Part shown: positions 1-64,000 of the stretch, one piece after another
How positions within the stretch are numbered: position 1 is the first letter of the stretch
How the letters are laid out: each line of letters starts with the position of its first letter
DNA from: an uncultured Bacilli bacterium
Lineage (GTDB): Bacteria > Bacillota_I > Bacilli_A > RF39 > UBA660
DNA length: 64,000 nt
NCBI GenBank assembly: GCA_947626565.1
Contig: CANQSQ010000003.1
Coordinates: 1,518 to 65,517, forward strand
Direction: 5' to 3'
Notes under the pieces: model-generated
The model's input: the letters and a program-made list of their open reading frames with translations, nothing else
Database searches by the model: none
Told to the model about the DNA's origin: nothing
Made by a program: the position numbers and the translations under genes

Positions 1-1176
1 GGAATATATGGACATTATGCTGTAGATAGAGATTTATCTTTAGAAGAAATAAAAGAAAAGTTAGCTAATGGTGAAGAATATGTTATTAGACTTAAATCAC
101 CAGGTAATAGTAAAAAAGAAGTAGAAATGGTTGATTGTATTAAAGGAAAAATCAAATTTCCGGAATATGATATGGATGTTGTATTATTAAAAAAAGATGG
201 AACACCTACATATCATTTAGCTCATGTAATAGATGATCATTTAATGCATACAACACATGTTATTAGAGGTGATGAATGGGTATCTAGTTTACCTCTTCAT
301 ATTCAATTATTTGAAATATTAGGCTTTAAAAGGCCAGAATATGCTCATATAGCTCCAATTACTATTAAAGATAGTGAAACGGGTACAATTAGAAAACTTT
401 CCAAGAGAAAGGATTTATGGGCCGGTGCAAAGTATTATGAAGAAGAGGGTATTCCTATTGAAGCATTACATCTTTATCTAGCAACAATTACAAATACTAA
501 TTTTGAAGAGTGGTATTTGAATAATCAAGATAAAAGTATAGAAGATTTTACATTTAGTTTTGATAAACAAGCTATTGGAGGAACATCTTTTGATGAGGCT
601 AAATTAAATAATATTTGTAAGACTTATTTTTCACGTAAAAGTGGTGAAGAAGTTTATGAAGAAACTTTAAAATATACGGAAAAATTTGATAAAGAATATC
701 ATAAATTGTTAGTAGAGAATAAAGATTTAATGATTAAATTTTTAAGTATAGAAAAAGATAGTAGTAGACCTCGTAAAGATATAAGTAAGTATAGTGATGT
801 TAAAGAAGAATTCTCTTACGCTATTGATAGTATATTTAAAAAAGAAAATTATAGTAAATATGATGGCAATAAACAATATGATGTTAAGTTAGTAACAGAT
901 TATATAGATAATTATTTAGATTTAGATGTTTCTAATGATGAATGGTTTAGTAAGATAAAAGATTTTGCAAGAGAAAATGGTTATGCTAGTAGTCCTAAGG
1001 ATTATAAAAATAATCCTGAGATGTACAAAGGTCATGTAGGTGATATTTGTGAGGCTATAAGAGTAATTGTTACAGGAAGAGATAAATCACCTGATTTATT
1101 TTCAATAATGAAAATTTTAGGAAAAGAGGATATTAAGAAAAGAATAAGGTTATATGATAATTATTTGAATAAATAG
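1..1176 (+). CDS. gltX: glutamate--tRNA ligase, C-terminal part (5' end outside window)
   Basis: Frame 1 is open from base 1 (GIYGHYAVDRDL...). The listed ORF carries class-I GluRS core motifs HLAHVIDDHLMHTTHVIRGDEWVSSLPLH and the KMSKS-like KLSKRK. Stop TAG at 1174-1176. Confidence 0.9.
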   Translation, partial: GIYGHYAVDRDLSLEEIKEKLANGEEYVIRLKSPGNSKKEVEMVDCIKGKIKFPEYDMDVVLLKKDGTPTYHLAHVIDDHLMHTTHVIRGDEWVSSLPLHIQLFEILGFKRPEYAHIAPITIKDSETGTIRKLSKRKDLWAGAKYYEEEGIPIEALHLYLATITNTNFEEWYLNNQDKSIEDFTFSFDKQAIGGTSFDEAKLNNICKTYFSRKSGEEVYEETLKYTEKFDKEYHKLLVENKDLMIKFLSIEKDSSRPRKDISKYSDVKEEFSYAIDSIFKKENYSKYDGNKQYDVKLVTDYIDNYLDLDVSNDEWFSKIKDFARENGYASSPKDYKNNPEMYKGHVGDICEAIRVIVTGRDKSPDLFSIMKILGKEDIKKRIRLYDNYLNK

Positions 1177-1205
1177 TATTTTTTACTAATTTTTTCAAAG
1201 TTTTG

Positions 1206-1214
1206 TGATATAAT
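1206..1214 (+). promoter_or_regulatory. candidate extended -10 promoter (TGATATAAT) for the cpsCDB module
   Basis: tgatataat at 1206-1214 sits just upstream of the cpsC-like ORF. The same TGNTATAAT pattern recurs in front of many operons in this window. No good -35. Confidence 0.4.
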
Positions 1215-1222
1215 ATGACCTA

Positions 1223-1909
1223 ATGAAAGGGAATGTGGTTATGGAAGAGATTAATTTAAAAGAATTATGGATGTATTTTAAATCGAAAATAGGATTAATT
1301 ATATTACTAGTTTTTCTTGTAATTACAATTGGTAATGCTTTTACAATATTTACAAGAGTACCAATGTATCAAAGTACAACGACGATAGTTTTAGTAAGTG
1401 AAAAAAGTGGTTCAGCAGTTAGTCAAACAGATTTAAATTTAAATAGAAATTTGATTGGAACTTATAGTGAAATTGTTAAAAGTAGAAAAGTTTTGAATAA
1501 GGTTATTGATAATTTAGGAATAAATGAATCAGTAGCGACACTTTCAGCAAATGTAGAAGTTAGTTCAGTTACTAATACTGATATTATAAAAATTACAGTA
1601 AATAATCCGAATAGTGAAGATGCTAAAAATATTGCGGATGAAGTTGCTGAAGTATTTATGGCTGAAATAAAAGATTTGTATAGTTTAAATAATATTAGTG
1701 TTCTTGATAAAGCTCAAAGTTCTTCAGCACCTTTTAATGTTAATTATGTTAAAGATAATGTAATTTATTTAGCTATTGGTTTAGTAATTGGTTTAGGTAT
1801 TACATTTGTAATGTTCTATTTTGATACTACAATTAAAACAAATACAGAAATAGAAGATAAGTTAGGATTAACAGTACTTGGTATTGTACCTAGAGAAGAA
1901 AAGGAGTAG
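1223..1909 (+). CDS. cpsC: capsular polysaccharide chain-length regulator (Wzz/CpsC/YwqC family, BY-kinase transmembrane modulator)
   Basis: Two TM segments (IGLIILLVFLVITIGNAF and VIYLAIGLVIGLGITFVMFYF) flank a soluble loop with YQSTTTIVLV...NLIGTYSEIVKSRKVL typical of the Wzz family. It directly precedes and is translationally coupled to the kinase. ATG 1241 (RBS aaggga) is a plausible true start. Confidence 0.8.
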   Translation: MKGNVVMEEINLKELWMYFKSKIGLIILLVFLVITIGNAFTIFTRVPMYQSTTTIVLVSEKSGSAVSQTDLNLNRNLIGTYSEIVKSRKVLNKVIDNLGINESVATLSANVEVSSVTNTDIIKITVNNPNSEDAKNIADEVAEVFMAEIKDLYSLNNISVLDKAQSSSAPFNVNYVKDNVIYLAIGLVIGLGITFVMFYFDTTIKTNTEIEDKLGLTVLGIVPREEKE

Positions 1910-2646
1910 TGGCTATGGGAAATTCATCAGATTTAATTATTAGTAAAAATCCGAAAAGTATTTTTAGTGAAGCAATAAAGAGTATACGTACCAACTTAGC
2001 GTTTTCTTCTATTGATAAAGAAATTAAGGTAATATTAAATACATCTCCTGAAGCTGGTGATGGTAAGAGCTTTATTTCAGCTAATTTAGCAGTTGCTTAT
2101 GCTCAAGCAGATAAACGTGTTTTAATAATTGATTGCGATTTACGTAGAGGTAGACAACATGAAATATTTGAGGTTATGAATGTAAGTAGTGGTGGTTATT
2201 CAAATTTAATTTTGAATTTTGAAGAAGGTATTGATTTTGCTAATTATATTTCAAGAACAAATGTTAAAGGAGTTCATTTGTTACCTACAGGACCAACACC
2301 ACCAAATCCGGTAGAACTTTTGTCAAGTGATAATAATAAGAGACTTATAGCTCGTTTAAAAAGAATTTATGATGTTATTATTCTTGATTGTCCACCAGTT
2401 TTAGGACTTAGTGATGCTTTAGTTTTAACGCAATTTAGTGATGTTAATTTAGTAGTTGTGTCTGCTAAAAAGACTAAGTTTGAGAATTTAGAGAGAACTA
2501 AGAAACAATTTGAACAAGTAAAAGCAAGTATTGCTGGTGTTATTTTAAATAAATCTTGGTCTAATAAAAATGAGCAATACGGTTATTATTATAATGACTA
2601 TTTCAACGATGATAAAAAAGAGAAAAAGAAAAAAGGTAAGAAATAA
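1909..2646 (+). CDS. cpsD: CpsD/YwqD-type bacterial tyrosine (BY) autokinase
   Basis: Walker A PEAGDGKS, Walker A' LIIDCDLRR, Walker B VIILDCPPV, C-terminal tyrosine cluster EQYGYYYNDYF. Start overlaps the cpsC stop. Confidence 0.9.
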   Translation: MAMGNSSDLIISKNPKSIFSEAIKSIRTNLAFSSIDKEIKVILNTSPEAGDGKSFISANLAVAYAQADKRVLIIDCDLRRGRQHEIFEVMNVSSGGYSNLILNFEEGIDFANYISRTNVKGVHLLPTGPTPPNPVELLSSDNNKRLIARLKRIYDVIILDCPPVLGLSDALVLTQFSDVNLVVVSAKKTKFENLERTKKQFEQVKASIAGVILNKSWSNKNEQYGYYYNDYFNDDKKEKKKKGKK

Positions 2647-3377
2647 TGAAAGATTTGCATTCACATTTGTTATATGGAATTGATGATGGTTCTAAGAGTT
2701 TAAAAGAAAGTCTTGAAATATTAAAAAAGGCGCAAGCAGCTGGTGTTACAGAGATGCTTATTACACCACATTATATTGAAGATAGCAAGTATAATTGTAA
2801 TAATAAAGATAAGAAAAGTATTTTTAATAATTTAGTAAAAGAAGCTAAAAAAGAAAAAATAGATATTAAACTTTATTTAGGCAATGAGATTTATTTAACA
2901 GAAAATATTTTAGAATTAATAGAGAAGGGTGAAATATTACCTTTAAATGATAGTAAATATTTATTAATAGAATTTCCAATGAGTAATATGTTTCATAATA
3001 CGAGTGATTTGTTGTTTTCTTTTATTAATAAAGGATATATTCCAATAATTGCTCATCCTGAAAGATATGTTGTTTTTCAGGAACACCCCGATTATGTTGA
3101 AAAATACTTAAATATGGGTGTATTATTTCAAGGAAATTATATGAGTTTATATGGAAAGTATGGCAGAGGAGCTAAAAAGACTTTAAAAAAGTTATTGAAG
3201 AGTGATTACATCTCTTTCTTAGCTAGTGATATACATCATGAAGATGATGAGTTTAAGTTAGATAAGATAAAAAAACATGTTAAAAGATATGTTAAAGATG
3301 AAGAAAAAGTTAATGATCTTTTAGAAAATAATTTTGATATAGTTGTTAAAAATAAAAACTTTGGAATAAAGAGATAA
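2646..3377 (+). CDS. cpsB: CpsB/YwqE-type PHP-family protein-tyrosine phosphatase
   Basis: N-terminal DLHSHLLYGIDDG, IIAHPERY and ASDIHH metal-binding motifs. ATGA overlap with the cpsD stop. Confidence 0.9.
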   Translation: MKDLHSHLLYGIDDGSKSLKESLEILKKAQAAGVTEMLITPHYIEDSKYNCNNKDKKSIFNNLVKEAKKEKIDIKLYLGNEIYLTENILELIEKGEILPLNDSKYLLIEFPMSNMFHNTSDLLFSFINKGYIPIIAHPERYVVFQEHPDYVEKYLNMGVLFQGNYMSLYGKYGRGAKKTLKKLLKSDYISFLASDIHHEDDEFKLDKIKKHVKRYVKDEEKVNDLLENNFDIVVKNKNFGIKR

Positions 3378-3388
3378 TAATTAATTTT

Positions 3389-3428
3389 AGATGGTCATGG
3401 TATTAAAACTTGACTATCTTTTTTTTGA
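3389..3428 (+). terminator. intrinsic terminator after cpsB
   Basis: Hairpin agatggtca / tgactatct (9 bp, one G-U) with a 13-nt loop, followed by a T9 run. Confidence 0.7.
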
Positions 3429-3500
3429 ATTTTTTATTGAAGTTACTGGCTATAATGGTTAATTATGTTTGCAAATTATGTGATATTTAAGGAAAAATAG

Positions 3501-3520
3501 TACTGGCTATATAGCCAGTA
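3501..3520. repeat. perfect 20-bp palindrome TACTGGCTAT|ATAGCCAGTA (same family as the array at 19476-19657)
   Basis: Read directly: tactggctatatagccagta is its own reverse complement. A half-site ttactggctata lies at 3444-3455. Confidence 0.9.
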
Positions 3521-3653
3521 TCTGGAAGTAAAAAATTGTTGTATTTATGATGAAAAAAGGAAGTTTTTAATTTTATGTATTTCTTTAAAAGATAGTTATT
3601 GAAATTAATTATTATAATGGACTTTATTATTTAAGGTGGATATAATAAAAAAA

Positions 3654-4047
3654 TTATTTATTATTATTGTTTAGAAAATTAGGATTTTTATAATTATCAA
3701 TATTATCATTTACAAAAATAATGCGTATATTATAAAGAGAAAAAATATATTTGAGACATTTTCCTAAAGTTATATAATTTCTTTCTAATCTTGATAGGTC
3801 TTTTATAATTATAATATTTATTCTTTCTTATTTTATATCATTATAATTTTAAGAAAAGCTGATCGATTAAAATCTGTTCTCGTATAACCATCATCAATGT
3901 AATAATCAATTATTTTAATATTTTTTCATGAGCTAGATAAGCTAGTAATAAATTTTTTTGATTAGAAATACTATTGCTTTCTTTTATAGTTTCATCATTT
4001 CTAAATATATGAGCATATATACCAACTTTAAATAATTTACTATTCAT
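3654..4047 (-). pseudogene. decayed serine recombinase (resolvase catalytic domain only, at least 2 frameshifts, truncated)
   Basis: The minus strand reads in three frames. These are MNSKLFKVGIYAHIFRNDETIKESNSISNQKNLLLAYL (4047-3910), IDYYIDDGYTRTDFNRSAFLKII (3910-3833) and NIIIIKDLSRLERNYITLGKCLKYIFSLYNIRIIFVNDNID (about 3821-3654). They match serine-recombinase signatures YARVS..SI.NQ, Y.DDG.SG and KDLSRLGRN. The catalytic Ser position reads Phe, and no recombinase or zinc-ribbon domain follows. Confidence 0.7.
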
Positions 4048-4290
4048 TATACCATTCTTAATTTGATTATTATATTATAAATTAAAAAAATAGAGGTACT
4101 TGTTAAATTATAATTAAAAAGATTAAAATTTAATTTTATAAGTAATTATTGATGTATATTATTGACAATTTTTATTAATTTACATTGTTATTTTCTTTGA
4201 ATTATTTTTATAAAATGATATAATTATTAAGGATATAGTTAATGGATGAAGTGAATGTAATTATTTAGTAATTAAATAACTATATTTTTC

Positions 4291-4319
4291 TTGCCTTTTT
4301 TTATTTAATATGTTATAAT
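4291..4319 (+). promoter_or_regulatory. candidate sigma-A promoter for the glycosyltransferase operon
   Basis: TTGCCT (4291-4296), 17-nt spacer ending in TG, TATAAT (4314-4319). A GCAACA/TGTTGC hairpin at 4324-4348 lies in the predicted leader. A second candidate is TTGAAT-16-TATAAT at 4197-4224. Confidence 0.5.
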
Positions 4320-4539
4320 AACCGCAACATTTATTTAATGGGTGTTGCTTATATCTAATTTAATACAAATAAAAAAAATAAGAAAATGTTTAATAATGGT
4401 GGGAGAGTTGAACATAACATGCAAACATTCAATAAAAAAAAGAATGAAAAGATAGTAGATTTTAAAATAGCAATATTAGGTATCACAGGATGGTGGGCTT
4501 CACATGGACGAAGCTTTATTTTTGGAAAGGAGAATTACA

Positions 4540-5220
4540 ATGGATAATAATGTTGAAAGTATGGAAACTTCTGTAGTAGCTTTTATTACCTTAAAAAAAT
4601 GTATTTATGCTTGTCTTAAAAGATTGTTTGATATTGTATGTGCTCTTATTGGTTTAATTGTTTTAATACCAATAACTATTATCGTAAAAATTTCTTATTT
4701 ATTATCAGGTGATTTTCATTCCATTATTTTTACTCAAAGTAGAATTGGTAAAAATGGAAAAGAATTTAAATTTTATAAATTTAGAACAATGGTTCCCAAT
4801 GCTGATGAAGTTTTATTTAAACTTTTAAAAGAAGATAAAAAGGTAGCCAAAGAATATAAGAAAAATAAGAAATTAAAAAATGATCCCCGTATTACTAGAG
4901 TTGGAAAAATATTAAGAAGAACATCAGTTGATGAACTTCCTCAATTATTAAATGTTTTACTTGGCAATATGACAATGATTGGTAATCGACCATATTTACC
5001 AAGAGAAAAAGAAGATATGGGCAAATATTATAACGATATTATTAAAACTAAACCAGGAATAACAGGATATTGGCAAGTATCAGGAAAAGAGAATACTACA
5101 TTTAATAAACGTTTAGAATTAGAAAGCTTCTATTCTAAAAATTGTGGCTTAAAAATGGATATAAAAATATTTTTTAAAACATTTGGAGCTGTGATTAAAG
5201 GCCATGGAGCAGAAGAATAA
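4540..5220 (+). CDS. initiating undecaprenyl-phosphate sugar phosphotransferase (bacterial sugar transferase / small PGT family)
   Basis: One TM segment, then FKFYKFRTM, DPRITRVGKILRRTSVDELPQLLNVLLGNMTMIGNRPYLPRE and GITGYWQVSG motifs. ATG 4540 has RBS aaggag. The ORF track start at 4504 is in frame upstream. Confidence 0.85.
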   Translation: MDNNVESMETSVVAFITLKKCIYACLKRLFDIVCALIGLIVLIPITIIVKISYLLSGDFHSIIFTQSRIGKNGKEFKFYKFRTMVPNADEVLFKLLKEDKKVAKEYKKNKKLKNDPRITRVGKILRRTSVDELPQLLNVLLGNMTMIGNRPYLPREKEDMGKYYNDIIKTKPGITGYWQVSGKENTTFNKRLELESFYSKNCGLKMDIKIFFKTFGAVIKGHGAEE

Positions 5221-5407
5221 TATTATTAATGAAAAAATATTATATGAAGAAAGATTAGAATTAAAATATTATTATGTTAAAAATATAATTTTGTCTTTAG
5301 AAGTTAAGTATATTTTTGATACAACAAAAACTATCATTACAAAAATGAAGCAAAATAAAGTTAAAAAGATATGCAATTATGTATGTCTTTTTGTTAATAC
5401 AACATGA
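5204..5407 (+). pseudogene. probable relic: 3' fragment of a second sugar-phosphotransferase gene
   Basis: The 67-aa ORF contains YEERLELKYYYVKNIILSLEVKYIFDTTKTIITK. This aligns with the C-terminus of the intact upstream enzyme (FNKRLELESFYSKNCGLKMDIKIFFKTFGAVIKG). No catalytic core and no RBS. Confidence 0.45.
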
Positions 5408-5456
5408 AAAATACTAAAATATAAAAGAATATTATTAAAATAAGAGGGGTAACTAT

Positions 5457-6641
5457 ATGAAACTTTTATTTATTCAAGGCGGAAGTAAATGGAAAATCGA
5501 TACTGAAAATAATTTATATACCGATTCTAATTATAACGAGGATATTTGGAATAGATATTTGAGCTATTGTGAAGATTTAACTGTTGTTTTGAGAAAAGAA
5601 AGCAAAGTCTATTCTCCAGAAGTTGCTAAAAAGAGTTTTAATTTTTTTAATAAAAAAAATAAAAAGTTTGTTTTGTTGGATGATCTTTATAATCCTAAGA
5701 AAAACTATATTAATTTAAAAATAAGAGGTAGAATAAAAAAAGAAATTAAAAATTTAATTAGAAATTCTGATAGAATTATAATACGTTCTTTAGGAAATTA
5801 TTATACAAATTATGCTATTAAAGTTGCTAAAAAATTCAATAAAATATTTTTGGTTGAGGTAACAGGATGCATTTTTGATGGATATTGGAATCATGGCATT
5901 TTTGGCAAATTAATAGCTTTTCCACAAGAATGTAATTATAAACGACTAATTAAAAATTCTCCATATACTTTATATGTAACTGAAAGTTTTTTACAAAAAA
6001 AGTATCCAGTATTAAATAAAAAAATAAGCTGTTCTGATGTTTATGTAGAAATTGATGAAAATGCATTAAGTAATAGAGTAAATAAAATAGAGAATAAGCC
6101 TAAAAAAATAGTAATTGGAACTATTGGCCAAGTTGATTCAAAGTTAAAAGGTCAACAAAATATTATCAAAATTATAAAAAATATTGAAGAAAAATTAGAT
6201 GTAAAAATTGAATATCAATTAATAGGAAAAGGAAATAACAATAGGTTGTTAAATTTAGCAAAAAAATATAGAGTTGAAAATAGGGTTAAATTTCTAGGTC
6301 AAGTTCCTCATAAAGAAGTTTTAAAATGGTTAGATAATATTGATATATACATACATCCTAGTTATACAGAAGGACTTTGTAGATCAATTATAGAAGCAAT
6401 GAGTAGAGCTTGTCCAATAATATGTTCCGATGTTGGTGGAAATTATGAATTAGTAGATAAAGAGTATTTGTACAAAAAAAATAATTTGAGTCAATTGATT
6501 GATAAAATAGAAAAAATTTTAAAACCTGAGAATATGAGAAGTCAGGCAATAAGTAATTTTGAAAGTTCAAAAAAATTTTCTAATGAATCTTTGTCTATGC
6601 GAAGAGATGTCTTCTATAAAGAATTTATAAATAATAATTAA
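5457..6641 (+). CDS. glycosyltransferase family 4 (GT-B)
   Basis: C-terminal GT1/GT4 signature PSYTEGLCRSIIEAMSRACPIICSDVGGNYELV. RBS agagggg upstream. Confidence 0.8.
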   Translation: MKLLFIQGGSKWKIDTENNLYTDSNYNEDIWNRYLSYCEDLTVVLRKESKVYSPEVAKKSFNFFNKKNKKFVLLDDLYNPKKNYINLKIRGRIKKEIKNLIRNSDRIIIRSLGNYYTNYAIKVAKKFNKIFLVEVTGCIFDGYWNHGIFGKLIAFPQECNYKRLIKNSPYTLYVTESFLQKKYPVLNKKISCSDVYVEIDENALSNRVNKIENKPKKIVIGTIGQVDSKLKGQQNIIKIIKNIEEKLDVKIEYQLIGKGNNNRLLNLAKKYRVENRVKFLGQVPHKEVLKWLDNIDIYIHPSYTEGLCRSIIEAMSRACPIICSDVGGNYELVDKEYLYKKNNLSQLIDKIEKILKPENMRSQAISNFESSKKFSNESLSMRRDVFYKEFINNN

Positions 6642-6681
6642 ATAGAAAGGAAGAAACTATAATAAATAGTTAGGAAATATT

Positions 6682-7782
6682 ATGAAGGGTTATTTTATTT
6701 GTATTGTTGTAACACTTGTATTATCTTTTTTTGCTGACTTAAGTTTTAAAAAGGGACGAAAAAAAATTAGTATATTTTTTTTAATCTTTGCTGGTTTAGT
6801 TATGTCAGCCTTTGCAGGAGTTAGAAGTGATAGTGTTGGTAGAGACATTAAGAATTATGTATCGCCATTATTTTATAATTTTTTAAGTGGGCGTAGTATA
6901 ATTGAAGTTTATAATATTTTTGGTAATGAGATTGGATATACCATATTAGTTTATATTTTTTCACTTTCTAAAAATTTAAATTTTGTTCTATTTGGTATAG
7001 AACTTGCAGTTGTTTTTCCAATTTTAATTTATTCGTACAAAGTTAAAGATAAAATTAGTATGACTTTAAATATTTTTATTTTTTTAATGATAATGTATAG
7101 TTATTCATTTAGTATGATGCGCCAAAGTATTGCAATAAGTATTGGGATTTTATCACTTTATTATTTTAGAAATAATTGTAACAAGAAAGGATTTTTATGT
7201 ATTTTGCTTGCTTATTCATTTCATAGGACTGCAATAGCTCTAATATTTATATACTTGTTTGTTAAAAATATCTTTTACTTCAAAAAATATAATTATTTAC
7301 TACCAGTTACCTTTTTATCAGTTGTTTCATTATTTTTAATTATAATTATTATTTCATTTTTGCCTTTGAAATATTCAATCTATATAAATAATGCTAATTA
7401 TATAACATCTTTTAATATTTTAAGTTTTGTAAAAATTGCAATATGGCTTTTACCAATTTTTTTCTTAATTAATTTGATAAAAAATAAGGATTCTATAAAG
7501 TTTAAGGATTTAAAGTTGTCAATTATTTTGATTATATTTAGCATAGTAATTTATTTAATTGGAATAGAGGTACCTACATTTTCTAGATTATCACTATATT
7601 TTTCTGACATAGCTTCATTTATTTATATACCATATTTAGTAAAATGTACAAATCCAAAAGTAATTTCATTGATATCATTTTCAATTATTTTAATATTTCT
7701 TTGGTGGCATATGATTACTAATGATAAAAGTGCCCAAATTTATCCTTATAGATCTGAATTGGTTAGTTTTTTAAATGAGTAA
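6682..7782 (+). CDS. EpsG/Wzy-like polysaccharide polymerase (multi-pass membrane protein)
   Basis: About 10 predicted hydrophobic segments. RSDSVGRDIKNY and MMRQSIAISI match EpsG-family features. The locus also has a Wzx and a Wzz/BY-kinase. Confidence 0.65.
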   Translation: MKGYFICIVVTLVLSFFADLSFKKGRKKISIFFLIFAGLVMSAFAGVRSDSVGRDIKNYVSPLFYNFLSGRSIIEVYNIFGNEIGYTILVYIFSLSKNLNFVLFGIELAVVFPILIYSYKVKDKISMTLNIFIFLMIMYSYSFSMMRQSIAISIGILSLYYFRNNCNKKGFLCILLAYSFHRTAIALIFIYLFVKNIFYFKKYNYLLPVTFLSVVSLFLIIIIISFLPLKYSIYINNANYITSFNILSFVKIAIWLLPIFFLINLIKNKDSIKFKDLKLSIILIIFSIVIYLIGIEVPTFSRLSLYFSDIASFIYIPYLVKCTNPKVISLISFSIILIFLWWHMITNDKSAQIYPYRSELVSFLNE

Positions 7783-7870
7783 TTGTAGTTAGTAATTATA
7801 AGTTTAGTGAAATAATTTGAAACATAAATGATTATGCACCATGAATAAGGTGGGAAAGAGTGAGTGTAAT

Positions 7871-8968
7871 ATGAAAAAAATTTTATTTTTTATTCCAACA
7901 CTTCTTGGTGGTGGGGCAGAAAAAGTTCTTGTAAACATGGTTAATAGCATTGATAAGAGTAAGTTTGATGTAACTGTTATGACACTCTGCAATGTTGGAA
8001 TAAATATTCAATACTTAGATGATGATGTTAAATATAAATATGTTTTTAAAAGAAATATTAAAGGAATAAGACACTTGTTGAAGCTTATTAAACCTAAAAA
8101 GTTATTTAAGAAATATATCACTGATAAATATGATACCATTGTTTCTTATTTAGAAGGACCAACTACTAGAATTGTATCTGGTTGTACTAATAATACTAAA
8201 CTTATTGCTTGGATACATACTGAAAATACTAAAAGCTTTGATATTGCATTTAGAAATAAAATAGAAATGATTAATAGTTATCATGCATATGATAAAATTA
8301 TATGTGTTTCAAATGATGTCTTAAAAAGTTTTAATAATTATACTGATTGCCAATTTGAAAAAAAACTTTTAGTGATAAAGAATATTTCAAATCCATTTGA
8401 GATAATAAAGTTATCAAAAGAAAAAGTGAATTTTAAATTTTTAAATAAAATTTTTAAAATTATTATAGTTGGTAGATTAGATAAAAATAAAGCTCAAGCT
8501 AGGATGGTTAATATTATTAAAAGGTTAAATGAAGAAGGTTTTTCTATTGAACTTAATATTTTGGGTGATGGTGTTGAAAAAGAAAACATAATTAATTTAA
8601 TTAATAAGAATAATATTTCTAACATAAAGTTGTTGGGATATCAGAGTAATCCATATCCTTTCATAGCTAATTCAGATTTGTTCATATGTTGTTCACACAA
8701 AGAAGGCTTTAGTACAACAACAATAGAGGCATTAACATTAAATGTTCCCATACTTACTACTGATTGTTCTGGTATGAGAGAAATTCTTGGTAATAATGAA
8801 TATGGTCTTATTGTGCCTGATAATGATGATGAAATATACAAAGGAATTAAGAAATATATTCAAGATAAGGCTTTTTTTAAAAAAATAGAGAAAAATCAAA
8901 GTAAAAGAATTGTTAAAATGAAAGATGAATTTAAACAAAATGTTTGCTCAATTCAAAATATTTTATAA
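7871..8968 (+). CDS. glycosyltransferase family 4
   Basis: MKKILFFIPTLLGGGAEKV N-terminus and HKEGFSTTTIEALTLNVPILTTDCSGMREIL C-terminal motif. The ORF track start at 7841 is in frame upstream. Confidence 0.8.
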   Translation: MKKILFFIPTLLGGGAEKVLVNMVNSIDKSKFDVTVMTLCNVGINIQYLDDDVKYKYVFKRNIKGIRHLLKLIKPKKLFKKYITDKYDTIVSYLEGPTTRIVSGCTNNTKLIAWIHTENTKSFDIAFRNKIEMINSYHAYDKIICVSNDVLKSFNNYTDCQFEKKLLVIKNISNPFEIIKLSKEKVNFKFLNKIFKIIIVGRLDKNKAQARMVNIIKRLNEEGFSIELNILGDGVEKENIINLINKNNISNIKLLGYQSNPYPFIANSDLFICCSHKEGFSTTTIEALTLNVPILTTDCSGMREILGNNEYGLIVPDNDDEIYKGIKKYIQDKAFFKKIEKNQSKRIVKMKDEFKQNVCSIQNIL

Positions 8969-9071
8969 CTATATCAATTATTTATTTAGTTAAATAGTAA
9001 AATGCAATTTATATTAAATTAATGAAAAACAAGAGAAAATGTAATTTTTTCTTTAAAAAAATTATAAATAA

Positions 9072-9080
9072 TGATATAAT
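9072..9080 (+). promoter_or_regulatory. candidate internal extended -10 promoter (TGATATAAT)
   Basis: tgatataat lies in the 180-bp gap before the GT2 gene. Confidence 0.35.
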
Positions 9081-9147
9081 ACCAGCTATTATTATTTATG
9101 TATTCTGAAACTTATGTTTATTTGATTGTGAGAGGAATGGTATTTAA

Positions 9148-10086
9148 ATGGAAAAAGTATTGTTAAGTATTGTTATTCCAACATATAAAAGAAATGACTC
9201 TCTTTGTAGAGCAATTGATAGTGTTTTAAAAAATAAGGGAAGTTATGAAATAATTGTTGTTGATGATAATGATGAAGACTCAGTTTATAGAAAAAATAAT
9301 ATTGAGTTAATGAAAAAATATGACAATAACGATAAAGTAAAATATATTGTTCATGAAAAAAATAAAAATGGTGCGGCTGCGAGAAATACAGGTATAAGTC
9401 ATTCGAAAGGACTTTATATTACTTTTTTAGATGATGATGATGAATTTACTTATGATAGAATAACTGAAATAGAAAAAGTAATTAGAAAAGAAAAAAAAAC
9501 TGATTTTATTTTTACGGGAACCATTTTTAAAAGAAATAACAAAATTATTAGGACAAATAAAAAACTTAATGAAGAGAATCTTGATTCAAAGACACTTATT
9601 AAATTATTACTGCTTGAAGAATCATTTATTGGAACTGGCAGCAATATGATTTGTAGGAGCGAAATTGTTAAAAAGATAAATGGTTTTGATGAAACATTTA
9701 CTAGAAATCAGGATTTGGAGTTTTTGATTAGATTTTTAGAATTATCAAAAAAAAATATTTATATTGATATGAATTTAGTTATAAAGCATTTAGATGATAC
9801 TTCAAATTTTCCAACATATCAAAAAATGTTAATTGTTAAAGAAAAATTTTTGACTAAATTTTTACATTTGATAAATGAATATGATGCATGTACTATAAAA
9901 AAAATTTATACAAAAAATTATAAGACACTTTTAAGATGTGCTTATAATGATGAAAAAAGTCAACGCAAATTGGCAAGAATATATATCAAAAATAAAGGAT
10001 ATAATTTGTTCTTTTACGAATTAGAATTATCTATGAGAAGTAAATTAAAGAAAATAAAAAATTATTTGCAAAAACTTAAACATTAA
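9148..10086 (+). CDS. glycosyltransferase family 2
   Basis: LSIVIPTYKR, VVDDNDEDS and the DxD-type FLDDDDEF motifs of GT-A/GT2 enzymes. Confidence 0.85.
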   Translation: MEKVLLSIVIPTYKRNDSLCRAIDSVLKNKGSYEIIVVDDNDEDSVYRKNNIELMKKYDNNDKVKYIVHEKNKNGAAARNTGISHSKGLYITFLDDDDEFTYDRITEIEKVIRKEKKTDFIFTGTIFKRNNKIIRTNKKLNEENLDSKTLIKLLLLEESFIGTGSNMICRSEIVKKINGFDETFTRNQDLEFLIRFLELSKKNIYIDMNLVIKHLDDTSNFPTYQKMLIVKEKFLTKFLHLINEYDACTIKKIYTKNYKTLLRCAYNDEKSQRKLARIYIKNKGYNLFFYELELSMRSKLKKIKNYLQKLKH

Positions 10087-10166
10087 TGTGAGTATAGTTA
10101 TGATTGGAAAAACTATTAGTTCTACTTATCTTTTATTAAGAAAATTGAAGAAAAGGAGTATAAATT

Positions 10167-11039
10167 ATGATATCAATAAAAGAAAAAATAAAAAAATTAA
10201 TTCCAGATAAAATATTTTTAAAGATTTTATATAGGAAAATCTTTAATGAAAAATTGAATTTAAAAAATCCACAAACATTTAACGAAAAATTGCAATGGTT
10301 AAAATTGTATAATAGAAATCCTGAATATACAAAAATGGTTGATAAATATGAAGCAAAAAATTATGTTGCATCAGTTATTGGCAAAGAATATATTATTCCT
10401 ACTATAGGTTTATATGACAAGTTTGATGATATTGATTTTGATAAACTACCAAATCAATTTGTAATAAAGTGTACACATGATTGTGCAAGTACTATAATAG
10501 TAAAGGATAAAAATAATTTTGATATTAATGAGGTAAGAAAAAAAATTAATACTAATTTGAAAAAAAATTTTTTTTACAATGGACGTGAATGGGTTTATAA
10601 AAATGTAAAGCCTAGAATAATAATAGAAAAATATATGGAAGATAAACAAAATAAATCAATGAGAGATTACAAATTTTTTTGCTTCAATGGAATGGTTGAA
10701 TTATTATATATAAGTGATGATTCTCATACAAATTATCAAAAAATTGCTTTTTTTGATAAGAATTTTAACAAATTAGACTGTAAAAGGAAAGATTATAATG
10801 ATTTTAAACAATTACCAAATAAACCAAAAAATTTTGAAAAAATGAAAACTTTTTCTTCCATTCTTTCTAGAAATATACCACACGTTCGAGTTGATTGGTA
10901 TGAAATTAATGGAAAACTTTATTTTGGCGAATTAACGTTTTATACATGTAGTGGTTTTATTCCTTTTGAAGATAAAGAATGGGATAAAAAATTAGGTGAT
11001 TTGATTTCACTAGATAAGGTTGATATGCATGAGAAGTAA
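10167..11039 (+). CDS. TupA-like ATP-grasp family protein (amidoligase-type polysaccharide modification)
   Basis: N-terminal PQTFNEKLQWLKLYNRNPEYTKMVDKYEAKNYV and C-terminal VRVDWYEINGKLYFGELTF are characteristic of the ATPgrasp_TupA family. Confidence 0.7.
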   Translation: MISIKEKIKKLIPDKIFLKILYRKIFNEKLNLKNPQTFNEKLQWLKLYNRNPEYTKMVDKYEAKNYVASVIGKEYIIPTIGLYDKFDDIDFDKLPNQFVIKCTHDCASTIIVKDKNNFDINEVRKKINTNLKKNFFYNGREWVYKNVKPRIIIEKYMEDKQNKSMRDYKFFCFNGMVELLYISDDSHTNYQKIAFFDKNFNKLDCKRKDYNDFKQLPNKPKNFEKMKTFSSILSRNIPHVRVDWYEINGKLYFGELTFYTCSGFIPFEDKEWDKKLGDLISLDKVDMHEK

Positions 11040-12528
11040 AAAAGCTTTGTATAATATAGTTAGTAACTTGGCATTGCAATTAATTATTATTATTTATGGA
11101 TTTGTTGTACCAAAAATCATCATTAAGGGATATGGTTCAGATGTAAATGGTCTTGTTGTTTCTATTACACAATTTTTAACATATATTACTTTATTAGAAT
11201 CTGGTTTTGGCCCAGTTATTAAGTCTATATTATATAAACCAATTTCTAAAAACCAAAAAGATAAAATTGTAAATATTTTAAAATCAGCAGAAAAATTTTT
11301 TAGAAATATTGCAAAAATATTTATAGTTTATATTATTATTTTAAGTTTTATTTATCCTATATTGGTAAACAATCAATTTTCTGCCTTATATACTGTATCA
11401 TTAATTTTAATCATTTCAATAACAACTTTTTTTGAATATTATTTTGGAATTACTTACCGAATTTACTTGGAGGCTGAGCAGAAAAGCTATATTATTTCGT
11501 TGATTCAAATTATATTATATATAATCAGTATATTAGTAATATTAATTAGTAGTTACTTTAATTTGCCAATACATATTTTAAAATTAATTAGTGGTTTGAT
11601 TTTTATCTTAAAACCGCTTATGCAAAATTTTTATATAAGAAAACATTATCAAATTAATTTAAATACTGCAAAAGAAAACTACAATATAAAAAACAAATGG
11701 GATGGCTTGGCTCAACATATTGCATTTGTTATTCATACAAATACAGACATAACGATTTTAACAATTTTTAGCACATTGAAAGAGGTATCAGTATACTCAA
11801 CTTATTTATTAGTTGTAAAAGGAATAAAACAATTAATTCAAGCAATATCTTCGGGAATTGAGTCGTCATTTGGTGATATGATAGCAAGGAATGAAATAGA
11901 AAACTTAAATAAAAAATTTCATTTATATGAAATTATATATTTTTCATTGTGTACTGTTGTTTTTACATGCACTATAATTTTAATTACACCATTCATAGCT
12001 GTTTATACTAAAGGAATATCTGACGCAAATTATATTAGATATTCTTTTGGATACTTGTTAGTTATAAGTGAATATATTTGGGCAATTAGATTACCATATA
12101 GTACTATTACAATGGTGGCTGGACATTTTAAAGAGACTAGAAATGGAGCTTGGATAGAAGCTTTTACTAATATTTTTTTATCAATAATATTAGTATGGAA
12201 ATATGGAATTATAGGTGTTACCATAGGAACAATTGTTGCTATGGTAATAAGAACTTTAGAATTTGTTTATCACACTAATAAATATATATTAAAAAGGAAC
12301 TTATTTACTAGTGTAAAGAAAATCCTGATAATTATTGTCGAAACAATTGCCATTATATTATTAAGCAAATATATTCCTTGCTCTTTAAGTTTGTCATTTT
12401 TAAATTGGATTTTTAGAAGCTGCATTACATGTTTTGTAGCAATAGTTACTGTATTAATTATTAATTGTTTGTTTTATAAAAAAGAAATTAAAGACATTTT
12501 TAATAGTATATTTAAAAAAAGAAAATAA
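11029..12528 (+). CDS. Wzx-type oligosaccharide flippase (MOP superfamily polysaccharide biosynthesis protein)
   Basis: About 500 aa, hydrophobic throughout (12-14 segments), located inside the cps operon. Overlaps the stop of the upstream gene. Confidence 0.8.
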   Translation: MRSKKALYNIVSNLALQLIIIIYGFVVPKIIIKGYGSDVNGLVVSITQFLTYITLLESGFGPVIKSILYKPISKNQKDKIVNILKSAEKFFRNIAKIFIVYIIILSFIYPILVNNQFSALYTVSLILIISITTFFEYYFGITYRIYLEAEQKSYIISLIQIILYIISILVILISSYFNLPIHILKLISGLIFILKPLMQNFYIRKHYQINLNTAKENYNIKNKWDGLAQHIAFVIHTNTDITILTIFSTLKEVSVYSTYLLVVKGIKQLIQAISSGIESSFGDMIARNEIENLNKKFHLYEIIYFSLCTVVFTCTIILITPFIAVYTKGISDANYIRYSFGYLLVISEYIWAIRLPYSTITMVAGHFKETRNGAWIEAFTNIFLSIILVWKYGIIGVTIGTIVAMVIRTLEFVYHTNKYILKRNLFTSVKKILIIIVETIAIILLSKYIPCSLSLSFLNWIFRSCITCFVAIVTVLIINCLFYKKEIKDIFNSIFKKRK

Positions 12529-12565
12529 GTATTTAGAATTAAAATTTTTTGAAGGTGATGATTCA

Positions 12566-13131
12566 ATGATAAAAAATAAAAAAGATTATTTAGAATATTT
12601 GAAAAGAGATAAAATAGCTTTAGGAAGGACAGCTAAATTTCCTAGTATGTTTGATTATATTTGGAAATATGAAATTTTATTAAGAAAATGTGAATATCTA
12701 AAAAATTGTGGGGGGGGGTATATAATAAAATATTATTTAAATATTTTATTATAAAGAGAAATAAATTAGGAATAAAGCTAGGTTTTAGTATACCATTAAA
12801 TGTTTTTGACTCTGGTTTAAGTATTGCTCATATAGGACCAATAATTGTTAATGGAGGTGCCAAGATTGGAAAAAATTGTCGCATTCACGTTGGAGTTAAT
12901 ATAGGAACTAAAGCTGGTTTTGAGCATGATGCACCAATACTTGGGGATAATATATACATTGGACCGGGAGCAAAATTATTTGGAAAAATACATATAGCTG
13001 ATAACATAGCTATAGGGGCTAATGCTGTTGTTAATAAAAGTTTTGCTGAAACAGGAATTTCAATAGCTGGTGTTCCAGCTAAAAAAATTAGTAATAAAGG
13101 TACAAAAAATATAATTAAGTTAAATAAATAG
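12566..13131 (+). pseudogene. hexapeptide-repeat O-acetyltransferase (serine-acetyltransferase-like), split by a frameshift at a G9 tract
   Basis: ORF 12566-12754 encodes the family's N-terminal helical part (DYLEYLKRDKIALG...LLRKCEYLKN). ORF 12706-13131 encodes the left-handed beta-helix part (GLSIAHIGPIIVNGGAKIGKNCRIHVGVNIG...). The two frames meet inside GGGGGGGGG, and adding one G would fuse them. Confidence 0.8.
12710..12718. repeat. G9 homopolymer (slipped-strand phase-variation candidate)
   Basis: Read directly: tgtgggggggggta. It is the only long G/C homopolymer I noticed in this very AT-rich window. Confidence 0.95.
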
Positions 13132-13143
13132 GAGGATTTTTTT

Positions 13144-14310
13144 GTGAAAATAGCAGTTGCAGGAACAGGTTATGTAGGATTATCACTTGCTACATTGCTT
13201 AGCCAAAATAATGAAGTTATGGCACTTGATGTCATAGAAGAAAAAGTTAATATGATTAATAATAGGATATCACCTATTAAAGACGAGTATATCGAAAAAT
13301 TTTTTAAAGAAAAACAATTAAATTTAAAAGCAACTCTTGATTATGAAGAAGCTTTTAATAATGCTAAATTCATTATAATAAGTACCCCCACGAATTATGA
13401 TGATGAACTAAACTATTTTGATACTTCTTCCGTTGAAGATATAATTGAAAAAGTTATTAGTATGAATATTGATACAACTATTGTTATTAAATCAACTATA
13501 CCAGTAGGTTTTGTTGAATCTATGAAAAAGAAATATCATATTGATAATATTATGTTTTCACCTGAATTCTTACGTGAAGGAAAAGCTTTATATGATAACT
13601 TATATCCATCTAGAATAATAGTTGGATCTACTGATGATAAAGCTCATTTATTTGCTTCAATTCTAAAGGAAGCTTCTTTAAAAGAAGAGGTTCCTATTTT
13701 ATATATGAATTCAACAGAAGCTGAAGCAGTTAAGTTATTTGCTAATACTTATTTAGCTTTAAGAGTATCTTATTTTAATGAATTAGACACCTATGCTGAA
13801 ATTAAAAATCTAAATACAAAAGATATTATTGATGGAGTTTGTTTAGATCCAAGAATAGGAACTCATTATAATAATCCATCATTTGGTTATGGAGGGTATT
13901 GTTTACCAAAAGATACTAAGCAATTATTAGCTAATTATAAAGATGTACCTGAAAATTTAATAGAAGCTATAGTTAAGGCTAATGATACAAGAAAAGATCA
14001 CATTGTTAATATGGTTTTGACAAAAAAACCTAAAGTCGTAGGAATTTATAGATTGACAATGAAAACTGATTCTGATAATTTTAGAGCTAGTGCTATTCAG
14101 GGTATAATTGAACGTTTAAAGAATAAAAATATTGAGATTATTATATATGAACCAACTTTAAATATTAATATTTTTAATGATTGTTTAGTAGTTAATGATT
14201 TTTCACAATTTTCAGAGAAAGCTGATTTAATTTTGGCTAATAGGCTAGATAGTAAAATTAAGATTTTAAAAGATAAAATATATACGAGAGACATTTTTTC
14301 AAGAGATTAA
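13144..14310 (+). CDS. ugd: UDP-glucose 6-dehydrogenase
   Basis: GTG start with RBS aggagg. Rossmann MKIAVAGTGYVGLS, catalytic-Cys motif GYGGYCLPKDTKQL, FSPEFLREG. Confidence 0.9.
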   Translation: MKIAVAGTGYVGLSLATLLSQNNEVMALDVIEEKVNMINNRISPIKDEYIEKFFKEKQLNLKATLDYEEAFNNAKFIIISTPTNYDDELNYFDTSSVEDIIEKVISMNIDTTIVIKSTIPVGFVESMKKKYHIDNIMFSPEFLREGKALYDNLYPSRIIVGSTDDKAHLFASILKEASLKEEVPILYMNSTEAEAVKLFANTYLALRVSYFNELDTYAEIKNLNTKDIIDGVCLDPRIGTHYNNPSFGYGGYCLPKDTKQLLANYKDVPENLIEAIVKANDTRKDHIVNMVLTKKPKVVGIYRLTMKTDSDNFRASAIQGIIERLKNKNIEIIIYEPTLNINIFNDCLVVNDFSQFSEKADLILANRLDSKIKILKDKIYTRDIFSRD

Positions 14311-14391
14311 ATTTAAATTATAAAGTCAAAATACAAATATTACATAATATTTGATTGAAAATGTAATGAATTGAAAGTGGTGATTTTAAAA

Positions 14392-15435
14392 ATGAAAGAA
14401 ATTAAAAGTATTAATTTTATAAAATTCTTTTCTTTTTTGTCAATTTTTTTGTTACATACTAATAATATAATTGATTTAAAAATAAATTCTTTGTCAAGAT
14501 TTGGAGTAGAAATATTCATTGTTTTATCTGGCTTCCTAATGTATTACAATTATTATGATAAGTTTGACAATACTGGTGAAAAGATACCCTTTTTTTTAAA
14601 AAAACTTAAAAAATTTTATCCATTATTTATAATTTCTTTATTAATTAAATTGCCTGTTACTTTGTATAAATACTATTTGGAATTTAATGGATTAAATTTT
14701 CTATTTTTTACCAATTCAGTATTAAGACTAATTCCATCGCTATTTTTATTTCAAGCTTTTATACCTAGTGAAAAGTATTATTTTGCTTACAATGGTGTTG
14801 CTTGGTTTTTAGATGTTTTGTTCTTTTGTTATTTGTTTACACCATTTCTTGTAGGGCAACTAAAAAAAATAAAGAATAAAATTTTAGCTTCTGTAATTGT
14901 CTTTTTAATACAATGCTTTTACATCCTTATATTAAATAAATATCAAATTAATGAATACTGGTATTATATTTTTCCACTTTCTAGAATATTTGACTATATT
15001 CAAGGAATGTTACTATGCAGTATTTATCTTCATTTAAAAAAATGTAAACAAAATATGAAACCATATATATATATATATACAATAATAGAAGCAATAACTA
15101 TATTTTTAATTTTTGTAGCTTTCTTTAATGATTGGTTTCATTATGATATATTTGTCTTATTAATGTCTCTTATCACAATTTTAGTATTTGTAATATGCAA
15201 AGGTCACATATCTAATTTTTTATCTAAATCTAGAATATTAAATAAATTTGGTAAACTTAATTTGGAATTTTATTTGTTACATCAGCCTATTATAAAATAT
15301 TATGAATTTATTTATCAAAAACTTAATATAATTAATCCATATTTATCTGTTTTTATTATATTTGTCATTTTTGTTAATTTATATTTAATTTCGGTAATAA
15401 TTCATGAAAAACTTTTTACCAAAAAAATTAAATGA
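14392..15435 (+). CDS. membrane acyltransferase family 3 (O-acetyltransferase)
   Basis: Multi-pass membrane protein with FGVEIFIVLSGFLM and WFLDVLFFCY motifs typical of acyltransferase_3. The ORF track start at 14371 is in frame upstream. Stop TGA. Confidence 0.75.
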   Translation: MKEIKSINFIKFFSFLSIFLLHTNNIIDLKINSLSRFGVEIFIVLSGFLMYYNYYDKFDNTGEKIPFFLKKLKKFYPLFIISLLIKLPVTLYKYYLEFNGLNFLFFTNSVLRLIPSLFLFQAFIPSEKYYFAYNGVAWFLDVLFFCYLFTPFLVGQLKKIKNKILASVIVFLIQCFYILILNKYQINEYWYYIFPLSRIFDYIQGMLLCSIYLHLKKCKQNMKPYIYIYTIIEAITIFLIFVAFFNDWFHYDIFVLLMSLITILVFVICKGHISNFLSKSRILNKFGKLNLEFYLLHQPIIKYYEFIYQKLNIINPYLSVFIIFVIFVNLYLISVIIHEKLFTKKIK

Positions 15436-15479
15436 TAAAATGTTCTGTTAAATATTTAATAATTTTTAGAATTTTGCCA

Positions 15480-15488
15480 TGATATAAT
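15480..15488 (+). promoter_or_regulatory. candidate internal extended -10 promoter (TGATATAAT)
   Basis: tgatataat lies in the 110-bp gap upstream of the GT4 gene at 15546. Confidence 0.35.
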
Positions 15489-15545
15489 ATGCTTGATTAT
15501 GTTGATTATTGTTTCATTATATAAAATTAGAAAGGAATATTATTT

Positions 15546-16658
15546 ATGAAAAAGCAACCTCTTATAATTGCTCAAATAATGGGTAAATGGAATGGTGGTG
15601 GTGTTGAAGCAGTTGTTATGAATTATTATAGACATTTAGATAGAAATAACATACAATTTGATTTTATTTGTGATAATGATTCAACTAATATACCATATGA
15701 AGAAATAAAAAGGTTAGGTGGCAAAGTTTTTTTAGTACCACCTTATCAGAAAATATTCGAATATAATAAAGAATTATTTAAAATATTTAAAAAAGAAAAG
15801 TATAAAATAGTTCATTCACACATAAATACTTTGTCAATATTTCCATTGAGAATAGCAAAAAAAGCAAATATACCAGTGCGTATAGCTCATAGTCATTCGA
15901 CCTCTAATAAAAAAGAATGGAAAAGGAATTTAATAAAGCAATTATTAAGACCATTTTCAAAAATGTATGCAACTGATTATATGTGCTGCAGTGAGTTTGC
16001 TGGAAGATGGCTTTTTGGAGATAAAGAATTTGACAAGGGAAATGTATATCTTTTAAACAATGCAATAGATGTAGATAAATTTAAATATGATGAAAAGATA
16101 AGAAAAATGAAAAGAGAAGAATTAGGCATAAATAAGGATACTCTAGTGATAGGTCATATTGGAAGATTTGTTTCTCAAAAGAACCATACATTTTTAATTG
16201 ACATTTTTAAAGAAATACATAGACAAAATAAAAATACAACACTTTTATTGGTTGGACAAGGACCCCTTAAGAAGACAATAGAAGAAAAAGTAAAAGTATT
16301 GAACTTAGAAAATAGTGTTATATTTTTAGGACAAAGAGAAGATGTTAATGATTTGTACCAAACTATGGACGTATTTGTATTGCCAAGCCTTTATGAGGGG
16401 CTTCCTGTTGTTGGAGTTGAAGCTCAAGCGAGTGGTCTTTTATGCATGTTTTCTACTGACATGACAAGAGAAGTAAAAATATTAGATACATCTATTTTTA
16501 TACCTTTGGAAAAGTCAAGCAGTTATTGGGCAAAAAAAATTATGGATAATTATACTGCAAATAAAAGAAAAGATGAAAGAAAAGCTGTTACTATGGCTAA
16601 TTTTAGTATTAATGAAGAAGCACAAAAACTAGTAGAAAAATATAAATCTTTAATATAG
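15546..16658 (+). CDS. glycosyltransferase family 4
   Basis: GRFVSQKNH and PSLYEGLPVVGVEAQASGL motifs of GT-B/GT4 enzymes. Confidence 0.85.
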   Translation: MKKQPLIIAQIMGKWNGGGVEAVVMNYYRHLDRNNIQFDFICDNDSTNIPYEEIKRLGGKVFLVPPYQKIFEYNKELFKIFKKEKYKIVHSHINTLSIFPLRIAKKANIPVRIAHSHSTSNKKEWKRNLIKQLLRPFSKMYATDYMCCSEFAGRWLFGDKEFDKGNVYLLNNAIDVDKFKYDEKIRKMKREELGINKDTLVIGHIGRFVSQKNHTFLIDIFKEIHRQNKNTTLLLVGQGPLKKTIEEKVKVLNLENSVIFLGQREDVNDLYQTMDVFVLPSLYEGLPVVGVEAQASGLLCMFSTDMTREVKILDTSIFIPLEKSSSYWAKKIMDNYTANKRKDERKAVTMANFSINEEAQKLVEKYKSLI

Positions 16659-16670
16659 GAGTTATTCTTT

Positions 16671-19043
16671 ATGAAAAAAGTGGGAATTGTATCGTGTTAT
16701 TTTAAAGAAAATTATGGAAGTGTCCTTCAAGCATATGCAACTCAAAGATTTTTGAATAATAATAATGTACAAAATGAAACTATTGAAATAGAAAAAAATA
16801 TTGATTTTAAGAATGGCAAAAAAAAGTTTTATCTTTCTCAAATTATGAATTTTAACTTTTTAAAAACAAAGTTTGGAATGGTAAAATTTAAAATAGATAA
16901 AAAAATCAAGAAAAATTTAAAACAAAATATTTTGATAAGAAATAATGAATTTAAAAAATTTAAAAATAATTTTAGTTTATCCAAAAGTTGTAACACTTAT
17001 AATGAATTGACGGAGTTATCAAAAAATAATTATTCAGACGTTATAGTTGGTAGTGATCAACTATGGCTACCAGTAAATGTTGTTGCTGATTACTATACTT
17101 TGAATTGGGTACCAAATGATATAAATAAAATTTCTTATGCCACAAGTTTTGGAATTTCTGAAATACCCAATAAATATCAAAAATTATATAAAAAGTTTTT
17201 GAAAAGAATTAATTATTTGTCAGTAAGAGAGGAAACTGGTGTAAATTTAGTAAAAAAAATGGCAAATAAAAATGCTAAATTAGTGTGTGATCCTGTATTC
17301 CTTTTAACTAAAGAAAAATGGGATGAGATAGCACCTAAAGAAAGAGTTATAAAAGATAAATATATTTTATGTTACTTTTTAGGAAATAATATTAATCATA
17401 GAAAGTTTGCAGAAAAACTAAAAGAAGCAACTGGCTATAAAATAGTTTCAATAAATCATTGTGATGAATATGTAAAATATTCAGACAAATTTGCTGATAT
17501 TATACCATACGATGTTGGTCCAGATAAATGGTTGGATTTAATAAAAAATGCTGAATATGTATGCACTGATTCTTTTCATTGTACTGCCTTTTCAATAATT
17601 TACAATAAAGAATTTTTTGATTTTAGAAGATATAGTTCTAAAAATAGGAATTCCACTAATTCAAGAATTGATTCATTACTAAACTCATTAAAAATAGATA
17701 AAAATAGAATTTTAGCTGGGACTGAGGATGTAATAGATATTTTAAATCTTAAAATAGATTACGAAAAAGTAAACAAAAAATTAGATGAAATTTCTAAAAC
17801 TTCAGGAGAATGGTTATTAAATTCTATTAAGTGGAAAAAAGAAGAAAGTAAATATATAAAAATTACTAATAAAGAATTTTGTACTGGATGTACTGCTTGT
17901 AAAAATATTTGTCCCAAAGATGCAATAGAAATGATAAGGGATGAAGAAGGTTTTTTATATCCAAAGGTAAATGAGCAAAATTGTATAAAATGTGGTTTAT
18001 GCAAGAAAATCTGCCCAGTATTAAATAAGCTATTAAGAGAAGATTTCAAACAGGAAGGATATATTTTTCAGCATAGTAATAAAAAAATAAGAAAAGAAAG
18101 TACAAGTGGTGGAGCTTTCACTGCAATATCTGAATATATATTAAAAAATGGAGGAGTTGTTTATGGTGTTGGCTTTGATTCTAACTTTAATGTTAAACAT
18201 ATAAGAATTACACAAGAAAAAGATTTATATAAATTTAGAAATTCTAAATATGTCCAGAGTGATCCCAATTCTACATTTTTACAAGTATTAGATGATTTGA
18301 AAAAGAACTTGTTAGTTTGTTATAGTGGCACGGCTTGTCAGATTGAAGGATTAAAGGCATTTTTAAGGAAAGATTATGAAAATCTTATTACTGTTGATGT
18401 AGTTTGTAGGGCAGTTCCTTCACCATTATTATGGAAAAAATATTTTGATTATAGGAATAATCAAAAAAATATTAAAAAAATATATTTTAGAGAAAAATTT
18501 TATGGTTATAAATATTCCAATTTAAGTATTTATAATGAAAATGACTGTATTTATCATAACGGTATAGATACGGATCCATATCTACGAGCGTTTTTTTCTA
18601 ACATTGCATGTAGACCATCGTGTTATAATTGTCATTTTAAGGAACAATTGCATAAGTCTGATTTTACAATATGGGACTGCTTTGAAGTAGATAAATTTTC
18701 CAAAGATTTTGATGATGACTTAGGTACTACGAGAGTGCTTATTAATAGTCAAAGAGGCAGGAAAATTTTTGACAATATTAAAATAGAACATAAATACAAA
18801 GCAATTGATGTTAATATATTGGTAAATAATTTTTATCAAATGTTTAATTCTATAAAATATAATTCTGAAAGAGAGCAATTTTTTGAAGATTTAAACAATG
18901 CTGATTTTAACTCCGTTATTAACAAGTATTTTCCAAATAATATTAAGTGTATGATAGAAAAATATTCTAGAAAAATATTAATATTTATTGGAATATATAA
19001 ACCACTATTAAAATTGGGAAGAAAATTAAGAAGGCGTGACTAA
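16671..19043 (+). CDS. fusion protein: polysaccharide pyruvyl transferase + 2x[4Fe-4S] ferredoxin + coenzyme F420 hydrogenase/dehydrogenase beta (FrhB)-like domain
   Basis: The N-terminal ~390 aa have pyruvyl-transferase features (VGIVSCYFKENYGSVLQAYATQ, VGSDQLW). The centre is CTGCTACKNICPKDAI...CIKCGLCKKICPV (two CX2CX2CX3CP clusters). The C-terminal ~330 aa resemble the FrhB-like family (SGGAFTAISEY, GTACQIEGL, VDVVCRAVPS). Confidence 0.7.
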   Translation: MKKVGIVSCYFKENYGSVLQAYATQRFLNNNNVQNETIEIEKNIDFKNGKKKFYLSQIMNFNFLKTKFGMVKFKIDKKIKKNLKQNILIRNNEFKKFKNNFSLSKSCNTYNELTELSKNNYSDVIVGSDQLWLPVNVVADYYTLNWVPNDINKISYATSFGISEIPNKYQKLYKKFLKRINYLSVREETGVNLVKKMANKNAKLVCDPVFLLTKEKWDEIAPKERVIKDKYILCYFLGNNINHRKFAEKLKEATGYKIVSINHCDEYVKYSDKFADIIPYDVGPDKWLDLIKNAEYVCTDSFHCTAFSIIYNKEFFDFRRYSSKNRNSTNSRIDSLLNSLKIDKNRILAGTEDVIDILNLKIDYEKVNKKLDEISKTSGEWLLNSIKWKKEESKYIKITNKEFCTGCTACKNICPKDAIEMIRDEEGFLYPKVNEQNCIKCGLCKKICPVLNKLLREDFKQEGYIFQHSNKKIRKESTSGGAFTAISEYILKNGGVVYGVGFDSNFNVKHIRITQEKDLYKFRNSKYVQSDPNSTFLQVLDDLKKNLLVCYSGTACQIEGLKAFLRKDYENLITVDVVCRAVPSPLLWKKYFDYRNNQKNIKKIYFREKFYGYKYSNLSIYNENDCIYHNGIDTDPYLRAFFSNIACRPSCYNCHFKEQLHKSDFTIWDCFEVDKFSKDFDDDLGTTRVLINSQRGRKIFDNIKIEHKYKAIDVNILVNNFYQMFNSIKYNSEREQFFEDLNNADFNSVINKYFPNNIKCMIEKYSRKILIFIGIYKPLLKLGRKLRRRD

Positions 19044-19475
19044 ACTATTTATTAAAAGCAGTACTATAAAAACATGTGATAAAAGTTATATGTAAATTAC
19101 AAAATTTAAAATTTGATGAGTTTGAATAATAATAGGATATAAGATATTAAATTATTAAAAAACTTTTTTTAGCATAGCATAAATTAATTTAAAAGAGAGA
19201 AAATAAATATTCTCTGTCAAATAGTGTTGATAGACAATAAAAATGATAAATGAATTAAAATATAGAGGATGATTAAAGTCATCCTTGAATAATTTTTTTG
19301 ATATAAAATGGTTTAACTTTGATAACATTCATAGGTGGCTTTTAATTCTTGATTAGTATTTATCATAAAAGTAACCATTTTTTTGAGATATAATTTTCTT
19401 AAAATATTTATAGTAATGATTAATATTAATTATATAGGTGCTTATTTAGGCACTTTTTATTTTGTAAATTTTTAG

Positions 19476-19657
19476 TACTACTGGCTATAGAGCCAGTGGT
19501 TGATAAAAAATACTACTGGTTCTACAGCCAGTATGAAATAGATATTATGTACTGGTCTTAGAGCCAGTATTGATAAATAAATTTGGTACTGGCTCTGTAA
19601 CCAGTAGTGAATAGATAAATGTGGTACTGGTTGTAGAGCCAGTACTTTTGTTTTTTG
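19476..19657. repeat. five tandem ~35-39-bp units, each with a TACTGGYT-loop-AGCCAGTA hairpin; last unit followed by a T-run
   Basis: Units start at 19476, 19511, 19550, 19587 and 19625. Stems are ACTGGCT/AGCCAGT, TACTGGTT/AGCCAGTA, TACTGGT/GCCAGTA, TACTGG.T/A.CCAGTA and GTACTGGTT/AGCCAGTAC. Linkers share tgaWtaRataaat. Non-coding. Confidence 0.9.
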
Positions 19658-19751
19658 TAATTATTGTTATTTGTAATAAAACTTAATCTTAATTTTAAAT
19701 ATTTTGTACTAATTTAGTTTCTTACTTTATTTAAAAATAAATTCTCTTTAC

Positions 19752-19777
19752 ATATATTAACGTTTATGTTAATATAT
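19752..19777. promoter_or_regulatory. candidate operator: 10-bp inverted repeat ATATATTAAC-n6-GTTAATATAT upstream of the toxin-antitoxin pair
   Basis: A perfect 10/10 inverted repeat 55 bp upstream of the toxin ATG, overlapping AT-rich -10-like hexamers. The downstream HTH protein is a plausible binder. Confidence 0.4.
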
Positions 19778-19832
19778 ATTTATAAATTAGAAAAATTTTT
19801 GAAAGGAGAAAAGTAGGGAGGTTTTACAACTA

Positions 19833-20168
19833 ATGAATATAATATATACTAAGAGTTATGATAGAATGGCTAAAGGTCTGAAGAAACATATTAATGAAAA
19901 GAATACTTTAGAAGTTATAAAAGAATTAATTGAAAATTCAAGTGATTTTGCTGAATTAAAAAACAATCCTATAGCTAAAAGATATAATTATGAATGACTA
20001 AAACACCAATTAAATGAATTTTGGTCTTTTTATCTTGATAAAGATGGTGGAGTAATTAGACTTATAGTAAAACCTACTGAAAATACTGATGAGTTATATT
20101 TAGTATTTGTGAGCTTTGATCACTATGAAGATTTTTCTAAGGAAAAGGTGATTTATTATGATGAATAA
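19833..20168 (+). pseudogene. RelE/HigB-like toxin interrupted by an in-frame TGA (19995-19997)
   Basis: Translation: MNIIYTKSYDRMAKGLKKHINEKNTLEVIKELIENSSDFAELKNNPIAKRYNYE*LKHQLNEFWSFYLDKDGGVIRLIVKPTENTDELYLVFVSFDHYEDFSKEKVIYYDE. RBS gggagg. It overlaps the start of the downstream HTH gene by 11 nt, which is a toxin-first HigBA-type order. Confidence 0.55.
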
Positions 20169-21186
20169 ATTTGGTAGTCAATTGGGTGAATTTTTAAATG
20201 ATAATAATATTAGTATTAAAGAATTTGCTAATAGAATTAATACTTCTCAAAAAAATCTGATTGATATTTTAAAAGGAAAAATAGAGTTATCTCAAAATAT
20301 GATTTATAATATTTCTTTTGTTACTAGTATTCCAGTTAATTATATTGAGAATGTAGAATCTAATTATAAATTAGAAGTAACACTAAAAAAATTTCTTGAA
20401 GAAAGAAATATGACGGTAAGAGAATTTATTAATAAATTTAGTTATAAAGAATTTTCTAAAAAATATAATTTTAAATTTAGTGATGAAAGAAATGATTATA
20501 GTATAGCTAAAGGCATATTAAAGTATTTAAGAATAACTGATCCTAGTCTGTTGTACAAAAAAGATAATACTATTTTTTATAAAAGTAAAAATGACAAGAT
20601 TGAATTGTTAGTTTTATGGTTGGAAAGATGCTACAAGATTGTATCTGAACAAAAAATTAGTGAATATAAGAAAGAAAATATTGATATTGTGGTTGACTAC
20701 ATAAGAGATTGTGCAGCTAATGATGAGTTTAATGAAAAAAAGTTAATTACTAAATTTAATGATAATGGTATATATTTGGCAATTGAAGATGATTTAAAGG
20801 GTTCAAAAATTAGAGGAGCTTTTAAAGTGTTAAATGATAAACCAGCTATTTATATTACTAGAAAACATAAAAGATATGCCGATGTTTACTTTGCTTTGTT
20901 ACATGAGTTAGCTCATTGTAAGAGTGATTTTAATAGGGCAAAAAATGGATCACTTGTGTCATTTCAAGATGAAACGATGGATGATGATTATGAAATTAGA
21001 GCAGATAAGACAGCATTTAATTGGATGGTAGATGATCAATTATATAATAAAATAAAATATAATTATAATAATATTGACAAATTTGAAGTTGTAAAATCAT
21101 TCTTTGTATATAGATTAGCAAATGATAAAATTATCAGTTATGCTTCTAAATTATATCAGGAAAATAATAAAATAATAGTAAAGTAA
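20158..21186 (+). CDS. XRE-family HTH fused to ImmA/IrrE-type zinc metallopeptidase domain (HigA-like partner)
   Basis: N-terminal HTH (ISIKEFANRINTSQKNLIDILKGK). C-terminal HEXXH motif in YFALLHELAHCKSD, typical of the COG2856/ImmA family. Confidence 0.8.
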   Translation: MMNKFGSQLGEFLNDNNISIKEFANRINTSQKNLIDILKGKIELSQNMIYNISFVTSIPVNYIENVESNYKLEVTLKKFLEERNMTVREFINKFSYKEFSKKYNFKFSDERNDYSIAKGILKYLRITDPSLLYKKDNTIFYKSKNDKIELLVLWLERCYKIVSEQKISEYKKENIDIVVDYIRDCAANDEFNEKKLITKFNDNGIYLAIEDDLKGSKIRGAFKVLNDKPAIYITRKHKRYADVYFALLHELAHCKSDFNRAKNGSLVSFQDETMDDDYEIRADKTAFNWMVDDQLYNKIKYNYNNIDKFEVVKSFFVYRLANDKIISYASKLYQENNKIIVK

Positions 21187-21214
21187 AACTTTCTTTTCAA
21201 TTTTATATAAAGTA

Positions 21215-21223
21215 TGTTATAAT
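21215..21223 (+). promoter_or_regulatory. candidate extended -10 promoter (TGTTATAAT) for the LCP gene
   Basis: tgttataat lies 37 bp upstream of ATG 21260. Confidence 0.4.
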
Positions 21224-21259
21224 CATTTTATGATAAAATAGATGATGAGAGGTTTTTAT

Positions 21260-22783
21260 ATGGGAAAAGAACAGAATGTAAATGAAGAAAAAGAAGAAAT
21301 AAAAGAAACTAAAGAAGAAAAGCAGGAACAAGAAGATAAACCAGTAAGACACAGAAAAAAATATGTTAAGAAAAAAAGATTTAAAAAAATTAATATTTTA
21401 GGACTAATTAGTTTAATTTGTCTTAGTGTTTTCTTAGTTTTATTTGTAAGAATGGGTGTTTTACCTTTACCTTATTTGATTGTTTCTATTAATTTATTTA
21501 TAATATTTCAGGTAATTGGTATTGTCTTAATTAATGTAAAAAAGAAAGCACTTAAAACAATTGGAATTATTTTGTTATGTTTATCAATACTAATAAATGG
21601 TGCTGGAAGTTATTATTTATATCATACCAATAAATTTTTAGATGATTCTTTTGGTAATGATGTTTTGATAAGTACTGATACTTATTATATAGTTACTAGT
21701 AAAACTAGTGGTTTAACTAAAGATACTATTCAAAATAATGTTTCTTATTATGATGGAACTAATAAAAATGAAAAAGCTCTTAAAAAGATTAATGAAATGT
21801 ATGATGTTCAAATGAAACCATATGTTGATTTGGTATTAATGTTTAATGATATATTAGCAAATACAGCTAATTATATGTATATAGAGAAAAATCAATTTAA
21901 TTATGTTATTGAATTAAATGATAGTTTAAATAAGGATGATTTTGTTATTTTAGATAAAATTGATATCAAGACAAAGACAACTATTAAAAAAGCTGAGGTA
22001 AAAGATACATTTAATATATATGTTGGTGGTGTTGACTTTACAGAGAATTGTGTAGATTTTAATATGATAATTAGTATTAATACAAAGACAAGTGCTGTTG
22101 TATTAACAAGTATTCCAAGAGATTATTATATTGAAGCTGTAGGTTATAATGGAGCATATGATACACTTAGTTTTATGGGACCATATGGTATAGAGACATC
22201 AATGAAGTCTATTGGAAAGTTGTTTGACATTGATATTGATTACTTTATAAAATTGAATACAACTAGTTTAGTTGAAGTAGTCGATAAAGTAGGGGGAATT
22301 ACTTATTGTAGTGATGAAGCTTTTACTACGACACATGCCCTAGTTTTAGATACATATGATGACAGAGGACAAAAGTTACATGTTGATAAAGGATGTCAAG
22401 AAATAAATGGAATTCAAGCTTTGACGATTGCGAGAGAAAGAAATGCTTTTGTTGGAAGAGATAGAGTAAGACAAGAGAATTGCCGTAAAATATTATTAGC
22501 AATCTTAAAGAAATTGAATAATGTTAATACTATAAAAAATTATACAGGTATTTTAGATTCATTTAGTAATTTGTATGAAACAAATATTCCTAAAGAAGTT
22601 ATTAGTAATATTGCTAAGACGACTTTAAATAATAAAGGAAATTGGAATATAACAGAACAATCAGTTAATGGTGGAGATGGTTTTGATTATGTGCATATGT
22701 CTGGTTTAAAATCATATGTAATGATACCAGATATGAATACAGTAAATGCTGCTAGTAGTAAAATAAAGGGAATTGTTAAGTAA
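21260..22783 (+). CDS. LytR-CpsA-Psr (LCP) family glycopolymer ligase
   Basis: Lys/Glu-rich cytoplasmic head, TM segments, then the LCP core with VLTSIPRDYY, LSFMGPYG and ALTIARERNAF...RVRQENCRKIL. ATG 21260 has RBS gagagg. The ORF track start at 21242 is in frame upstream. Confidence 0.85.
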   Translation: MGKEQNVNEEKEEIKETKEEKQEQEDKPVRHRKKYVKKKRFKKINILGLISLICLSVFLVLFVRMGVLPLPYLIVSINLFIIFQVIGIVLINVKKKALKTIGIILLCLSILINGAGSYYLYHTNKFLDDSFGNDVLISTDTYYIVTSKTSGLTKDTIQNNVSYYDGTNKNEKALKKINEMYDVQMKPYVDLVLMFNDILANTANYMYIEKNQFNYVIELNDSLNKDDFVILDKIDIKTKTTIKKAEVKDTFNIYVGGVDFTENCVDFNMIISINTKTSAVVLTSIPRDYYIEAVGYNGAYDTLSFMGPYGIETSMKSIGKLFDIDIDYFIKLNTTSLVEVVDKVGGITYCSDEAFTTTHALVLDTYDDRGQKLHVDKGCQEINGIQALTIARERNAFVGRDRVRQENCRKILLAILKKLNNVNTIKNYTGILDSFSNLYETNIPKEVISNIAKTTLNNKGNWNITEQSVNGGDGFDYVHMSGLKSYVMIPDMNTVNAASSKIKGIVK

Positions 22784-22848
22784 TTGACAATTCTTTTTTT
22801 TTAAGATTATTTGTGGTAAAATATTATTATAATGATGGAGATGATGTG

Positions 22849-24321
22849 ATGAAAGATGATAAAAGAAATTTTTATTTAGCGATAATTGTGTTTATTAGTA
22901 TTTTTACAATATGTTCTACGACGTCTTTTTTATATCCATTTTGTGATGAATCACATTGCTTTTTTAATGTGGGTAAAGCAATTTTAAATGGTCGGGTTTT
23001 ATATAAGGATATTTTAGAACAAAAGGGTTTATTAATATATATTATTCAGATACCAGCTTATTTAATTTCACATACTAATTTTTTTGGTGTTTGGTTAGTT
23101 CAATTATGTTTTATGATACCTAGTGCTATAGCAATTTATAAGATAGCTAACTTTTATTTAAAATCATCATTTAAAAGTTTAATTGCTACAAGTTTGTGTG
23201 CTTTTATAATATTTACCTCTAATGCTTTAGCTAGTGGACAAGTAGTAGAAGTTTATGCTTTACCGTTTTTCTTATTTCCTCTATATTGGGCTATTAAATA
23301 TATAAAGGAAGAAAATTTAATTCCAAATAAAAAAATATTTATATGTGGTTTATTCGCGGGAATTGTTTTTTGGATGAAATATTCTTTATTAGGCTTTTAT
23401 TTTGGGTATATGGCTTATATTTGTATTAGACTTTTGAGTGAAAAAAAGATAAAAGAGGCATTTAAAAAAGGATTTATATTTGTGGGTGGTTTTATTCTAG
23501 TTAGTGTTCCGTGCATTTTATATTTTGTTTTTAATGATGCTACTAAGGAATTACTTGATTATTATTTTTTGAATAATATAGTAGGATATGGAACACAGCT
23601 TACTTTTATTTCAATGTTAAAAGTATATTGGCATAGTTTTATTCAACAATTCAGATGGAATTTATTATTAATGATATCCTTATTAATAGGGTTGATTTAT
23701 GTATTGAAGAAGATGAAATTTAAAGATAGCTTATTAATTGCAGTTACATTTATAATTCAATATGCCATTATTTTTAGCCATGGAGGAATGTATGCATATT
23801 ATTTGTTTGCCTTTTCATGCTTTGCTATTTTTGGTTGTGTGGCTATACTTGATATAAAATTTGTAAAAACCAAGGCTTTGCCTTGGTATATAGTATATAC
23901 TATATGTTTATTCTTTATTGTAATGGCTAATATATTTAAACCATGTCCTAATCAATTTTTAAAAAAACCACAAAAACTAGCTCAATATCAATTTGCAGAT
24001 TATATGAATAGTCATTATAAAAAACCAACAATGTTGGATTTAGACTTAGATGGAGGTTTTTATACAGTGGCTGATATAGTGCCAAGTACTTGGGCATATT
24101 GTAAATTGAATTGGGGTAATTCTAAGATGATAGATGATCAAAATAATACAATTAAGAATAAATTAGTCGATTTTATTGTTTTTAGGCAAATAGAGGGTGA
24201 AGAGAAAAGAAAGGTACCTTATTTAGAAGAAAATTATAAGTTAGTTAAAAAGGTTGGGCAATATAGGGATGATATTTATATAACTTATTATTTATATGAA
24301 GTTGTTAGAGAGAAAGTTTAA
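22849..24321 (+). CDS. GT-C fold membrane glycosyltransferase (PMT_2/ArnT-like)
   Basis: About 11 hydrophobic segments. The first loop, FCDESHCFFNVGKAILNGRVLYKDILEQKGLLIY, resembles the D/E...G..(L/P)Y.D...KGP motif of family-39/83-like enzymes. Soluble C-terminal domain. Start 22849 has RBS ggaga. Confidence 0.5.
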   Translation: MKDDKRNFYLAIIVFISIFTICSTTSFLYPFCDESHCFFNVGKAILNGRVLYKDILEQKGLLIYIIQIPAYLISHTNFFGVWLVQLCFMIPSAIAIYKIANFYLKSSFKSLIATSLCAFIIFTSNALASGQVVEVYALPFFLFPLYWAIKYIKEENLIPNKKIFICGLFAGIVFWMKYSLLGFYFGYMAYICIRLLSEKKIKEAFKKGFIFVGGFILVSVPCILYFVFNDATKELLDYYFLNNIVGYGTQLTFISMLKVYWHSFIQQFRWNLLLMISLLIGLIYVLKKMKFKDSLLIAVTFIIQYAIIFSHGGMYAYYLFAFSCFAIFGCVAILDIKFVKTKALPWYIVYTICLFFIVMANIFKPCPNQFLKKPQKLAQYQFADYMNSHYKKPTMLDLDLDGGFYTVADIVPSTWAYCKLNWGNSKMIDDQNNTIKNKLVDFIVFRQIEGEEKRKVPYLEENYKLVKKVGQYRDDIYITYYLYEVVREKV

Positions 24322-24408
24322 TTTCTCTTTTTTTATAACTTATATTTTTCTTTATTTATGGTAGTGATTGTGTTATTATAAATAATTAAATAAATGGAGG
24401 TAGAGTTG

Positions 24409-27400
24409 ATGAAATTACAGGTAAAATATATAAAAGAGCGAATAAAAGCTGTTCAAGAGAAGATAAGAAGATATCTTAAAATTAGATTAGCAAAGAATGT
24501 AGACTATGCACCTCTTTCTCCAGTAGAAATTGTAGAAGAACATATTGATGAATACATGAAAGTTTTAAATATGGTTATAAATAATGATGAGTTAAATAAT
24601 GTAGCAATAACAGGGGGATATGGTACAGGTAAAAGTTCCATAATAAAGACGTTTATAAAACGACTTTGTTTAAAGAAAAAACAATATAGTATTATAACTA
24701 TTGGATCATATTTTAAAGACGAAAGTATTAGAAAAGATGTTTTACAAAGAAATAATTTAAATAATGAAAGTGATGAGGAAAAAGAAAATAAGAATATAGA
24801 AGATAATAAGCAAGAAAAAAGAACATTAGAAGAAAGTAGAGAAAGTGATTACTACTTAAGTGAAGATGAGATAAGATTAGTTAATAAAATAGAAAATGCT
24901 ATTATAAGACAATTACTTTTTAAAAATAACTCAGAAGATATTTTAGAAAGTAATTTCAAAAGATTAAGTAGTAGAAGTCATAGAATTATACAATTATTTA
25001 GTTATTTATATTTACTTTGGTTTGGCTTATTATTAATAATTTTAAAATTTATTTTTACGTATCAAGAAGAAATTACTTCATTTATGATAAATAATTTTTA
25101 TAAGATGGTTGTATTTTTTAATAGTTCTATTTTTGATAAGATTTCTCCGGTAATTATTTTGAGCATAATTATATTATTAATATTTGCTGGTGGTAGTTTA
25201 ATAGTAAGTATTGCTGAAGGGATATTTAAAGCAACTAAGCATTTTAATTTTAGTGTAAAACAGAATAAATTATCATTGGCAGTTAGTTATGATATGGCTT
25301 TTGCTAAGGAACTTAGAGAAATAATAGCTTTTTTTGCCTATAATAAAAAGTGTAGAATAGTCTTCTTTGAAGACATTGATCGTTTTTCAGTTGATGTTAG
25401 TTTGAAAATGGTAGAGGAGTTAAAAGAACTTAATACTATTATTAATAATTCGGATTCGGTAGAACAAAATGTAACTTTTATATATTCTTTTAAAGAGGAT
25501 ATTTTTAAGAATTATAAAGATAAAAGTAAGTTTTATGACTATATTATATCAGTGATGCCTATATCTACTTTTTATAATTCTGCAGAGGTTTTAGAAATGG
25601 CTTTAAAAAAAGCTAATGTAACTTATAAAATTTCTGATAAATTACTAGATATTGTAGCTAATAATATTTATGATGTAAGAACACTTAATTTGATAGTTAA
25701 TGATTTTAAGTTATTTGTGAAAACATTAAAGACCAATAATTATGATAAAGTGTTTGCTATGGTTACATTTAAAAATTACTATATAAAAGAATATGATGGT
25801 ATTTTAGAAAAAGATAATTTTATTGATAAGAGATTTAATGCATATTTTAATAAGAAAAGTGAATTATATAAAATTACTAATCGTAAAATTACTGAGTTAA
25901 AGGGAAAAATAAAAGAGTTTACGAGTGAGGTTTGTAGTAATGTTAGGGAATTGAAACAATTATTATGGTTTAATAATTTTAATAATAGTGTAAATAATAC
26001 TCACATTTTTTGTAATGGAAAATATTATTACTATCAAGATTTTATGAAAGATAACTTTGATATGGAACAGTTAAGAAATAATGAAATTAGGATTTATGGT
26101 GCTTTTAATAATTATTTTGATTATGAATTTGCGGGTGGCAAAGTTAAGTTTTTCGAACGGTTAGATAAAATTACTAATAAAGAGAAGTTACGAGAATTAG
26201 AAGAAGAATTAGCTGCTAGTAAGTATGATTTAGATAGAATTGATGATTTAACAAAGAATGAAGTTATACTAGAATATGGTAAAGAAGAGGTCGTTGTTAT
26301 TGATCTTTTGGATCAATTAATAATTAATAATTTTATTGAAAGAGATTATTTAGATTATATAACGTTACCACCTAGTAATGGTTTAACTGTTAGTGATAAT
26401 AAATTTATTTTTGATGTTAAACATAAAAGTTTTTCAGAAATGACAGGAATAACTAATTGTGCTAAAATCTTAGAAAAATTGGCATTAGAAGAGTTTAATG
26501 GAGTGTATACTTTCAATGTTAACTTAATAAATTTTTTAATTAATAATAAAGACCAGTATACTACTATTTATGGAATGATTTTGGATAATTACAAAAGATT
26601 AGATGATGTTAAGATTAAACAAATTGAAATGCTTTATAATTTTTCATTAGTGGTATATTTAAAATTTATGAATGATATTAATAAAACAGGTACTGATATT
26701 TGGAATGTTTTTATGGATAAGGTTAGTGAAGAAAATAGAAATATTTACAGTAAGATGATGTTTGAAACAATATTATTATTAGATAAAACTACTAATATGG
26801 GAAATAAAAAAACATTTATTGAATATGCTAATGAGTATTTTAATAAGACAGCTAATATAAGGGAAAACTTTGCTATGCTTTTTAGATTAACGGATAACGT
26901 TAAAAGAAATTTAGTAAAATTATTGGGTTATAATTTACGAATTATTGATTTAAATGAATTTTTAGAAAAAGAAAAAGACTTTTTTATTAATAATGGAATG
27001 TATTATTATAATATAAATAATATGAAAGAAATATTGAAGTTTATACCTACTAGTCTAAGTAATAGTGCTTTGAAAGGAATAAGAGAAGGAGAAGTATTTA
27101 TTGAGCATATTCTAAATAATTTTAATTGTTTTGCGAAAGAATATTATTTAGAAAATAATTTTAAAATTGATGATAAAGATATTATAAAGAAACTATTACT
27201 GAGAAATGATATAGCACCAGAAATTAAGAAAGAAATCTTAAAACGGGAGCAGTTTACGGTATATAAGGATGAAGTAGACGAGGGTTTTGATGAGTTGATG
27301 TTTGAATATAATCATTGGACTAGTTCTTGGATTCTTGTTAATTATGTATATGAAAAAATGGGACTAAAAAAAGTAGGTTCTTATGTTTATAAGAATAGAG

Positions 27401-27999
27401 ATACATTATTAAAAGATGCGGGTATTAAAGAAGCAGAAATGGTTGTAAAACCAGAGATAATGGCAGAAATAGTAGTGGAGTTATTAAGAATTGATATTGA
27501 GTTAGATATTGATAAGTTAATGCGAAAATGCTTACAAGAAAAAGACTTTAAATATGAATCATTTAAAATGTTTTATAATAATGAACAAATATTTTTGATT
27601 TTAGAAAAAAATGATTTATTAAAATATGGTCATAAAGCATTTTTAAATAGATTAATAAATATATCCTTAGACTTAGCTTGTGATTACTTAAATAAGTGGT
27701 ATAAGAGTGAAAAAAATATTAAGGATATTTATTTGGATATTAAAAATAATAAGAAATTAATAGCTAAATTATTAAGGGTGATTGAAGATAATGATGCGAA
27801 AATGAAAATTATTTTAGAAGAAGTTAAGAAAGATAATGAACAATTAGGACCATTAATAGAGATAGCTTTTAAAAAAGAAATAAAATATCAAGTTACGTAT
27901 GATTCAGATTTACTAAAGTATATTTTTAAAACTACTATGGCTTCTAAAATATTTAAAAATATTAAGATAATGAAAGGTACTATAGAATTTATCCGATAA
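24409..27999 (+). CDS. KAP-type / YobI-like transmembrane P-loop NTPase (~1196 aa)
   Basis: Walker A ITGGYGTGKSS (about 24610-24640). An acidic low-complexity linker follows. Two TM helices (IIQLFSYLYLLWFGLLLIILKFIF and VIILSIIILLIFAGGSLIVSIAEGIF) come before Walker B RIVFFEDIDRF (about 25353-25385). The last ~850 aa are helical and of unknown function. RBS ggagg before ATG 24409. Confidence 0.7.
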   Translation: MKLQVKYIKERIKAVQEKIRRYLKIRLAKNVDYAPLSPVEIVEEHIDEYMKVLNMVINNDELNNVAITGGYGTGKSSIIKTFIKRLCLKKKQYSIITIGSYFKDESIRKDVLQRNNLNNESDEEKENKNIEDNKQEKRTLEESRESDYYLSEDEIRLVNKIENAIIRQLLFKNNSEDILESNFKRLSSRSHRIIQLFSYLYLLWFGLLLIILKFIFTYQEEITSFMINNFYKMVVFFNSSIFDKISPVIILSIIILLIFAGGSLIVSIAEGIFKATKHFNFSVKQNKLSLAVSYDMAFAKELREIIAFFAYNKKCRIVFFEDIDRFSVDVSLKMVEELKELNTIINNSDSVEQNVTFIYSFKEDIFKNYKDKSKFYDYIISVMPISTFYNSAEVLEMALKKANVTYKISDKLLDIVANNIYDVRTLNLIVNDFKLFVKTLKTNNYDKVFAMVTFKNYYIKEYDGILEKDNFIDKRFNAYFNKKSELYKITNRKITELKGKIKEFTSEVCSNVRELKQLLWFNNFNNSVNNTHIFCNGKYYYYQDFMKDNFDMEQLRNNEIRIYGAFNNYFDYEFAGGKVKFFERLDKITNKEKLRELEEELAASKYDLDRIDDLTKNEVILEYGKEEVVVIDLLDQLIINNFIERDYLDYITLPPSNGLTVSDNKFIFDVKHKSFSEMTGITNCAKILEKLALEEFNGVYTFNVNLINFLINNKDQYTTIYGMILDNYKRLDDVKIKQIEMLYNFSLVVYLKFMNDINKTGTDIWNVFMDKVSEENRNIYSKMMFETILLLDKTTNMGNKKTFIEYANEYFNKTANIRENFAMLFRLTDNVKRNLVKLLGYNLRIIDLNEFLEKEKDFFINNGMYYYNINNMKEILKFIPTSLSNSALKGIREGEVFIEHILNNFNCFAKEYYLENNFKIDDKDIIKKLLLRNDIAPEIKKEILKREQFTVYKDEVDEGFDELMFEYNHWTSSWILVNYVYEKMGLKKVGSYVYKNRDTLLKDAGIKEAEMVVKPEIMAEIVVELLRIDIELDIDKLMRKCLQEKDFKYESFKMFYNNEQIFLILEKNDLLKYGHKAFLNRLINISLDLACDYLNKWYKSEKNIKDIYLDIKNNKKLIAKLLRVIEDNDAKMKIILEEVKKDNEQLGPLIEIAFKKEIKYQVTYDSDLLKYIFKTTMASKIFKNIKIMKGTIEFIR

Positions 28000-28063
28000 A
28001 GGTAGTATAAACTAGGTAGTTAATTAATACTAAACTTGTATATTGAATAGTCGTTTGAAAAGG

Positions 28064-28098
28064 AAAAAGTTAAATTCAGTAGATGAATTTAACTTTTT
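28064..28098 (+). terminator. intrinsic terminator after the NTPase gene
   Basis: aaaaagttaaattca-gtaga-tgaatttaacttttt: 10-bp core stem with A/T extensions and a trailing T-run. Confidence 0.7.
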
Positions 28099-28215
28099 TA
28101 GGTTGTTTATACTTTGAAAAAATATTTTTAGACATTTTACCTATTTAAAATTTTATGCTTAAATAAGTGCATTAAATTTAGACAAATTTCCATATTATTA
28201 AATAGGAGGGGTAAA

Positions 28216-28329
28216 ATGTTGAAAAGTCTATTAATATGTTTGCTAATTATATTATTATTGTTTATATATTGTGCTTTAAGAGTTAGTAGTATGTGTGATG
28301 AAGAGGAAGAAAAAAAGACATTCAAATAA
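28216..28329 (+). CDS. 37-aa small membrane peptide (Fst/type-I-toxin-like architecture)
   Basis: Not in the ORF track because it is short. Strong RBS aggagggg lies 5-6 nt before the ATG. Sequence MLKSLLICLLIILLLFIYCALRVSSMCDEEEEKKTFK has one TM helix plus a charged tail. Its stop is 8 nt from the stop of the convergent SDR gene. Confidence 0.45.
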   Translation: MLKSLLICLLIILLLFIYCALRVSSMCDEEEEKKTFK

Positions 28330-28337
28330 GAATGCTT

Positions 28338-29492
28338 TTATAATATTTCAACATCTTCTTCAGATTCGGTTTCTGAGTTAGATGAATCTTTAGTAGTATC
28401 TTCTTCTTTAGTTGTTTCTGCTTGAGAAGGTTCTTCTTTAGATTCTTCTGCTTGAGCAATTGGTTCTTCTTTGGCTGGAGCTTCTTCTTGAGCTTGTTTT
28501 TCTTCTGATGAGGTATCTTCTTTAGGTTGTTCCTTAGTTTGTTCCTCTTTGGTAGAATCTTTGGAAGTCTCAGAAGATGAAGTAGAAGTGGTTTTTTGAT
28601 CAAGTGGTTCAAGTTGTTTTTTTAGAATATTTTGGAAAAAGTTTAAATTTAAAAGTTTAGAACCAACTCTAGTATTAAGACGATCTTTTTTCAACTTAAT
28701 ATTTATTAAAGCCTCATTGGCATAATCTACTATTAGAGGGTGTCCACTGATAAAACCAGCCATATCACTATTTAAGAAAATTAATGGTAAAGCCATTTCC
28801 TCAGGAGTAGCTAGACGATGAGCAACACCAGTTTCAGCAATTAAAGCATCATTGCCACCAGCTTCAACTTCAAATTCATCTATCATTCCAGTATCAGTAC
28901 TACCTGGAAGTAAAGCATTGACTCTAATACCAATGTCGCCTAATTCAGCGGCTTTTTCAGCCATATAGAAGTTCATAGCTCTTTTTGATAGAGGATAACT
29001 CATCATACCAATAGTGTCTTCATTAGCTTGATTGTGAAGAGCGGTAATCATTTCTTCCCAAGTTTTTGCCTTAATAAAAGGGGCAAATTCATGGGAGTAT
29101 TTTTCCCAGTGACGACCACCAGATGAAGTTACATAAGCAATAGCACCACCTTGAGACATCCTTGGTTTTAAATACTCTTCAGTAATATATTTATTAGCAA
29201 TAAAATTAACAGTAAAAGTTGTGTAATAATTGGTTATAGCTCCTGATAGGCCAGCAACTCCGAAGAAACAATCAATGTGATCAGGAATTAATTTAAAAGC
29301 ATCATCAATGCTATTTTTATCATTTAAATCAACAGAAATATATTTGACATTTTCTTGATCAATTGGATTTCTATCTAAAGCATAAACTTCAGCATTTAAT
29401 TCATTAAGGATATCAATAGTAGCTTTACCAATACCAGAAGCAGCTCCTGTAACAACACAAATTTTACCAGTATAGTTAAGATAATCTTTCAT
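28338..29492 (-). CDS. SDR-family oxidoreductase with ~110-aa acidic low-complexity C-terminal tail
   Basis: VVTGAASGIGKAT (TGxxxGxG), NALLPG and the YPLSK catalytic YxxxK. The tail is TSTSSSETSKDSTKEEQTKEQPKEDTSSEEKQAQEEAPAKEEPIAQAEESKEEPSQAETTKEED... Confidence 0.85.
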   Translation of the reverse strand: MKDYLNYTGKICVVTGAASGIGKATIDILNELNAEVYALDRNPIDQENVKYISVDLNDKNSIDDAFKLIPDHIDCFFGVAGLSGAITNYYTTFTVNFIANKYITEEYLKPRMSQGGAIAYVTSSGGRHWEKYSHEFAPFIKAKTWEEMITALHNQANEDTIGMMSYPLSKRAMNFYMAEKAAELGDIGIRVNALLPGSTDTGMIDEFEVEAGGNDALIAETGVAHRLATPEEMALPLIFLNSDMAGFISGHPLIVDYANEALINIKLKKDRLNTRVGSKLLNLNFFQNILKKQLEPLDQKTTSTSSSETSKDSTKEEQTKEQPKEDTSSEEKQAQEEAPAKEEPIAQAEESKEEPSQAETTKEEDTTKDSSNSETESEEDVEIL

Positions 29493-29631
29493 AAAAATCC
29501 TCCTTATTCTTTACTATATTGTAACATTTTAGAATTTAAATTAACATAGTATTATGTAAAGTATTGTTTTTTGTTGACATTATTTTGTAAAATTTAAGAA
29601 CTTGTGATAGACTAAAGAAAAGGAGATTAAT

Positions 29632-30228
29632 ATGAAAAAAGTAGAGAAAAAGGATAATAAAAAAATAATATTCATAGTACTTGCTGTTGTAGCTGTAATA
29701 ATAATTTTAATAGTAGTTTGGGGAGTTAGTACATATAATGGTCTAGTATCATTGAAAGAAGATGTAACGGGAGAATATGCTAATATTGAAGTACAGTTGG
29801 AAAGAAGAGCTGATTTAGTACCTAATTTAGTTAATACTGTTGAAGGATATGTTAAACATGAAAGTAGTGTTATTAAAGATATTACTTCAGCAAGAGAAAG
29901 ATTAATTTATGCTGATGATATAGAAGATAAGGCTAAGGCTAATAGTGAGTTAACAAGAGCTATTGATGCTTTGATGGTAGTAGTAGAAAATTATCCTGAT
30001 TTAAAAGCTAATACTAATTTTATTAATTTACAAGATGAATTAGCTGGAACAGAAAATAGAATTGCGACAGCTAGAAGAGATTATAATGAAATAGCTAAAA
30101 AATATAATAGTAAAATCAAAAGAATTCCCACTAATATTATTGCAGAGATTGGAGAATTTGATGATGTTGATTACTTTGAGGCTAGTGCAGATAAAACGTC
30201 TGTTCCTGAAGTAGATTTTGATGATTAA
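29632..30228 (+). CDS. lemA: LemA family protein
   Basis: N-terminal TM segment, then YNGLVSLKEDV...EVQLERRADLVPNLVNTV...YPDLKAN...LAGTENRIATARRDYN, the LemA signature. Confidence 0.9.
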   Translation: MKKVEKKDNKKIIFIVLAVVAVIIILIVVWGVSTYNGLVSLKEDVTGEYANIEVQLERRADLVPNLVNTVEGYVKHESSVIKDITSARERLIYADDIEDKAKANSELTRAIDALMVVVENYPDLKANTNFINLQDELAGTENRIATARRDYNEIAKKYNSKIKRIPTNIIAEIGEFDDVDYFEASADKTSVPEVDFDD

Positions 30229-30275
30229 AGGGTTGATTGAGAAGAGAAATCTTCTTTTTCTTTAAGGAGAAAGTT

Positions 30276-31229
30276 ATGAAAAAATATGGGCAAGACTTAT
30301 TGATTTTCGTTAGTATTATAATTATTTTCTTTAGTAGTAGTGTTTGTTATGCGCTGGTAAAACCTACAAAGAATTTTTATGTAAATGATTATGCAGATAT
30401 TTTGAGTTCGGATGTTGAAAAGCTTATTATAGATTATTCTTATAGTTTAGAGAAAAAGACAAAGGCTCAAATTGTAGTAGTGACTGTTAAAAATTTGGAA
30501 GGAAAAGCAATCGAAGAATATGCTACAGAGTTGTTTCGTAAATTTGGAATTGGTGATAAAAAAGAAAATAATGGGTTATTACTGTTATTAGCTTTAGAAG
30601 AAAGAGAATTTAGAATAGAAGTTGGCTACGGTTTAGAAGGAATATTACCTGATGGTTTAACAGGTAGATATCGAGATGAATATATTTTGCCCTATTTAAA
30701 AGAAAATAAATGGGATGAAGGAATAAAAAATGGTTATTTAGCTTTTTATAAGAAAATTTGTAGTGAATATGGAGTTGATACTAGTATGGTAGAAGCTCCT
30801 AAGGTAATTGAAGAAGGACAAGAAATAGATGAATTAACTAGTACAATAGCTACGCTTTCAGTATCTTTTTCTCTAATTATGGGTGCTGTTTTTGGTACTT
30901 TTATGTTAGAACGCAAAAGAAGTCGTAGAAAAAAGAAAAATAAAAATGATAAATCTTTACTACTTTTTTTGATGGGTATGCTTGTACTTAATATTGGTTT
31001 ATTAGTTTATGATTATTTTATGTTATTTATAGCTTTTGCTGTTTCCTTAGCTGTAGAAATTTTTACTTATGTTTTGGTTAGATTTACTCCGTTTATGAGT
31101 TCAAGTAGAAGATTTAGATCTGGTGGATGGGGAGGCTTTGGAGGCTTTTCGGGTGGCTCTTCATCATTTGGAGGTTTTTCCGGTGGAGGAGGTTCATCAG
31201 GTGGAGGAGGAAGCTCTGGTAAATTTTAA
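30276..31229 (+). CDS. TPM-domain protein (YgcG-like) with Gly-rich C-terminus
   Basis: Signal/TM segment, then FYVNDYADILS...IVVVTVKNLEG TPM domain, TM segments, and a GGWGGFGGFSGGSSSFGGFSGGGGSSGGGGS tail. It shows the typical pairing with lemA. Start 30276 has RBS aaggaga. Confidence 0.85.
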   Translation: MKKYGQDLLIFVSIIIIFFSSSVCYALVKPTKNFYVNDYADILSSDVEKLIIDYSYSLEKKTKAQIVVVTVKNLEGKAIEEYATELFRKFGIGDKKENNGLLLLLALEEREFRIEVGYGLEGILPDGLTGRYRDEYILPYLKENKWDEGIKNGYLAFYKKICSEYGVDTSMVEAPKVIEEGQEIDELTSTIATLSVSFSLIMGAVFGTFMLERKRSRRKKKNKNDKSLLLFLMGMLVLNIGLLVYDYFMLFIAFAVSLAVEIFTYVLVRFTPFMSSSRRFRSGGWGGFGGFSGGSSSFGGFSGGGGSSGGGGSSGKF

Positions 31230-31326
31230 ATAGACAGAGCTTTTTCTTTTGAAATAAATTAAGGTCATTTAGTGGACTATTTTCCTAATAAATGAAGTTT
31301 TCAAGCTTTCCAAAGAAAAGTATTTT

Positions 31327-31335
31327 TGATATAAT
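31327..31335 (+). promoter_or_regulatory. candidate extended -10 promoter (TGATATAAT) for mutS
   Basis: tgatataat lies 22 bp upstream of ATG 31358, which argues against the GTG at 31343 as the start. Confidence 0.4.
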
Positions 31336-31357
31336 GTGATTAGTGGTGAACAGAAAT

Positions 31358-33904
31358 ATGAAACGTAGTGAAGTAGATAGAGAAAAATTAAGTCCCATGA
31401 TGCAACAATATATGGATATAAAAGATAAATACGAAGATTGTATTGTTTTTTTTCGATTAGGTGACTTTTATGAAATGTTTTTTGACGACGCTATTTTAAC
31501 TTCAAGACTTCTAGAATTGGCCTTGACAGGAAAACAAGCTGGATTAGACGAAAGAGTACCTATGTGTGGGATACCACATCATGCTTATAGTACTTATGCA
31601 GATGAATTAGTTGATAAAGGCTATAAAGTAGCTATTTGTGAGCAATTAGAAGATCCTAAAGAAGTTAAAGGGATGGTAAAAAGAGATGTTATTCAGGTAA
31701 TTACTAAAGGAACAAGAATAGACTCTAATATTGATTCAAAGAGTAATAATTTTATAGCCAATATATATTCATTTAATTATTGCTATGGAATAAGTTATGC
31801 CGATATTTCTACAGGAGATGTTTATGCTTTATTGGTAGAGGGAGATAATGATAAAGTTATTAAAGAAATAACAAGACATAATTTTCGAGAAATAATTGTT
31901 AATGATGAAGTTGATAGAGAAATAGTAGAGACTTTAAGAAAAAATTATGATGCTTTAGTAACGATTACTAAGGAAGAATTAAATGATAAAAATTATGAAT
32001 ATATTTATAAAGATATTGAAGATGTAAGATTAGTTAATACATTAAAACACTTGCTTTTTTATATAATTGATACTAAAAAAGGAGACTTACATCATTTACA
32101 AAAATGTCAGATTATTAAGGCTAAAGAATACTTAGAATTTGATAATAATACGAAGAAGAATTTAGAATTAGTAGAGACTCTAAGAAATCGTGAGAGACAA
32201 TTTAGTTTGTTGTGGTTACTTGATAAAAATAAGACAGCTATGGGGTCAAGATTTTTAAAACATAATATAGAAAATCCTTTAACAGATAAAGAGGCTATTG
32301 AAAAAAGATATGATTTTGTTTCTAAATTGTCAACGGAATTTATTTTAAGAGATGATTTAATAAAAGCATTAGGTAATGTCTATGATTTAGAAAGGTTATG
32401 TGGAAGAATAACTTATGGTAATTTAAATGCTAAAGATTTGTTACAGTTAAAGAGTTCATTAAAAGAATTACCTGGTATAAAGAAAATTTTACAAGAATTA
32501 AAGTACGATAAAGAAATTGAAACATTTGAGGAGTTATATTCATTGTTAGAAAGAACTATTTATGAAGATGCACCTTTTACATTACATGAAGGACATTTGA
32601 TAAAAAGTGGGTATAATGAAGAGTTAGATGAATTGAAAAAGATAAGTAGTGGTTCAAAAGACTTTATTTTAGAGATGGAAAAAGAAGAAAAAGAGAAGAC
32701 TGGTATTAAGACTTTGAAAGTAGGCTTTAATAAAGTTTTTGGTTATTATATAGAAGTTAGTAAGGGACAGATTCCTCTTATTAAAGAAGAATTTGGGTAT
32801 GAAAGAAAACAGACACTGGCTAACTGTGAAAGATTTATTACTCCTGTTTTGAAAGAGAAAGAAAATATTATTTTAGGGGCTGAAGAAAAGATAATTAATT
32901 TAGAATATAAATTATTTATGGATATTCGAGAAGTCGTTAAAAGATATGTTAAGAAATTACAAAGATTAGCTAAAGTAATAAGTGAAGTAGATATGTTACA
33001 GGCTTTTTCGGTTGTAAGTGATACTTATAAATTTGTAAGACCGGAATTGACAGAAGAAAAAATGATTAAGATGATTGAATGTCGTCATCCAGTTGTGGAA
33101 CAAGTTATGAAAGATAAATATATTCCAAATGATATTATTATGGATAAGACGACTAATATTTTGCTTATTACTGGACCTAATATGGCTGGTAAATCAACTT
33201 ATATGAGGCAATGTGCAATTACGGTTATAATGGCGCAAATTGGTTGCTTTGTTCCTTGTAAAAGTTGTGTTATGCCTATTTTTGATAAAATCTTTACTAG
33301 AATTGGAGCTAGTGATGACTTAGTTAGTGGTGAATCAACCTTTATGGTAGAGATGAAAGAAGCTAATTATGCTATTAGTGAGGCCACAGAAAATAGTTTG
33401 ATTCTCTTTGATGAGTTAGGAAGAGGAACAGCAACATATGATGGAATGAGTTTAGCTCAAGCTATTTTGGAATATATTCATGATAAAATAAAAGCTAAGA
33501 CCATGTTTTCGACACATTATCATGAACTTACTTCATTAGAAAGAGATTTAAAACATCTTAAGAATATTCATGTTTCAGCTATTGAAGAAAATGGAAGTAT
33601 TACTTTTTTACATAAGATAAAAATGGGAGCTGTTGATAAGAGTTATGGTATTCATGTAGCAGCTTTAGCTAAATTACCAGATTCGTTAATAAAAAGAGCA
33701 GATGACATTTTAAATGTCTATGAGAAAAAGACAGTCAAAAAAGAAGTATTTACTCAAACATCGTTGTTTGAATTAGCAGATGTTGAAGTTAAAGAAAAGA
33801 CTAGTCCTATAGAAGAGGAAATTAAAAAGATTAATCCTTTGGAAATGACACCAATGGAGGCCCTTAATTTCTTATATAATTTAAAAAAAGAAATAAAAGA
33901 ATAA
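31358..33904 (+). CDS. mutS: DNA mismatch repair protein MutS
   Basis: TPMMQQY-type N-terminus (LSPMMQQYMDIKDKY...FFRLGDFYEMF), Walker A GPNMAGKSTYMRQ, STFMVEM, DELGRGT. Confidence 0.95.
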   Translation: MKRSEVDREKLSPMMQQYMDIKDKYEDCIVFFRLGDFYEMFFDDAILTSRLLELALTGKQAGLDERVPMCGIPHHAYSTYADELVDKGYKVAICEQLEDPKEVKGMVKRDVIQVITKGTRIDSNIDSKSNNFIANIYSFNYCYGISYADISTGDVYALLVEGDNDKVIKEITRHNFREIIVNDEVDREIVETLRKNYDALVTITKEELNDKNYEYIYKDIEDVRLVNTLKHLLFYIIDTKKGDLHHLQKCQIIKAKEYLEFDNNTKKNLELVETLRNRERQFSLLWLLDKNKTAMGSRFLKHNIENPLTDKEAIEKRYDFVSKLSTEFILRDDLIKALGNVYDLERLCGRITYGNLNAKDLLQLKSSLKELPGIKKILQELKYDKEIETFEELYSLLERTIYEDAPFTLHEGHLIKSGYNEELDELKKISSGSKDFILEMEKEEKEKTGIKTLKVGFNKVFGYYIEVSKGQIPLIKEEFGYERKQTLANCERFITPVLKEKENIILGAEEKIINLEYKLFMDIREVVKRYVKKLQRLAKVISEVDMLQAFSVVSDTYKFVRPELTEEKMIKMIECRHPVVEQVMKDKYIPNDIIMDKTTNILLITGPNMAGKSTYMRQCAITVIMAQIGCFVPCKSCVMPIFDKIFTRIGASDDLVSGESTFMVEMKEANYAISEATENSLILFDELGRGTATYDGMSLAQAILEYIHDKIKAKTMFSTHYHELTSLERDLKHLKNIHVSAIEENGSITFLHKIKMGAVDKSYGIHVAALAKLPDSLIKRADDILNVYEKKTVKKEVFTQTSLFELADVEVKEKTSPIEEEIKKINPLEMTPMEALNFLYNLKKEIKE

Positions 33905-33937
33905 TAATAAAGAAATAGATAAGAAGAGGTGATATAA

Positions 33938-34339
33938 GTGAAAAACCGTAGTGAATTAAGAGAAATTATCATGAAAGTTATTTATCAAGTAAAAATTTTT
34001 AATGACGCCAAAACAGATTATGATGTAAAGGATTTAATAAAAGAACAATTAGAAGTAGAAAATGAATTTGTAAATAGTTCTGTTTTGGGTATAATAGAAA
34101 AGAAAAAGGAGATAAATAAATTAGCTAATAAATATTTAAAAGATTGGACTATTGATAGATTGAATAAGGTTGATCAAGCAATTCTCTCTTTAGGTATTTA
34201 TGAATTATGTTATACAGATACTCCTTCAGTGGTAGCGATAAATGAAGCTATTGAATTAGCAAAGAAATATTCTGATGAAGCAGTTGTGAAAATGATTAAC
34301 GGAGTTTTAGATAAGATTTATCACGAAGAAGAAAAATAA
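33938..34339 (+). CDS. nusB: transcription antitermination factor NusB
   Basis: About 130 aa. [14 protein letters not shown] start and W.IDRL...D..IL.LG.YEL...[13 protein letters not shown] motifs. GTG start with RBS agaggtg. Confidence 0.85.
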
Positions 34340-34348
34340 GAGGTTTTT

Positions 34349-35602
34349 ATGAATGATAAATATATTACAGTAACACAATTAACGAGATATATTAAATATA
34401 AAATTGATAATGATATTCATTTGAATGAAGTTTTTCTAAAGGGAGAAATTTCTAATTTTAAAGCACATAGTAGAGGACATTTTTATTTTACTTTGAAAGA
34501 TGAAGGTAGTAGAATCAATGCTATTATGTTTGCTTCTAATGCTAGAAGTATTAAGTTTAGACCACAAGATGGAATGAAAGTATTGGTAGTAGGAAAAATA
34601 AGTGTTTTTGAAGCTAATGGTTCTTATCAAATTTATGTTAATGACATGGTTGAAGATGGAGTAGGAAATTTATATATTGCTTACGAACAACTTAAGAAAA
34701 AATTGGAAATGGAAGGGTTGTTTGATGTAAATGTTAAGAAGAAAATTCCTAAAATTCCAAGTAAAATTGGGGTAATTACAGCTCCAACGGGAGCCGCTAT
34801 TAAAGATATTATTTCCACTATAAAAAGAAGATGGCCTTTAGGAGAAATATATTTATTTCCGTCATTAGTACAAGGTGAACAGGCTAAAGATGATATTGTA
34901 AAGCAAATTAATAGGGCTCAGGAATATGATTTAGATACTTTAATTGTAGGTCGTGGTGGTGGAAGTATTGAAGACTTGTGGCCTTTTAATGAGGAAGTCG
35001 TCGCTAGAGCTATTTATGATTGTAAGATTCCAGTTATTAGTGCTGTAGGGCATGAAATTGATTTTACAATAGCTGATTTTGTAGCTGATTTGCGAGCACC
35101 AACACCAACAGGAGCGGCGGAAATGGCCGTACCACAAATTAATGATGTGGCTAATTATTTGAATCAGTTAGAAATACGATTAAATACAATAATTGCTCAT
35201 AAAATTAAAAATTATCGACAGAAATTAACGGATATTAAAAGTCGAAGTATATTTATGAATCCCGTTATGATATATCAAGCTAAAGATATGTTATTTGATA
35301 ATTTGTTAGAAAGATTGAAACATAGTACTTTAAATTTAGTTAATATTAAAGGAAGAGAACTAGGTGAAATAAAAAATTCGTATGTGTTAAAAAGTCCATA
35401 TCAATTACTGGATAAGAAAGCCAATAAGTATTTACAGATTGTGTCAAAGTTAGAGACTTTAAGTCCCCTTTTAACGTTAAAAAGAGGTTATACGATGACA
35501 AAAGTGAATGGTAAAGTTATTAATTCTGTAAAAAATGTTAAAAAAGATGAAAAAATAGAAGTAACCTTTAATGATGGTTCAATAGATGCAATAGTTATAT
35601 AG
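34349..35602 (+). CDS. xseA: exodeoxyribonuclease VII large subunit
   Basis: OB-fold N-terminus (TVTQLTRYIK...LKGEISNFKAHSRGHFYFTLKD) and catalytic core (IGVITAPTGAAIKD, GRGGGSIEDLWPFNEE, ISAVGHEIDFTIADFVADLRAPTPT). Confidence 0.92.
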   Translation: MNDKYITVTQLTRYIKYKIDNDIHLNEVFLKGEISNFKAHSRGHFYFTLKDEGSRINAIMFASNARSIKFRPQDGMKVLVVGKISVFEANGSYQIYVNDMVEDGVGNLYIAYEQLKKKLEMEGLFDVNVKKKIPKIPSKIGVITAPTGAAIKDIISTIKRRWPLGEIYLFPSLVQGEQAKDDIVKQINRAQEYDLDTLIVGRGGGSIEDLWPFNEEVVARAIYDCKIPVISAVGHEIDFTIADFVADLRAPTPTGAAEMAVPQINDVANYLNQLEIRLNTIIAHKIKNYRQKLTDIKSRSIFMNPVMIYQAKDMLFDNLLERLKHSTLNLVNIKGRELGEIKNSYVLKSPYQLLDKKANKYLQIVSKLETLSPLLTLKRGYTMTKVNGKVINSVKNVKKDEKIEVTFNDGSIDAIVI

Positions 35603-35612
35603 GAGGAAAATT

Positions 35613-35861
35613 ATGGCAAAAGTTGAAAAAAAAGAGGAGCAAGAAGAAAAATTAAGTTTTGAAGAAAGTCTTGCGAAATTGGAAGAAATAGTAAAAAAAT
35701 TAGAAGTTGGTGATGTACCTTTAGATGATGCGATAAATGAATTTAATAAAGCTATGAAATTGGCTGCGGTTTGTGATGAAAAATTAAAAAATGCCGAGGA
35801 AGCCATAACAAAATTAGTAAAAGATAATGGAGAAGTAGAAGATTTTGAGGTTGAAGAATAA
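35613..35861 (+). CDS. xseB: exodeoxyribonuclease VII small subunit
   Basis: FEESLAKLEEIVKKLEVGDVPLDDAINEFNKAMKL, with size and position right after xseA. Confidence 0.85.
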   Translation: MAKVEKKEEQEEKLSFEESLAKLEEIVKKLEVGDVPLDDAINEFNKAMKLAAVCDEKLKNAEEAITKLVKDNGEVEDFEVEE

Positions 35862-35950
35862 TACTTCTTTTTTTTGCCAAAAATTGTAAGGTGTAGATTT
35901 AATAGAAGAGGTGAAACTATTAATGTAGTAATTGAAAAAGAGGTGAATTT

Positions 35951-36934
35951 ATGGAGAAAAAAAGAAGATTATTACAATTTGTATTTTTACTATTAGCTTT
36001 ATTTCTACCTTTAAATGTTTTAGCCTATTCTGATAAAGTTATTGTAGGTGGTGAAACAATTGGAATCGAAGTGCATTCAAAAGGGGTTTTAATAGTAGAT
36101 TTTTACAAAATAAATGATAAATATATTGCGAAAGATGCTGGGTTTCAAGTAGGAGATATTATTACTAAAGTAAGTGGTGAGGAAATAAATGGTATTGAAG
36201 AACTTACTAATATGCTGGAAGGTAGACAGGGAGAAATTACTTTTACGGTGGAAAGAAATGGTAAGGAAAAGTATATTAATTTTACATTAGTAGAAGATGA
36301 AAATGGTATATTAAAGACAGGTCTTTATATAAAAGATCAAATTAATGGAGTTGGAACTCTTTCTTACATTGATCCAAATAGTAAAATCTTTGGTTCTTTG
36401 GGACATGAAATAATAGAGAAATCGACTATTTCTAAGTTTGAAATAAAAGATGGCGAAATATATGAGGCTAATGTTACTAATATTATTAAAAGTACAGATG
36501 GAAGAGCTGGAGAAAAGAATTCAGTTTACAATAGAGAAAATGTATATGGTAAAATTGAAGAAAATGAATTAACGGGTATTTTTGGTACTTATACTGGAGA
36601 TTTGACTGAAAAAGAAATTATGGAAGTTGGTAAAGAAGAAGATGTACATACGGGTAAGGCTAGTATTAGAACCGTTGTTAGTGATAATAATGTAGAAGAG
36701 TTTGATATTAATATTTTGACACTTAATTTAGACAGTGAAACAAAAAATATTTTGTTTGAAATAACTGATAAAGAATTATTAGAAAAAACAGGAGGAGTTA
36801 TTCAAGGAATGAGTGGTTCACCCATTTTGCAAGATGGTAAAATAATTGGGGCAGTAAACTACGTTATTGTAAATGATACATCGAAAGGTTATGGAGTCTT
36901 TATAACAACGATGTTAGAAGAAGGGGAAAATTAA
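35951..36934 (+). CDS. spoIVB: SpoIVB peptidase (S55, sporulation signalling protease)
   Basis: Signal peptide, PDZ region (GFQVGDIITKVSGEEINGIEEL), then the S55 domain with GTLSYIDP, SLGHEI and catalytic-Ser motif GGVIQGMSGSPILQDGKIIGAV. Confidence 0.85.
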   Translation: MEKKRRLLQFVFLLLALFLPLNVLAYSDKVIVGGETIGIEVHSKGVLIVDFYKINDKYIAKDAGFQVGDIITKVSGEEINGIEELTNMLEGRQGEITFTVERNGKEKYINFTLVEDENGILKTGLYIKDQINGVGTLSYIDPNSKIFGSLGHEIIEKSTISKFEIKDGEIYEANVTNIIKSTDGRAGEKNSVYNRENVYGKIEENELTGIFGTYTGDLTEKEIMEVGKEEDVHTGKASIRTVVSDNNVEEFDINILTLNLDSETKNILFEITDKELLEKTGGVIQGMSGSPILQDGKIIGAVNYVIVNDTSKGYGVFITTMLEEGEN

Positions 36935-36952
36935 AAATAAGATGTTGGTATG

Positions 36953-36983
36953 AAATAAGATGTTTGGTATGCATCTTATTTTT
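36953..36983 (+). terminator. intrinsic terminator after spoIVB
   Basis: aaataagatg / catcttattt 10-bp stem with a 9-nt loop, followed by Ts. The left arm is part of an 18-19-bp tandem duplication (36935-36971). Confidence 0.6.
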
Positions 36984-37002
36984 AAATGAAAAGAATTTAG
37001 GA

Positions 37003-37031
37003 TTGAAAAAGTAGGTAAAAATAGTTATAAT
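37003..37031 (+). promoter_or_regulatory. candidate sigma-A promoter for the pilin-like gene
   Basis: TTGAAA (37003-37008), 17-nt spacer, TATAAT (37026-37031). RBS gtgaggag precedes ATG 37058. Confidence 0.55.
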
Positions 37032-37057
37032 TAATGGTATAGTAGTGAGGAGTAGAA

Positions 37058-39523
37058 ATGAAAAAGAGTAAGAGGAAGAAGAATAAGAATGAAAAAAAAT
37101 TAAAAGGTTTCACATTAGTAGAACTTTTAGCTGCTATTACGATAATGGGCATTATTCTCATTATGGCGATGCCTTCAATAGGCTATATTCAATCTAAAAA
37201 TGAAAAACAACGTTATGAAAAATATGCTAATACTCTTGAAGCAGCTGGAAAGTTATATACCGATTCTAATGCTATTGATATGTTTGGTTATAATGGAGTA
37301 GGTTGCTATGACATTTCATTTGCTGATTTGAAAGATAAGAAATTAATAAGTGATATTGAATATAAAAGCGTTACTTGTGCTGATAGTTCTAAGAAAAGAA
37401 CTTTTGTTAGAGTAAAAAAATACCAAGATACTTTTGATTATCAAGTATCCATATATTGTGCTGATGGGAATAAGAACGAGATATATTCTAGTTTAATAGG
37501 AAGTGACGCTATTTGTACTGAGGAAACTTCTACTGAAGGACCAACTATTACTTTGACACCGACCGGTACAAAACCTAATAATGATCCTAAGTATCAAGTA
37601 AATATCAAAATTGAAGATCAAGATGGTTTATTAGAAAACACTATTGTAGAATATGCTTGGAGTACGGATAAAGATACAAATAATGGTACTTATCAGAAGG
37701 TATATTTTAAAAACAAACGTAACGATAAAAAGACATCTCATAAAGTAACAAGACCAGCTAAAGATGGAACATATTATTTGTTTGTTAAGCCTGTGGCAGT
37801 GGCTGATGTTTTTAATAATCAAAGTATTGATACAGTGAAAACAGGACCTTATGTTTTCGATACTGTACCACCAGATTGTCCTACGATAACAACTAATATT
37901 GCGGACAATAAATGGACGAATCAAAATATTCAATTTACCTTTAAGTTTACAAGTGATACCGTTAAATATAATTGGTATACGAATACTAATGGCGGAAGTT
38001 ATAGTGATTTTGGTTCCAATAATGCTTCTGTAACAACCAAAACATTGTCAGGTGAAGGAACAAGACAAGTAAAGGTTCGTGTTTACGATGAAGCTGGTAA
38101 TTATAGTGAATGTATCAATAATAGTAAAAAATATTTAATAGATTTAACTAGACCTACTTGTACTTCAAGTGGTGGTAGTACCAGTTGGACTAATGGTAGT
38201 AGAACCTTAACAGGAACTTGTCATGATACCGGTGGTAGTGGTTGTGTTGGAAATGCTACTAAAGGTTATACAACTGAAATAAATAGTAGTAAAGAGTCTC
38301 CTGGTACTGTTTATGACCATGCAGGTAATTCTAGAGCTTGCGATGCCAACCAAACGGTTAAAATAGATAAAACGGCACCAACTAATCCAAGTATATCTAA
38401 TCCAACAGGTGGTAACTGGACGAAAGATAATTTTCAATTAAAAGTTTCGGCTAAAGATAATCGTTCTAGTATTAATTCTGGAATACATCATTGGGCTTAT
38501 AGTTATGATAATGCTAACTATACAAATTATCCATCATCAGCAGTTGAGAACTTTACGACTTCAGCATTTAGTACAGAAAGAGGTCAAGTTGTTTATATAA
38601 GAGTATGTGATAATGCCGGTAATTGTTCAACTAACTCAACTTGGATAAGAATAGATAAACATGCTCCATCATGCAGTATTAACTTGTCAGGAACAGCTGG
38701 TAGTAATGGTTGGTACAAATCAAATGTAGGGGTTAATATGACACCATCCGATAATGCCAGTGGCGTATCTAGTTATGGTCTAACAACATCAACATCAGCT
38801 ACTTATAATAGTTCCAAGAGTGCAAGTCAAGGTAATACTACTGGTGTAACTTGGTATGGTTATGTTAAAGATAATGCTGGTAATACTAGTAGTTGTTCTA
38901 AAAACTTTAAAGTTGATGCTAGTCCGCCAACATGTTCAACATCAGGTGGTGGTGGTTGGACAAATAGAAATGTTCAAATTACAGGTACTTGTAGTGATAC
39001 TGGTGGCAGTGGTTGTAGTAAAGCTTCAGTAAGTAAAACATTTACTGATAGTAGTAGAAATTCTAATGAAACACCTGGTGCTGTTTCAGATAATGCTGGT
39101 AATAGCGTTACTTGTCCATATACTTCAGTAATGATAGATAAAATTTATCCTACTTTTGCCGTAACAGGAAGTACTTATGCTAATAATATTGACGGCTATA
39201 GAAATCATTATTTAAAATTGTATATAGATTGGGGCGATACCGGTGGTAGTGGTGTAAAAGATAATTGCGTACCATTTTATTATTGCTACGGGGCTTCAAG
39301 TTGTAGGTCTTTAGGTTATGATATTAATTCTCCAACCATACCAGATAGTGAATACAAAGTTAACGCTTTAGAGTATCATTTGTATTTTGGTTATCGAGCT
39401 AATACTTTTTATTCATATTTTAAAATATGTGATTATGCTGGTAACTGTTCATATTATAATTACCGAGTATCATGGAATTATGGTCCAGCAAGTTACCAAT
39501 TAATTGCTCAAACAAGAAATTAA
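37058..39523 (+). CDS. 821-aa prepilin-type N-terminal cleavage/methylation domain protein with six tandem beta-sandwich-like repeats
   Basis: A basic leader, then KG|FTLVELLAAITIMGIILIMAMP (class III signal, Glu at +5). Six modules each end in D.AGN...C...(I/V)D...P. Two close paralogues are TCTSSGGSTSWTNGSRTLTGTCHDTGGSGC...DHAGNSRAC (about 38150) and TCSTSGGGGWTNRNVQITGTCSDTGGSGC...DNAGNSVTC (about 38920). Confidence 0.75.
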   Translation: MKKSKRKKNKNEKKLKGFTLVELLAAITIMGIILIMAMPSIGYIQSKNEKQRYEKYANTLEAAGKLYTDSNAIDMFGYNGVGCYDISFADLKDKKLISDIEYKSVTCADSSKKRTFVRVKKYQDTFDYQVSIYCADGNKNEIYSSLIGSDAICTEETSTEGPTITLTPTGTKPNNDPKYQVNIKIEDQDGLLENTIVEYAWSTDKDTNNGTYQKVYFKNKRNDKKTSHKVTRPAKDGTYYLFVKPVAVADVFNNQSIDTVKTGPYVFDTVPPDCPTITTNIADNKWTNQNIQFTFKFTSDTVKYNWYTNTNGGSYSDFGSNNASVTTKTLSGEGTRQVKVRVYDEAGNYSECINNSKKYLIDLTRPTCTSSGGSTSWTNGSRTLTGTCHDTGGSGCVGNATKGYTTEINSSKESPGTVYDHAGNSRACDANQTVKIDKTAPTNPSISNPTGGNWTKDNFQLKVSAKDNRSSINSGIHHWAYSYDNANYTNYPSSAVENFTTSAFSTERGQVVYIRVCDNAGNCSTNSTWIRIDKHAPSCSINLSGTAGSNGWYKSNVGVNMTPSDNASGVSSYGLTTSTSATYNSSKSASQGNTTGVTWYGYVKDNAGNTSSCSKNFKVDASPPTCSTSGGGGWTNRNVQITGTCSDTGGSGCSKASVSKTFTDSSRNSNETPGAVSDNAGNSVTCPYTSVMIDKIYPTFAVTGSTYANNIDGYRNHYLKLYIDWGDTGGSGVKDNCVPFYYCYGASSCRSLGYDINSPTIPDSEYKVNALEYHLYFGYRANTFYSYFKICDYAGNCSYYNYRVSWNYGPASYQLIAQTRN

Positions 39524-39537
39524 AGAAGGTTGTATAT

Positions 39538-39852
39538 ATGTATATTGATTTAGTAGTATTTATTGTTTTAATATTAGTTGTAGTAATGTTTTTTAAACGA
39601 TTTGATTCATTTGTATATTTTATGGCTATAATTGACATATTCTTGAGAATTTTAGCATTTATAAAAAATAATATCGGTTTACCAGATGTTAGGGCTTTGA
39701 TTGATAAATATTTACCAGAAAGTGTCATAGCAATTATAAATAAATATACAACAGGATTAGTTAATACATTATTACAATGGGCTTTTGTAGTTATTATGGC
39801 AATATTTTTAAGCTATGTAATAAAGATATTTGTAAAGAAAAAGAAAATTTAA
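39538..39852 (+). CDS. small membrane protein (104 aa), function unknown
   Basis: MYIDLVVFIVLILVVVMFF... has 3 hydrophobic segments. RBS aagaagg lies just after the pilin stop. The ORF track start at 39472 would overlap the pilin gene by 52 nt. Confidence 0.5.
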   Translation: MYIDLVVFIVLILVVVMFFKRFDSFVYFMAIIDIFLRILAFIKNNIGLPDVRALIDKYLPESVIAIINKYTTGLVNTLLQWAFVVIMAIFLSYVIKIFVKKKKI

Positions 39853-39862
39853 TTTGAGAAGT

Positions 39863-39890
39863 AAAAACGACAATTAAGTCGTTTTTTTCT
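39863..39890 (+). terminator. intrinsic terminator
   Basis: aaaaacgac-aattaa-gtcgttttttt. Confidence 0.7.
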
Positions 39891-39916
39891 TTGTATATTA
39901 ATGCTGGTGATATATA

Positions 39917-40684
39917 TTGAAGATATATTTAGATGTGGTCTTTTTACTTAACTTTATATTGGATTTCTTTATTTTATATGGAGTATTAAAAGTACTTAAA
40001 AGAAATAAGAAGATTTATCGCCTATTATTAGGTAGTTTAGTAGGAAGTTTGACGACTTTTTTACTATTAGTAAAAATAAGTTCAGGAGAGTTGTTTTTAT
40101 GTAAAATACTTTTAAGTTGTTTAATTATAATAGTTAGTTTTGGTAAAGAAGAGTTCTTTAAAAATCTTTCGTATTTTTATTTGATTAGTATTATTTTAGG
40201 AGGCTGTTTTTATTTATTAGATTTAGGAGTTGTATTTCAAGGAAAAGGTTTAATTATAGCGAAAGATAAACAGTTATTTAATTTTATTTTTTTAATAGGT
40301 GGAAGTTTAGTAATTATCTTTTTATTTATAAGAGAACAATTACAGTATAAAAGTACTTATAGTGATAAATATATAGTGAAGATATATATTAATAAAAAAT
40401 GTTATGATTTGGAGGGGATGATTGATACTGGTAATAGATTAAAAGATCCATATAAGAAAAGAGATGTTATATTAGTTAATTTAAAGTTAGATAGAAGATA
40501 TAAATATATTTATGTACCATATAAAGCTTTAAATACAGAAGGAGTTATTCCTTGCTTAAAACCCGATAAAGTAGTGATTGCAGAAAAGGAATTTAGTAAT
40601 TGCTTAATTGGGTTTAGTAAAGATCATTTTGCTTTAGATGGTGCTAATTGTATATTACCAAATACTTTTAAGGAGGAATTATGA
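39917..40684 (+). CDS. spoIIGA: sigma-E processing peptidase SpoIIGA
   Basis: MKIYLDVVFLLNFILDFFILY start, five TM segments, then a C-terminal aspartic protease region with MIDTGNRLKDP. TTG start. ATGA overlap with sigE. Confidence 0.85.
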   Translation: MKIYLDVVFLLNFILDFFILYGVLKVLKRNKKIYRLLLGSLVGSLTTFLLLVKISSGELFLCKILLSCLIIIVSFGKEEFFKNLSYFYLISIILGGCFYLLDLGVVFQGKGLIIAKDKQLFNFIFLIGGSLVIIFLFIREQLQYKSTYSDKYIVKIYINKKCYDLEGMIDTGNRLKDPYKKRDVILVNLKLDRRYKYIYVPYKALNTEGVIPCLKPDKVVIAEKEFSNCLIGFSKDHFALDGANCILPNTFKEEL

Positions 40685-41373
40685 AAAAAATAATTGCATT
40701 TTTTAAAAAGTTATTTTTAAAAGTTGGTAGTTGTTTTTATGTTGGGGCAACTGATATGTTACCGGAACCATTATCTAGAGAAATGGAGGATTATTATATA
40801 AGTTTAAAGGATGATGGTGACCCATTAGCGAGAGATAAATTAATTGAACATAATTTAAGATTAGTGGTGTTCTTGGCTAAAAAGTATGAAAATACAGGAG
40901 TTGACTTGGAAGATTTAGTTAGTATAGGGACGATTGGTTTAATTAAAGGAATTAATACATTTAGTCGAGGGAAAAATATAAAGTTAGCTACTTATGCTTC
41001 CCGGTGTATAGATAATGAGATATTAATGTATTTACGGAAAAATAAAAAGATTAAAAGTGAAGTTAGTATTGATCAATCTTTATCGTTTGATGGTGAAGGT
41101 AATGAGTTACATTTAGAAGATATTTTAGGAACCGATCCTGATGTTGTGACGCGAGGTATAGAAGAAGAAACAGAAAGAAGTATTATGATTAATGAAGTTT
41201 TACATTTAAAACCAAGAGACCGCGATATTATGATTTTAAGATATGGTTTGATGGGTAATGAAGAGATGACCCAGAAAGAGGTGGCTGAAAAATTAGGGAT
41301 TAGTCAATCATATATTTCTAGAATAGAAAAGAAAGTAATAAAAAGATTAAAAACTCTAGTTAATTATAGTTAA
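40681..41373 (+). CDS. sigE: sporulation sigma factor SigE (pro-sigma-E)
   Basis: The pro-sequence is followed by LPEPLSREMEDYY...IEHNLRLVVFLAKKYENTGVDLEDLVSIGTIGLIKGINTF...KLATYASRCIDNEILMYLRKN...ISQSYISRIEKKVIKRLK, almost collinear with Bacillus SigE. Confidence 0.92.
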   Translation: MKKIIAFFKKLFLKVGSCFYVGATDMLPEPLSREMEDYYISLKDDGDPLARDKLIEHNLRLVVFLAKKYENTGVDLEDLVSIGTIGLIKGINTFSRGKNIKLATYASRCIDNEILMYLRKNKKIKSEVSIDQSLSFDGEGNELHLEDILGTDPDVVTRGIEEETERSIMINEVLHLKPRDRDIMILRYGLMGNEEMTQKEVAEKLGISQSYISRIEKKVIKRLKTLVNYS

Positions 41374-41377
41374 AGTT

Positions 41378-41386
41378 TGCTATAAT
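41378..41386 (+). promoter_or_regulatory. candidate extended -10 promoter (TGCTATAAT) for tdk
   Basis: tgctataat lies 20 bp upstream of the tdk ATG. RBS aggagg. Confidence 0.4.
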
Positions 41387-41405
41387 TAATTAGGAGGTAA
41401 GGTAT

Positions 41406-42041
41406 ATGGCAGAATTATATTTTAGATATGGAGCCATGAATAGTGGTAAATCTTCATTAATTTTACAAGTTGCTCATAATTATGAAGAAAAAAAGATGAA
41501 TATTTTATTAATGAAACCAATGGTTGATTCAAAAGGAGATGACATGATTGTTTCAAGAATTGGTTTACAAAGAAAAGTTGATCATTTAATTGATATAGAT
41601 GAGGATTTATATCAGTTTATAAAAGATTATAATGATATTAAAGAAATAAAAGCTGTTTTAGTAGATGAAGCGCAATTTTTAGAGGAAGAACAGGTTGACC
41701 AATTATTAAAAGTAGTGACAAAGTTAGATATTCCAGTTATTTGTTATGGTTTGAGAGTGGACTTTTTACAAAATGGTTTTAAAGGCTCTAATCGATTATT
41801 ATTACTTAGTCATAGATTAGAAGAAATGAAAACGGTGTGCAGATGTGGTAGAAAAGCTATGGATAATGCTAGAGTAGTTAATGGTGAATATGTATTTGAA
41901 GGAGATCAATTAGCTATTGATGGTCAATTAGATATATCTTATGAGTCTCTTTGTCATCATTGCTATTTAGAGGAAAAAGAAAAGTATTTACAAAGGATTA
42001 AGGAAAGAGGAAAAGTTAAGGTCAAAGAAAAAAGCCTTTAA
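41406..42041 (+). CDS. tdk: thymidine kinase
   Basis: P-loop GAMNSGKS, VLVDEAQF, and zinc ribbon CRCGRKA...CHHC. Confidence 0.95.
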   Translation: MAELYFRYGAMNSGKSSLILQVAHNYEEKKMNILLMKPMVDSKGDDMIVSRIGLQRKVDHLIDIDEDLYQFIKDYNDIKEIKAVLVDEAQFLEEEQVDQLLKVVTKLDIPVICYGLRVDFLQNGFKGSNRLLLLSHRLEEMKTVCRCGRKAMDNARVVNGEYVFEGDQLAIDGQLDISYESLCHHCYLEEKEKYLQRIKERGKVKVKEKSL

Positions 42042-42060
42042 AGGGCTAAGAAAAAAGATG

Positions 42061-42091
42061 AGGATTGTAATCTAATAGGTACAATCCTTTT
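42061..42091. terminator. bidirectional terminator between tdk and yigZ
   Basis: aggattgta / tacaatcct 9-bp stem with a 10-nt loop, A-run upstream and T-run downstream. Confidence 0.65.
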
Positions 42092-42094
42092 AAG

Positions 42095-42673
42095 TTAGGA
42101 AGTTTCATCGAAAATGAAGATGTCTTTAATTATATCGTAATCATAATTTTTTAAGAGGGAAAGTTTTGTTTGGGGAATATTAATAAGATAGATAATTGAG
42201 GAGTTAAAGTCTTTAGTATAAGATATATTTTTAAGAAGATAATCAAGTTGTTTTTGTTTAGTATAAGGAATAATTAATTTTACTTGATAGCCAGCAAGGA
42301 CATTTTTAATTGTTGCTTTAGTTAGGGCATCTTTAACTGATTGTTGATACGCTCTAATTAGGCCTCCTGGTCCTAGTTTAATACCACCAAAATAACGAAC
42401 TGTAACGGCTAAGATATTTATTAACTCTTGGTGTTCTAGGACATTTAACATAGGAAGACCAGCCGTATTACTTGGTTCTTTGTCATCACTATAATGTTTA
42501 CTTTCTTTAGTGATATAGGCATAACAATAATGAGTAGCTTTAGGATATTTTTGTTCTAACTTTAGAAGATAATCTTTAACTTCACTGGGAGAAGAAAGTG
42601 GAAAAAGTTCAGTAATAAACTTAGAATTTTTAATTACTATTGTATTGTTGACATTATTGACGATTGTTTTCAT
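42095..42673 (-). CDS. yigZ: YigZ / IMPACT family (UPF0029) protein
   Basis: IKNSKFI, ATHYCYAY, DDKEPSNTAGLPML and VTVRYFGGIKLGPGGLIRAY motifs. Confidence 0.85.
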   Translation of the reverse strand: MKTIVNNVNNTIVIKNSKFITELFPLSSPSEVKDYLLKLEQKYPKATHYCYAYITKESKHYSDDKEPSNTAGLPMLNVLEHQELINILAVTVRYFGGIKLGPGGLIRAYQQSVKDALTKATIKNVLAGYQVKLIIPYTKQKQLDYLLKNISYTKDFNSSIIYLINIPQTKLSLLKNYDYDIIKDIFIFDETS

Positions 42674-42752
42674 CTAATCACCAATAATATTATATAATAA
42701 AAACTACAAATATAAAATATTTGTGTTATAATTATTAAAGAGGAGGAGTCTT

Positions 42753-43946
42753 ATGTTGAAAAAGAAGAAAGATACGGAATTAGATATTCATAGTTTAAAT
42801 AGTATCTTAGTTACAGGTAAAAAACTAATTAATTTAGGTTATTTTATGGCAATAATAGCTTTAATATTATTAGGTACTTATTTAGTAAAAGAATGGATGA
42901 TATTAGGTTTTTTTAAGGAATTATTGATAGTTATATCACCGATTTTTATAGGGTTTATTATTGCTTGGTTATTTGATCCAGCTGTTTCTTATTTACAAGA
43001 GAAAAAATTACCTAGAGTTATTGCTTGTATTTTAGTTTATTTATTATTTGTAGGAGGAATAGTGTTATTCTTTTGGTTAATTATTCCAACCTTTTTAACG
43101 CAAATTAAAGAGTTTGTATCTACTATTCCAAGTATTTTGAAAGATGTAGCAGGTTTTATTGATAATTTATTTAAAGGTATAAATACAAATAATATTAATA
43201 TTGGTGATATTAAACAAAAAATTTATCAATCATTAGAAGATTTTGGAGTTAATATTACAACAGAGTTACCAAACTATATTGTTGGTTTTGGAAAGAGTAT
43301 GTTTAGTGGCGGTATGACAATTGTTTTAGGACTAATGATTGGTTTTTATATGTTATTTGATTTTAATAAGATTAATTCTAATTTAAGAAAAATGATGCCT
43401 AGAAGTTGGCATAGTAATTATGATGATTTATGTAATAGAATAAATACATCACTTAGAAATTATATTCAAGGTGTCTTACTTGTAATGATTTTAGTATTTG
43501 TAACACAAAGTATAGGACTAACTTTAGCGGGATTAGAAGCTCCAATGATTTTTGCCATGTTTTGTGCTATTACAGATATAATTCCTTATTTTGGACCATA
43601 TATTGGAGCTATACCGGCTATTATTGTTGGTTTTACTATTTCACCTTTAACAGGAGTTTGCTCTATTATTTCAATTGTAGTAGTACAATTATTAGAAAAT
43701 AATTTCTATCAACCATTAATTATGGGACATACTATGAAATTACATCCAGTAACAATAATGGTAGGGCTATTGATTTTTCAACATTTCTTTGGTATTATTG
43801 GTATGGTAGTAGCAACTCCAGTCATTGCTTGCTTAAAAGTCATTTTAGTATTTGTAAATGAAAAATTAAATTTGACTGATTATGTTATAAAAAGTGATGA
43901 TGAGAAAGACAAAAAACCGCTAGTAGAAAAACTAGATGAAGTATAA
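42753..43946 (+). CDS. AI-2E family transporter (PerM/UPF0118)
   Basis: About 8 TM segments. The C-terminal half has DIIPYFGPYIGAIPAIIVGF and LHPVTIMVGLLIF, typical of the family. Preceded by TGTTATAAT (42724-42732) and RBS gaggagg. Confidence 0.85.
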   Translation: MLKKKKDTELDIHSLNSILVTGKKLINLGYFMAIIALILLGTYLVKEWMILGFFKELLIVISPIFIGFIIAWLFDPAVSYLQEKKLPRVIACILVYLLFVGGIVLFFWLIIPTFLTQIKEFVSTIPSILKDVAGFIDNLFKGINTNNINIGDIKQKIYQSLEDFGVNITTELPNYIVGFGKSMFSGGMTIVLGLMIGFYMLFDFNKINSNLRKMMPRSWHSNYDDLCNRINTSLRNYIQGVLLVMILVFVTQSIGLTLAGLEAPMIFAMFCAITDIIPYFGPYIGAIPAIIVGFTISPLTGVCSIISIVVVQLLENNFYQPLIMGHTMKLHPVTIMVGLLIFQHFFGIIGMVVATPVIACLKVILVFVNEKLNLTDYVIKSDDEKDKKPLVEKLDEV

Positions 43947-43967
43947 AAAAATAAAACGTTGATAAAA

Positions 43968-44140
43968 GATGAGTACTAGAAAAGATTATTTAAAGAGAGT
44001 TAATGGTGGGTGCAAATTAACAATAAGATTTTTAGGAAGCTACTTTGGGAGTTTTATCGGTTATGACCGTTATAGTAATTAAGACCGAAATAGGATGGTA
44101 CCGGGCTTATTAGTCCTCCTAGGAAGGTCTTTTATTTGTT
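43968..44140 (+). promoter_or_regulatory. T-box riboswitch leader, alanine specifier (GCU)
   Basis: AGAGAG...GGTGGGTGCAA stem-I elements (43994-). Specifier loop GGAA-GCT-A with GCT at 44039-44041. Conserved T-box sequence AAATAGGATGGTACCGGGC (44088-44106, consensus AANNNGGGTGGTACCGCG). A long terminator helix AAGACC...GGTCTT precedes TTTATTT. Confidence 0.8.
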
Positions 44141-44156
44141 GTAAAGGAGAGTAAAA

Positions 44157-44705
44157 ATGAAAATATATGTAATTGGTGGTAAGGCTAAGAGTGGAAAAAC
44201 AACTTTTGGAGAATATTTAAGAGAAGAATTGAAAGAGTATGGATATAAACCTTGTGTTATGCATATAACAGAACCATTATATACGTATGCAAGAGAGTAT
44301 TTTTCTTGGAATGGACAAGATGCGGATAAACCGAGAGAATTTTTACAGAAAATGGGATTTGAAATAATTAGAGAAAAGTTAGGTAAAAAGAAATTTTTGC
44401 TAAATAGATTATTTGAAGATATAGAAATATTAAGTTCTTTCTTTGATACTTTTATAATTACAGATGCTAGATTAGTAGATGAATTTGAAGAAATTAAAAA
44501 GACTTATGATAATGTTGTGACGATTAAACTTAATCGGGAAAATTATAATGATTTTTTAACTGATGAAGAAAGACAACATACTACAGAAGTAGAAATTGAT
44601 GGGTATAATGATTTTGATTATAGAGTACAAAATAAGTCTTTAGCTAGTTTACAAGAGGCAGCACATAATATTGTTAAAAGTGAAGAAAGGAGTGAAGTTA
44701 TATGA
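44157..44705 (+). CDS. P-loop kinase, phage-type deoxynucleoside-monophosphate kinase-like
   Basis: Walker A GGKAKSGKTT and an ITDARLVDEFEEIKK motif resembling the DVRF.NE box of dNMP kinases. RBS aaaggagag. Confidence 0.55.
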   Translation: MKIYVIGGKAKSGKTTFGEYLREELKEYGYKPCVMHITEPLYTYAREYFSWNGQDADKPREFLQKMGFEIIREKLGKKKFLLNRLFEDIEILSSFFDTFIITDARLVDEFEEIKKTYDNVVTIKLNRENYNDFLTDEERQHTTEVEIDGYNDFDYRVQNKSLASLQEAAHNIVKSEERSEVI

Positions 44706-45265
44706 AAAAATTATTAGCAATTGTAGGTATGAGTGGTAGTGGTAAAAGTATTGCGACAGAGTATTTAGAAAAAGCGGGTTGGACGAAATTATACTTTGGT
44801 GGTATTACATATAAATTAATGAAAGAAGCCGGTATTGAAAGAACAAGTGATGGCAAGAGTGAAAAAGAATTTAGAGAAAAGTTACGTAGAGAACATGGCA
44901 AAGAATGCTACGCTAAGTTTTTAGAGGAAGATATAAGAGAAGCTTTAAAAACAAATGATGTAGTCTTAGATGGATTATATTCTTGGTATGAATATAAATA
45001 TTTAATTGATAAGTTTCCTAATTTAAAGTTAATTAGTATAATTAGTGATAAAGAAATTCGTTATGAAAGGGTAGCTAAGAGAGTAGATAGACCCTTTGCA
45101 AGAGAAGATATAATATATCGAGATTTATCAGAAATAGAAAATTTAGCTAAAGGTGGTCCTATTGCTTTTGCCGATTATTACATAGATAATAATAAAGATA
45201 TAAAAGAATATTATAAGAGGCTAGAAGAAATATTAGATGATATAAGTAAACATGAAGGAGAGTAG
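44702..45265 (+). CDS. P-loop nucleotide kinase family protein (CoaE/dNMP-kinase-like)
   Basis: Walker A GMSGSGKS and VVLDGLYSWYEYKYL. ATGA overlap with the preceding kinase. Confidence 0.5.
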   Translation: MKKLLAIVGMSGSGKSIATEYLEKAGWTKLYFGGITYKLMKEAGIERTSDGKSEKEFREKLRREHGKECYAKFLEEDIREALKTNDVVLDGLYSWYEYKYLIDKFPNLKLISIISDKEIRYERVAKRVDRPFAREDIIYRDLSEIENLAKGGPIAFADYYIDNNKDIKEYYKRLEEILDDISKHEGE

Positions 45266-45270
45266 ATAAT

Positions 45271-47961
45271 ATGAAATATATGAGTCATGATGATATTAGA
45301 AAAATGTGGTTTAAGTTTTTTGAAGAAAGAGGTCATAAAGTATATGAAAGTGCTTCATTAGTTCCAGTAAATGATAATAGTTTATTATGGATAAATGCTG
45401 GGGTTGCTTCATTAAAAAAATATTTTGATGGAACAGAAGTTCCTGATTCAAGACGAATTGTAAATATTCAAAAGTGTATTAGAACTAATGATGTAGAAAA
45501 TGTAGGTATTACTAAGAGACATCAGACTTTTTTTGAAATGATGGGAAATTTTTCTATTGGAGATTATTTTAAGGAAGAAGCTATTGAATTTGCTTTTACT
45601 TTGCTTACTAGTAAAGAGTATTTTGCTATTGATAAAGATTTATTATATGTAACAGTTTATAAAGATGATGAGGTGGCTAAAAAACGTTGGATAGAAGTTG
45701 GCCTTAATCCTAGTCATATTGTACCGCTAGAAGGTAATTTTTGGGAGATAGGTGAGGGTCCATGTGGTCCAGATTCAGAAATATTCTTTGATAGAGGAGA
45801 TAAGTATGATCCAAATCATGATGCTTTTGATTTATTTAAAAATGATGAAGATCAAGAACGCTATATTGAGATTTGGAATAATGTTTTTAGTCAGTATAAT
45901 GCTAAAGCGGGTGTAGATAGAAAAGATTATAAAGAATTACCTAGTAAAAATATAGATACAGGAGCAGGTCTTGAAAGATGGTGTTGTATTTTTCAAGGTG
46001 TTGATTCTAACTTTGAGACTGATTTATTTAAACCTATAATTAAGCATATTGAAGAATTAGCTAAGTTTGAATATGTTGGTCAAAAAGAATTTAAAATTAT
46101 AGCCGATCATATTAGAGCTATTACGTTTGCTTTAGCTGATGGAGCTTGTTTTGAAAATGTAGGACGTGGTTATGTTTTAAGAAGATTACTTCGTCGTAGT
46201 GTGCGTTTTGGACGTCAGATTGGTTTAGAATGTCCATTTATGTATAAAATAGTTAGCGATGTTGTTGATGTAATGAAAGAAGCTTATCCTTATTTATTAG
46301 AAAAAAGACCTATCATTGAAGCTTTAGTTTTAGATGAAGAAAAACTATTCTTAAAGACGTTAGAAGCAGGAGAAAGAAGATTAAAGGAACTAATTGCAGA
46401 ATCAGAGGATGGATATATAAGTGGTGAAGAGGCTTTTAAATTATATGATACTTATGGTTTCCCATTTGAATTAACTGAGGAATATTTACAAGAATTAGGT
46501 TATAGAGTAGATAAAGATGAATTTGATAAGTACATGCAGGCACAAAAAGATTTAGCAAAGAAAAATGCTAAAAATAAGAGTCAAATGGCTAGTCAAAAGA
46601 AAGTACTTTTAGATTTTAAAGACAAGTCACAATTTGTGTATGGTATATATCGTCTTAAAAGTAAAGTTTTAGCTATTTTTTCCAAAGATGAGATGGTTGA
46701 TGCTATTGATCATGATACTTACATAGCTGTAGAAAGAACCTGTTTTTATGCAGAATCTGGTGGTCAAGTAAGTGATACAGGTATGATTGTTGGTAAAAAC
46801 TTTAAAGCTAGAGTTGTTGATGTTTTTAAAGGACCTAATGGTCAACATATTCATAAAGTACGTTTATTAGATGGTATTATTAGAAAAGATGATGAGTGTG
46901 AACTAATAATTGATGAAGATCGAAGAAAAAAGATTCAAGCTAATCACTCAACTGTTCATATTTTACAATATGCATTGCAACAAGTAATTTCAGGAACTAT
47001 TAAACAAGCTGGTAGTTATGTCGATGATGAAAAATTAAGATTTGATTTTACTTATGCTGGTAAGATTACAGATAATAATATTTTAGAAGTTGAAAAATTT
47101 GCTAATGACATGATTAATAAGCATTTAATTGTTTCAACAGAGATTATGCCTCTTGATAAAGCTAAAGAATTAGGAGCTATGGCTTTATTTAGTGAAAAGT
47201 ATGGCGATGTAGTTAGAGTTGTTAAAATAGGTAAATCAATCGAATTATGTGGTGGTACACATGTTACAGATACAAAAGATATAGGTAAAATGGCTATATA
47301 TTTATGTGAGTCTAAAGGAAGTAATGTTTATCGTATTGAAGCTGCTACTAATGATAAGATTGAAGATATCTTATTTGAGACTATAAAACCATATAACGAT
47401 GAAATGATTAAATTATTAATGAAAGCTAGAGAGATACTTGATAATGCTAAAGCTGATGGTATTAAATTAGATTTTGATGTAGATATAAATAATGATAAAC
47501 CCGTTTCTTATAAAGATATTATCTTTAATAAAAATGAATTACAGTATATTCAACAAGAAGTTAAGAATTTAGAAAAGAAGTATTTTGACTTAAAAGAAAA
47601 ACAAATATTAGAAAATTTAGATATTTATCGTGAAAAAGTAAAACAATATAATAAAGTTTTAGGAATAGTAATGGAGTTACACGATAAAGATGTTAACTTA
47701 GTTAAAAGTATTGCGGATGCTTTAATAAATGAATTAGGAGAAGGTTTAGTTTTCTTTGCTAATGTAAAGAAAGATAATTCTGTTAATTTCATTTGTCGTA
47801 GTTCATGTCAAGTTAATGCTGGTTTAATAGTTAAAGAAGCTAGTGTCTTAGCTCATGGTAATGGGGGAGGTAGTGCCACATTTGCTCAAGGAGGCGGCAA
47901 AGAAGTTACCAATTTAGAAGAAATCTTTAACTATGTAGGGAAAGCTTTAGAAGATGCATAA
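45271..47961 (+). CDS. alaS: alanine--tRNA ligase
   Basis: RHQTFFEMMGNFSIGDYFK, GAGLERW, the editing-domain HSTVHIL...CGGTHV, and the C-terminal DHHA1-like GGGSATFAQGGG. Confidence 0.97.
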   Translation: MKYMSHDDIRKMWFKFFEERGHKVYESASLVPVNDNSLLWINAGVASLKKYFDGTEVPDSRRIVNIQKCIRTNDVENVGITKRHQTFFEMMGNFSIGDYFKEEAIEFAFTLLTSKEYFAIDKDLLYVTVYKDDEVAKKRWIEVGLNPSHIVPLEGNFWEIGEGPCGPDSEIFFDRGDKYDPNHDAFDLFKNDEDQERYIEIWNNVFSQYNAKAGVDRKDYKELPSKNIDTGAGLERWCCIFQGVDSNFETDLFKPIIKHIEELAKFEYVGQKEFKIIADHIRAITFALADGACFENVGRGYVLRRLLRRSVRFGRQIGLECPFMYKIVSDVVDVMKEAYPYLLEKRPIIEALVLDEEKLFLKTLEAGERRLKELIAESEDGYISGEEAFKLYDTYGFPFELTEEYLQELGYRVDKDEFDKYMQAQKDLAKKNAKNKSQMASQKKVLLDFKDKSQFVYGIYRLKSKVLAIFSKDEMVDAIDHDTYIAVERTCFYAESGGQVSDTGMIVGKNFKARVVDVFKGPNGQHIHKVRLLDGIIRKDDECELIIDEDRRKKIQANHSTVHILQYALQQVISGTIKQAGSYVDDEKLRFDFTYAGKITDNNILEVEKFANDMINKHLIVSTEIMPLDKAKELGAMALFSEKYGDVVRVVKIGKSIELCGGTHVTDTKDIGKMAIYLCESKGSNVYRIEAATNDKIEDILFETIKPYNDEMIKLLMKAREILDNAKADGIKLDFDVDINNDKPVSYKDIIFNKNELQYIQQEVKNLEKKYFDLKEKQILENLDIYREKVKQYNKVLGIVMELHDKDVNLVKSIADALINELGEGLVFFANVKKDNSVNFICRSSCQVNAGLIVKEASVLAHGNGGGSATFAQGGGKEVTNLEEIFNYVGKALEDA

Positions 47962-48895
47962 TTACTTATTAGAAGGACTTGACAATTTAGCCATAGAATT
48001 AGAAGTTAATAAAATAATAAAAAGTAATAAATTTGAAGAGGCTTCAAAAAACATTTACGATATGGAAATAACGACTTTAGATAAAGCCTTAGAAGATTTA
48101 GATACTTATAATTTTTTAAGTACTAAAAAGATTGTAGAGATTAGAAAGATAGAAGAATTAAATCAAGATGAAAATAAAGAGTTTTTAAATCATTTATATA
48201 AATACTTAGATAATCCTAATGATGATAATTTACTAATAATTGAAACTAATAAACTTAATAATACATTAAAAATGACTAAGGAATTAAAAAAGAAATGTCA
48301 ATATGTTTTTTGCGAAGAAAATGTTAAAATTTTTATTAAGAGTAGTTTAAAAGGATATAATATTGATAATGAAACATTAGATTTATTAGATGAATTTTGT
48401 CTTGGAGATATAAGTAAAGCTTATAATGAATGTCAAAAATTAAAAGATTATGCTTATAAGGAAAAGACTATTACCAAAGAAATGGTTTTGGATTTGGTAG
48501 TTCAAAAATTAGGTGATAGTAAAGATTTAACGTTTGCTTTTACGAGAAGTTTAGCAGAAAAGGATAAAAAGAAGGCTTTAGAAAAATATAATAAATTATT
48601 AGCTTATAATATAGAACCAGTCGCAATTTTAGGTTTATTAGCTAGTCAAATAAGGATAATGTATCAGGTTAAGGTTTTAGAGAAAAAACATTTAACAAAT
48701 AAAGAGATAGCAACAATATTAAAAGAAAAGTCTGATTATCGAATTAGTAAGACAAAAGAATTAACAAAATATTATAGTGAAGATGAGATTTTAGAATTAA
48801 TGATTAAGTTAGGGCAAATAGATGTACAAATGAAAAGTCAGGATGTTGATTCTAATTTCTTAATTCAATTATTTATAATGAATATGGGTGAGTAA
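47954..48895 (+). CDS. holA: DNA polymerase III delta subunit
   Basis: 313 aa with HolA-like layout: YLLEG start, F.S.KKIV.I, YLDNPNDDNLLII, ECQKLKDY...ITKEMV, ALEKYNKLL...EPVAILGLLASQIRIMYQVKVL. Overlaps alaS by 8 nt. Confidence 0.7.
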   Translation: MHNYLLEGLDNLAIELEVNKIIKSNKFEEASKNIYDMEITTLDKALEDLDTYNFLSTKKIVEIRKIEELNQDENKEFLNHLYKYLDNPNDDNLLIIETNKLNNTLKMTKELKKKCQYVFCEENVKIFIKSSLKGYNIDNETLDLLDEFCLGDISKAYNECQKLKDYAYKEKTITKEMVLDLVVQKLGDSKDLTFAFTRSLAEKDKKKALEKYNKLLAYNIEPVAILGLLASQIRIMYQVKVLEKKHLTNKEIATILKEKSDYRISKTKELTKYYSEDEILELMIKLGQIDVQMKSQDVDSNFLIQLFIMNMGE

Positions 48896-48897
48896 AG

Positions 48898-48923
48898 GAA
48901 GTTGGTATAACAACTTCTTTTTT
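48898..48923 (+). terminator. intrinsic terminator after holA
   Basis: gaagttg-gtataa-caacttc followed by T6. Confidence 0.65.
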
Positions 48924-48942
48924 GGTAGAAAAAAAGAAAAGC

Positions 48943-50157
48943 TTAGGAGTTATTAAGCTTTTCAAGACGTTCATAAATTTCTTTTAGAGTTTTTTCATAG
49001 CCTAGATCTTTAGGATGATAGTATTTAGCATTTTTAATATTGTCGGGAAGATATTGTTGTTTTACAAAGGCGGATTTATAATCATGAGGGTATTTGTATA
49101 GTGGGGAGTTATTTTTTAAGTGAGGAGGAAGGTTACCAGTATTACCTTTTTCAATATCTTGAAGAGCAGCATCAAAAGCTAGGTGAGCGGTGTTACTTTT
49201 AGGAGATAAGGCCATTTCAATAACAATGGTACCTAGAGGAATACGAGCTTCAGGAAGACCAATTCTTTCAGCAGCATTGATAGCAGCTTCTAGACGAGGA
49301 CCAATGGCTGGGTTAGCTAAACCAATATCTTCATAGGCAATGACTGATAAACGACGATATATAGAGTCAAGATCACCTTCAGTTAGTAAACGACCTAAAT
49401 AGTGAAGACTAGCATCGACATTACTACCACGAATAGATTTTTGAAGTCCACTTAAAACATCATAATGACCATCACCATTTTTATCAGTAAAGAAAACAGG
49501 ACGATTATTAATATTTTTAATGGTTGTAGTAGTTATTTGTTTATGATCAGTAGAATAATAGGCTATTTCAAGGAGATTATAGGCGTATCTTAGGTCATTT
49601 CCGGATAATTTAGCTATGAGATTGATACTTTCTTCGTCAATAGTAATTCCGGCTAAATCAGGGTGTTTTAGGGCCTTTTTTAGACCAGTTATGATATCGG
49701 TAGTAGTTAATTCATGAAGTTCAAATAATTGACAACGACTACGAATAGCTGGATTAATAGCGTGGTAAGGATTAGAAGTAGTCATACCAATTAAAGTAAT
49801 AAGACCACTTTCTAAGGCCGGAAGAAGGATATCTTGTTTATCTTTATTAAGACGATGGATTTCATCCATAATTAAAATGAGTCCATCATACATTTTAGCT
49901 TCTTCAATAACAATATCAAGGTCTTTTTTAGTATTAATAGTTGCATTTAAAAAACGATAACGTTCTTGCAAATCATTGACTAAAGCATTAGCTATAGAAG
50001 TTTTACCAATACCAGGTTTACCATAAAGAATCATAGAAAAAAGTTTTTTATTCTTAACTAAATTAGTAAGAATTTTACCTTCTCCTAGTAAATGGTGTTG
50101 ACCTATGACATCAGATAGAGTTTTAGGAGCTAATTTGGTTGCGAGAAGTTTATTCAT
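48943..50157 (-). CDS. rarA: replication-associated recombination protein A (MgsA/RarA AAA+ ATPase)
   Basis: LAPKTLSDVIGQHHLLG, Walker A GKPGIGKTS, Walker B ILIMDEIHRLNK, and the C-terminal HYDVLSGLQKSIRGSNVDASLHYL motif. Confidence 0.9.
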   Translation of the reverse strand: MNKLLATKLAPKTLSDVIGQHHLLGEGKILTNLVKNKKLFSMILYGKPGIGKTSIANALVNDLQERYRFLNATINTKKDLDIVIEEAKMYDGLILIMDEIHRLNKDKQDILLPALESGLITLIGMTTSNPYHAINPAIRSRCQLFELHELTTTDIITGLKKALKHPDLAGITIDEESINLIAKLSGNDLRYAYNLLEIAYYSTDHKQITTTTIKNINNRPVFFTDKNGDGHYDVLSGLQKSIRGSNVDASLHYLGRLLTEGDLDSIYRRLSVIAYEDIGLANPAIGPRLEAAINAAERIGLPEARIPLGTIVIEMALSPKSNTAHLAFDAALQDIEKGNTGNLPPHLKNNSPLYKYPHDYKSAFVKQQYLPDNIKNAKYYHPKDLGYEKTLKEIYERLEKLNNS

Positions 50158-50238
50158 TTAAATCACCTTTATATATTGTAACAAAGTTTTAGGATTATAA
50201 AAATTAATTCATGAAAAAACTATATATATTATATATAG

Positions 50239-51258
50239 TTAATCGCCATAATAATTTGGTCGTATTTTTTGATAAAGTTTTTTTTCAATAGCCGTTGGAG
50301 TGGTAGCTTTGATATGAGAGGTTGCTTCATAGGCATCACCAGTAGTTGGAAATTCATCTAATATTTTAGTAAGGTCTATGTGACCATTACTGCGAGCTTG
50401 TATAGCTACTTCTTTTTCAGAGGTATGACCAATAGCAAAAGCGGCATCTACTTTATATCTAAAGCACATTTCAGTAGCTTCTTTTAATTCTTCTTCGGTA
50501 TATTTTTTGTGTTCTTCACCAGTGACACAAGCTATTGAGTAACTTAAGACTTTAATATTATTTAAAACCAAATTTTTAATTTTTTGATTTTGAGAATCTT
50601 CTTCAATTAAAAAAGCATTAGTACTATCAATATCAGCGCCAGTATCAATAAGATAAGAAGCTAATTTAATGGTTTCATTAGCTTTACCTTTTTTACTAAA
50701 GCGGTTACTAGCAAGATAAATACCGGTATATAAGTAGGTTGCTAATTCTTTATCAAATCTTATTTTAGATTGATGTAACAGTTTAGTAATAATTTCACAT
50801 AAACTAACATAATTAGAAAAAACAAATGTTTGATTATTATTTAAATAGGTTTCTGAAGTAGTAGGTTCTTCATATGTTAAAGAAATAACTTGTTTAAGAG
50901 CACTTTTTTTAGAAAGATAAGTTTTATCTAGAGGTACTTTTGATAGGTCTTTACCTAGTAAAATGATAAGAAAGTTATTAGCAGGAGGAAGAGTACTAGT
51001 AGTATGAAAACCACGACGTTTAATGATACTGTATAAAATTTTAGAACTATTATGTAAATTGTCAGGATCTTCAATGAAAATAGAAGGCATTTTGTTAGCT
51101 CTTAAACTTAGAATATATAAAGCTATACTAGCAGCAATGGCATCAAAGTCACGATAATTACTTGGAATAATAATGACTTCGTCTGTTGTAGCAAACTTTT
51201 TAGTAATAGTATTGTTTAAGTTATTAATGTCTTCATCCATGATAGTTTTTATTTTCAT
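50239..51258 (-). CDS. DHH/DHHA1-like phosphoesterase family protein with degenerate catalytic motifs
   Basis: Length and layout resemble NrnA-type DHH proteins (VIIIPSNYRDFDAIAASIALY, LYTGIYLASNRF, IDTGADI, C-terminal GDAYEATSH). The DHH, DTG and GGGH signature residues are substituted. Confidence 0.4.
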   Translation of the reverse strand: MKIKTIMDEDINNLNNTITKKFATTDEVIIIPSNYRDFDAIAASIALYILSLRANKMPSIFIEDPDNLHNSSKILYSIIKRRGFHTTSTLPPANNFLIILLGKDLSKVPLDKTYLSKKSALKQVISLTYEEPTTSETYLNNNQTFVFSNYVSLCEIITKLLHQSKIRFDKELATYLYTGIYLASNRFSKKGKANETIKLASYLIDTGADIDSTNAFLIEEDSQNQKIKNLVLNNIKVLSYSIACVTGEEHKKYTEEELKEATEMCFRYKVDAAFAIGHTSEKEVAIQARSNGHIDLTKILDEFPTTGDAYEATSHIKATTPTAIEKKLYQKIRPNYYGD

Positions 51259-51376
51259 ATTAATTGCTCCCTTCCTTTTTCTTGGTAGGGATATTTTATA
51301 ACATTTTAGCTATTTTGTCAATTTTAAAGGCATTTAATTGACTATTTTGTGTTAAGATATATTTAAGGTGGTAAGT

Positions 51377-52264
51377 ATGAATATTCAGGAAGCAATAGAT
51401 GACTTTTTAAATTATTGTATTTTTGAAAAGGGATTGGCAGATAAGACCAAAGAATCATACGCTAATGATTTAGACGTTTATTTAAATTTTTTAAAGGAGC
51501 AAGGAAAGACAAAAACCTCAGAGATAAAGAGTGATGATATTAAATTATTTTTAAAAATAAGAAGTGGAGAAGCATCAACTACTATTGCTCATAATTTAAC
51601 GGTTATTAAGAATTTTCATGCTTATTTAGTAAAGGAAAAGATTTGCAAAGAAGATCCAGCAGAATTTATAGAACGACCAAAGTTAAGAAAAGCTTTGCCT
51701 AAAACACTAAGTGAAGATGATGTTGATAAGTTGCTGGATATTAATTTAGTAACACCGTTTGACTATCGCAATAAGGCTATGTTAGAATTAATGTATGGTT
51801 GTGGTTTAAGAGTAAGTGAAGTTATTAATTTAGAAATAAATGATATTGATGTTACTAATTGTTTAATTAGAATACTTGGTAAAGGTAGTAAAGAAAGAGA
51901 TGTCCCTGTTGGAGAGTATGCTCTTAAGTATTTGGAACTTTATTTGGAAAAGAGAGAACTTTTACTTAAAAATAAGTCTTGTGATAAGTTATTTTTAAAC
52001 AATCATGGAGTAGGAATGACTAGACAGGGCTTTTTCAAGAATTTAAAGCAAATTTTAAAGGAAAAAGGTTTGAATACTGATGTTTCTCCTCATACTTTGA
52101 GACATTCTTTTGCTACACATTTAGTAAATAGGGGAGCTGACCTTAGAAGTATTCAGGAAATGTTAGGACATTCAGATATTTCAACCACAAAAATATATGC
52201 TGAAGTTAGTGATGATAAAGTGATAAAAGATTATAATAAATATCATTTAAGAAGTCATAAGTAA
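51377..52264 (+). CDS. xerD: site-specific tyrosine recombinase XerD
   Basis: SAM-like N-domain (FLNYCIFEKGLADKTKESYANDL). Catalytic ELMYGCGLRVSEV, HTLRHSFATHL and LGHSDISTTKIY. ATG 51377 has RBS aaggtgg. Confidence 0.85.
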   Translation: MNIQEAIDDFLNYCIFEKGLADKTKESYANDLDVYLNFLKEQGKTKTSEIKSDDIKLFLKIRSGEASTTIAHNLTVIKNFHAYLVKEKICKEDPAEFIERPKLRKALPKTLSEDDVDKLLDINLVTPFDYRNKAMLELMYGCGLRVSEVINLEINDIDVTNCLIRILGKGSKERDVPVGEYALKYLELYLEKRELLLKNKSCDKLFLNNHGVGMTRQGFFKNLKQILKEKGLNTDVSPHTLRHSFATHLVNRGADLRSIQEMLGHSDISTTKIYAEVSDDKVIKDYNKYHLRSHK

Positions 52265-52275
52265 GGAGATTAAAT

Positions 52276-53442
52276 ATGAGATTTAAAAGAGTTTTTTTAA
52301 TTGTACTTGATTCCTTAGGAGTAGGGGAAACAGCTGATGCGGCTAACTTTAAGGATAATGGATGCAATACTTTGGGACATATTAATGAGCAATATAATTT
52401 ATTTATTCCAAATTTAAAGAAAATTGGTTTTTTAAATACTTTAAATATGAATGAGGATAGTAAAGTAGAAGCTTATTATACGATTGCGAAACCAGTAAAT
52501 GCTGGTAAAGATACTTTAAATGGTCATTATGAGATGGTTGGGATAAAGAATGATATTCCGTTTAAAACTTTTAATCAAGGCTTTGTATTTGAAATTTTAA
52601 GTGGTATAGAACAAGTTACGGGTCGTAGTGTGATTGGTAATAAGTGTTGCAATGACGACAGTATTATTCAAGAATTAGGTGAAAGACAAGTTAATTATGG
52701 TTCACTTATTGTGTATACTTCAGCAGATTCTGATTTACAGGTAGCTGCTCATGAAGATAGTGTACCAATTAGTACATTATATCAGTATTGTGAAAAGATT
52801 AGAGCTTTGACTTTACAAGAAGACTGGCGCATTGGTAGAGTTATAGCTAGACCTTTTACGGGTACCCCTGGTAAGTATAAGTTTATTAATAGTGGACGGA
52901 GAGATTATGCTGTTAAACCACCTAAGAGGACAGTTTTAGATAGTTTGTTAGAGAATAATTATAATGTTATTGGTATTGGAAAGATTAATGATATTTTTGA
53001 TGGGCAAGGTATTAATAAAAATATTAAGGCAACAAATAATACTGAAGCTATAAATAAACTTACTGATATTATGGAGAAGAATTTTACGGGTCTTTGTATG
53101 GTTAATTTAGCTGATTTTGATAGTTTATATGGTCATGCTAGAGATGTGCAAGGATATGCCAATGCTATTGAGGAGTTAGATGTTGATATACCAATTATAT
53201 TAAATAAGTTGGAATTAGATGATTTATTAATTATTACGGCAGATCATGGTAATGATCCAACGTTTAGAGGCAATGATCATACTAGGGAAAATGTTCCTGT
53301 AATTATTTATAGTAGGAATTTTAAAGAACCTAAGAGATTAAGTCCTTTTGAGACGTTTGCTAATATAGGCGCAACAATTGCTGATAATTTTGAGGTAGAA
53401 TCTCCTGAAATAGGTAAAAGTATTTTAGATGAATTAGTGTAA
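52276..53442 (+). CDS. deoB: phosphopentomutase
   Basis: RVFLIVLDSLGVGE, YTSADSDLQVAAHE, NLADFDSLYGH and ITADHGNDPT motifs. Confidence 0.95.
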   Translation: MRFKRVFLIVLDSLGVGETADAANFKDNGCNTLGHINEQYNLFIPNLKKIGFLNTLNMNEDSKVEAYYTIAKPVNAGKDTLNGHYEMVGIKNDIPFKTFNQGFVFEILSGIEQVTGRSVIGNKCCNDDSIIQELGERQVNYGSLIVYTSADSDLQVAAHEDSVPISTLYQYCEKIRALTLQEDWRIGRVIARPFTGTPGKYKFINSGRRDYAVKPPKRTVLDSLLENNYNVIGIGKINDIFDGQGINKNIKATNNTEAINKLTDIMEKNFTGLCMVNLADFDSLYGHARDVQGYANAIEELDVDIPIILNKLELDDLLIITADHGNDPTFRGNDHTRENVPVIIYSRNFKEPKRLSPFETFANIGATIADNFEVESPEIGKSILDELV

Positions 53443-53461
53443 AGAAGAAAGTAGGGGAAGC

Positions 53462-53488
53462 AAAAAGGGGAGTGGTTCCCCTTTTTTT
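53462..53488. terminator. bidirectional terminator between deoB and the DUF1540 gene
   Basis: aaaaaGGGGA-gtggt-TCCCCttttttt. Confidence 0.7.
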
Positions 53489-53696
53489 ATATTTCAGCAG
53501 TTACTTCATATTCATTATCTGTAATAATACCTCTTGTTGTTTCAAAACTTTGACAGATAGTTTCTTCAGGATAGCTACAAGAAGAATTATTACAGGTACA
53601 AGAAATGTTAACTTTTTCTAAGGTACAAGTCCCCTCTTCATTATTATTGTGATTGCAGCTATCGACATCACATTTAATAGTATTTTTTTTATTCAT
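53487..53696 (-). CDS. DUF1540 family Cys-rich small protein
   Basis: The 69-aa protein has KCDVDSCNHNNNEEGTCTL...ISCTCNNSSC, the duplicated C..C.H/C pattern of DUF1540 proteins from spore formers. Confidence 0.65.
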   Translation of the reverse strand: MNKKNTIKCDVDSCNHNNNEEGTCTLEKVNISCTCNNSSCSYPEETICQSFETTRGIITDNEYEVTAEI

Positions 53697-54441
53697 AAAT
53701 TGACCTCTTTTCTTTTAGTTATATTATTAGTTTGATGCAGATAAAGATTTTTATACAAAAACTAAAGTGAATTTTAAGCGATTTAATTATTAGAAAACGG
53801 ATAGTTCTTAAGCTCGATTTCCTAAAATTGATGCAAATCTTCTAGGAAATATTTTAATAGTTAAAGAGAGAGGGGTTATTATGAATGATTATTAAGAGTA
53901 CTTATTATTAGAATTAAGTTATATTATATAATGTATAATTAGTTGTAAAATAAAGATAATTTATAAAGATATATTTTATTTTTAGGAAAATAAATGGTAT
54001 GATAATAACATAGTAATTAAGTAAGAAGTATTTGAGGTATTTATATATTGTAGTTAGGGGAGTATTTATTTATATATTTAAAATAGTTTATATAGAAGTT
54101 AACATAATATCAATTATAGGAAGTTGATTAAAACGTTGTCATATATAGCAATACTTTCATTTATACAACCTTTTTTGATTTATCGGAAGTAACTAAGTAT
54201 CTAACTCTTTATTCTTTTCCTTATTATTAAGCGATTTTATATAAAGTATTTTAAGGACAAATTTAATAATTTGAAATTTATTTAAAATATTTTTTTTATT
54301 AAAATTTAATTAAATTTACGGTTTCATTATAAATATTAATATTATATGCTTACTTATGATTAATAAATAATCTATCTGATTATTAATCTGGGACAATACA
54401 CTCCCTACTCTAATTTAAATGAAATGAGATGATTAAGTAGA

Positions 54442-54960
54442 ATGAATAATATTAATATTTTTTCTTTTATTTTCTATCTTATTATGATTGTTATGGCAAT
54501 GAGATTAATAGCTATGGCTTTAAAAGATAATAATAAGGAAGAAACGTCTGAAACAGCCAAAACTATATATAAAAAGAAAGATTTTATGACGTTAGCAGAA
54601 AGAGATTTTTTTAATAAAATTAAAGTATTAGAAACGGATTATAATTATAGAATTGTACCTCAACTTAATTTAGCAACTATTGCTCAAAAGACTACTAATA
54701 GTTATTATTATACTGATTTATTTAGAAATATAGATTTTGCTATATTTGATAATGATTATAAACAAATATTACTATTAATAGAGTTAAATGATGCTACTCA
54801 TAAAAGGAAAAAAAGACAAGCAAGAGATATAAAAGTTCAAAATATTTGTGAAGAAATTGGAGTACCATTATTGAAGTTTTATACTAATTATAGTAATGAA
54901 ACAACTTACGTAATAAATAGAATAATAAAAACTATAATTGATAATAATAAGGCAAATTAA
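54442..54960 (+). CDS. DUF2726 domain protein (restriction-endonuclease-like fold) with N-terminal TM anchor
   Basis: TM head (IFSFIFYLIMIVMAMRLIAMAL), then LAERDFFNKIKVL...YRIVPQLNLATI...IDFAIFDNDYKQILLLIELNDATH...RDIKVQNICEEIGVPLLKF, matching the DUF2726 layout (D...E.K-type core). Confidence 0.6.
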   Translation: MNNINIFSFIFYLIMIVMAMRLIAMALKDNNKEETSETAKTIYKKKDFMTLAERDFFNKIKVLETDYNYRIVPQLNLATIAQKTTNSYYYTDLFRNIDFAIFDNDYKQILLLIELNDATHKRKKRQARDIKVQNICEEIGVPLLKFYTNYSNETTYVINRIIKTIIDNNKAN

Positions 54961-54997
54961 AACACTATATTTAAATAAGATTATATAGTGTTTTTTT
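54961..54997. terminator. terminator hairpin between convergent genes
   Basis: aacactatat / atatagtgtt 10-bp stem with a 12-nt loop, followed by T7. Confidence 0.6.
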
Positions 54998-55002
54998 AAC
55001 TT

Positions 55003-55770
55003 TTAAACTTTACGAGATTGAATTTCAGCTATCTTTTCAAAGACTTCTTTAGCATTATCTTCATTTATTTCATTAAATCCTAACTCTTTTAGAGCTTGAA
55101 CTTTAACCGTATTTAATTCTTGGGTACGAGATAACTTTTCTTCTTTTTTCTGCTCTATATGTTGAACAAAACGCTTATGAGATTCACTAAGTCTAGTCTT
55201 AGAAGCTCCACCATTATTATATAGAGTCATAGCAGAAAACATAATACTTTCAAAAATAAATTGCTTCTCTTTGTTAAAAGCAAATTCTAAAGGATCTGTA
55301 AAACCTAGGGATTTAGACATATAAGCTAAAATATATTTTAATTCTTCATTAGTTTCCATTGATTGAAGGAAATGAAATAAATATAAAAAAGTATTATAAG
55401 TTTCTTTAGTTTTATCTTGAGATAATTTCTCTTTTAAAATATTAATAATTTCAGATAAAAGTTCTTGTTCCTTTTTATTAAAACCTTTTAAATCAGCAAG
55501 TACCTCTTTATTAGAAGTGTCTTTAACGCCTTCATTTAATCTATTTTCTACTTCAATTATATATTCACCAGAAATTTTTAAAGTATTTAAGTCACTAATT
55601 TTTTCAATATTTAATAAACTTAATAATTTAGCAGCTTTTTCTTTTGGCCAATCATTAATATCATCAATTGCTAAATAATTATATAACATTTGTCTTGATA
55701 CTCCTAAGTATTTAGCTAAACGAACTTTACTTATACCTAGTTCAGTAAGTGTTTTATTTAAATCTTTCAT
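55003..55770 (-). CDS. HTH (XRE-like) domain protein, 255 aa, C-terminal domain unknown
   Basis: N-terminal LTELGISKVRLAKYLGVSRQMLYNYL helix-turn-helix. The remainder is helical with no motif I recognise. Confidence 0.55.
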   Translation of the reverse strand: MKDLNKTLTELGISKVRLAKYLGVSRQMLYNYLAIDDINDWPKEKAAKLLSLLNIEKISDLNTLKISGEYIIEVENRLNEGVKDTSNKEVLADLKGFNKKEQELLSEIINILKEKLSQDKTKETYNTFLYLFHFLQSMETNEELKYILAYMSKSLGFTDPLEFAFNKEKQFIFESIMFSAMTLYNNGGASKTRLSESHKRFVQHIEQKKEEKLSRTQELNTVKVQALKELGFNEINEDNAKEVFEKIAEIQSRKV

Positions 55771-55790
55771 TTTTTTACCCTCCTAATATA

Positions 55791-55827
55791 ATTATAGGCA
55801 TTTAAGTGTAAATAATCAAGTGTAAAT
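55791..55827 (-). promoter_or_regulatory. candidate promoter with direct-repeat operator for the HTH gene
   Basis: The minus strand reads TTGATT-17-TATAAT (plus coordinates 55814-55819 and 55791-55796). A 10-bp direct repeat ATTTACACTT (plus aagtgtaaat at 55804-55813 and 55818-55827) flanks the -35. Confidence 0.45.
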
Positions 55828-55837
55828 TGACAGATTT

Positions 55838-56440
55838 TTAAAAATAAAGAAATTTTATAAAATGGGGAACGATATAAGTTTCTAGAAGACTACTTATTAA
55901 GACTAGAAATAAAGAGATAAAAAGAATTTTTAAATATCTTTTTACTAGGAGAGATTTATGATAATTTTCCTTTTTAAAGAGATGTTTATATAGCATGATG
56001 GAAAAGTTTAAAGAATAGTAAGTTAAAAAGAAAAGAGTTAATAAATTGAGTAATTGGGGCATGACATATATTAGGGCTAATAAAAGACCTTTTAATTTAT
56101 AATTATATAAAATACTAGTAAAAGTAAAACTAAAAAGGAAACTTTTGAAACTAAAGATAAGAATTATTATCGGAAAGCCTATTAAAGAGATTCCTAAGAG
56201 CCAAATTAGACCTACTATGAATAAATTACTACCGGTAATCTTAATTAAGCTCTTAGAGTAAATTATGGCGTTATTTTTTATTTGATCAAGATAATATGAA
56301 ATACTATCTTTTATGAGATTTTTATTTTGATTATCTAGGAAACTTATATAAAAAAGACCTAGAAAAAAAGAAATAAGTAGAAGACTTAGTAAGATTATTA
56401 GTAATTTATTTTTATGCGCTTTTAATGGATATTTTTTCAT
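55838..56440 (-). CDS. spoIIM: stage II sporulation protein M-like membrane protein
   Basis: About 200 aa with 5 TM segments and a soluble insert after TM1. LFIVGLIWLLGISLIGFPIIILIFSFKSF and YVMPQLL resemble the SpoIIM family. In B. subtilis, spoIIM lies near xerD and the phosphopentomutase gene. Confidence 0.5.
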   Translation of the reverse strand: MKKYPLKAHKNKLLIILLSLLLISFFLGLFYISFLDNQNKNLIKDSISYYLDQIKNNAIIYSKSLIKITGSNLFIVGLIWLLGISLIGFPIIILIFSFKSFLFSFTFTSILYNYKLKGLLLALIYVMPQLLNLLTLFFLTYYSLNFSIMLYKHLFKKENYHKSLLVKRYLKILFISLFLVLISSLLETYIVPHFIKFLYF

Positions 56441-56544
56441 ATTATCACCCTACTCTACTTTATTAGGGTTAATATAAAATAATACCTTAAATTATTTTAC
56501 TTTTTATTACAAATATTTTATAATTAATTAGAGGTGAATACTTA

Positions 56545-56631
56545 ATGAGTGATAAAGTAATAAAGATAGTAGCAATTGTAATGGTTATTGCGATGATAGC
56601 TGGATTTTTAAGTGTTTTAATTTTTATGTAA
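56545..56631 (+). CDS. 28-aa hydrophobic peptide
   Basis: Not in the ORF track. RBS agaggtg lies 8 nt before the ATG. Sequence MSDKVIKIVAIVMVIAMIAGFLSVLIFM. It has its own terminator at 56663-56697. Confidence 0.4.
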   Translation: MSDKVIKIVAIVMVIAMIAGFLSVLIFM

Positions 56632-56662
56632 AAAGCTAGAACGAAAGATAGTAATTTTAAGG

Positions 56663-56697
56663 ATTGTAACTGAGGTATCAGGATACAATTTTTTTTT
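56663..56697 (+). terminator. intrinsic terminator
   Basis: attgta-a-ctga ggta tcag-ga-tacaat hairpin followed by T9. Confidence 0.7.
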
Positions 56698-56784
56698 ACT
56701 TAGTTATGAGAAATATAATAAACATTTGGGAGAAGTATTAATATTGTTTTAGAAAAAAATAGTAGGATTTTCCTACTATTTTCT

Positions 56785-57093
56785 TTATTTACTTTCTTTT
56801 TGGATATAACCTTCTATTTCCGGTAAGATATTATCAATACGAGAAGTAATATTATATTTATTTATAATATCATTTATACGCCTATTATCTTTAGCAAGAT
56901 AAAGCATTAATAAGCCCCCTATTCTATTGGCAGTATATTGGTCTAGTTTTTTTAAATCGGTAGCTGATAAATTATATTTTTTGGCTATATCAAGAATAGG
57001 TCCATATTCATATATATAGTTAGTAAGAGCTTTAGCTATTGTTTCAATGTCTTTATTTTTATCAGTAATATGAATTTTAGTCCATATTTTCAT
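56785..57093 (-). CDS. hypothetical protein (102 aa)
   Basis: An ORF in an intergenic-size slot, on the same strand as its neighbours. No motif recognised. Confidence 0.35.
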   Translation of the reverse strand: MKIWTKIHITDKNKDIETIAKALTNYIYEYGPILDIAKKYNLSATDLKKLDQYTANRIGGLLMLYLAKDNRRINDIINKYNITSRIDNILPEIEGYIQKESK

Positions 57094-57162
57094 AAGACAC
57101 CTTCTTTCTTATCAAGTCATTATACTAACATAAATAAGAAAAAAAATAAAGATTTTAATTCT

Positions 57163-57690
57163 TTATTTTAGGTAAGGATTATGTTCCTTTTCATATTTTA
57201 AAGTTGTTTCTTCATTATGACCAGGATATAGTTTTATATCATCATCGTAGGTCAATATTTTTTTAATAGATTCTTGCATTTCAGTAGCACTACCACTTGG
57301 TAGATCAGTACGACCAATACTTTCTTTAAAAATGAAATCACCAATGAACATGACTTTTTCATCTTCAAAATAGAAAGTTACGGAATCTTTAGAATGTCCA
57401 GGAGTATAGATACATTTAAATTTAAAACTCCCTATTTGATATTCATGATTTTCTTCTAAACTACTTCGTTTAAATATTTTTATACTTCTTTTGGTTAAGA
57501 AGTTTCGTAAAGCCCCAATATGATCAAAATGAGAATGAGTTATTAATACTCCTAGAATTTTATTAGGACCAATGGCTTCTTTAATTTTTAAAAAATCATC
57601 ACCTGGGTCTATTACTAAACACTCATTATTATTAATGACGATGTAGCAATTTTCATCTAAAACACCTGTAATAACTTTTTTAATTTCCAT
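57163..57690 (-). CDS. MBL-fold metallo-hydrolase (glyoxalase II-like)
   Basis: ITHSHFDHIG (HxHxDH), TPGHS, and a GDFIF...PGH layout. Confidence 0.85.
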   Translation of the reverse strand: MEIKKVITGVLDENCYIVINNNECLVIDPGDDFLKIKEAIGPNKILGVLITHSHFDHIGALRNFLTKRSIKIFKRSSLEENHEYQIGSFKFKCIYTPGHSKDSVTFYFEDEKVMFIGDFIFKESIGRTDLPSGSATEMQESIKKILTYDDDIKLYPGHNEETTLKYEKEHNPYLK

Positions 57691-57710
57691 AATAATTCAC
57701 CTTGCTTATT

Positions 57711-58583
57711 TTAATATTTTTCTTGATATTCTTTACTTACATATATGTAATTATAATTGGTATCTAATTTAAAAGTATAAATATAAGTACCACTTTTTAA
57801 ATAGTCAGGTGGCGTTGTTGATTCGGTACCAGAATATTTTACTTCTTCTTTTAAGGTAATAGCATTGCCAGTAGAAATGGCTTCTGTTAATTCTTTAGTA
57901 ACTTTAAATGAGGTTGTAAAATGATTAGCGCAGTATCCTTCAACATATTCACCACGAGCCGCAATATATTGAAAACCACCCATACAGTTTTTACCTATTT
58001 GAACATTAGCATTAGCTATTTCTGTTTTTTCACCAAAAAGCTTTTTTAATTCAAGTTGCATGGTTTCTTCTTTAAATGCTCGAGGAGTGAAAGTAGAAGT
58101 TACTTGACAAGTATATGGTTCCATAGCATTTTCATCAAATAAGTTACAGTTAGAATCATAAAATTTATCAGGAGCAATTTGACGGTAAGCTAGGTAAAGT
58201 TTCATACTATCATTTAATTCAACAGAAGATAAATCTTCCCGAATATTTGTTTTTACTTTATTATAAAGGTCTTGTACAATTGTGGAATTTAAGTCTAATT
58301 TTTCTTCTTCTCCAGCTTTAACGGGACTACACTCATATTTTAATTTTTCAATGGTCGAATTATGATCTTGAGTTGCATAGACAATATAAGCAATTAAAAT
58401 TACAATAATAAATACTAAAAAAGGTGTCATGTGAGACTTTTTTTTAGGTTTTTCTACTTTAGTTTCAGGACTTGGAGAAGTTACTGGCGGAGTACTAGGA
58501 GTAGTAGCTTCAGTAGTTGGCACAGTAATATTAGTAGCTTCGGTATTAGTATTGGTTGTATTTGTATTAACCCCATTATTCAT
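57711..58583 (-). CDS. membrane-anchored protein with Thr/Pro-rich N-terminus, unknown function
   Basis: NTNTTNTNTEATNITVPTTEATTPSTPPVTSPSPE low-complexity head, one TM segment (FLVFIIVILIAYIVYA), then a ~210-aa extracytoplasmic domain with several Cys. Confidence 0.5.
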   Translation of the reverse strand: MNNGVNTNTTNTNTEATNITVPTTEATTPSTPPVTSPSPETKVEKPKKKSHMTPFLVFIIVILIAYIVYATQDHNSTIEKLKYECSPVKAGEEEKLDLNSTIVQDLYNKVKTNIREDLSSVELNDSMKLYLAYRQIAPDKFYDSNCNLFDENAMEPYTCQVTSTFTPRAFKEETMQLELKKLFGEKTEIANANVQIGKNCMGGFQYIAARGEYVEGYCANHFTTSFKVTKELTEAISTGNAITLKEEVKYSGTESTTPPDYLKSGTYIYTFKLDTNYNYIYVSKEYQEKY

Positions 58584-58669
58584 TCTTTATCACCTATCTT
58601 TTCATACTATTTAAATTTTAATATATTTTTTGATAATTTACAAGAGCAAAAGAAAAAGAAGTAGTAAAT

Positions 58670-60478
58670 TTACTCTTCTTCGACTTGAAATTGCGAATTA
58701 TATAAATTAGCATAAAAGCCATTTTTTTGTAATAATTCTTGATGATTACCTTGCTCGATAATGTCACCATTATTCATAACTAAAATTAAATCGGCATTTT
58801 TAATAGTTGATAAACGGTGAGCAATAATAAAACTGGTTCGTCCTTCCATTAGTTTATCCATGGCTTTTTGAATTAAGATTTCTGTTCTGGTATCTACACT
58901 TGAGGTAGCTTCGTCAAGAATTAAAATTTTAGGGTCAGATAAAATGACACGGGCTATTGTTAGTAATTGTTTTTGACCACCGGAAATGTTATCAGCTTCT
59001 TCATTTAAAACCATGTTGTAATCATTAGGAAGGGTTTTAATAAAGTGATGAACGCTGGCTGTTTTACAAGCTTCTATTACTTCTTGGTCGGTAGCATCTA
59101 GTTTACCATATTTGATATTATCTTTTATGGTACCATTAAATAACCAGGTATCTTGTAATACCATACCAAATAATTTACGTAAATCTTGACGTTTAAAGGA
59201 ATTGATATTTTTATTATCTATTAAAATACTACCACTATTTAATTCATAGAAGTGCATTAATAGTTTTACTATTGTTGTTTTACCAGCACCAGTTGGTCCT
59301 ACAATAGCAATTTTTTGACCTTTTTTAATTTTAGTTGAAAAATCATTAATAATAATTTTGTTAGGATTATAGCCAAAATGAACATTTTTAAATTCTATGT
59401 TACCTTTTATATCAGCAATACTTTCAGCATTAGTAGTAACATCTTGTTCTTCTTCTAATTTTAGAAAGTCAAAGACTCTTTCACTAGCGGCTATAGCTGA
59501 TTGAACATTGGCCATAACTTGGGATAATTGATTGATTTGTTGAGTGAAATTACGAACGTATTGCGTAAATGATTGAATATCCCCTACTTCAATTTTATCT
59601 AAAATAACCATGTAGCCACCTAGGATTGAGATAACAACATAACCTAAGTTTCCAATAAATTGCATTATAGGATGCATAGCAGTAGCTAAAAATTGCGATT
59701 TCCAAGCACTTTGGTATAAGGTCTTATTTAGGCCTTTAAAGGTTTCGATAGCAGCGTTTTCTCCATTAAAAGCTTTGACAATATCATGACCACCATATAT
59801 TTCTTCAACATGACCATTCATGTGGCCTAGATATTCTTGTTGCATGACAAAGTATTTTTGAGAACGAACGACGATTTTATTAAGGATAAACATACAGAAA
59901 GGAATGATTAAAAGTGTAGCAATTGTCATAGGAATATTAATAGATATCATCATAATTAATACACCGATTATAGTTGCTATTCCTCTAATGATTTCGGTAA
60001 TAGATTGATTTAAACATTGTGTTAGAGTATCAATATCATTAGTTACAATTGATAATATTTCTCCATGGGTTTTAGAATCAAAGTATTTCATTGGTAAGTG
60101 ATTTATTTTTTTACTTAAAGCATTACGTAAGTTGTAGGAAATATCATTAGAAATACCAGTCATTATAATACCTTGAATAGCACTAAATAAGGAACTAATA
60201 GTATAAAGAATAATAAGAATGATAGTAGTTTTTTCAATGTAGTTAAAGTTTATGCCACCAGTATTAGATATTTTTTTAATTAAACCATTAAAAATTTCCG
60301 TAGTTATATTACCCATTATTTTGGGTCCTATGATGACAAAGACAGTTGAAGCAATGGAGAAGATTATTACAAAGAATAAACCTAATTTATAGTTCTTTAA
60401 ATATGATAAAAGTTCTAGTAAAGTCTTTTTAAAATCTTTTGCTTTTTCAGATGGCATTGGTCCACGTGATCTAGGCAT
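58670..60478 (-). CDS. ABC exporter, fused permease/ATPase (type I multidrug/lipid exporter half)
   Basis: Six TM segments, then Walker A GPTGAGKTT, signature ISGGQKQ, Walker B ILILDEATS and the H-loop IIAHRL. Confidence 0.9.
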   Translation of the reverse strand: MPRSRGPMPSEKAKDFKKTLLELLSYLKNYKLGLFFVIIFSIASTVFVIIGPKIMGNITTEIFNGLIKKISNTGGINFNYIEKTTIILIILYTISSLFSAIQGIIMTGISNDISYNLRNALSKKINHLPMKYFDSKTHGEILSIVTNDIDTLTQCLNQSITEIIRGIATIIGVLIMMISINIPMTIATLLIIPFCMFILNKIVVRSQKYFVMQQEYLGHMNGHVEEIYGGHDIVKAFNGENAAIETFKGLNKTLYQSAWKSQFLATAMHPIMQFIGNLGYVVISILGGYMVILDKIEVGDIQSFTQYVRNFTQQINQLSQVMANVQSAIAASERVFDFLKLEEEQDVTTNAESIADIKGNIEFKNVHFGYNPNKIIINDFSTKIKKGQKIAIVGPTGAGKTTIVKLLMHFYELNSGSILIDNKNINSFKRQDLRKLFGMVLQDTWLFNGTIKDNIKYGKLDATDQEVIEACKTASVHHFIKTLPNDYNMVLNEEADNISGGQKQLLTIARVILSDPKILILDEATSSVDTRTEILIQKAMDKLMEGRTSFIIAHRLSTIKNADLILVMNNGDIIEQGNHQELLQKNGFYANLYNSQFQVEEE

Positions 60479-62627
60479 TTTCTAACTCCTCCTTACTTAA
60501 TTGAGATAAAGCAATTTCTTTATAAACTTGACAGTTTTTTAGTAAATCTTGATGTTTACCAATACCGACAATGTTTCCTTCATTTAAAACAACAATTTTG
60601 TCGGCATTCATAATAGTAGATATTCTTTGGGCAACAATTAAAACAGTTTTATTTTTAGTGATAGTTTTTAATTCTTTACGAAGTTTAGCATCAGTTTTGA
60701 AATCAAGAGCTGAAAAGGAATCATCAAAGATATAAATATCAGGATTTTTAGCTAGGGCACGGGCTATAGAAAGACGTTGTTTTTGACCACCTGATACATT
60801 AGTTCCACCTTGAGCGATAAGGTAGTTTTCTTGATCTTTTAATTTGGTAACAAATTCTTCAGATTGAGATATTTTTAGTGCTTCTTGAACTTTAGCATTG
60901 GAAATATTGGCATTACTATATTTAATATTATCTTTAATAGTACCGGTAAATAAAATTCCTTTTTGAGGAACATAACCGATTTTGTTGCGTAGTTCTTGCA
61001 AATTGGCATCTTTTATATTAATGCCATCGACTAATAATTCACCACCAGTAACATCATAAAAACGTGGTATTAAATTAATCAAGGTAGATTTTCCTGAGCC
61101 GGTAGAACCAATAAAAGCCGTTGTTTCACCTGGATTGGCAGTAAAGTTTATATCAGTAATTACGTCATAATCAGCATCGGGATAGCGGAATGAAACATTA
61201 CGGAATTCAATTTTACCACGCTCTTTTTTAGAAAATGGTAAAGGATTTTTAGGATTCAGGATGGTATTTTTAGTTTCTAAAACTTCCATAATTCTTTTTG
61301 CAGAGACGTTAGCTCGTGGAAGCATAATTGACATCATAGATATCATTAGAAAGGCCATGATAATTTGCATTGTGTATTGGATATAAGCTAGAATATCCCC
61401 TACTTGCATGGTTCCATTATCAACACCTTTAGCGCCTTTATAGACGATAGCTAAACAAACAAAATTCATAATAAGCATCATAATAGGCATCATAAAACTC
61501 ATGGTTCTATTAACAAAAATATTAATTTTAGTTAGTCGCTTATTGGCATCATCAAAACGTTTTTCTTCATGTTCTTCATTAGAAAAGGCTTTTATTACTG
61601 GTAAACCAGATAAAATTTCACGGGTTACTAGGTTTAACTTATCAATTAATTTTTGAATCTTCGTAAATTTGGGCATAGCAATAGCAAATAAAAGAATTAC
61701 AAAGGAGAAAATTGAGGCTACAGCAACACCAATGATATAAGTCATTGAAGAATTAGTATGTAAGGCTTTAATAACGCCTCCAATACCAATTATAGGAGCA
61801 TAGATAACAACTCTAAATAAGAAAACAATAACCATTTGAACTTGCTGAATGTCATTGGTTGTTCTAGTAATTAGGGATGCAGCACCATAAGTTTTCATTT
61901 CGTTTTTAGAGAAACTAACTACTTTTTTAAAGACCTTTTCACGTAAATTTTTTGATAAAGTAGCGGCCATTCTTGAACCTACAAATACAGTTAAAATACC
62001 ACAAAGCATAACACTTAAAGCAATTAAGGTCATAATAATACCAACTTTGATGATGTAGTTAATTTGTAGTTTGTCAATATCTACATCGAGACGTTGATAT
62101 TCATTAGTGACATAAGAAATAGCAGCTTGATTAACAAGGGTATCAGGGTAATTTTGTAACTGTTTATCAATTTTTTGTAAAAGAACTTTTTTATCAGCAC
62201 TACTAGCATACTTTAAAGCGGTAAAAAAGGCATCACTATTAGGAAGAGTATTATCTTTCGCTTGATCACTACTTAAGAAAAGAGCAATAGTCATCGGTTT
62301 AGCAAAGATAGTACTAATTTTGTCAGTATTAGCCTTTTTTTGTAATTGATAAATAGGCTCTTTAGTATCTTTTTTAGTAAGTTGATAATTATCCATTATA
62401 TATTTTTTATCCTTAGCAGTCATTAAAAGAGTTAAATTATCTAATTCTGTTTTACCTATTTTTTCAATGGCAGCATTTTCAATACCATTTTGTTGAACAC
62501 CTACATTAATTATTTTAGATGTATACTCAGGTAAAGTTAAATCTAACCAAGCTTGTACAATAAGAAGTAAGATAATTACAATGACAGATAAAAATGATTT
62601 TTTTAAGTATTTAAATATTTTTAACAT
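60471..62627 (-). CDS. ABC exporter, fused permease/ATPase with ~150-aa extracytoplasmic insert after TM1
   Basis: Walker A GSTGSGKST, signature VSGGQKQR, Walker B IYIFDDSFS. It overlaps its partner by 8 nt and the TetR gene by 1 nt, so it is probably the other half of a heterodimer. Confidence 0.9.
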   Translation of the reverse strand: MLKIFKYLKKSFLSVIVIILLLIVQAWLDLTLPEYTSKIINVGVQQNGIENAAIEKIGKTELDNLTLLMTAKDKKYIMDNYQLTKKDTKEPIYQLQKKANTDKISTIFAKPMTIALFLSSDQAKDNTLPNSDAFFTALKYASSADKKVLLQKIDKQLQNYPDTLVNQAAISYVTNEYQRLDVDIDKLQINYIIKVGIIMTLIALSVMLCGILTVFVGSRMAATLSKNLREKVFKKVVSFSKNEMKTYGAASLITRTTNDIQQVQMVIVFLFRVVIYAPIIGIGGVIKALHTNSSMTYIIGVAVASIFSFVILLFAIAMPKFTKIQKLIDKLNLVTREILSGLPVIKAFSNEEHEEKRFDDANKRLTKINIFVNRTMSFMMPIMMLIMNFVCLAIVYKGAKGVDNGTMQVGDILAYIQYTMQIIMAFLMISMMSIMLPRANVSAKRIMEVLETKNTILNPKNPLPFSKKERGKIEFRNVSFRYPDADYDVITDINFTANPGETTAFIGSTGSGKSTLINLIPRFYDVTGGELLVDGINIKDANLQELRNKIGYVPQKGILFTGTIKDNIKYSNANISNAKVQEALKISQSEEFVTKLKDQENYLIAQGGTNVSGGQKQRLSIARALAKNPDIYIFDDSFSALDFKTDAKLRKELKTITKNKTVLIVAQRISTIMNADKIVVLNEGNIVGIGKHQDLLKNCQVYKEIALSQLSKEELENA

Positions 62628-63214
62628 TAATATTCCTCCTTATATATTCCATAACATAATATGTCTAATTTTTGAAAATATTTTCTTTTTGTCGCGGAAT
62701 AGTCTTTGGTTAAAGAAAATTCTTCAATAGATAAAAATAAATTATGCATAAGCATGGTAAAAATAAATTGAACATCTTGTTTTAAGTTAGTGGTATCTAT
62801 ATACTCTTTTATGTCTAAAAAGAGGTCCTGATGAGGATTTTTAAGTGGCTTGTTTCGTAAACTCTTAAAGATAAAAATGTTTTTAAAAATACCAATAGCT
62901 TCTTCTTTATAATATTTTTTAGTAATTTCTTCAAATAGAGATTTAAAAGTTTTATATAAATCACCTTGATTTTTAATAAGAAGATTTTTGATGATACTAT
63001 TTATTTCTTTAGTATTTAATTCAATTAAGTATTCAAATAAGTCTTCTTTATCTTTAAAATACATATAAAAACTACCTCGAGGTATATTAGAATTAGCAAT
63101 AATTTTATTGATAGATACTTCGTGATACTTTTTAGTAGCAAATTCTTTTAAGCTGTTCGCGATTAGGGTTTGTTGCTTTGAAGAATCTAAATTGAAGAAA
63201 GTATTACTGGGCAT
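62627..63214 (-). CDS. TetR/AcrR family transcriptional regulator
   Basis: N-terminal HTH (KKYHEVSINKIIANSNIPRGSFYMYFKDKEDLF). First gene of the operon with the ABC pair. Confidence 0.85.
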   Translation of the reverse strand: MPSNTFFNLDSSKQQTLIANSLKEFATKKYHEVSINKIIANSNIPRGSFYMYFKDKEDLFEYLIELNTKEINSIIKNLLIKNQGDLYKTFKSLFEEITKKYYKEEAIGIFKNIFIFKSLRNKPLKNPHQDLFLDIKEYIDTTNLKQDVQFIFTMLMHNLFLSIEEFSLTKDYSATKRKYFQKLDILCYGIYKEEY

Positions 63215-63242
63215 AAAATCATCCTTTCAACCATGCCTATTC

Positions 63243-63272
63243 ATTATAATATGACAAGTTGTCATATGTCAA
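63243..63272 (-). promoter_or_regulatory. consensus promoter with palindromic operator for the TetR-ABC operon
   Basis: The minus strand reads TTGACA (plus 63267-63272), 18-nt spacer, TATAAT (plus 63243-63248). The spacer is the perfect 9-1-9 palindrome ATATGACAA-G-TTGTCATAT (63249-63267). Confidence 0.65.
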
Positions 63273-63317
63273 TATAAGAAACAAAAAAAGTGATTATTAG
63301 TCACTTTAATTTTTTAT

Positions 63318-63394
63318 TGGTAGTCTGTACGGGTTTCGAACCCGTGAATGCCACCTTGAGAGGGTGGTGTGTTAAGCCACTTCACCAACAGACC
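63318..63394 (-). tRNA. tRNA-Glu (anticodon CUC), CCA encoded
   Basis: The reverse complement is GGTCTGTTGGTGAAGTGGCTTAACACACCACCCTCTCAAGGTGGCATTCACGGGTTCGAAACCCGTACAGACTACCA. Acceptor GGTCTGT/ACAGACT (G1-U72 wobble), D stem GTG/CAC. Anticodon stem CCACC/GGTGG with loop CTCTCAA. T arm ACGGG-TTCGAAA-CCCGT. Closely resembles Bacillus tRNA-Glu. Confidence 0.85.
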
Positions 63395-63424
63395 AAGTAA
63401 TAATGTCTAAATTTGACATTATTA

Positions 63425-63453
63425 ATTTTAGCATATTTATTTGGGAAATACAA
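63425..63453 (-). promoter_or_regulatory. candidate promoter for the tRNA gene
   Basis: The minus strand reads TTGTAT (plus 63448-63453), 17-nt spacer ending in TG, TAAAAT (plus 63425-63430), about 30 nt upstream of the tRNA 5' end. Confidence 0.45.
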
Positions 63454-63531
63454 GGGAGAAAAGTATTTTTCTAACTATAAATTAGCTGCTACTTCCCCTA
63501 CTCCTTAATAATTGGTCTATAACAATAATGA

Positions 63532-64000
63532 TTAAGTAAGTAGTAATTTTTTAGGGTTAGAAGAATTAAGAAGAGCTAGTTTTAATTTAGGTATTATTTG
63601 GGTATAGATTATTTGCTCTTCTGCATTGGTAACATTACCATGATTAGGATATTCTAGGTAGTTAGAACCATAAAATTTTCGTAAAAGAAGACATTCATCT
63701 GAACTTAGCGAAGTAAGAATTACTGACAATTGGTCAATAGTAGTATCAAGGATAGCTAATAGTGTTTGACGTCGTGGATGATGAGGTCTATTTTCTTTAA
63801 TAGCTAGGACCTCTTCTAAATAAGCTTGAAGAAGATAATCATCAGTTTCCTTAATTAGTTTTTGTAAAGTAAGAATATCTAATTTTTGCTTAGCTAAAGT
63901 TGAAAGATAAGTTGTTCTTAAATAAATTTGTTCTTCTTCGGTAAAGTTTTTTAAAGCATTTTGAAGAGAACTAGTGGTATTTTTAGTATTATTTGTGTGG
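63532..64000 (-). CDS. hypothetical protein, C-terminal part (5' end outside window)
   Basis: My translation of the minus-strand frame of ORF 63532-63729 stays open up to base 64000 (...TEEEQIYLRTTYLSTLAKQKLDILTLQKLIKETDDYLLQAYLEEVLAIKENRPHHPRRQTLLAILDTTIDQLSVILTSLSSDEC...). No family recognised. Confidence 0.45.
   Translation of the reverse strand, partial: HTNNTKNTTSSLQNALKNFTEEEQIYLRTTYLSTLAKQKLDILTLQKLIKETDDYLLQAYLEEVLAIKENRPHHPRRQTLLAILDTTIDQLSVILTSLSSDECLLLRKFYGSNYLEYPNHGNVTNAEEQIIYTQIIPKLKLALLNSSNPKKLLLT

Follow-up and report, generated by a model that had tools for sequence, protein, structure and literature searches.

The switching of polysaccharide-modifying enzymes by slippage in intragenic repeats is in itself a known mechanism. 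Poly-G contingency loci are textbook material for Campylobacter, Neisseria and Haemophilus. There is, to our knowledge, little documentation of them in uncultured low-GC Bacilli or in other commensal Firmicutes, and phase variation in gut commensals is mostly framed in terms of invertible promoters. For NeuO, the polysialic acid O-acetyltransferase of Escherichia coli K1 carried by prophage CUS-3, slippage in a repeat within the coding region decides whether the full-length protein is translated (PMC3046976). For WciZ of Streptococcus pneumoniae serogroup 15, a change in the length of a repeat in the O-acetyltransferase gene leads to a reversible exchange between acetylated and non-acetylated capsule (15B/15C) (PMC5028725). 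Campylobacter jejuni carries intragenic G/C homopolymers of about 8–11 nt in genes that modify its capsule and lipooligosaccharide, and these genes turn ON and OFF stochastically, giving several combinations per locus (PMC8355987, PMC8437040). In the PSI/9 polysaccharide locus of Bacteroides fragilis an additional base in a run of C interrupts an acetyltransferase gene, and possible variation by slippage has been discussed (PMC3090145). A literature search returned no account of a poly-G switch in the CysE-like acetyltransferase family that is the subject of this report.

We analyzed a 64-kb stretch of DNA, referred to here as the window, in which an acetyltransferase ORF on the forward strand contains a run of nine G residues at exactly 12710–12718. 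The sequence around the tract reads ...GAA TAT CTA AAA AAT TGT GGGGGGGGG TATATAATAAAA... and the features of the gene are as follows.

12566–13131, forward strand: the complete acetyltransferase gene, interrupted by the frameshift of the window allele
12552–12558, forward strand: Shine-Dalgarno-like AAGGTGA, read from the sequence, 7 nt upstream of the ATG at 12566
12566–12754, forward strand: the OFF-state ORF of 62 amino acids with its ATG start, closed by a premature TAA (12752–12754) 36 nt past the tract
12710–12718, forward strand: the G9 tract, the proposed slippage site, encoding a Gly-Gly-Gly turn between helices 2 and 3
12719–13131, forward strand: helix 3 and the left-handed beta-helix catalytic domain, here in another frame, with 0 internal stops and ending at TAG (13129–13131)

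In the G9 allele the frame is lost after codon 51, and the result is a 62-residue fragment without the catalytic beta-helix. This OFF product comprises helices 1 and 2 of the N-terminal domain, the GGG, and then an 11-residue out-of-frame tail (YIIKYYLNILL); the helix positions for the window protein are taken from the AlphaFold (AF2) model of an ortholog. The remainder of the gene lies in a second ORF of 141 amino acids (12706–13131), whose nominal TTG start is within the flank of the tract. The initial annotation, made from the sequence alone, had placed the frame change at a G9 run in an AT-rich genome and had given the coordinates of both ORFs, and all of this is exact. It had also held that either G10 or G7 would yield a continuous gene of 189 codons. 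Both lengths do restore the frame, but the codon count fits G10 only: in silico, G10 gives one ORF of 188 amino acids (189 codons with the stop), running ...LKNCGGGVYNKILFKYF..., and G7 gives 187. The ON lengths G7, G10 and G13 correspond to 187, 188 and 189 amino acids, respectively, and G8, G9, G11 and G12 are out of frame, with products of 52–63 residues. The window allele is one G insertion away from ON.

Such a tract is exceptional in this sequence. The GC content of the window is 26.2%, and the G9 tract is the sole G or C run of six or more in the 64 kb, the next longest being three G5 and two C5 runs; the expected number of G or C runs of nine or more per 64 kb is 0.005–0.012. Its nine nucleotides also exceed the homopolymer length, about 7–8, from which slippage is to be expected. 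GGG is the rarest glycine codon in the window (53 of 903 glycine codons, 5.9%), and on the glycine codon use of the window three GGG codons in a row have a probability of about 2e-4.

With the frame repaired, the gene encodes a hexapeptide (left-handed beta-helix, LbH) acetyltransferase of the CysE/EpsC/WcaB-like type with a shortened N-terminal helical domain. The repaired protein matches the Pfam Hexapep family with E = 2.5e-5 and 24.2 bits, slightly below the 27-bit cut-off. The best NCBIfam matches are EpsC, CysE, NeuD/PglB, WbbJ and WcaB, all far under the curated cut-offs (61.6 bits versus 150 for NF041874 (EpsC), 52.6 versus 210.65 for TIGR01172 (cysE), and about 30 versus 195 for the WcaB model). 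End-to-end alignment was obtained with more than 6,900 homologs, typically 184–190 residues long and often annotated as "serine acetyltransferase," and all 44 of the invariant columns of an 18-sequence alignment (alignment A1) are kept in the repaired protein on both sides of the frameshift. In the AF2 model of the closest intact ortholog (P0001; pLDDT 95.1), helices at residues 5–19, 31–48 and 52–72 precede the beta-helix, and the three glycines form the loop 49–51 between the second and third of these helices. The best PDB matches found by Foldseek are CysE serine acetyltransferases (TM 0.66–0.74, E of about 1e-8, about 20% identity, probability 1.0). His-89, in the sequence SIAHIG, aligns with the histidine of the LDH motif of Neisseria gonorrhoeae CysE (6wye); both His-89 and His-108 are invariant in alignment A1, and His-89 is invariant in alignment A3 as well. 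Family searches, the AF2 model and Foldseek therefore agree with the original description of a serine-acetyltransferase-like enzyme with a helical N terminus and a hexapeptide beta-helix. A true serine acetyltransferase (a CysE/EpsC equivalog) was considered and rejected, the scores being well below the NCBIfam cut-offs. The polysaccharide-locus context instead points to a sugar as the acceptor, and the reaction, judging from family and locus together, is presumably O-acetylation of a hydroxyl on a capsule/EPS sugar. Since the tract glycines form a three-residue turn between helices 2 and 3, the addition or removal of a glycine (Gly2, Gly3 or Gly4) should, on the model, be tolerated there, and this tolerance would fit with G7, G10 and G13 all being usable ON states.

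The gene is located within a cluster of the kind usual for Gram-positive Wzy-dependent capsule/EPS loci, all on the forward strand, with the following features.

1223–3377, forward strand: cpsC/D/B-like regulatory module, from profile matches
1223–1909, forward strand: Wzz/CpsC chain-length determinant
1909–2646, forward strand: CpsD-like AAA_31 tyrosine-kinase-like ATPase
2646–3377, forward strand: CpsB/CapC phosphatase
4504–5220, forward strand: initiating sugar transferase
5457–6641, forward strand: GT4 glycosyltransferase
6682–7782, forward strand: EpsG-type polymerase
7841–8968, forward strand: GT4 glycosyltransferase
9148–10086, forward strand: GT2 glycosyltransferase
10167–11039, forward strand: TupA-like ATP-grasp protein
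11020–12528, forward strand: 502-residue polytopic membrane protein with no Pfam match, a probable Wzx-type flippase by its position and hydrophobic sequence
13144–14310, forward strand: UDP-glucose dehydrogenase (ugd), with its own AGGAGG Shine-Dalgarno sequence at 13130–13135
14371–15435, forward strand: membrane Acyl_transf_3 acyltransferase
15546–16658, forward strand: GT4 glycosyltransferase
16671–19043, forward strand: pyruvyl transferase fused to FrhB/ferredoxin-like domains
21242–22783, forward strand: LCP family protein

The Pfam set of the locus (PF02706, PF13614, PF19567, PF02397, PF14897 and PF03816) includes the elements that mark a Wzx/Wzy-type system, namely the CpsC(Wzz)/CpsD/CpsB module, an initiating phosphotransferase, a Wzy-type polymerase and an LCP ligase. 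The domain content thus bears out the capsule-type setting originally proposed for the gene, and from family and context the product is presumably a capsule rather than another secreted or wall polysaccharide. The AGGAGG of ugd overlaps the stop codon of the acetyltransferase gene. Because ugd has this ribosome-binding site of its own, the OFF state would not be expected to be strongly polar, and a polar effect on the downstream genes as the real function of the tract is unlikely. A tandem-repeat scan of the cps genes revealed no further candidate switch repeats, and an Rfam scan of the window gave a T-box leader and tRNA only, with nothing near the tract.

The window comes from an uncultured low-GC lineage of Bacilli. 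The T-box leader fits a member of the Firmicutes, and the AlaRS encoded in the window is 76–77% identical to those of metagenome-assembled genomes (MAGs) named "Bacilli bacterium" or "Mycoplasmatota bacterium," with a best match of 87%. A cluster look-up with four housekeeping proteins found no relative in the collection that exceeds 90% identity. A scan of genome contigs with the repaired protein returned only two distant relatives (L001, a Methanoregula MAG, at 45% identity, and L002 at 32%), both without a tract at the site, and no conspecific genome.

We compared the repaired window gene with its counterpart in the sister-species contig L003. The pair is well diverged at synonymous positions (dS 1.09; third-position identity 61%), and dN/dS is 0.126 over the whole gene and 0.088 in the part beyond the frameshift. 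Because of these low ratios, the gene appears, on its substitution pattern, to have been functional for most of its history. No second lesion was found: both halves are open, and the family-invariant residues are all retained. The tract codons behave differently from other glycine codons in the same pair of genes. At the other aligned Gly-Gly codon pairs the same codon is used in 4 of 19 cases and GGG/GGG in none of the 19, whereas 3 of 3 tract codons are GGG in both sequences. Since this identity persists at a dS of 1.09, the nucleotide sequence of the G run itself seems to have been preserved, in a genome that otherwise avoids GGG.

Two further contigs, from independent metagenome assemblies, carry the same locus from the window's own strain (lineage A1). 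These are L012 (ERZ27249643), 99.94% identical over 1,569 bp, and L013 (ERZ27249635), 100% identical over 2,272 bp; each has G9 and the identical 62-residue ORF, at a coverage of about 2x. Among the three contigs (the window, L012 and L013) there is accordingly no variation in length, with G9 in 3 of 3, and an exact look-up of the G6, G7, G8, G10, G11, G12 and G13 products of the window gene found none in a collection of 15 billion proteins. The allele had been called currently OFF, and all three assemblies agree with this. We infer that the strain sampled is predominantly OFF, with the proviso that consensus assemblies cannot reveal mixtures within a population.

The comparison of tract length among orthologs proposed in the initial annotation was run, and the picture that emerges outside the window's strain is one of variation. 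In the sister species (lineage A2), which holds the closest ortholog at 84% amino acid identity, the tract lies at the same codons and occurs in three lengths: G10, which is ON, in L003 and L018 (reading N-T-G-G-G-Y), and two OFF lengths, G9 in L015 and L016 and G11 in L014. These contigs come from different samples and are mutually 99.5–99.7% identical; most of them, like L012 and L013, have a coverage within 1.2–4.3x, where calls of homopolymer length are less dependable. An additional contig, L017, is joined to unrelated sequence right at the tract (1.2x), is probably chimeric or broken, and was not counted.

Three further lineages (B–D) each have both ON and OFF lengths; B and C were obtained from a degenerate scan of metagenomes with the K-C-E-Y-x-x-N codons followed by at least seven G. 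In lineage B, L004 is G8 and ON, and L011 is G9. Over 2,820 bp the two agree at every aligned base and differ by one indel, the tract; the L011 contig stops 5 nt past the tract, and its OFF state is deduced from the identity to L004. In lineage C, L010 is G9 and ON, and L005 is G7 and OFF. In lineage D, of the same subfamily as C, the ON form is C followed by G9 (L024–L026, protein P0248), and there are two OFF forms, C followed by G10 (L008 and L019–L021, with one contig at about 29x; P0251, a cluster of 31 sequences) and CA followed by G7 (L006). The contigs L006 and L008 are 98% identical along a shared 9.6 kb, with two indels only, one of which is the tract. Lineages C and D have several variable tracts per locus, as against the one tract in the 64-kb window, and at some loci extra variable poly-G tracts lie in adjoining DUF1919 and acyltransferase genes. 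Two other matches from the scan, L007 and L009, were discarded as chance matches (49% GC, no ORF). In a database of 5.8 billion proteins, 3 of the 4 nearest relatives of the lineage C/D protein are truncated fragments. One of these, P0249 (L022 and L023), was rejected as an OFF fragment because it is without a tract at the site and its shortness has another cause.

Given the polymorphism in the relatives, we consider it likely that the tract is a contingency switch operating by slipped-strand mispairing, which would turn translation of the capsule/EPS acetyltransferase ON and OFF, with the window allele in the OFF state. The phase-variable switch originally suggested is thus supported, mainly by the length polymorphism of relatives, the window's own strain having G9 only. 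The uniform G9 in 3 of 3 assemblies of the strain would also be seen if the tract had slipped to G9 once and the gene had then been permanently lost there, making the tract a hotspot rather than a live switch. Such a fixed pseudogene would be in line with the lack of any record of other tract states of the exact window gene in the protein collection, and the second acyltransferase in the locus (Acyl_transf_3, 14371–15435) could make the gene dispensable. We nevertheless think permanent loss unlikely. The gene bears no second lesion, keeps its invariant residues and has a dN/dS of 0.09 past the frameshift; G9 stays one slip from ON; and the sister species has the ON form and both OFF frames at 99.5% identity or more. 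The weight of the three G9 contigs is also reduced, as they are 99.94–100% identical, probably from one study, and may represent a single clone. Reversibility in the window's strain is a property that we infer from the relatives.

Two further readings were weighed. If the true tract were G10, the gene would be intact and the frameshift an artifact of sequencing or assembly; the length of a homopolymer is easily misread, and the coverage of L012 and L013 is only about 2x. The same G9 was, however, obtained from three assemblies, which also answers the doubt about the G count raised at the outset, and all 19 of the coding A/T runs of eight or more in the window sit within intact long ORFs, so homopolymer frameshifts are no general fault of this assembly. 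In lineage D, moreover, four contigs (one of them at about 29x) have the OFF G10 form and three others have the ON G9 form. We regard an artifact as the least probable of the explanations considered. Alternatively, the frameshift might be bypassed, either through slippage during transcription of the G run or through a frameshift of the ribosome; some full-length enzyme would then be made, and the tract would tune its level rather than its state. RNA polymerase is known to slip on long homopolymers, and the OFF lengths common in several lineages would come at a lower cost if OFF were leaky. Against this, both OFF frames (+1 and −1) occur in the relatives, and one programmed frameshift would not rescue both; the classical poly-G contingency genes, furthermore, act as ON/OFF switches. 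Bypass is in our view highly improbable.

For the slippage switch that we favor, we propose the following sequence of events. Slipped-strand mispairing at replication would add or remove single G residues at high frequency, so that a clonal population would become a mix of ON and OFF cells. In ON cells the enzyme would use acetyl-CoA to acetylate a sugar in the capsule/EPS repeat unit, and in OFF cells the polymer would be left unacetylated; the downstream genes would still be expressed in either case because of the strong ribosome-binding site that ugd has of its own. Such a mixture of surfaces could serve the population as a bet-hedge when phages or host antibodies attack. An intact MutS (MutS1, 31343–33904) is encoded in the window, and for this reason slippage probably proceeds at a lower rate than in Campylobacter, where MutS/MutL mismatch repair is missing.

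The tracts of the four lineages also bear on the acetyltransferase family as a whole. Their residues align in the same 3–4 columns after an invariant RKCEY..N motif, with the reservation that the metagenome scan required a tract at this position, so that finding it again in the same loop is in part a product of the search design. In at least four lineages, 45–84% identical and from organisms of 24–42% GC, the tract is found there in different registers (ON = G10, G8, G9 and G9), and the tract-free relatives P0003, P0023 and P0249 have K/N-x-G at the aligned site. On the alignment, the turn between helices 2 and 3 that follows the invariant R-K-C-E-Y-x-x-N may be a built-in position at which poly-G switches recur in this acetyltransferase family across diverse uncultured commensals, a generalization that we put forward tentatively. 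If it is true, it would imply a widespread and so far undescribed homopolymer-driven phase variation of capsules in uncultured commensal Firmicutes/Bacilli. The present locus offers a concrete example of a probable poly-G contingency locus in such bacteria, with tract-length polymorphism already visible across public metagenomes. The finding suggests stochastic heterogeneity in the acetylation of surface polysaccharides in such organisms, which is relevant to phage-host dynamics and to antibody recognition. It is relevant to genome annotation as well, because such genes are routinely split in two or labeled pseudogenes.

The window gene shares features with each of the described systems and also differs from each. 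Like NeuO (PMC3046976), it encodes an LbH/hexapeptide acetyltransferase, presumably acting on a capsule, whose repeat-encoded part is separate from the catalytic core. The repeat of NeuO is a heptanucleotide VNTR (AAGACTC, 2–93 copies) two nucleotides past the start codon of a prophage-borne gene, whereas the window gene has a G homopolymer at codons 49–51, in an inter-helix turn, and resides in a chromosomal cps locus with no phage neighbors. The similarity to the NeuO type is at the superfamily level only (related OatWY, E = 1e-4, over the LbH part only), and membership of the NeuO system was rejected, as repeat type, position and genomic setting all differ. With WciZ the gene shares the setting of a Gram-positive Wzy-type cps locus and an acetyltransferase frameshifted by a short intragenic repeat, but in WciZ a (TA)n dinucleotide near position 413 takes the place of the G homopolymer. 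The likeness to Campylobacter lies in the AT-rich genome and in the G/C homopolymer within a gene that modifies a surface polysaccharide; the phylum and the gene families are different, MutS is present, and there is one tract in 64 kb. At the level of the protein, the N-terminal helical domain followed by LbH and the aligned histidine of the "DH" motif are as in CysE (PDB 4hzc, 6wye and 1ssq), the differences being an identity of only about 20% and a much reduced N-terminal domain, with 3 helices. The run in the B. fragilis acetyltransferase, finally, is 4–5 C and a single observation, whereas the tracts described here are 7–11 nt long and show repeated length polymorphism.

In lineage C, known from two metagenome contigs carrying the same acetyltransferase family (L005, OFF; L010, ON), both genes adjoining the acetyltransferase, a DUF1919-like gene and a gene for an Acyl_transf_3-like membrane protein, were found to have a poly-G/C tract of their own. 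These tracts are C10 in L005 (234-243 and 425-434) but C8 in L010 (4017-4024 and 4206-4213), and because they differ between the contigs, the locus holds several independently variable genes. In lineage D, which belongs to the same acetyltransferase subfamily, the acetyltransferase is followed downstream by a DUF1919 gene with a G8/G9 tract close to its 3' end, at these positions:

L024, 2637-2644 (acetyltransferase ON)
L025, 2637-2644 (ON)
L026, 2637-2645 (ON)
L019, 2581-2589 (OFF)
L020, 2581-2589 (OFF)

This tract alters the DUF1919 product, which is 198, 202 or 216 aa long, and may act as a switch of C-terminal sequence.

The acetyltransferase orthologues of the window and of L003, a contig from a sister species, share 84% amino acid identity, yet they lie in different neighbourhoods. 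The order in L003 is SDR, TPP enzyme, acetyltransferase and GT2, whereas the window has membrane protein, acetyltransferase and ugd, and megablast comparison of the two detected no nucleotide similarity outside the acetyltransferase gene. Because the neighbourhoods differ in this way, the sequences suggest that the gene and its tract may move together as a module between polysaccharide loci.

The cps locus of the window also encodes these two proteins:

14371-15435, Acyl_transf_3, a second, membrane-bound acyltransferase, encoded by the second gene after the switch gene
16671-19043, polysaccharide pyruvyl transferase (PF04230) fused to 4Fe-4S ferredoxin and FrhB/FdhB-like domains, 790 aa

With this second acyltransferase, the polymer may carry two different acyl decorations, just one of them switchable.

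Two gaps were observed in and beside the cps genes. Within the locus, the 1.1 kb that separate cpsB from the initiating transferase gene (3377-4504) lack a credible ORF; a minus-strand ORF of 45 aa at 3910-4047 gave no Pfam match, and the gap could have a promoter or regulatory role, or be what is left of a gene. The other is a 1.1-kb non-coding gap from the pyruvyl transferase gene to an HTH-domain gene, where a palindromic, hairpin-forming unit of about 20 nt (TACTGGYTNTAGAGCCAGTA) is repeated five times in tandem at a spacing of 35-38 nt (19476-19644). This array could be a terminator array, a REP-like array or a set of regulator binding sites.

The region directly after the cps genes (20158-27999) encodes:

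20158-21186, HTH protein, 342 aa, with an internal HELAH motif
LCP protein
502-aa protein, with no Pfam match
YobI-like P-loop NTPase (PF20693), 1201 aa

It may represent a small defence or conflict island.

Further along the window lie two other features:

31343-33904, MutS1, intact, domains I-V
43950-44123, T-box leader (94.4 bits), upstream of two small ORFs (44157-45265) and then alaS (45271-47961)

What follows mutS1 is not mutL but the gene for the exonuclease VII large subunit, and mutL was not seen anywhere in the 64-kb window. Both the intact MutS1 and the absence of mutL from this stretch bear on the speed at which the G9 tract of the switch gene would slip.

What the first reader, a model, noticed from the sequence alone, without database searches (positions are those of the whole stretch)
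19476..19657. Array of five tandem hairpin units (TACTGGYT-loop-AGCCAGTA) in the gap after the capsule cassette
Read directly, the five units are: 19476 tacTACTGGCTatagAGCCAGTggttgataaaaaa; 19511 tacTACTGGTTctacAGCCAGTAtgaaatagatattatg; 19550 TACTGGTcttagaGCCAGTAttgataaataaatttgg; 19587 TACTGGCTctgtaACCAGTAgtgaatagataaatgtgg; 19625 TACTGGTTgtagAGCCAGTActtttgttttttg. The period is 35-39 bp. The stem arms are conserved while the loops vary. Stem differences are transitions that keep G-U pairing on the + strand in three units. The linkers also resemble each other (tgaWtaRataaat), and only the last unit is followed by a terminator-like T-run. No ORF covers the array and I recognise no known operator consensus in it (cre, LexA, CodY, CIRCE, Fur and NrdR were all checked by eye). 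Possible roles are a multi-hairpin RNA or insulator-terminator, an iterated binding array (centromere- or operator-like) for a DNA-binding protein such as the adjacent XRE-ImmA protein, or a recombination target.
Basis: seen in the sequence. Interest (0 to 1): 0.72.

Follow-up and report, generated by a model that had tools for sequence, protein, structure and literature searches.

The report
Tandem terminator-like hairpin repeat array
The five tandem hairpins are real, but they look like a locally amplified copy of a small, lineage-restricted, terminator-like palindromic repeat sitting at the edge of a capsule gene cassette, not a dedicated regulatory array for the neighbouring DNA-binding protein.

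Summary
The array at 19476-19657 is confirmed. It has five TACTGG-N8-CCAGTA hairpins with start-to-start spacing of 35/36/37/38 bp, where chance predicts 0 exact matches. A sixth, perfect copy lies at 3501-3520, at the other edge of the variable capsule region, next to a decayed serine-recombinase gene.

The only other members found anywhere are in one rabbit-gut Bacilli MAG (L038). There a 3-unit array directly follows a VanZ gene, and an identical 20-mer sits just in front of an IS200 copy. Fourteen other copies of that IS200 type each sit behind a different terminator hairpin, so the hairpin is the insertion target, not an end of the IS.

About 159 kb of related loci have no copy. Orthologous loci keep the HTH gene and its own conserved operator-like inverted repeat (19752-19777). 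In the array's slot they have one ordinary terminator or none.

The stems show no compensatory changes. There is no Rfam family, no Cas or Tas gene, and no Y1 transposase in the window.

Best reading: a minisatellite of a terminator-like palindromic repeat (akin to SPRITE, boxB or REP) that acts, if at all, as a bidirectional terminator or insulator. Interest is modest.

The parts
19479..19498 (.). Unit 1: TACTGGCT-ATAG-AGCCAGTG hairpin
   Evidence: RNA fold -15.4 kcal/mol on the + strand, -11.1 on the - strand; covariance model R1 scores 34.9 bits on -, 29.8 on +
19514..19533 (.). Unit 2: TACTGGTT-CTAC-AGCCAGTA hairpin. On the - strand it is followed by GTATTTTTTA, so it is terminator-like on the - strand
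19550..19569 (.). Unit 3: TACTGGTC-TTAG-AGCCAGTA hairpin (7-bp stem)
19587..19606 (.). Unit 4: TACTGGCT-CTGT-AACCAGTA hairpin (pairs better on the - strand)
19623..19657 (+). Unit 5: GGTACTGGTT-GTAG-AGCCAGTACT plus the T-run TTTGTTTTTTG. This is a canonical intrinsic terminator on the + strand
   Evidence: 10-pair stem, 4 G-C pairs, loop of 4, T-run; -14.3 kcal/mol; 39.5 bits on +
3501..3520 (-). Solo perfect palindrome TACTGGCTATATAGCCAGTA with a T-rich tail (CTATTTTTCC) on the - strand. It lies about 160 nt downstream of the recombinase remnant, in the gap between cpsB and the priming sugar transferase
   Evidence: It is the best-scoring R1 hit (44.5 bits on -, 31.4 on +). The hairpin and its flanks align with L038 6916-6957 at 86% in the reverse orientation
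3444..3454 (.). Possible decayed extra unit: left arm plus loop TACTGGCTATA (11 of 11 bases), right arm lost
   Evidence: the covariance model does not detect it
3679..4047 (-). Remnant of the N-terminal part of a large serine recombinase gene (pseudogene with many stop codons)
   Evidence: 68% nucleotide identity over 306 nt to L038 890-1190; tblastx 6e-17; the L038 genes have Resolvase, Recombinase and Zn_ribbon_recom domains
19265..19296 (+). First terminator-like hairpin after the last capsule gene (16671-19043), unrelated in sequence to the array
19436..19465 (+). Second terminator-like hairpin (AGGTGCTTATTTAGGCACTT plus a T-run), directly in front of the array
   Evidence: folds as a separate helix
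19747..19777 (+). Promoter-like site (TTTACA-17-TAATAT) overlapped by the inverted repeat ATATATTAAC-N6-GTTAATATAT. It is invariant in six orthologous loci and is the likely operator of the downstream HTH protein. It is not part of the array; it is listed because it competes with the operator-array reading
   Evidence: alignment A2

Best explanation
The array is a minisatellite: a tandem amplification of a unit of about 37 bp, made of a 20-bp palindrome plus a 15-18-bp A/T-rich linker. The unit belongs to a small, lineage-restricted family of terminator-like palindromic repeats.

The ancestral unit looks like an intrinsic terminator: TACTGGCT-N4-AGCCAGTA followed by a T-rich tail. In the window it was first repeated with a 37-bp period. 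A two-unit (73-bp) block was then duplicated, probably by slippage or unequal recombination between the identical stems (inferred).

The array sits exactly at the junction between the strain-variable capsule cassette and the conserved downstream genes (small toxin-like gene, HTH protein, LytR). Relatives have one plain terminator or none in that slot. A sister copy sits at the other edge of the variable region, beside a decayed serine recombinase. In the only other genome known to have the family, the copies also lie among mobile-element genes. The family therefore seems to travel with, or accumulate in, mobile and variable DNA.

As far as it does anything, it most likely acts at the RNA level as a bidirectional transcription stop or insulator. 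Unit 5 plus its T-run would stop read-through from the capsule operon. Unit 2 plus its T-run would stop antisense transcription. The inner hairpins would be redundant 3'-end structures.

What is shown: the anatomy, the family membership, the absence from orthologous loci and the terminator-like form. What is inferred: actual termination, and how the array was amplified.
For: - The array is real and far beyond chance.
- The 38-bp and 73-bp periods and the two alternating linker types point to stepwise tandem duplication.
- Unit 5 (+) and unit 2 (-) meet the intrinsic-terminator pattern. The scan finds 5 such sites in 1.4 kb against 0.1 expected.
- Family members elsewhere: window 3501-3520, and L038 4524-4615 (3 units, 36-bp period) and L038 6931-6950. 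The linkers are homologous too (79-86% identity) and the tails are T-rich, with 6-7 T in the 10 nt after the stem.
- The L038 array begins 25 nt after the stop codon of a VanZ gene and is the only terminator-like structure there.
- The hairpin at L038 6931 is used as an insertion target by an IS200 type. At all 9 P0128 insertion sites with a readable upstream flank (L108-L116), this IS sits directly behind a different terminator hairpin that follows a co-oriented gene. The P0125 copies (L118-L120) and the two clostridial plasmid copies (L104, L105) each sit behind yet another hairpin. Another mobile element therefore treats this palindrome like a terminator.
- Orthologous loci have one ordinary terminator (L123-L134) or none (L106, L122) in the same slot. 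Homology to the window starts only at about 19745.
- There is no copy in about 159 kb of related loci, and no further copy in the other 64 kb of the window.
- A two-unit pattern scan of 185,579 species genomes found only L038.
- No stem covariation, which fits young copies rather than a conserved RNA.
Against: - No transcript data: termination is inferred from form only.
- Two other terminator-like hairpins already lie between the capsule operon and the array, so the array is not needed as a terminator.
- Units 1, 3 and 4 lack T-runs on either strand.
- The stem sequence is conserved, not merely the structure. That could reflect recognition by a protein rather than youth.
- Copy number in the complete genomes is unknown. 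Only 64 kb and 8 kb of the two carrier genomes could be read.
- Two of the four loci lie downstream of serine recombinase genes, and this explanation treats that as hitch-hiking.
Confidence: 0.55

Rival explanations
1. A REP/BIME-like element: palindromic units recognised and spread in trans by a Y1 (HUH) transposase of the IS200 or RAYT type, with the array as a BIME-like cluster.
For: The units are short palindromes clustered in an intergenic region. An identical 20-mer lies 137 bp upstream of an IS200-type tnpA in L038. The family occurs at unrelated loci in two genomes. REPs resemble IS200/IS605 end hairpins (PMC3333891, abstract seen).
Against: Comparison of 16 copies of this IS200 type shows the element starts at about TGTGTRAAGAAAAC, after the hairpin, and the hairpin in front is different at every site. 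The transposase-type hairpins (left interior and right end) have other sequences. So the palindrome is the target, not an end. The units are direct repeats with homologous linkers, not alternating orientations as in BIMEs. tblastn with the L038 IS200 TnpA finds no match in the window. Only 2 loci in 64 kb and none in about 159 kb of relatives.
Confidence: 0.12
2. An array of binding or crossover sites on double-stranded DNA for a dimeric protein. Candidates are the large serine recombinases seen next to two of the four loci, or an unknown regulator or partition protein. The array would then mark the end of an integrative element or act as an operator or centromere.
For: The arms are conserved in sequence as perfect 8-bp dyads while the centres vary. 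In L038 the array follows three tandem large serine recombinase genes plus VanZ. In the window the solo copy follows a recombinase remnant in the same relative orientation. The two window loci bracket the variable capsule region.
Against: For the adjacent HTH protein specifically: its orthologues keep a different, invariant inverted repeat over their promoter and lack the array. The spacing drifts (35, 36, 37, 38 bp), so sites are not phased. The central 4 bases differ between units, which would be incompatible for a crossover core. No partition genes are nearby. T-rich tails and position right after a stop codon fit terminators better. The two window loci share no homology beyond the hairpin itself.
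Confidence: 0.12
3. A structured non-coding RNA array: a guide-RNA array of the CRISPR or TIGR kind, or a multi-hairpin RNA that binds a protein.
For: The period of about 36-37 nt equals the 36-nt tigRNA unit. It has two alternating 8-nt repeats and ends in a terminator, as TIGR arrays do (PMC12045711). The predicted fold is very stable.
Against: TIGR units need two spacers of about 9 nt between the repeats, box C/D motifs and a Nop-domain Tas gene nearby. Here the gaps are 4 nt and 15-18 nt, the long gaps resemble each other instead of varying, and no Nop or Cas domain is found in the ORFs from 14371 to 27999. No Rfam family comes near its threshold. There are no compensatory changes and no convincing promoter of its own. 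It is absent from relatives.
Confidence: 0.04

Closest known systems
[quoted passage not shown] 2011, PMC3049150)
   Same: A small interspersed repeat family in a low-GC Gram-positive. Each copy is a stem followed by a T-rich tract. It is enriched next to 3' ends of genes, low in copy number (30 per genome) and confined to one or two closely related species. It is thought to be selfish DNA that can serve as a terminator.
   Different: SPRITE is about 105 bp with an 18-bp duplex and is not reported as head-to-tail arrays. Here the stem is 8-10 bp, the unit about 37 bp, and the copies are tandem. The sequences are unrelated. Copy number here is unknown.
BOX elements (boxA-boxB(n)-boxC) of pneumococci and S. 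suis
   Same: A variable number of tandem hairpin-forming sub-units of about 45 bp (boxB) in intergenic DNA. They are also proposed to act as terminators.
   Different: There are no boxA or boxC end modules and no terminal inverted repeats. The sequences are unrelated.
REP/BIME of enterobacteria and pseudomonads with their RAYT transposases (PMC3333891)
   Same: Short extragenic palindromes clustered after genes.
   Different: REPs are present in hundreds of copies and alternate in orientation within BIMEs. They are tied to a RAYT gene flanked by inverted REPs. None of these features was found here.
Intergenic minisatellites (VNTRs such as mycobacterial MIRUs; comparison from my own knowledge)
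   Same: Tandem repeats of a few tens of base pairs between genes, generated by slippage or unequal recombination, with strain-specific copy number.
   Different: The unit here is built around a perfect terminator-like palindrome. Unit-number variation between strains could not be shown: the one independent metagenome contig (L002) is identical, with 5 units.
TIGR arrays (Faure et al. 2025, PMC12045711)
   Same: A period of about 36 nt, two alternating short repeats and a terminal rho-independent terminator.
   Different: No dual 9-nt variable spacers, no box C/D motifs and no Tas (Nop-domain) gene.

Membership tests
Intrinsic (rho-independent) terminator | G+C-containing stem of at least 5 bp, loop of 3-8 nt, followed at once by a T-run | tested here: met
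   Met by unit 5 on the + strand and unit 2 on the - strand. Also met by the solo copy on the - strand and all four L038 units, with 6-7 T in the 10 nt after the stem. Not met by units 1, 3 and 4.
Intrinsic (rho-independent) terminator | Transcripts actually end there | not testable with these tools
   No RNA data are available for this organism.
Terminator-like interspersed repeat (SPRITE-type) | The same stem plus T-tract sequence recurs at unrelated loci, mostly just downstream of genes, in a narrow group of species | tested here: met
   Four loci in two genomes (window 3501, window 19476; L038 4524, L038 6931), with homologous flanks. Only one of 185,579 species genomes matches the two-unit pattern. 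Relatives lack it. Copy number per genome is unknown.
REP/BIME | High copy number (tens to hundreds) dispersed in intergenic regions | tested here: inconclusive
   2 loci in 64 kb (window), 2 in 8 kb (L038) and 0 in about 159 kb of relatives. Complete genomes could not be read.
REP/BIME | Neighbouring units alternate in orientation, with distinct head-head and tail-tail linkers | tested here: not met
   The linkers of successive units align in the same orientation. TRF reads a direct 38-bp repeat.
REP/BIME | A RAYT (Y1 transposase) gene flanked by inverted units | tested here: not met
   tblastn with the L038 IS200 TnpA finds no match in the window; a divergent RAYT was not searched for separately. 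The one Y1 gene next to a unit (L038) is an ordinary IS200 with its own, different end hairpins.
IS200/IS605 end hairpin (or a PATE derived from it) | The hairpin is a constant part of the element and resembles the hairpin at the other end | tested here: not met
   The hairpin in front of the IS differs at every site examined, while the sequence from TGTGTRAAGAAAAC onward is conserved. The interior left hairpin and the right-end hairpin resemble each other, not the TACTGG palindrome.
CRISPR array | Repeats of 23 nt or more separated by unique spacers of similar length, usually with cas genes nearby | tested here: not met
   The repeat is 20 nt and the gaps are 15-18 nt and similar to each other. 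No Cas domains in the ORFs from 14371 to 27999. The best CRISPR-DR Rfam hit scores 22 bits against a threshold of 45 and lies outside the array.
TIGR-Tas | Edge repeat, 9-nt spacer A, loop repeat, 9-nt spacer B; box C/D motifs; an adjacent Nop-domain Tas gene | tested here: not met
   The gaps are 4 nt and 15-18 nt. No Nop domain among the neighbouring proteins.
Operator array of the adjacent HTH protein | The sites co-occur with the regulator gene in orthologous loci | tested here: not met
   Orthologous loci in about 15 contigs (L106, L122-L135) keep the gene, and the six aligned keep a different invariant inverted repeat over the promoter; none has the hairpins.
Iteron or centromere array | Constant, helically phased spacing and a partition or replication gene next to it | tested here: not met
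   Spacing is 35, 36, 37, 38 bp. The neighbours are capsule genes, an HTH protein and LytR. In L038 they are VanZ and an AAA_14 ATPase.
Conserved structured RNA | Base pairs maintained by compensatory changes; a match to a curated family | tested here: not met
   0 of 8 pairs has a change on both sides. No Rfam match near its threshold.

The most novel reading that the evidence does not exclude
The palindromes are the recognition or junction sites of an island borne by a large serine recombinase. On this reading, the whole variable capsule cassette (about 3501-19657) is, or was, such an island. It would be bounded by same-orientation copies of the repeat, with the decayed recombinase just inside one end. 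The 5-unit array would be a multiplied junction. That would make these hairpin repeats a vehicle for capsule-type switching in uncultured gut Bacilli.
Probability: 0.07. Interest if true: 0.6.

Novelty: new member of a known kind. Interest (0 to 1): 0.3.

Why it matters
If my reading is right, this is one more small family of terminator-like intergenic repeats, here in an uncultured, 26% G+C gut Bacilli lineage. It is useful mainly in three ways:
- as a marker of the junctions of a variable capsule locus;
- as a possible VNTR;
- as a caution that striking hairpin arrays need not be dedicated regulatory devices.

It matters more if the link to serine recombinases at the borders of the capsule cassette is causal. 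It would then bear on how capsule cassettes are exchanged.

One by-product may interest people who study IS200/IS605 targeting. One IS200 lineage inserts right after rho-independent terminator hairpins at every site examined.

Tried and rejected
1. Left-end hairpin of an IS200 element. This was suggested by the identical 20-mer in front of tnpA in L038. I rejected it after comparing 16 copies of this IS type: the hairpin in front differs at every site.
2. Operator array of the adjacent HTH protein. Rejected using the orthologous loci.
3. TIGR or CRISPR-like guide array. The 36-nt period prompted me to read PMC12045711. The spacer geometry and the missing Tas or Cas genes rule it out.
4. Rfam, at gathering and at E-value thresholds: only generic hairpin noise.
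5. Alternating-orientation (BIME-like) reading of the 73-bp super-period. Rejected because the two linker types align with each other in the direct orientation.
6. Searches for more members:
   - JGI metagenome contigs gave 61 hits. None belongs to this family: nearly all are repeats in other sequence contexts (many G+C-rich, some clearly coding) and one is an unrelated AT-rich hairpin pair (L065).
   - IMG/VR gave single chance hits and one repeat unrelated to this family.
   - PLSDB plasmids and GenBank phages gave no match.
   - Protein-anchored scans of viral contigs with L038 VanZ and recombinase found nothing.
7. Longer homology between the two window loci that might mark island ends: nothing beyond the hairpin itself.
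8. Exact-protein look-ups to recover the source genome. They returned only two short identical metagenome contigs (L001, L002) and one for cpsB (L003). The 76-kb NCBI contig is not indexed.

Full report
**1.

Window 19476-19657 contains five hairpin units whose 20-bp cores start at 19479, 19514, 19550, 19587 and 19625.
- The pattern TACTGGYT-N3-7-RSCCAGTA gives 5 matches where dinucleotide-preserving shuffles give none.
- TACTGG-N8-CCAGTA with up to 2 mismatches gives 7 matches against 0.79 expected.
- Tandem Repeats Finder reports a 38-bp period (3.5 copies, score 128) and a stronger 73-bp period (2.3 copies, score 173).
- The region folds far better than shuffled sequence on both strands, with z = -12.5 on + and -9.5 on -.
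- No ORF of 40 aa or more covers it.

The perfect palindrome TACTGGCTATATAGCCAGTA lies at 3501-3520. A possible decayed half-unit lies at 3444-3454.

**2. Setting**

The window is 26% G+C and uses the standard genetic code, as shown by long ORFs.
- Genes 1223-19043 form a capsule locus. It runs from Wzz, a CpsD-like ATPase and CpsB through a priming sugar transferase, glycosyltransferases, EpsG and an acyltransferase to a pyruvyl-transferase fusion.
- The solo palindrome lies in the 1.1-kb gap between cpsB and the sugar transferase. It is about 160 nt downstream, on the minus strand, of a decayed N-terminal fragment of a large serine recombinase at 3679-4047.
- The array lies about 430 bp after the last capsule gene and behind two unrelated terminator-like hairpins.
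- To its right come a small toxin-like gene broken by an in-frame TGA, a 342-aa HTH protein, a LytR-CpsA-Psr protein and a Tmn-like NTPase.
- The HTH protein has no ImmA domain. It shows weak HTH hits and matches the PADLOC model PD-Lambda-2_B at 4.6e-20.

The two repeat loci thus bracket the variable part of the capsule locus.

**3. Anatomy of the array**

The units are direct repeats, each a 20-bp palindrome plus a 15-18-bp linker.
- The linkers come in two alternating types (ttgataaa... and gtgaatagataaat...). The two types also align with each other in the same orientation. This explains the 73-bp super-period and points to duplication of a two-unit block.
- On the + strand only unit 5 is followed by a T-run, and it scores as an intrinsic terminator. 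On the - strand unit 2 does.
- The single-base stem differences give G-U on the + strand four times and on the - strand twice. This is not a meaningful bias.
- An alignment of all ten known units shows 0 of 8 pairs with a change on both sides. So there is no evidence that pairing, as opposed to sequence, is under selection.

**4. Relatives of the repeat**

A two-unit pattern was scanned over one genome from each of 185,579 species. It gave 8 stretches, and only one is related: L038, an uncultured Bacilli MAG from rabbit gut at 25% G+C.

L038 has a 3-unit array with a 36-bp period at 4524-4615, starting 25 nt after the stop codon of a VanZ gene. That gene follows three tandem large serine recombinase genes. 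L038 also has the identical 20-mer TACTGGCTATATAGCCAGTA at 6931-6950.

The L038 array aligns with the window array in reverse orientation, linkers included, at 79% identity. The flanks of the two solo copies align at 86%. In that common orientation every L038 unit and the window solo copy have a T-rich tail. The ancestral unit therefore looks like an intrinsic terminator.

No further members turned up:
- JGI metagenome contigs gave 61 hits. None belongs to this family: nearly all are repeats in other sequence contexts (many G+C-rich, some clearly coding), and one is an unrelated AT-rich hairpin pair (L065).
- IMG/VR gave nothing related.
- Plasmids and phages gave no match.
- A metagenome contig (L002) is 100% identical to the window across the array, with 5 units.

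**5. The IS200 lead and why it fails**

In L038 the 20-mer lies 137 bp upstream of an IS200-type tnpA (Y1_Tnp). This suggested it was the element's left-end hairpin, and hence that the family was REP- or PATE-like.

I collected 13 further copies of this IS type from metagenome contigs and two from clostridial plasmids and lined up their ends.
- The conserved element begins at about TGTGTRAAGAAAAC.
- Immediately before it, every site examined has a different stem-loop followed by T's. At all 9 P0128 sites with a readable upstream flank (L108-L116), that stem-loop follows the end of a co-oriented gene.
- The hairpins that resemble each other, as transposase-binding ends should, are the interior left one and the right-end one. 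Neither resembles the TACTGG palindrome.

So the palindrome in L038 is host DNA that this IS200 chose as a target, exactly as it chooses ordinary terminators. This removes the main evidence for a Y1-transposase link and adds an independent hint that the unit is terminator-like. tblastn with the L038 IS200 TnpA finds no match in the window.

For comparison, in Salmonella IS200 a terminator hairpin at nt 12-34 is counted as part of the element (PMC4513863).

**6. The orthologous locus in relatives**

Homologues of the LytR and HTH proteins led to about 15 contigs from related organisms, covering about 159 kb with some redundancy.
- All show the same end-of-capsule-locus arrangement: small gene, 342-aa HTH gene, LytR.
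- None contains the palindrome, by regex or by a covariance model built from the ten units (R1). In 265 kb the model finds only its own training units.
- In the slot where the window has the array, the more distant relatives have one ordinary terminator hairpin. The closest relatives (82-89% protein identity; L106, L122) have none, and another gene abuts the promoter.
- Homology to the window begins at about 19745. From there all six aligned loci share an invariant block, TTTACATATATTAAC-N-TATGTTAATATAT. It is a 10-bp inverted repeat (19752-19761 and 19768-19777) lying over a -35/-10-like pair.

That inverted repeat is a far better operator candidate for the HTH protein than the array.

**7. 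Other families considered**
- Rfam gives nothing near threshold.
- TIGR arrays share the period of about 36 nt and the terminal terminator. However, they need two spacers of about 9 nt, box C/D motifs and a Nop-domain Tas gene (PMC12045711). None of these is present.
- The CRISPR criteria fail in the same way.
- Iteron or centromere readings fail on the drifting spacing and on the neighbouring genes.
- Among all loci fetched, the only hairpin-forming tandem arrays are those of the window and L038.

**8. Conclusion**

The simplest account that fits everything has three parts.
- The unit is a small, lineage-restricted, terminator-like palindromic repeat.
- It was amplified in place into a 5-unit minisatellite.
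- It lies at a junction of variable, mobile-element-scarred DNA.

The closest described kinds are the pneumococcal SPRITE and the tandem boxB modules of BOX (PMC3049150; PMC3184786).

I think it most likely behaves as a bidirectional terminator or insulator, but that is inferred from form only. The recurring position just downstream of serine recombinase genes is unexplained. It keeps alive a minority reading in which the palindromes are recombinase sites and the capsule cassette is an island.

Overall the finding is real and tidy, but it is a new member of a known kind, and interest is modest.

Noticed in passing
L038 6930-7650; L104, L105, L108-L120: One IS200 lineage (TnpA 79-99% identical; related at 70% DNA identity to the C. 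perfringens IS200S-type element) sits immediately after a different rho-independent-terminator-like hairpin plus T-run at every insertion site examined. At the 9 P0128 sites with a readable upstream flank, the hairpin follows a co-oriented gene. The terminator hairpin in front of the element is therefore target DNA, not part of the IS. In Salmonella IS200 a hairpin at nt 12-34 is described as internal (PMC4513863).
   Followed up: partly
window 19833-20168: The small gene upstream of the HTH gene is interrupted by an in-frame TGA at 19995-19997. The same is seen in metagenome contigs L001 and L002. It carries a deletion in L106 and is split in L123, but is an intact 110-112-aa ORF overlapping the HTH gene start in L124, L126-L128, L130 and L132. 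It looks like a decaying toxin-like partner gene.
   Followed up: partly
window 19747-19777: A 10-bp inverted repeat, ATATATTAAC-N6-GTTAATATAT, overlaps a -35/-10-like pair. It is invariant in six orthologous loci whose flanks differ and is the likely autoregulatory operator of the 342-aa HTH protein.
   Followed up: yes
window 20158-21186 and 24394-27999: The 342-aa HTH protein matches the PADLOC model PD-Lambda-2_B (4.6e-20), with a faint precomputed Lit-like Peptidase_U49 hit. The 1201-aa YobI-like NTPase matches Tmn (1.8e-29). A small defence-gene cluster therefore sits right after the capsule locus.
   Followed up: partly
window 1223-5220 versus L123 and L124: In relatives the wzz-cpsD-cpsB genes lie downstream of LytR. 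In the window they lie upstream of the variable capsule genes. At the new junction there is a 1.1-kb gap holding the recombinase remnant and the solo palindrome. This indicates a rearrangement of the locus linked to a mobile element.
   Followed up: no
L038 6691-6849: A second, non-hairpin tandem repeat (33-bp unit, CACGTTTTYCRAAGGAAT..., 4.3 copies, with a 66-bp super-period). It lies between the start of an AAA_14/DUF4143 ATPase gene and the palindrome targeted by IS200. It looks like an iteron or operator array.
   Followed up: no
window 19479-19644: The start-to-start spacing of the five hairpins rises by exactly one base each time (35, 36, 37, 38 bp). I have no explanation, and it may be coincidence.
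   Followed up: no
window 43950-44123 and 63318-63394: An ordinary T-box leader (94.4 bits) and a tRNA-Glu(CTC) gene. These fit a Bacillota-type organism.
   Followed up: no

Follow-up and report, generated by a model that had tools for sequence, protein, structure and literature searches.

A divergent chromosomal Tmn/YobI-type ATPase, probably a single-protein anti-phage system, beside a capsule locus in an uncultured member of the Bacillota

The window (the whole 64,000-nt stretch of DNA that was analysed) carries a gene that probably encodes a divergent, chromosomal, single-protein anti-phage system of the Tmn/YobI kind in an uncultured low-GC, spore-forming member of the Bacillota. By sequence, its product is a distant relative of Tmn and a new member of the described YobI-type family. 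Tmn was first reported as a single-gene anti-phage system by Gao et al. (2020), as cited in PMC13001434, and the gene extends this recently characterised defence family into an uncultured, very AT-rich lineage of the Bacillota. An initial annotation of the DNA had named it a candidate single-gene defence or sensor system. This reading is supported by the homology to Tmn, by the layout as a stand-alone unit and by a presence/absence polymorphism of the single gene; the anti-phage role we infer. The gene is largely an expected annotation, one that a pipeline built on PADLOC or Pfam would already pick up, and the placement of its whole sub-clade at the end of a capsule locus is its only unusual feature.

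Table 1. Position of the Tmn/YobI gene, its expression signals, its protein regions and the adjoining polysaccharide locus in the window.
Feature	Position	Strand	Detail
cps/eps-type polysaccharide locus	1223..24321	+	3' end abuts Tmn gene
Terminator-like hairpin and T-run of upstream gene	24309..24334	+	AGAGAAAGTTTAATTTCTCT then T7; -10.4 kcal/mol, z = -2.7
Promoter-like element	24355..24391	+	consensus match: weak -35 TTTATG, -10 region TATAAA
Ribosome-binding site GGAGG	24396..24400	+	8 nt before ATG 24409
Tmn/YobI gene	24409..27999	+	1196 aa
YobI ATPase domain (residues 49-470)	24553..25818	+	Pfam PF20693, E = 7.2e-60, profile positions 1-360 of 363
Walker A GGYGTGKS (residues 69-76)	24613..24636	+	within ITGGYGTGKSS
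Disordered, mildly acidic low-complexity insert (residues 103-150)	24715..24858	+	AF2 pLDDT <50 at 110-147
TM helix 1, predicted (residues 189-217)	24973..25059	+	hydrophobic segment 192-220, KD hydropathy maximum 2.21; AF2 helix 189-217
TM helix 2, predicted (residues 239-277)	25123..25239	+	hydrophobic segment 239-275, KD hydropathy maximum 3.02; AF2 helix
Walker B IVFFEDIDR (residues 317-325)	25357..25383	+	within RIVFFEDIDRF
Proximal arm (residues 471-630)	25819..26298	+	AF2: long helix 471-524, alpha/beta subdomain 532-563, return helices 578-613
Distal arm (residues 631-1155)	26299..27873	+	AF2: ~35 short helices (633-1153), alpha-solenoid-like, pLDDT mostly 80-95
Small C-terminal beta-rich domain (residues 1156-1196)	27874..27996	+	AF2 strands 1159-1163, 1183-1188, 1191-1195
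Intrinsic terminator of Tmn gene	28063..28099	+	16-bp stem and U-run, -15.8 kcal/mol, z = -5.36

The reading frame at 24394..27999 on the forward strand runs for about 1200 codons without a stop, which by chance would have P ~1e-56 (stop probability ~0.10 per codon in 23%-GC DNA). The ATG at 24409 is likely the better start placement, and is preferred because GGAGG lies 8 nt upstream of it and because the 1196-aa product matches the NCBI record exactly; a 1201-aa version is not on record. The TATAAA -10 region sits within a motif, TATAAATAATTAAAT, common to the clade. Upstream of the gene in the related loci L002, L003, L004 and L087 we found TTGAC[TA]-17nt-TAT[TA]AT at the same place, and ATTATAAATAATTA[AG]AT is common to the upstream regions of the window, L004 and L087. 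The hairpin preceding the promoter-like element parts the gene of a 502-aa membrane protein from the Tmn unit, and none of 200 shuffles gave a terminator as good as the one beyond the stop codon. On these signals the gene would be a stand-alone transcription unit with a predicted promoter-like element, ribosome-binding site and terminator; the last two had been proposed at the outset and were found again as the GGAGG at 24396-24400 and the 16-bp stem at 28063-28099.

The profile searches suggested by the initial annotation were run, and matched both the Pfam YobI-ATPase family (PF20693; 203.9 bits against a gathering cut-off of 27, E=7e-60, nearly the whole model covered) and the PADLOC Tmn profile (PDLC02220; E=1.8e-29, 100 bits). 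The latter match is confined to positions 21-531 of a 1273-position profile and might therefore fall short of the coverage that PADLOC itself demands; the same profile scores E. coli Tmn at 2054 bits over its full length, and closer YobI proteins of the Bacillota and Bacteroidota at 198-272 bits. For Pfam KAP_NTPase (PF07693) there was no match at E<=1 among the matches listed (14 Pfam families), which ruled out membership of the KAP family sensu stricto. Thus, of the "KAP/YobI-type" label given earlier, the YobI part stood and the KAP part fell, and a precomputed KAP match accompanied YobI in only two of 68 homologues. NCBI names PF20693 proteins YobI family P-loop NTPases, the Pfam name coming from Bacillus subtilis YobI, with which the resemblance is one of Pfam family name only. 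The length and layout of the protein fit those of named members from Paraclostridium (P0040, 1230 aa) and Flavobacterium (P0055, 1306 aa), although identity to them is only 25-28%.

BLASTP aligned the protein with WP_223364258, the 1271-aa "anti-phage transmembrane ATPase" of an E. coli IncF plasmid (NZ_CP101258), at 24% identity over 741 colinear residues (query 28-713, E=4e-33). With hhalign, a 62-sequence profile matched the same protein along its whole length with the same domain order (probability 100%, E=3.5e-71, 1093 columns, 17% identity; query columns 20-1145 against 18-1212), taking in the NTPase and both arms, and the proximal arm fell on E. coli Tmn residues ~420-600. Both proteins are encoded by a single gene with no operon partner, and both have Walker A, a hairpin of two TM helices and then a Walker B of the form EDxDR. 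In contrast to the E. coli protein, ours is 75 residues shorter, has a longer stretch of acidic, disordered sequence inserted behind Walker A, and is chromosomal in a Gram-positive-type (LytR-bearing) low-GC member of the Bacillota and not plasmid-borne.

The AF2 model of the protein (mean pLDDT 82.3) matches the published Tmn layout, in which a membrane-anchored P-loop domain is followed by a proximal arm of coiled coil and a distal arm built as an alpha-solenoid. Both Walker motifs named in the initial annotation, ITGGYGTGKSS and RIVFFEDIDRF, were found, and hydropathy and AF2 agree with it on two strong TM helices before Walker B, which places them inside the predicted P-loop domain. The hairpin is flanked by basic residues on its predicted cytoplasmic sides (KRLSSRSHR before TM1, KATKHFNFSVKQNK after TM2). 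The acidic linker, put earlier at about 130 residues, shrank to a disordered insert of ~48 (15 D/E against 10 K/R), the remainder of the stretch from Walker A to TM1 being beta-strand and conserved helices. Likewise, the ATPase domain reaches ~residue 470 and leaves ~725 residues of non-ATPase sequence, not the ~850 first counted. These are mostly helical, as had been said, apart from the modelled alpha/beta subdomain and the C-terminal beta domain (1159-1195). Foldseek matched the ATPase core to ORC/Cdc6- and AAA+-like cores (probability ~1.0, low TM-scores), and the distal arm weakly to the ARM/HEAT solenoids of Rif1, CIP2A, She4p and CRM1; against the PDB it returned nothing at E<=0.001 and only such generic cores and solenoids. 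A sequence search of solved structures gave no match below E=0.2, and neither search matched a deposited Tmn model. The distal arm is presumed to be the trigger sensor.

Across 62 homologues, residues G74, K75, E321, D322, D324, R325, K374, D377, R424 and K455 never vary, and N346 and F375 hardly do. Defence by Tmn-25 is abolished by mutation of G66/K67, Y262, D276/R279, N297, K325/F326 or R374 (PMC13001434), and in the BLASTP alignment six of these seven essential ATPase positions are conserved (as G74/K75, D322/R325, N346, K374/F375 and R424), while the seventh, Y262, is replaced by Ala307. In the proximal arm, where the alignment is less dependable, Y541/R544 of Tmn-25 corresponds to F581/R584 and F506 to M552. 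Identity to the closest homologues is 50-57% in the Walker B/lid region but only 20-35% in the arms. When the C-terminal 726 residues were used as query, only 22 representatives were matched among 1.84e9 proteins; the long matches fell in the corresponding C-terminal part of proteins ~1,000-1,200 aa long, and the rest were shorter or partial. A conserved ATPase with apparently fast-evolving arms is the divergence expected of a sensor. The TM hairpin is also poorly conserved (12-23% identity), so the ion exported, if any, cannot be read from it.

The initial annotation had called both the mechanism and what the long C-terminal region does unknown, but a 2026 preprint (Wu et al., PMC13001434) already gives a mechanism for Tmn. 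In E. coli, the protein is reported to form a decamer whose solenoid arms sense the trigger, with ATP turnover, Mg2+ export and plasmolysis; this account comes from a preprint with an 11.6-angstrom map, and the variants assayed, all in E. coli, belong to clades Ia, Ib and VIII. By analogy, the protein described here, predicted from its sequence and model to be a cytoplasmic P-loop NTPase split by a two-helix membrane hairpin and followed by proximal and distal arms, may oligomerise in the membrane like the E. coli decamer. Its fast-evolving arms would bind an early phage protein, and this binding would stimulate ATP hydrolysis and export of an ion (Mg2+), so that the cytoplasm and the ATP pool would collapse and phage replication would stall. 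The hypervariable arms presumably imply a different trigger, which cannot be taken to be RIIB-like by default. At 24% identity, and with a different envelope, hypervariable arms and alanine in place of a residue that E. coli Tmn cannot do without, the protein is naturally suited to testing which parts of the E. coli mechanism hold more widely.

Other P-loop systems share parts of this design. KAP NTPases (PF07693; Aravind et al., 2004, PMC416466), such as Kidins220/ARMS and PifA, also combine a P-loop NTPase with TM helices and large helical extensions and have conflict or defence roles (PifA), but differ in having four TM helices where the protein here is predicted to have two. Avs and other bacterial STAND NTPases follow a similar logic, a P-loop NTPase with a repeat-type sensor recognising a phage protein. 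The region around Walker A shows weak similarity to NB-ARC, AAA_16 and Orc1/Cdc6, and the STAND-type Pfam matches fall below their cut-offs. Unlike those systems, the protein has no soluble effector domain, and the NTPase itself is predicted to be membrane-inserted.

The neighbours of the gene are polysaccharide genes and genes for SDR, LemA, TPM and MutS proteins; no classical defence island was found around it. The cps locus upstream runs CpsC, CpsD, CpsB, Bac_transf, glycosyltransferases (GTs), EpsG, UGDH, PS-pyruvyl-transferase, LytR/CpsA and the 502-aa membrane protein. A toxin-antitoxin module, placed next to the gene in the initial annotation, lies at 19833-21186, 3.2 kb upstream, with LytR and the 502-aa membrane protein in between. 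Among the neighbours, an HTH-peptidase protein at 20158 (PADLOC PD-Lambda-2_B) alone resembles a defence gene product. The YafQ-like toxin frame of the module is interrupted by an in-frame TGA. Genetic code 4, which would explain this codon, was rejected, as Trp is TGG in the long open reading frames and none of them has an in-frame TGA. Neither a 37-aa peptide nor the 502-aa membrane protein, considered as conserved partners, had a homologue in any related locus, and a palindromic repeat at 19479-19645 was absent from all 214 other loci compared. Relatives with 84-87% identical MutS carry neither cps nor YobI genes beside mutS, which ruled out a conserved place there. Across the family, matches came from >500 genome loci in several phyla, 636 plasmids and 38 viral or prophage contigs.

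The gene is accessory. Two conspecific strains of a related species with an orthologous cassette, L004 and L092, have 98.5% identical flanking DNA and differ by a single-gene indel, L092 lacking exactly L004:9893-13588 (the 3.7-kb YobI cassette); such strains are matched natural pairs with and without it. Orthologues were not found in conserved housekeeping contexts, named earlier as an argument against a defence role, the sole conserved neighbour being the variable cps/LytR locus. In the close clade (29-36% identity), all eight sampled lineages (the window, P0001, P0004, P0008, P0009, P0014, P0018 and L009) have the gene on the same strand, either within that locus or at its 3' end, and no other adjacent gene is common to them. 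This contrasts with the lack of a conserved neighbourhood reported for Tmn (PMC13001434), and our literature search found no precedent for defence genes fixed at capsule-locus flanks. It is conceivable, though unlikely, that this clade of Tmn/YobI NTPases from uncultured low-GC gut Bacilli is tied to the capsule/LytR-CpsA-Psr locus functionally as well as physically, so that the neighbourhood reflects function and not hitch-hiking. One example would be an ATPase in the membrane that watches over or controls how capsular or wall polysaccharide is attached or exported; another would be a defence by which the cell detects capsule-targeting phage at its envelope. The protein might then be a membrane sentinel linking the state of surface-polysaccharide assembly, or capsule-dependent phage attack, to ATP/ion collapse of the Tmn type, or else part of a co-inherited two-layer anti-phage unit of receptor variant and abortive switch. 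Such coupling would produce the same persistent proximity, which has outlasted rearranged local order and differing far-side flanks; it also fits the predicted membrane embedding, the position between two LytR paralogues in L089 and L009 (with Wzz-CpsD-CpsB next in L089) and the absence of cps or LytR markers from 77 more distant family loci, Bacillota among them. However, L092 keeps LytR, the LytR terminator and every gene beyond the cassette, and a YobI gene occurs near a related LytR in only one of 41 informative loci (none of 13 where LytR is at least 40% identical); the empty site and this survey argue against an obligatory cps component. P0009 is 100% identical across strains that differ in their cps gene sets and have only 86% identical LytR, so it does not co-vary with polysaccharide type. 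A putative promoter of its own follows a terminator in most clade loci, and the full-length homology is to Tmn, an anti-phage system validated by experiment. The most likely reason for the position is that the gene was inherited or transferred together with a region prone to recombination and selected by phage, and not that it has a role in polysaccharide synthesis.

More doubtful is a conflict system directed against mobile elements other than phage (by excluding plasmids or conjugative elements), or a switch for general stress or abortive responses, that would share the NTPase and arm architecture but have no phage protein as trigger. PifA, a related KAP ATPase, is encoded on a plasmid and acts in exclusion, the family is frequent on conjugative plasmids (480 of its 636 plasmid matches) and prophage-like contigs, and the arms are hypervariable; nevertheless, every family member assayed was scored against phage and all protected, and no data tie any YobI protein to plasmid exclusion. 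An inactive or decaying relic at the cps flank is very improbable. It would account for Ala307, found where Tmn-25 has Tyr262 (Y262A abolished defence) and in this sequence alone among 62 homologues, and for the pseudogene state of the nearby toxin gene. However, tyrosine, present in 50 of the 62, is also missing at this column from 12, and seven homologues, this one included, have a tyrosine four residues further on in a small insertion. The frame has stayed open over 1196 codons of 23%-GC DNA, the remaining catalytic residues are all intact, and so are the ribosome-binding site, promoter-like element and terminator.

A Pfam search matched the window protein to the YobI-ATPase family (PF20693) over the whole model (E = 7.2e-60; 203.9 bits versus a cut-off of 27), and KAP_NTPase was absent among the matches at E ≤ 1. 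The initial annotation had proposed a KAP/YobI-type NTPase; the YobI part of this stands, and KAP sensu stricto does not. In NCBIfam the one match, to Orc1/Cdc6 around Walker A, was below threshold. The PADLOC Tmn model (PDLC02220) matched at E = 1.8e-29, limited to profile positions 21-531 of 1273; WP_223364258, a Tmn of 1271 aa from an E. coli plasmid, scored 2054 bits on the same model. By BLASTP, 741 colinear residues of the window protein and WP_223364258 aligned at 24% identity (E = 4e-33). A profile of the window protein and 61 homologues aligned with WP_223364258 over 1093 columns (20-1145 versus 18-1212; probability 100%, E = 3.5e-71), so homology extends beyond the NTPase into the arms. 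We have very little doubt that the window protein belongs to the YobI/Tmn family, an already known family to which this gene adds another member.

Relatives in a genome scan numbered at least 504 and spanned Bacillota, Bacteroidota, Pseudomonadota and further phyla; distant family members were seen on 38 viral or prophage contigs. Using tblastn against plasmids, 636 records matched the NTPase domain, mostly IncF-type E. coli plasmids, on which NCBI names the gene "anti-phage transmembrane ATPase". The nearest genome-scan matches were metagenome-assembled genomes labelled uncultured Mycoplasma sp., Candidatus Faecimonas intestinavium (Bacilli incertae sedis) and uncultured Bacilli. Relatives of the window genome carry the sporulation genes GerA, SpoIIM and a SpoIVB-type peptidase.

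Tmn is cited as a defence gene reported by Gao et al., 2020 (reference 19 of PMC13001434). The initial annotation had regarded its mechanism and the C-terminal role as unknown; the mechanism has since been described in a March 2026 preprint (PMC13001434). There, Tmn is a YobI-family NTPase with two transmembrane (TM) helices inside the P-loop domain, forming a membrane decamer (11.6-angstrom map and AF3 modelling), with specificity set by a coiled-coil "proximal arm" and an ARM/HEAT-like solenoid "distal arm". Binding of T2 RIIB raises ATP turnover, Mg2+ is exported and plasmolysis follows. Variability was concentrated in the C-terminal region, and no conserved operon architecture was found; the Tmn phylogeny in that work comprises 785 sequences in clades Ia-IX (PMC13001434).

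The essential positions of Tmn-25, the variant mutated in that work, were mapped onto the window protein through a pairwise BLASTP alignment and a 62-sequence alignment (see table). All were retained except Y262, whose column holds Tyr in 50/62 homologues and Ala solely in the window protein; seven homologues, the window protein among them, have a Tyr four residues after this column, in a short insertion. The best explanation is that the window protein would act as a Tmn-type membrane sensor-effector. By homology with Tmn, an anti-phage role is probable, and the specific Mg2+/plasmolysis output in the window's host is a more tentative suggestion, somewhat on the doubtful side.

The window is very AT-rich (GC 22-30%). 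At a stop probability of ~0.10 per codon, 1200 codons would stay open by chance with a probability of ~1e-56, and the frame at 24394..27999, the longest ORF of its neighbourhood, was present as claimed. Its first ATG (24394) overlaps the Shine-Dalgarno sequence. We moved the start to 24409, as GGAGG lies 8 nt upstream of this ATG and the NCBI record (76,093-bp contig) holds an identical 1196-aa product from there; the 1201-aa version has no record. Residues are counted from ATG 24409. The RBS and terminator attributed to the gene were both found.

Two hydrophobic segments lie between Walker A and Walker B, in agreement with the initial annotation, and basic residues border the cytoplasmic ends of both helices, so both NTPase halves are predicted to be cytoplasmic. 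The ~130-residue acidic linker described earlier was overstated, the low-complexity, disordered part being residues 103-150 only, and the extent given for the ATPase domain was also corrected. An alignment-based AF2 model (mean pLDDT 82.3) contained the P-loop core and TM hairpin followed by a largely helical C-terminal part. Foldseek against the PDB found no close structure: the N-terminal part matched only ORC/Cdc6- and AAA+-type cores, and the C-terminal part gave weak matches to ARM/HEAT solenoids; a PDB sequence search gave no match.

The nearest full-length homologues share 29-38% identity with the window protein. With the C-terminal 726 residues as query, only 22 representatives were found among 1.84 billion proteins; the long matches aligned with the corresponding C-terminal stretch of ~1,000-1,200-aa proteins, and the remainder were shorter or partial sequences. 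Tmn sensors have been described as showing this pattern.

Features of the window (nucleotides) and of the window protein (residues)
Feature	Position	Strand	Details
cps/eps locus	1223-19043		CpsC, CpsD tyrosine kinase, CpsB, Bac_transf, GT1/GT2 genes, EpsG, TupA-like protein, UDP-glucose dehydrogenase, acyltransferase, PS-pyruvyl-transferase/FrhB fusion
Palindrome, sixth copy	3501-3519		1.1-kb gap between cpsB and priming transferase
PS-pyruvyl-transferase/FrhB fusion	16671-19043	+	790 aa
Spacer with palindromic repeat array			1.1 kb, after cps/eps locus
Palindromes, five copies	19479-19645		35-38 bp period
YafQ/RelE-like toxin frame	19833-20165	+	NCBIfam TIGR00053 E = 8.6e-5 when read through
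342-aa HTH-HExxH protein	20158-21186	+	PADLOC PD-Lambda-2_B E = 4.6e-20
LytR/CpsA	21242-22783		
502-aa polytopic membrane protein	22813-24321	+	between LytR and Tmn gene
GGAGG	24396-24400		
Tmn gene	24409-27999	+	1196 aa; 3' of 502-aa membrane-protein gene
Tmn-gene terminator	28063-28099		16-bp hairpin and U-run after stop codon; -15.8 kcal/mol, z = -5.4
ORF of 37 codons, unannotated	28216-28329	+	strong RBS AGGAGGGG; just past Tmn terminator
SDR-family oxidoreductase	28338-29492	-	384 aa; downstream of Tmn gene
LemA, TPM, MutS			downstream of Tmn gene, beyond SDR gene
T-box leader	43950-44123	+	Rfam RF00230, 94.4 bits versus gathering score 93; precedes ORF at 44157
Walker A side	residues 61-190		37-56% identity to closest homologues
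Walker A, GGYGTGKS	residues 69-76		
Low-complexity region	residues 103-150		15 D/E versus 10 K/R; AF2 pLDDT <50 at 110-147
TM hairpin	residues 191-280		12-23% identity to closest homologues
Hydrophobic segment 1	residues 192-220		AF2 helix 189-217
Hydrophobic segment 2	residues 239-275		AF2 helix 239-277
Walker B/lid	residues 281-470		50-57% identity to closest homologues
Walker B, IVFFEDIDR	residues 317-325		
Proximal arm	residues 471-630		20-29% identity to closest homologues
54-residue helix (AF2)	residues 471-524		
Alpha/beta subdomain (AF2)	residues 532-563		
Return helices (AF2)	residues 578-613		
Distal arm	residues 631-1155		27-35% identity to closest homologues
~35 short helices (AF2)	residues 633-1153		
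Small beta domain (AF2)	residues 1159-1195		
Tmn-25 G66/K67	G74/K75		invariant in 62 homologues
Tmn-25 Y262	Ala307		
Tmn-25 D276/R279	D322/R325		invariant in 62 homologues
Tmn-25 N297	N346		kept in 59/62
Tmn-25 K325/F326	K374/F375		kept in 62/62 and 61/62
Tmn-25 R374	R424		invariant in 62 homologues

On the contigs of the closest homologues, the YobI gene lies on the same strand as a polysaccharide (cps) locus, directly after or inside it. It follows Polysacc_synt (P0001, locus L002) or LytR (P0009, L004-L006; P0008, L087/L088), or sits between cps genes and DUF2130, acetyltransferase and LytR (P0004, L003). For P0014 (L089) the order is LytR-YobI-LytR-VanZ-Wzz-CpsD-CpsB, for P0018 (L090) the gene is ~3.6 kb past the last cps gene, and in L009, from the genome scan, two LytR paralogues flank it. 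With the window included, cps-linked placement holds for 8/8 sampled lineages of the close clade. By tblastn across 86 loci, cps, LytR and flank markers were present only in L002-L009; the 77 loci of more distant family members (23-28% identity), Bacillota ones included, had none. This linkage is a modest new observation, and the one unexpected result. In L004 the flanking GT1, pyruvyl-transferase and Bac_transf proteins share 63-70% identity with their window counterparts, LytR shares 46% and the YobI protein ~31-33%; the far-side flanks of the YobI gene differ in every close-clade lineage.

We considered whether the YobI gene is a component of the cps locus, and rejected it. Locus L092 is 92% identical to L004 through LytR and 98.5% identical over 10 kb on the downstream side, and at 11408-11409 it lacks exactly L004:9893-13588, the YobI gene with its promoter region, giving a clean presence/absence polymorphism. 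In L092 the terminator hairpin that stands 3' of YobI in L004 comes immediately after the LytR stop codon. The cassette in L004 begins in the last LytR codons and ends just before this shared hairpin, and no flanking direct repeats were seen at its boundaries. A metagenome scan by LytR alignment yielded 80 loci, 41 with at least 4 kb downstream of LytR (for 13 of those, LytR shares ≥40% identity with that of the window); just one of the 41 had a YobI gene (L126), of another subtype and 5 kb away. Nor does the gene co-vary with polysaccharide type, since P0009 is 100% identical across contigs with differing cps gene sets and LytR genes only 86% identical. The gene also lacks a fixed place among housekeeping genes: in genomes whose MutS shares 84-87% identity with that of the window, no cps or YobI gene stands upstream of mutS. 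Upstream of the YobI gene most clade loci have the preceding gene's terminator, then TTGAC[TA]-17-TAT[TA]AT, then an RBS, and a ATTATAAATAATTA[AG]AT motif is common to the window, L004 and L087. In the window the upstream gene ends in a hairpin, weaker than the Tmn-gene terminator, and a T-run. These signals predict transcription independent of the cps locus.

Taken together, the empty site, LytR survey, lack of co-variation, promoter-like signals and non-conserved position indicate that the YobI gene is an accessory, self-contained cassette, retained in this clade at a variable, recombination-prone locus. The clade's placement beside cps genes may stem from common descent, from co-transfer when capsules switch, or from a functional link. 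In the P0009 species the region past the Ppx-GppA gene, downstream of YobI, varies between contigs: one has a large serine recombinase then ABC-transporter genes (L005 10966-12720), another an MvaI/BcnI-type restriction endonuclease (L004 15140-15889).

Of the toxin-antitoxin module claimed beside the gene, the toxin half was found. The module's distance from the Tmn gene was corrected, LytR and the 502-aa gene lying in between, and the toxin frame is probably a pseudogene, because an in-frame TGA (19995-19997) interrupts it. The 342-aa protein has an N-terminal XRE/HigA-like HTH and a HELAH (HExxH) motif in its C-terminal half. A 65%-identical homologue lies directly downstream of the YobI gene in L087 (13748-14773) and L088 (11421-12446), and one of 22-23% identity ~4 kb from it in Bacteroidales L068; the gene for the 342-aa protein could be another defence-related one travelling in the YobI neighbourhood. 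Pfam, NCBIfam and PADLOC gave no match for the 502-aa protein, which has ~9-10 hydrophobic helices and a ~120-aa soluble tail, and none of the related loci encodes a homologue; it is possibly a GT-C-like glycosyltransferase or a polymerase belonging to the cps locus.

Within the cps locus, the pyruvyl transferase is fused to a 4Fe-4S/FrhB-FdhB-like domain; this fusion is 64-70% identical in L004 (2407-4782), and L090 has two separate genes. The palindrome TACTGG-N8-CCAGT(A), of 19-20 nt, gave 12 strand-matches against 0.19 expected and was absent from all 214 related loci searched. Five copies stand right after the last cps biosynthesis gene, and with the sixth they bracket the variable part of the locus; they are possible terminators, operator sites or recombination sites. 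The 37-codon ORF has no family match and no homologue in related loci; its product, MLKSLLICLLIILLLFIYCALRVSSMCDEEEEKKTFK, is a hydrophobic peptide with an acidic tail, resembling a small membrane protein or type I toxin. The SDR gene converges on the Tmn terminator region, and its SDR domains stop at ~residue 260, leaving a ~120-aa C-terminal extension.
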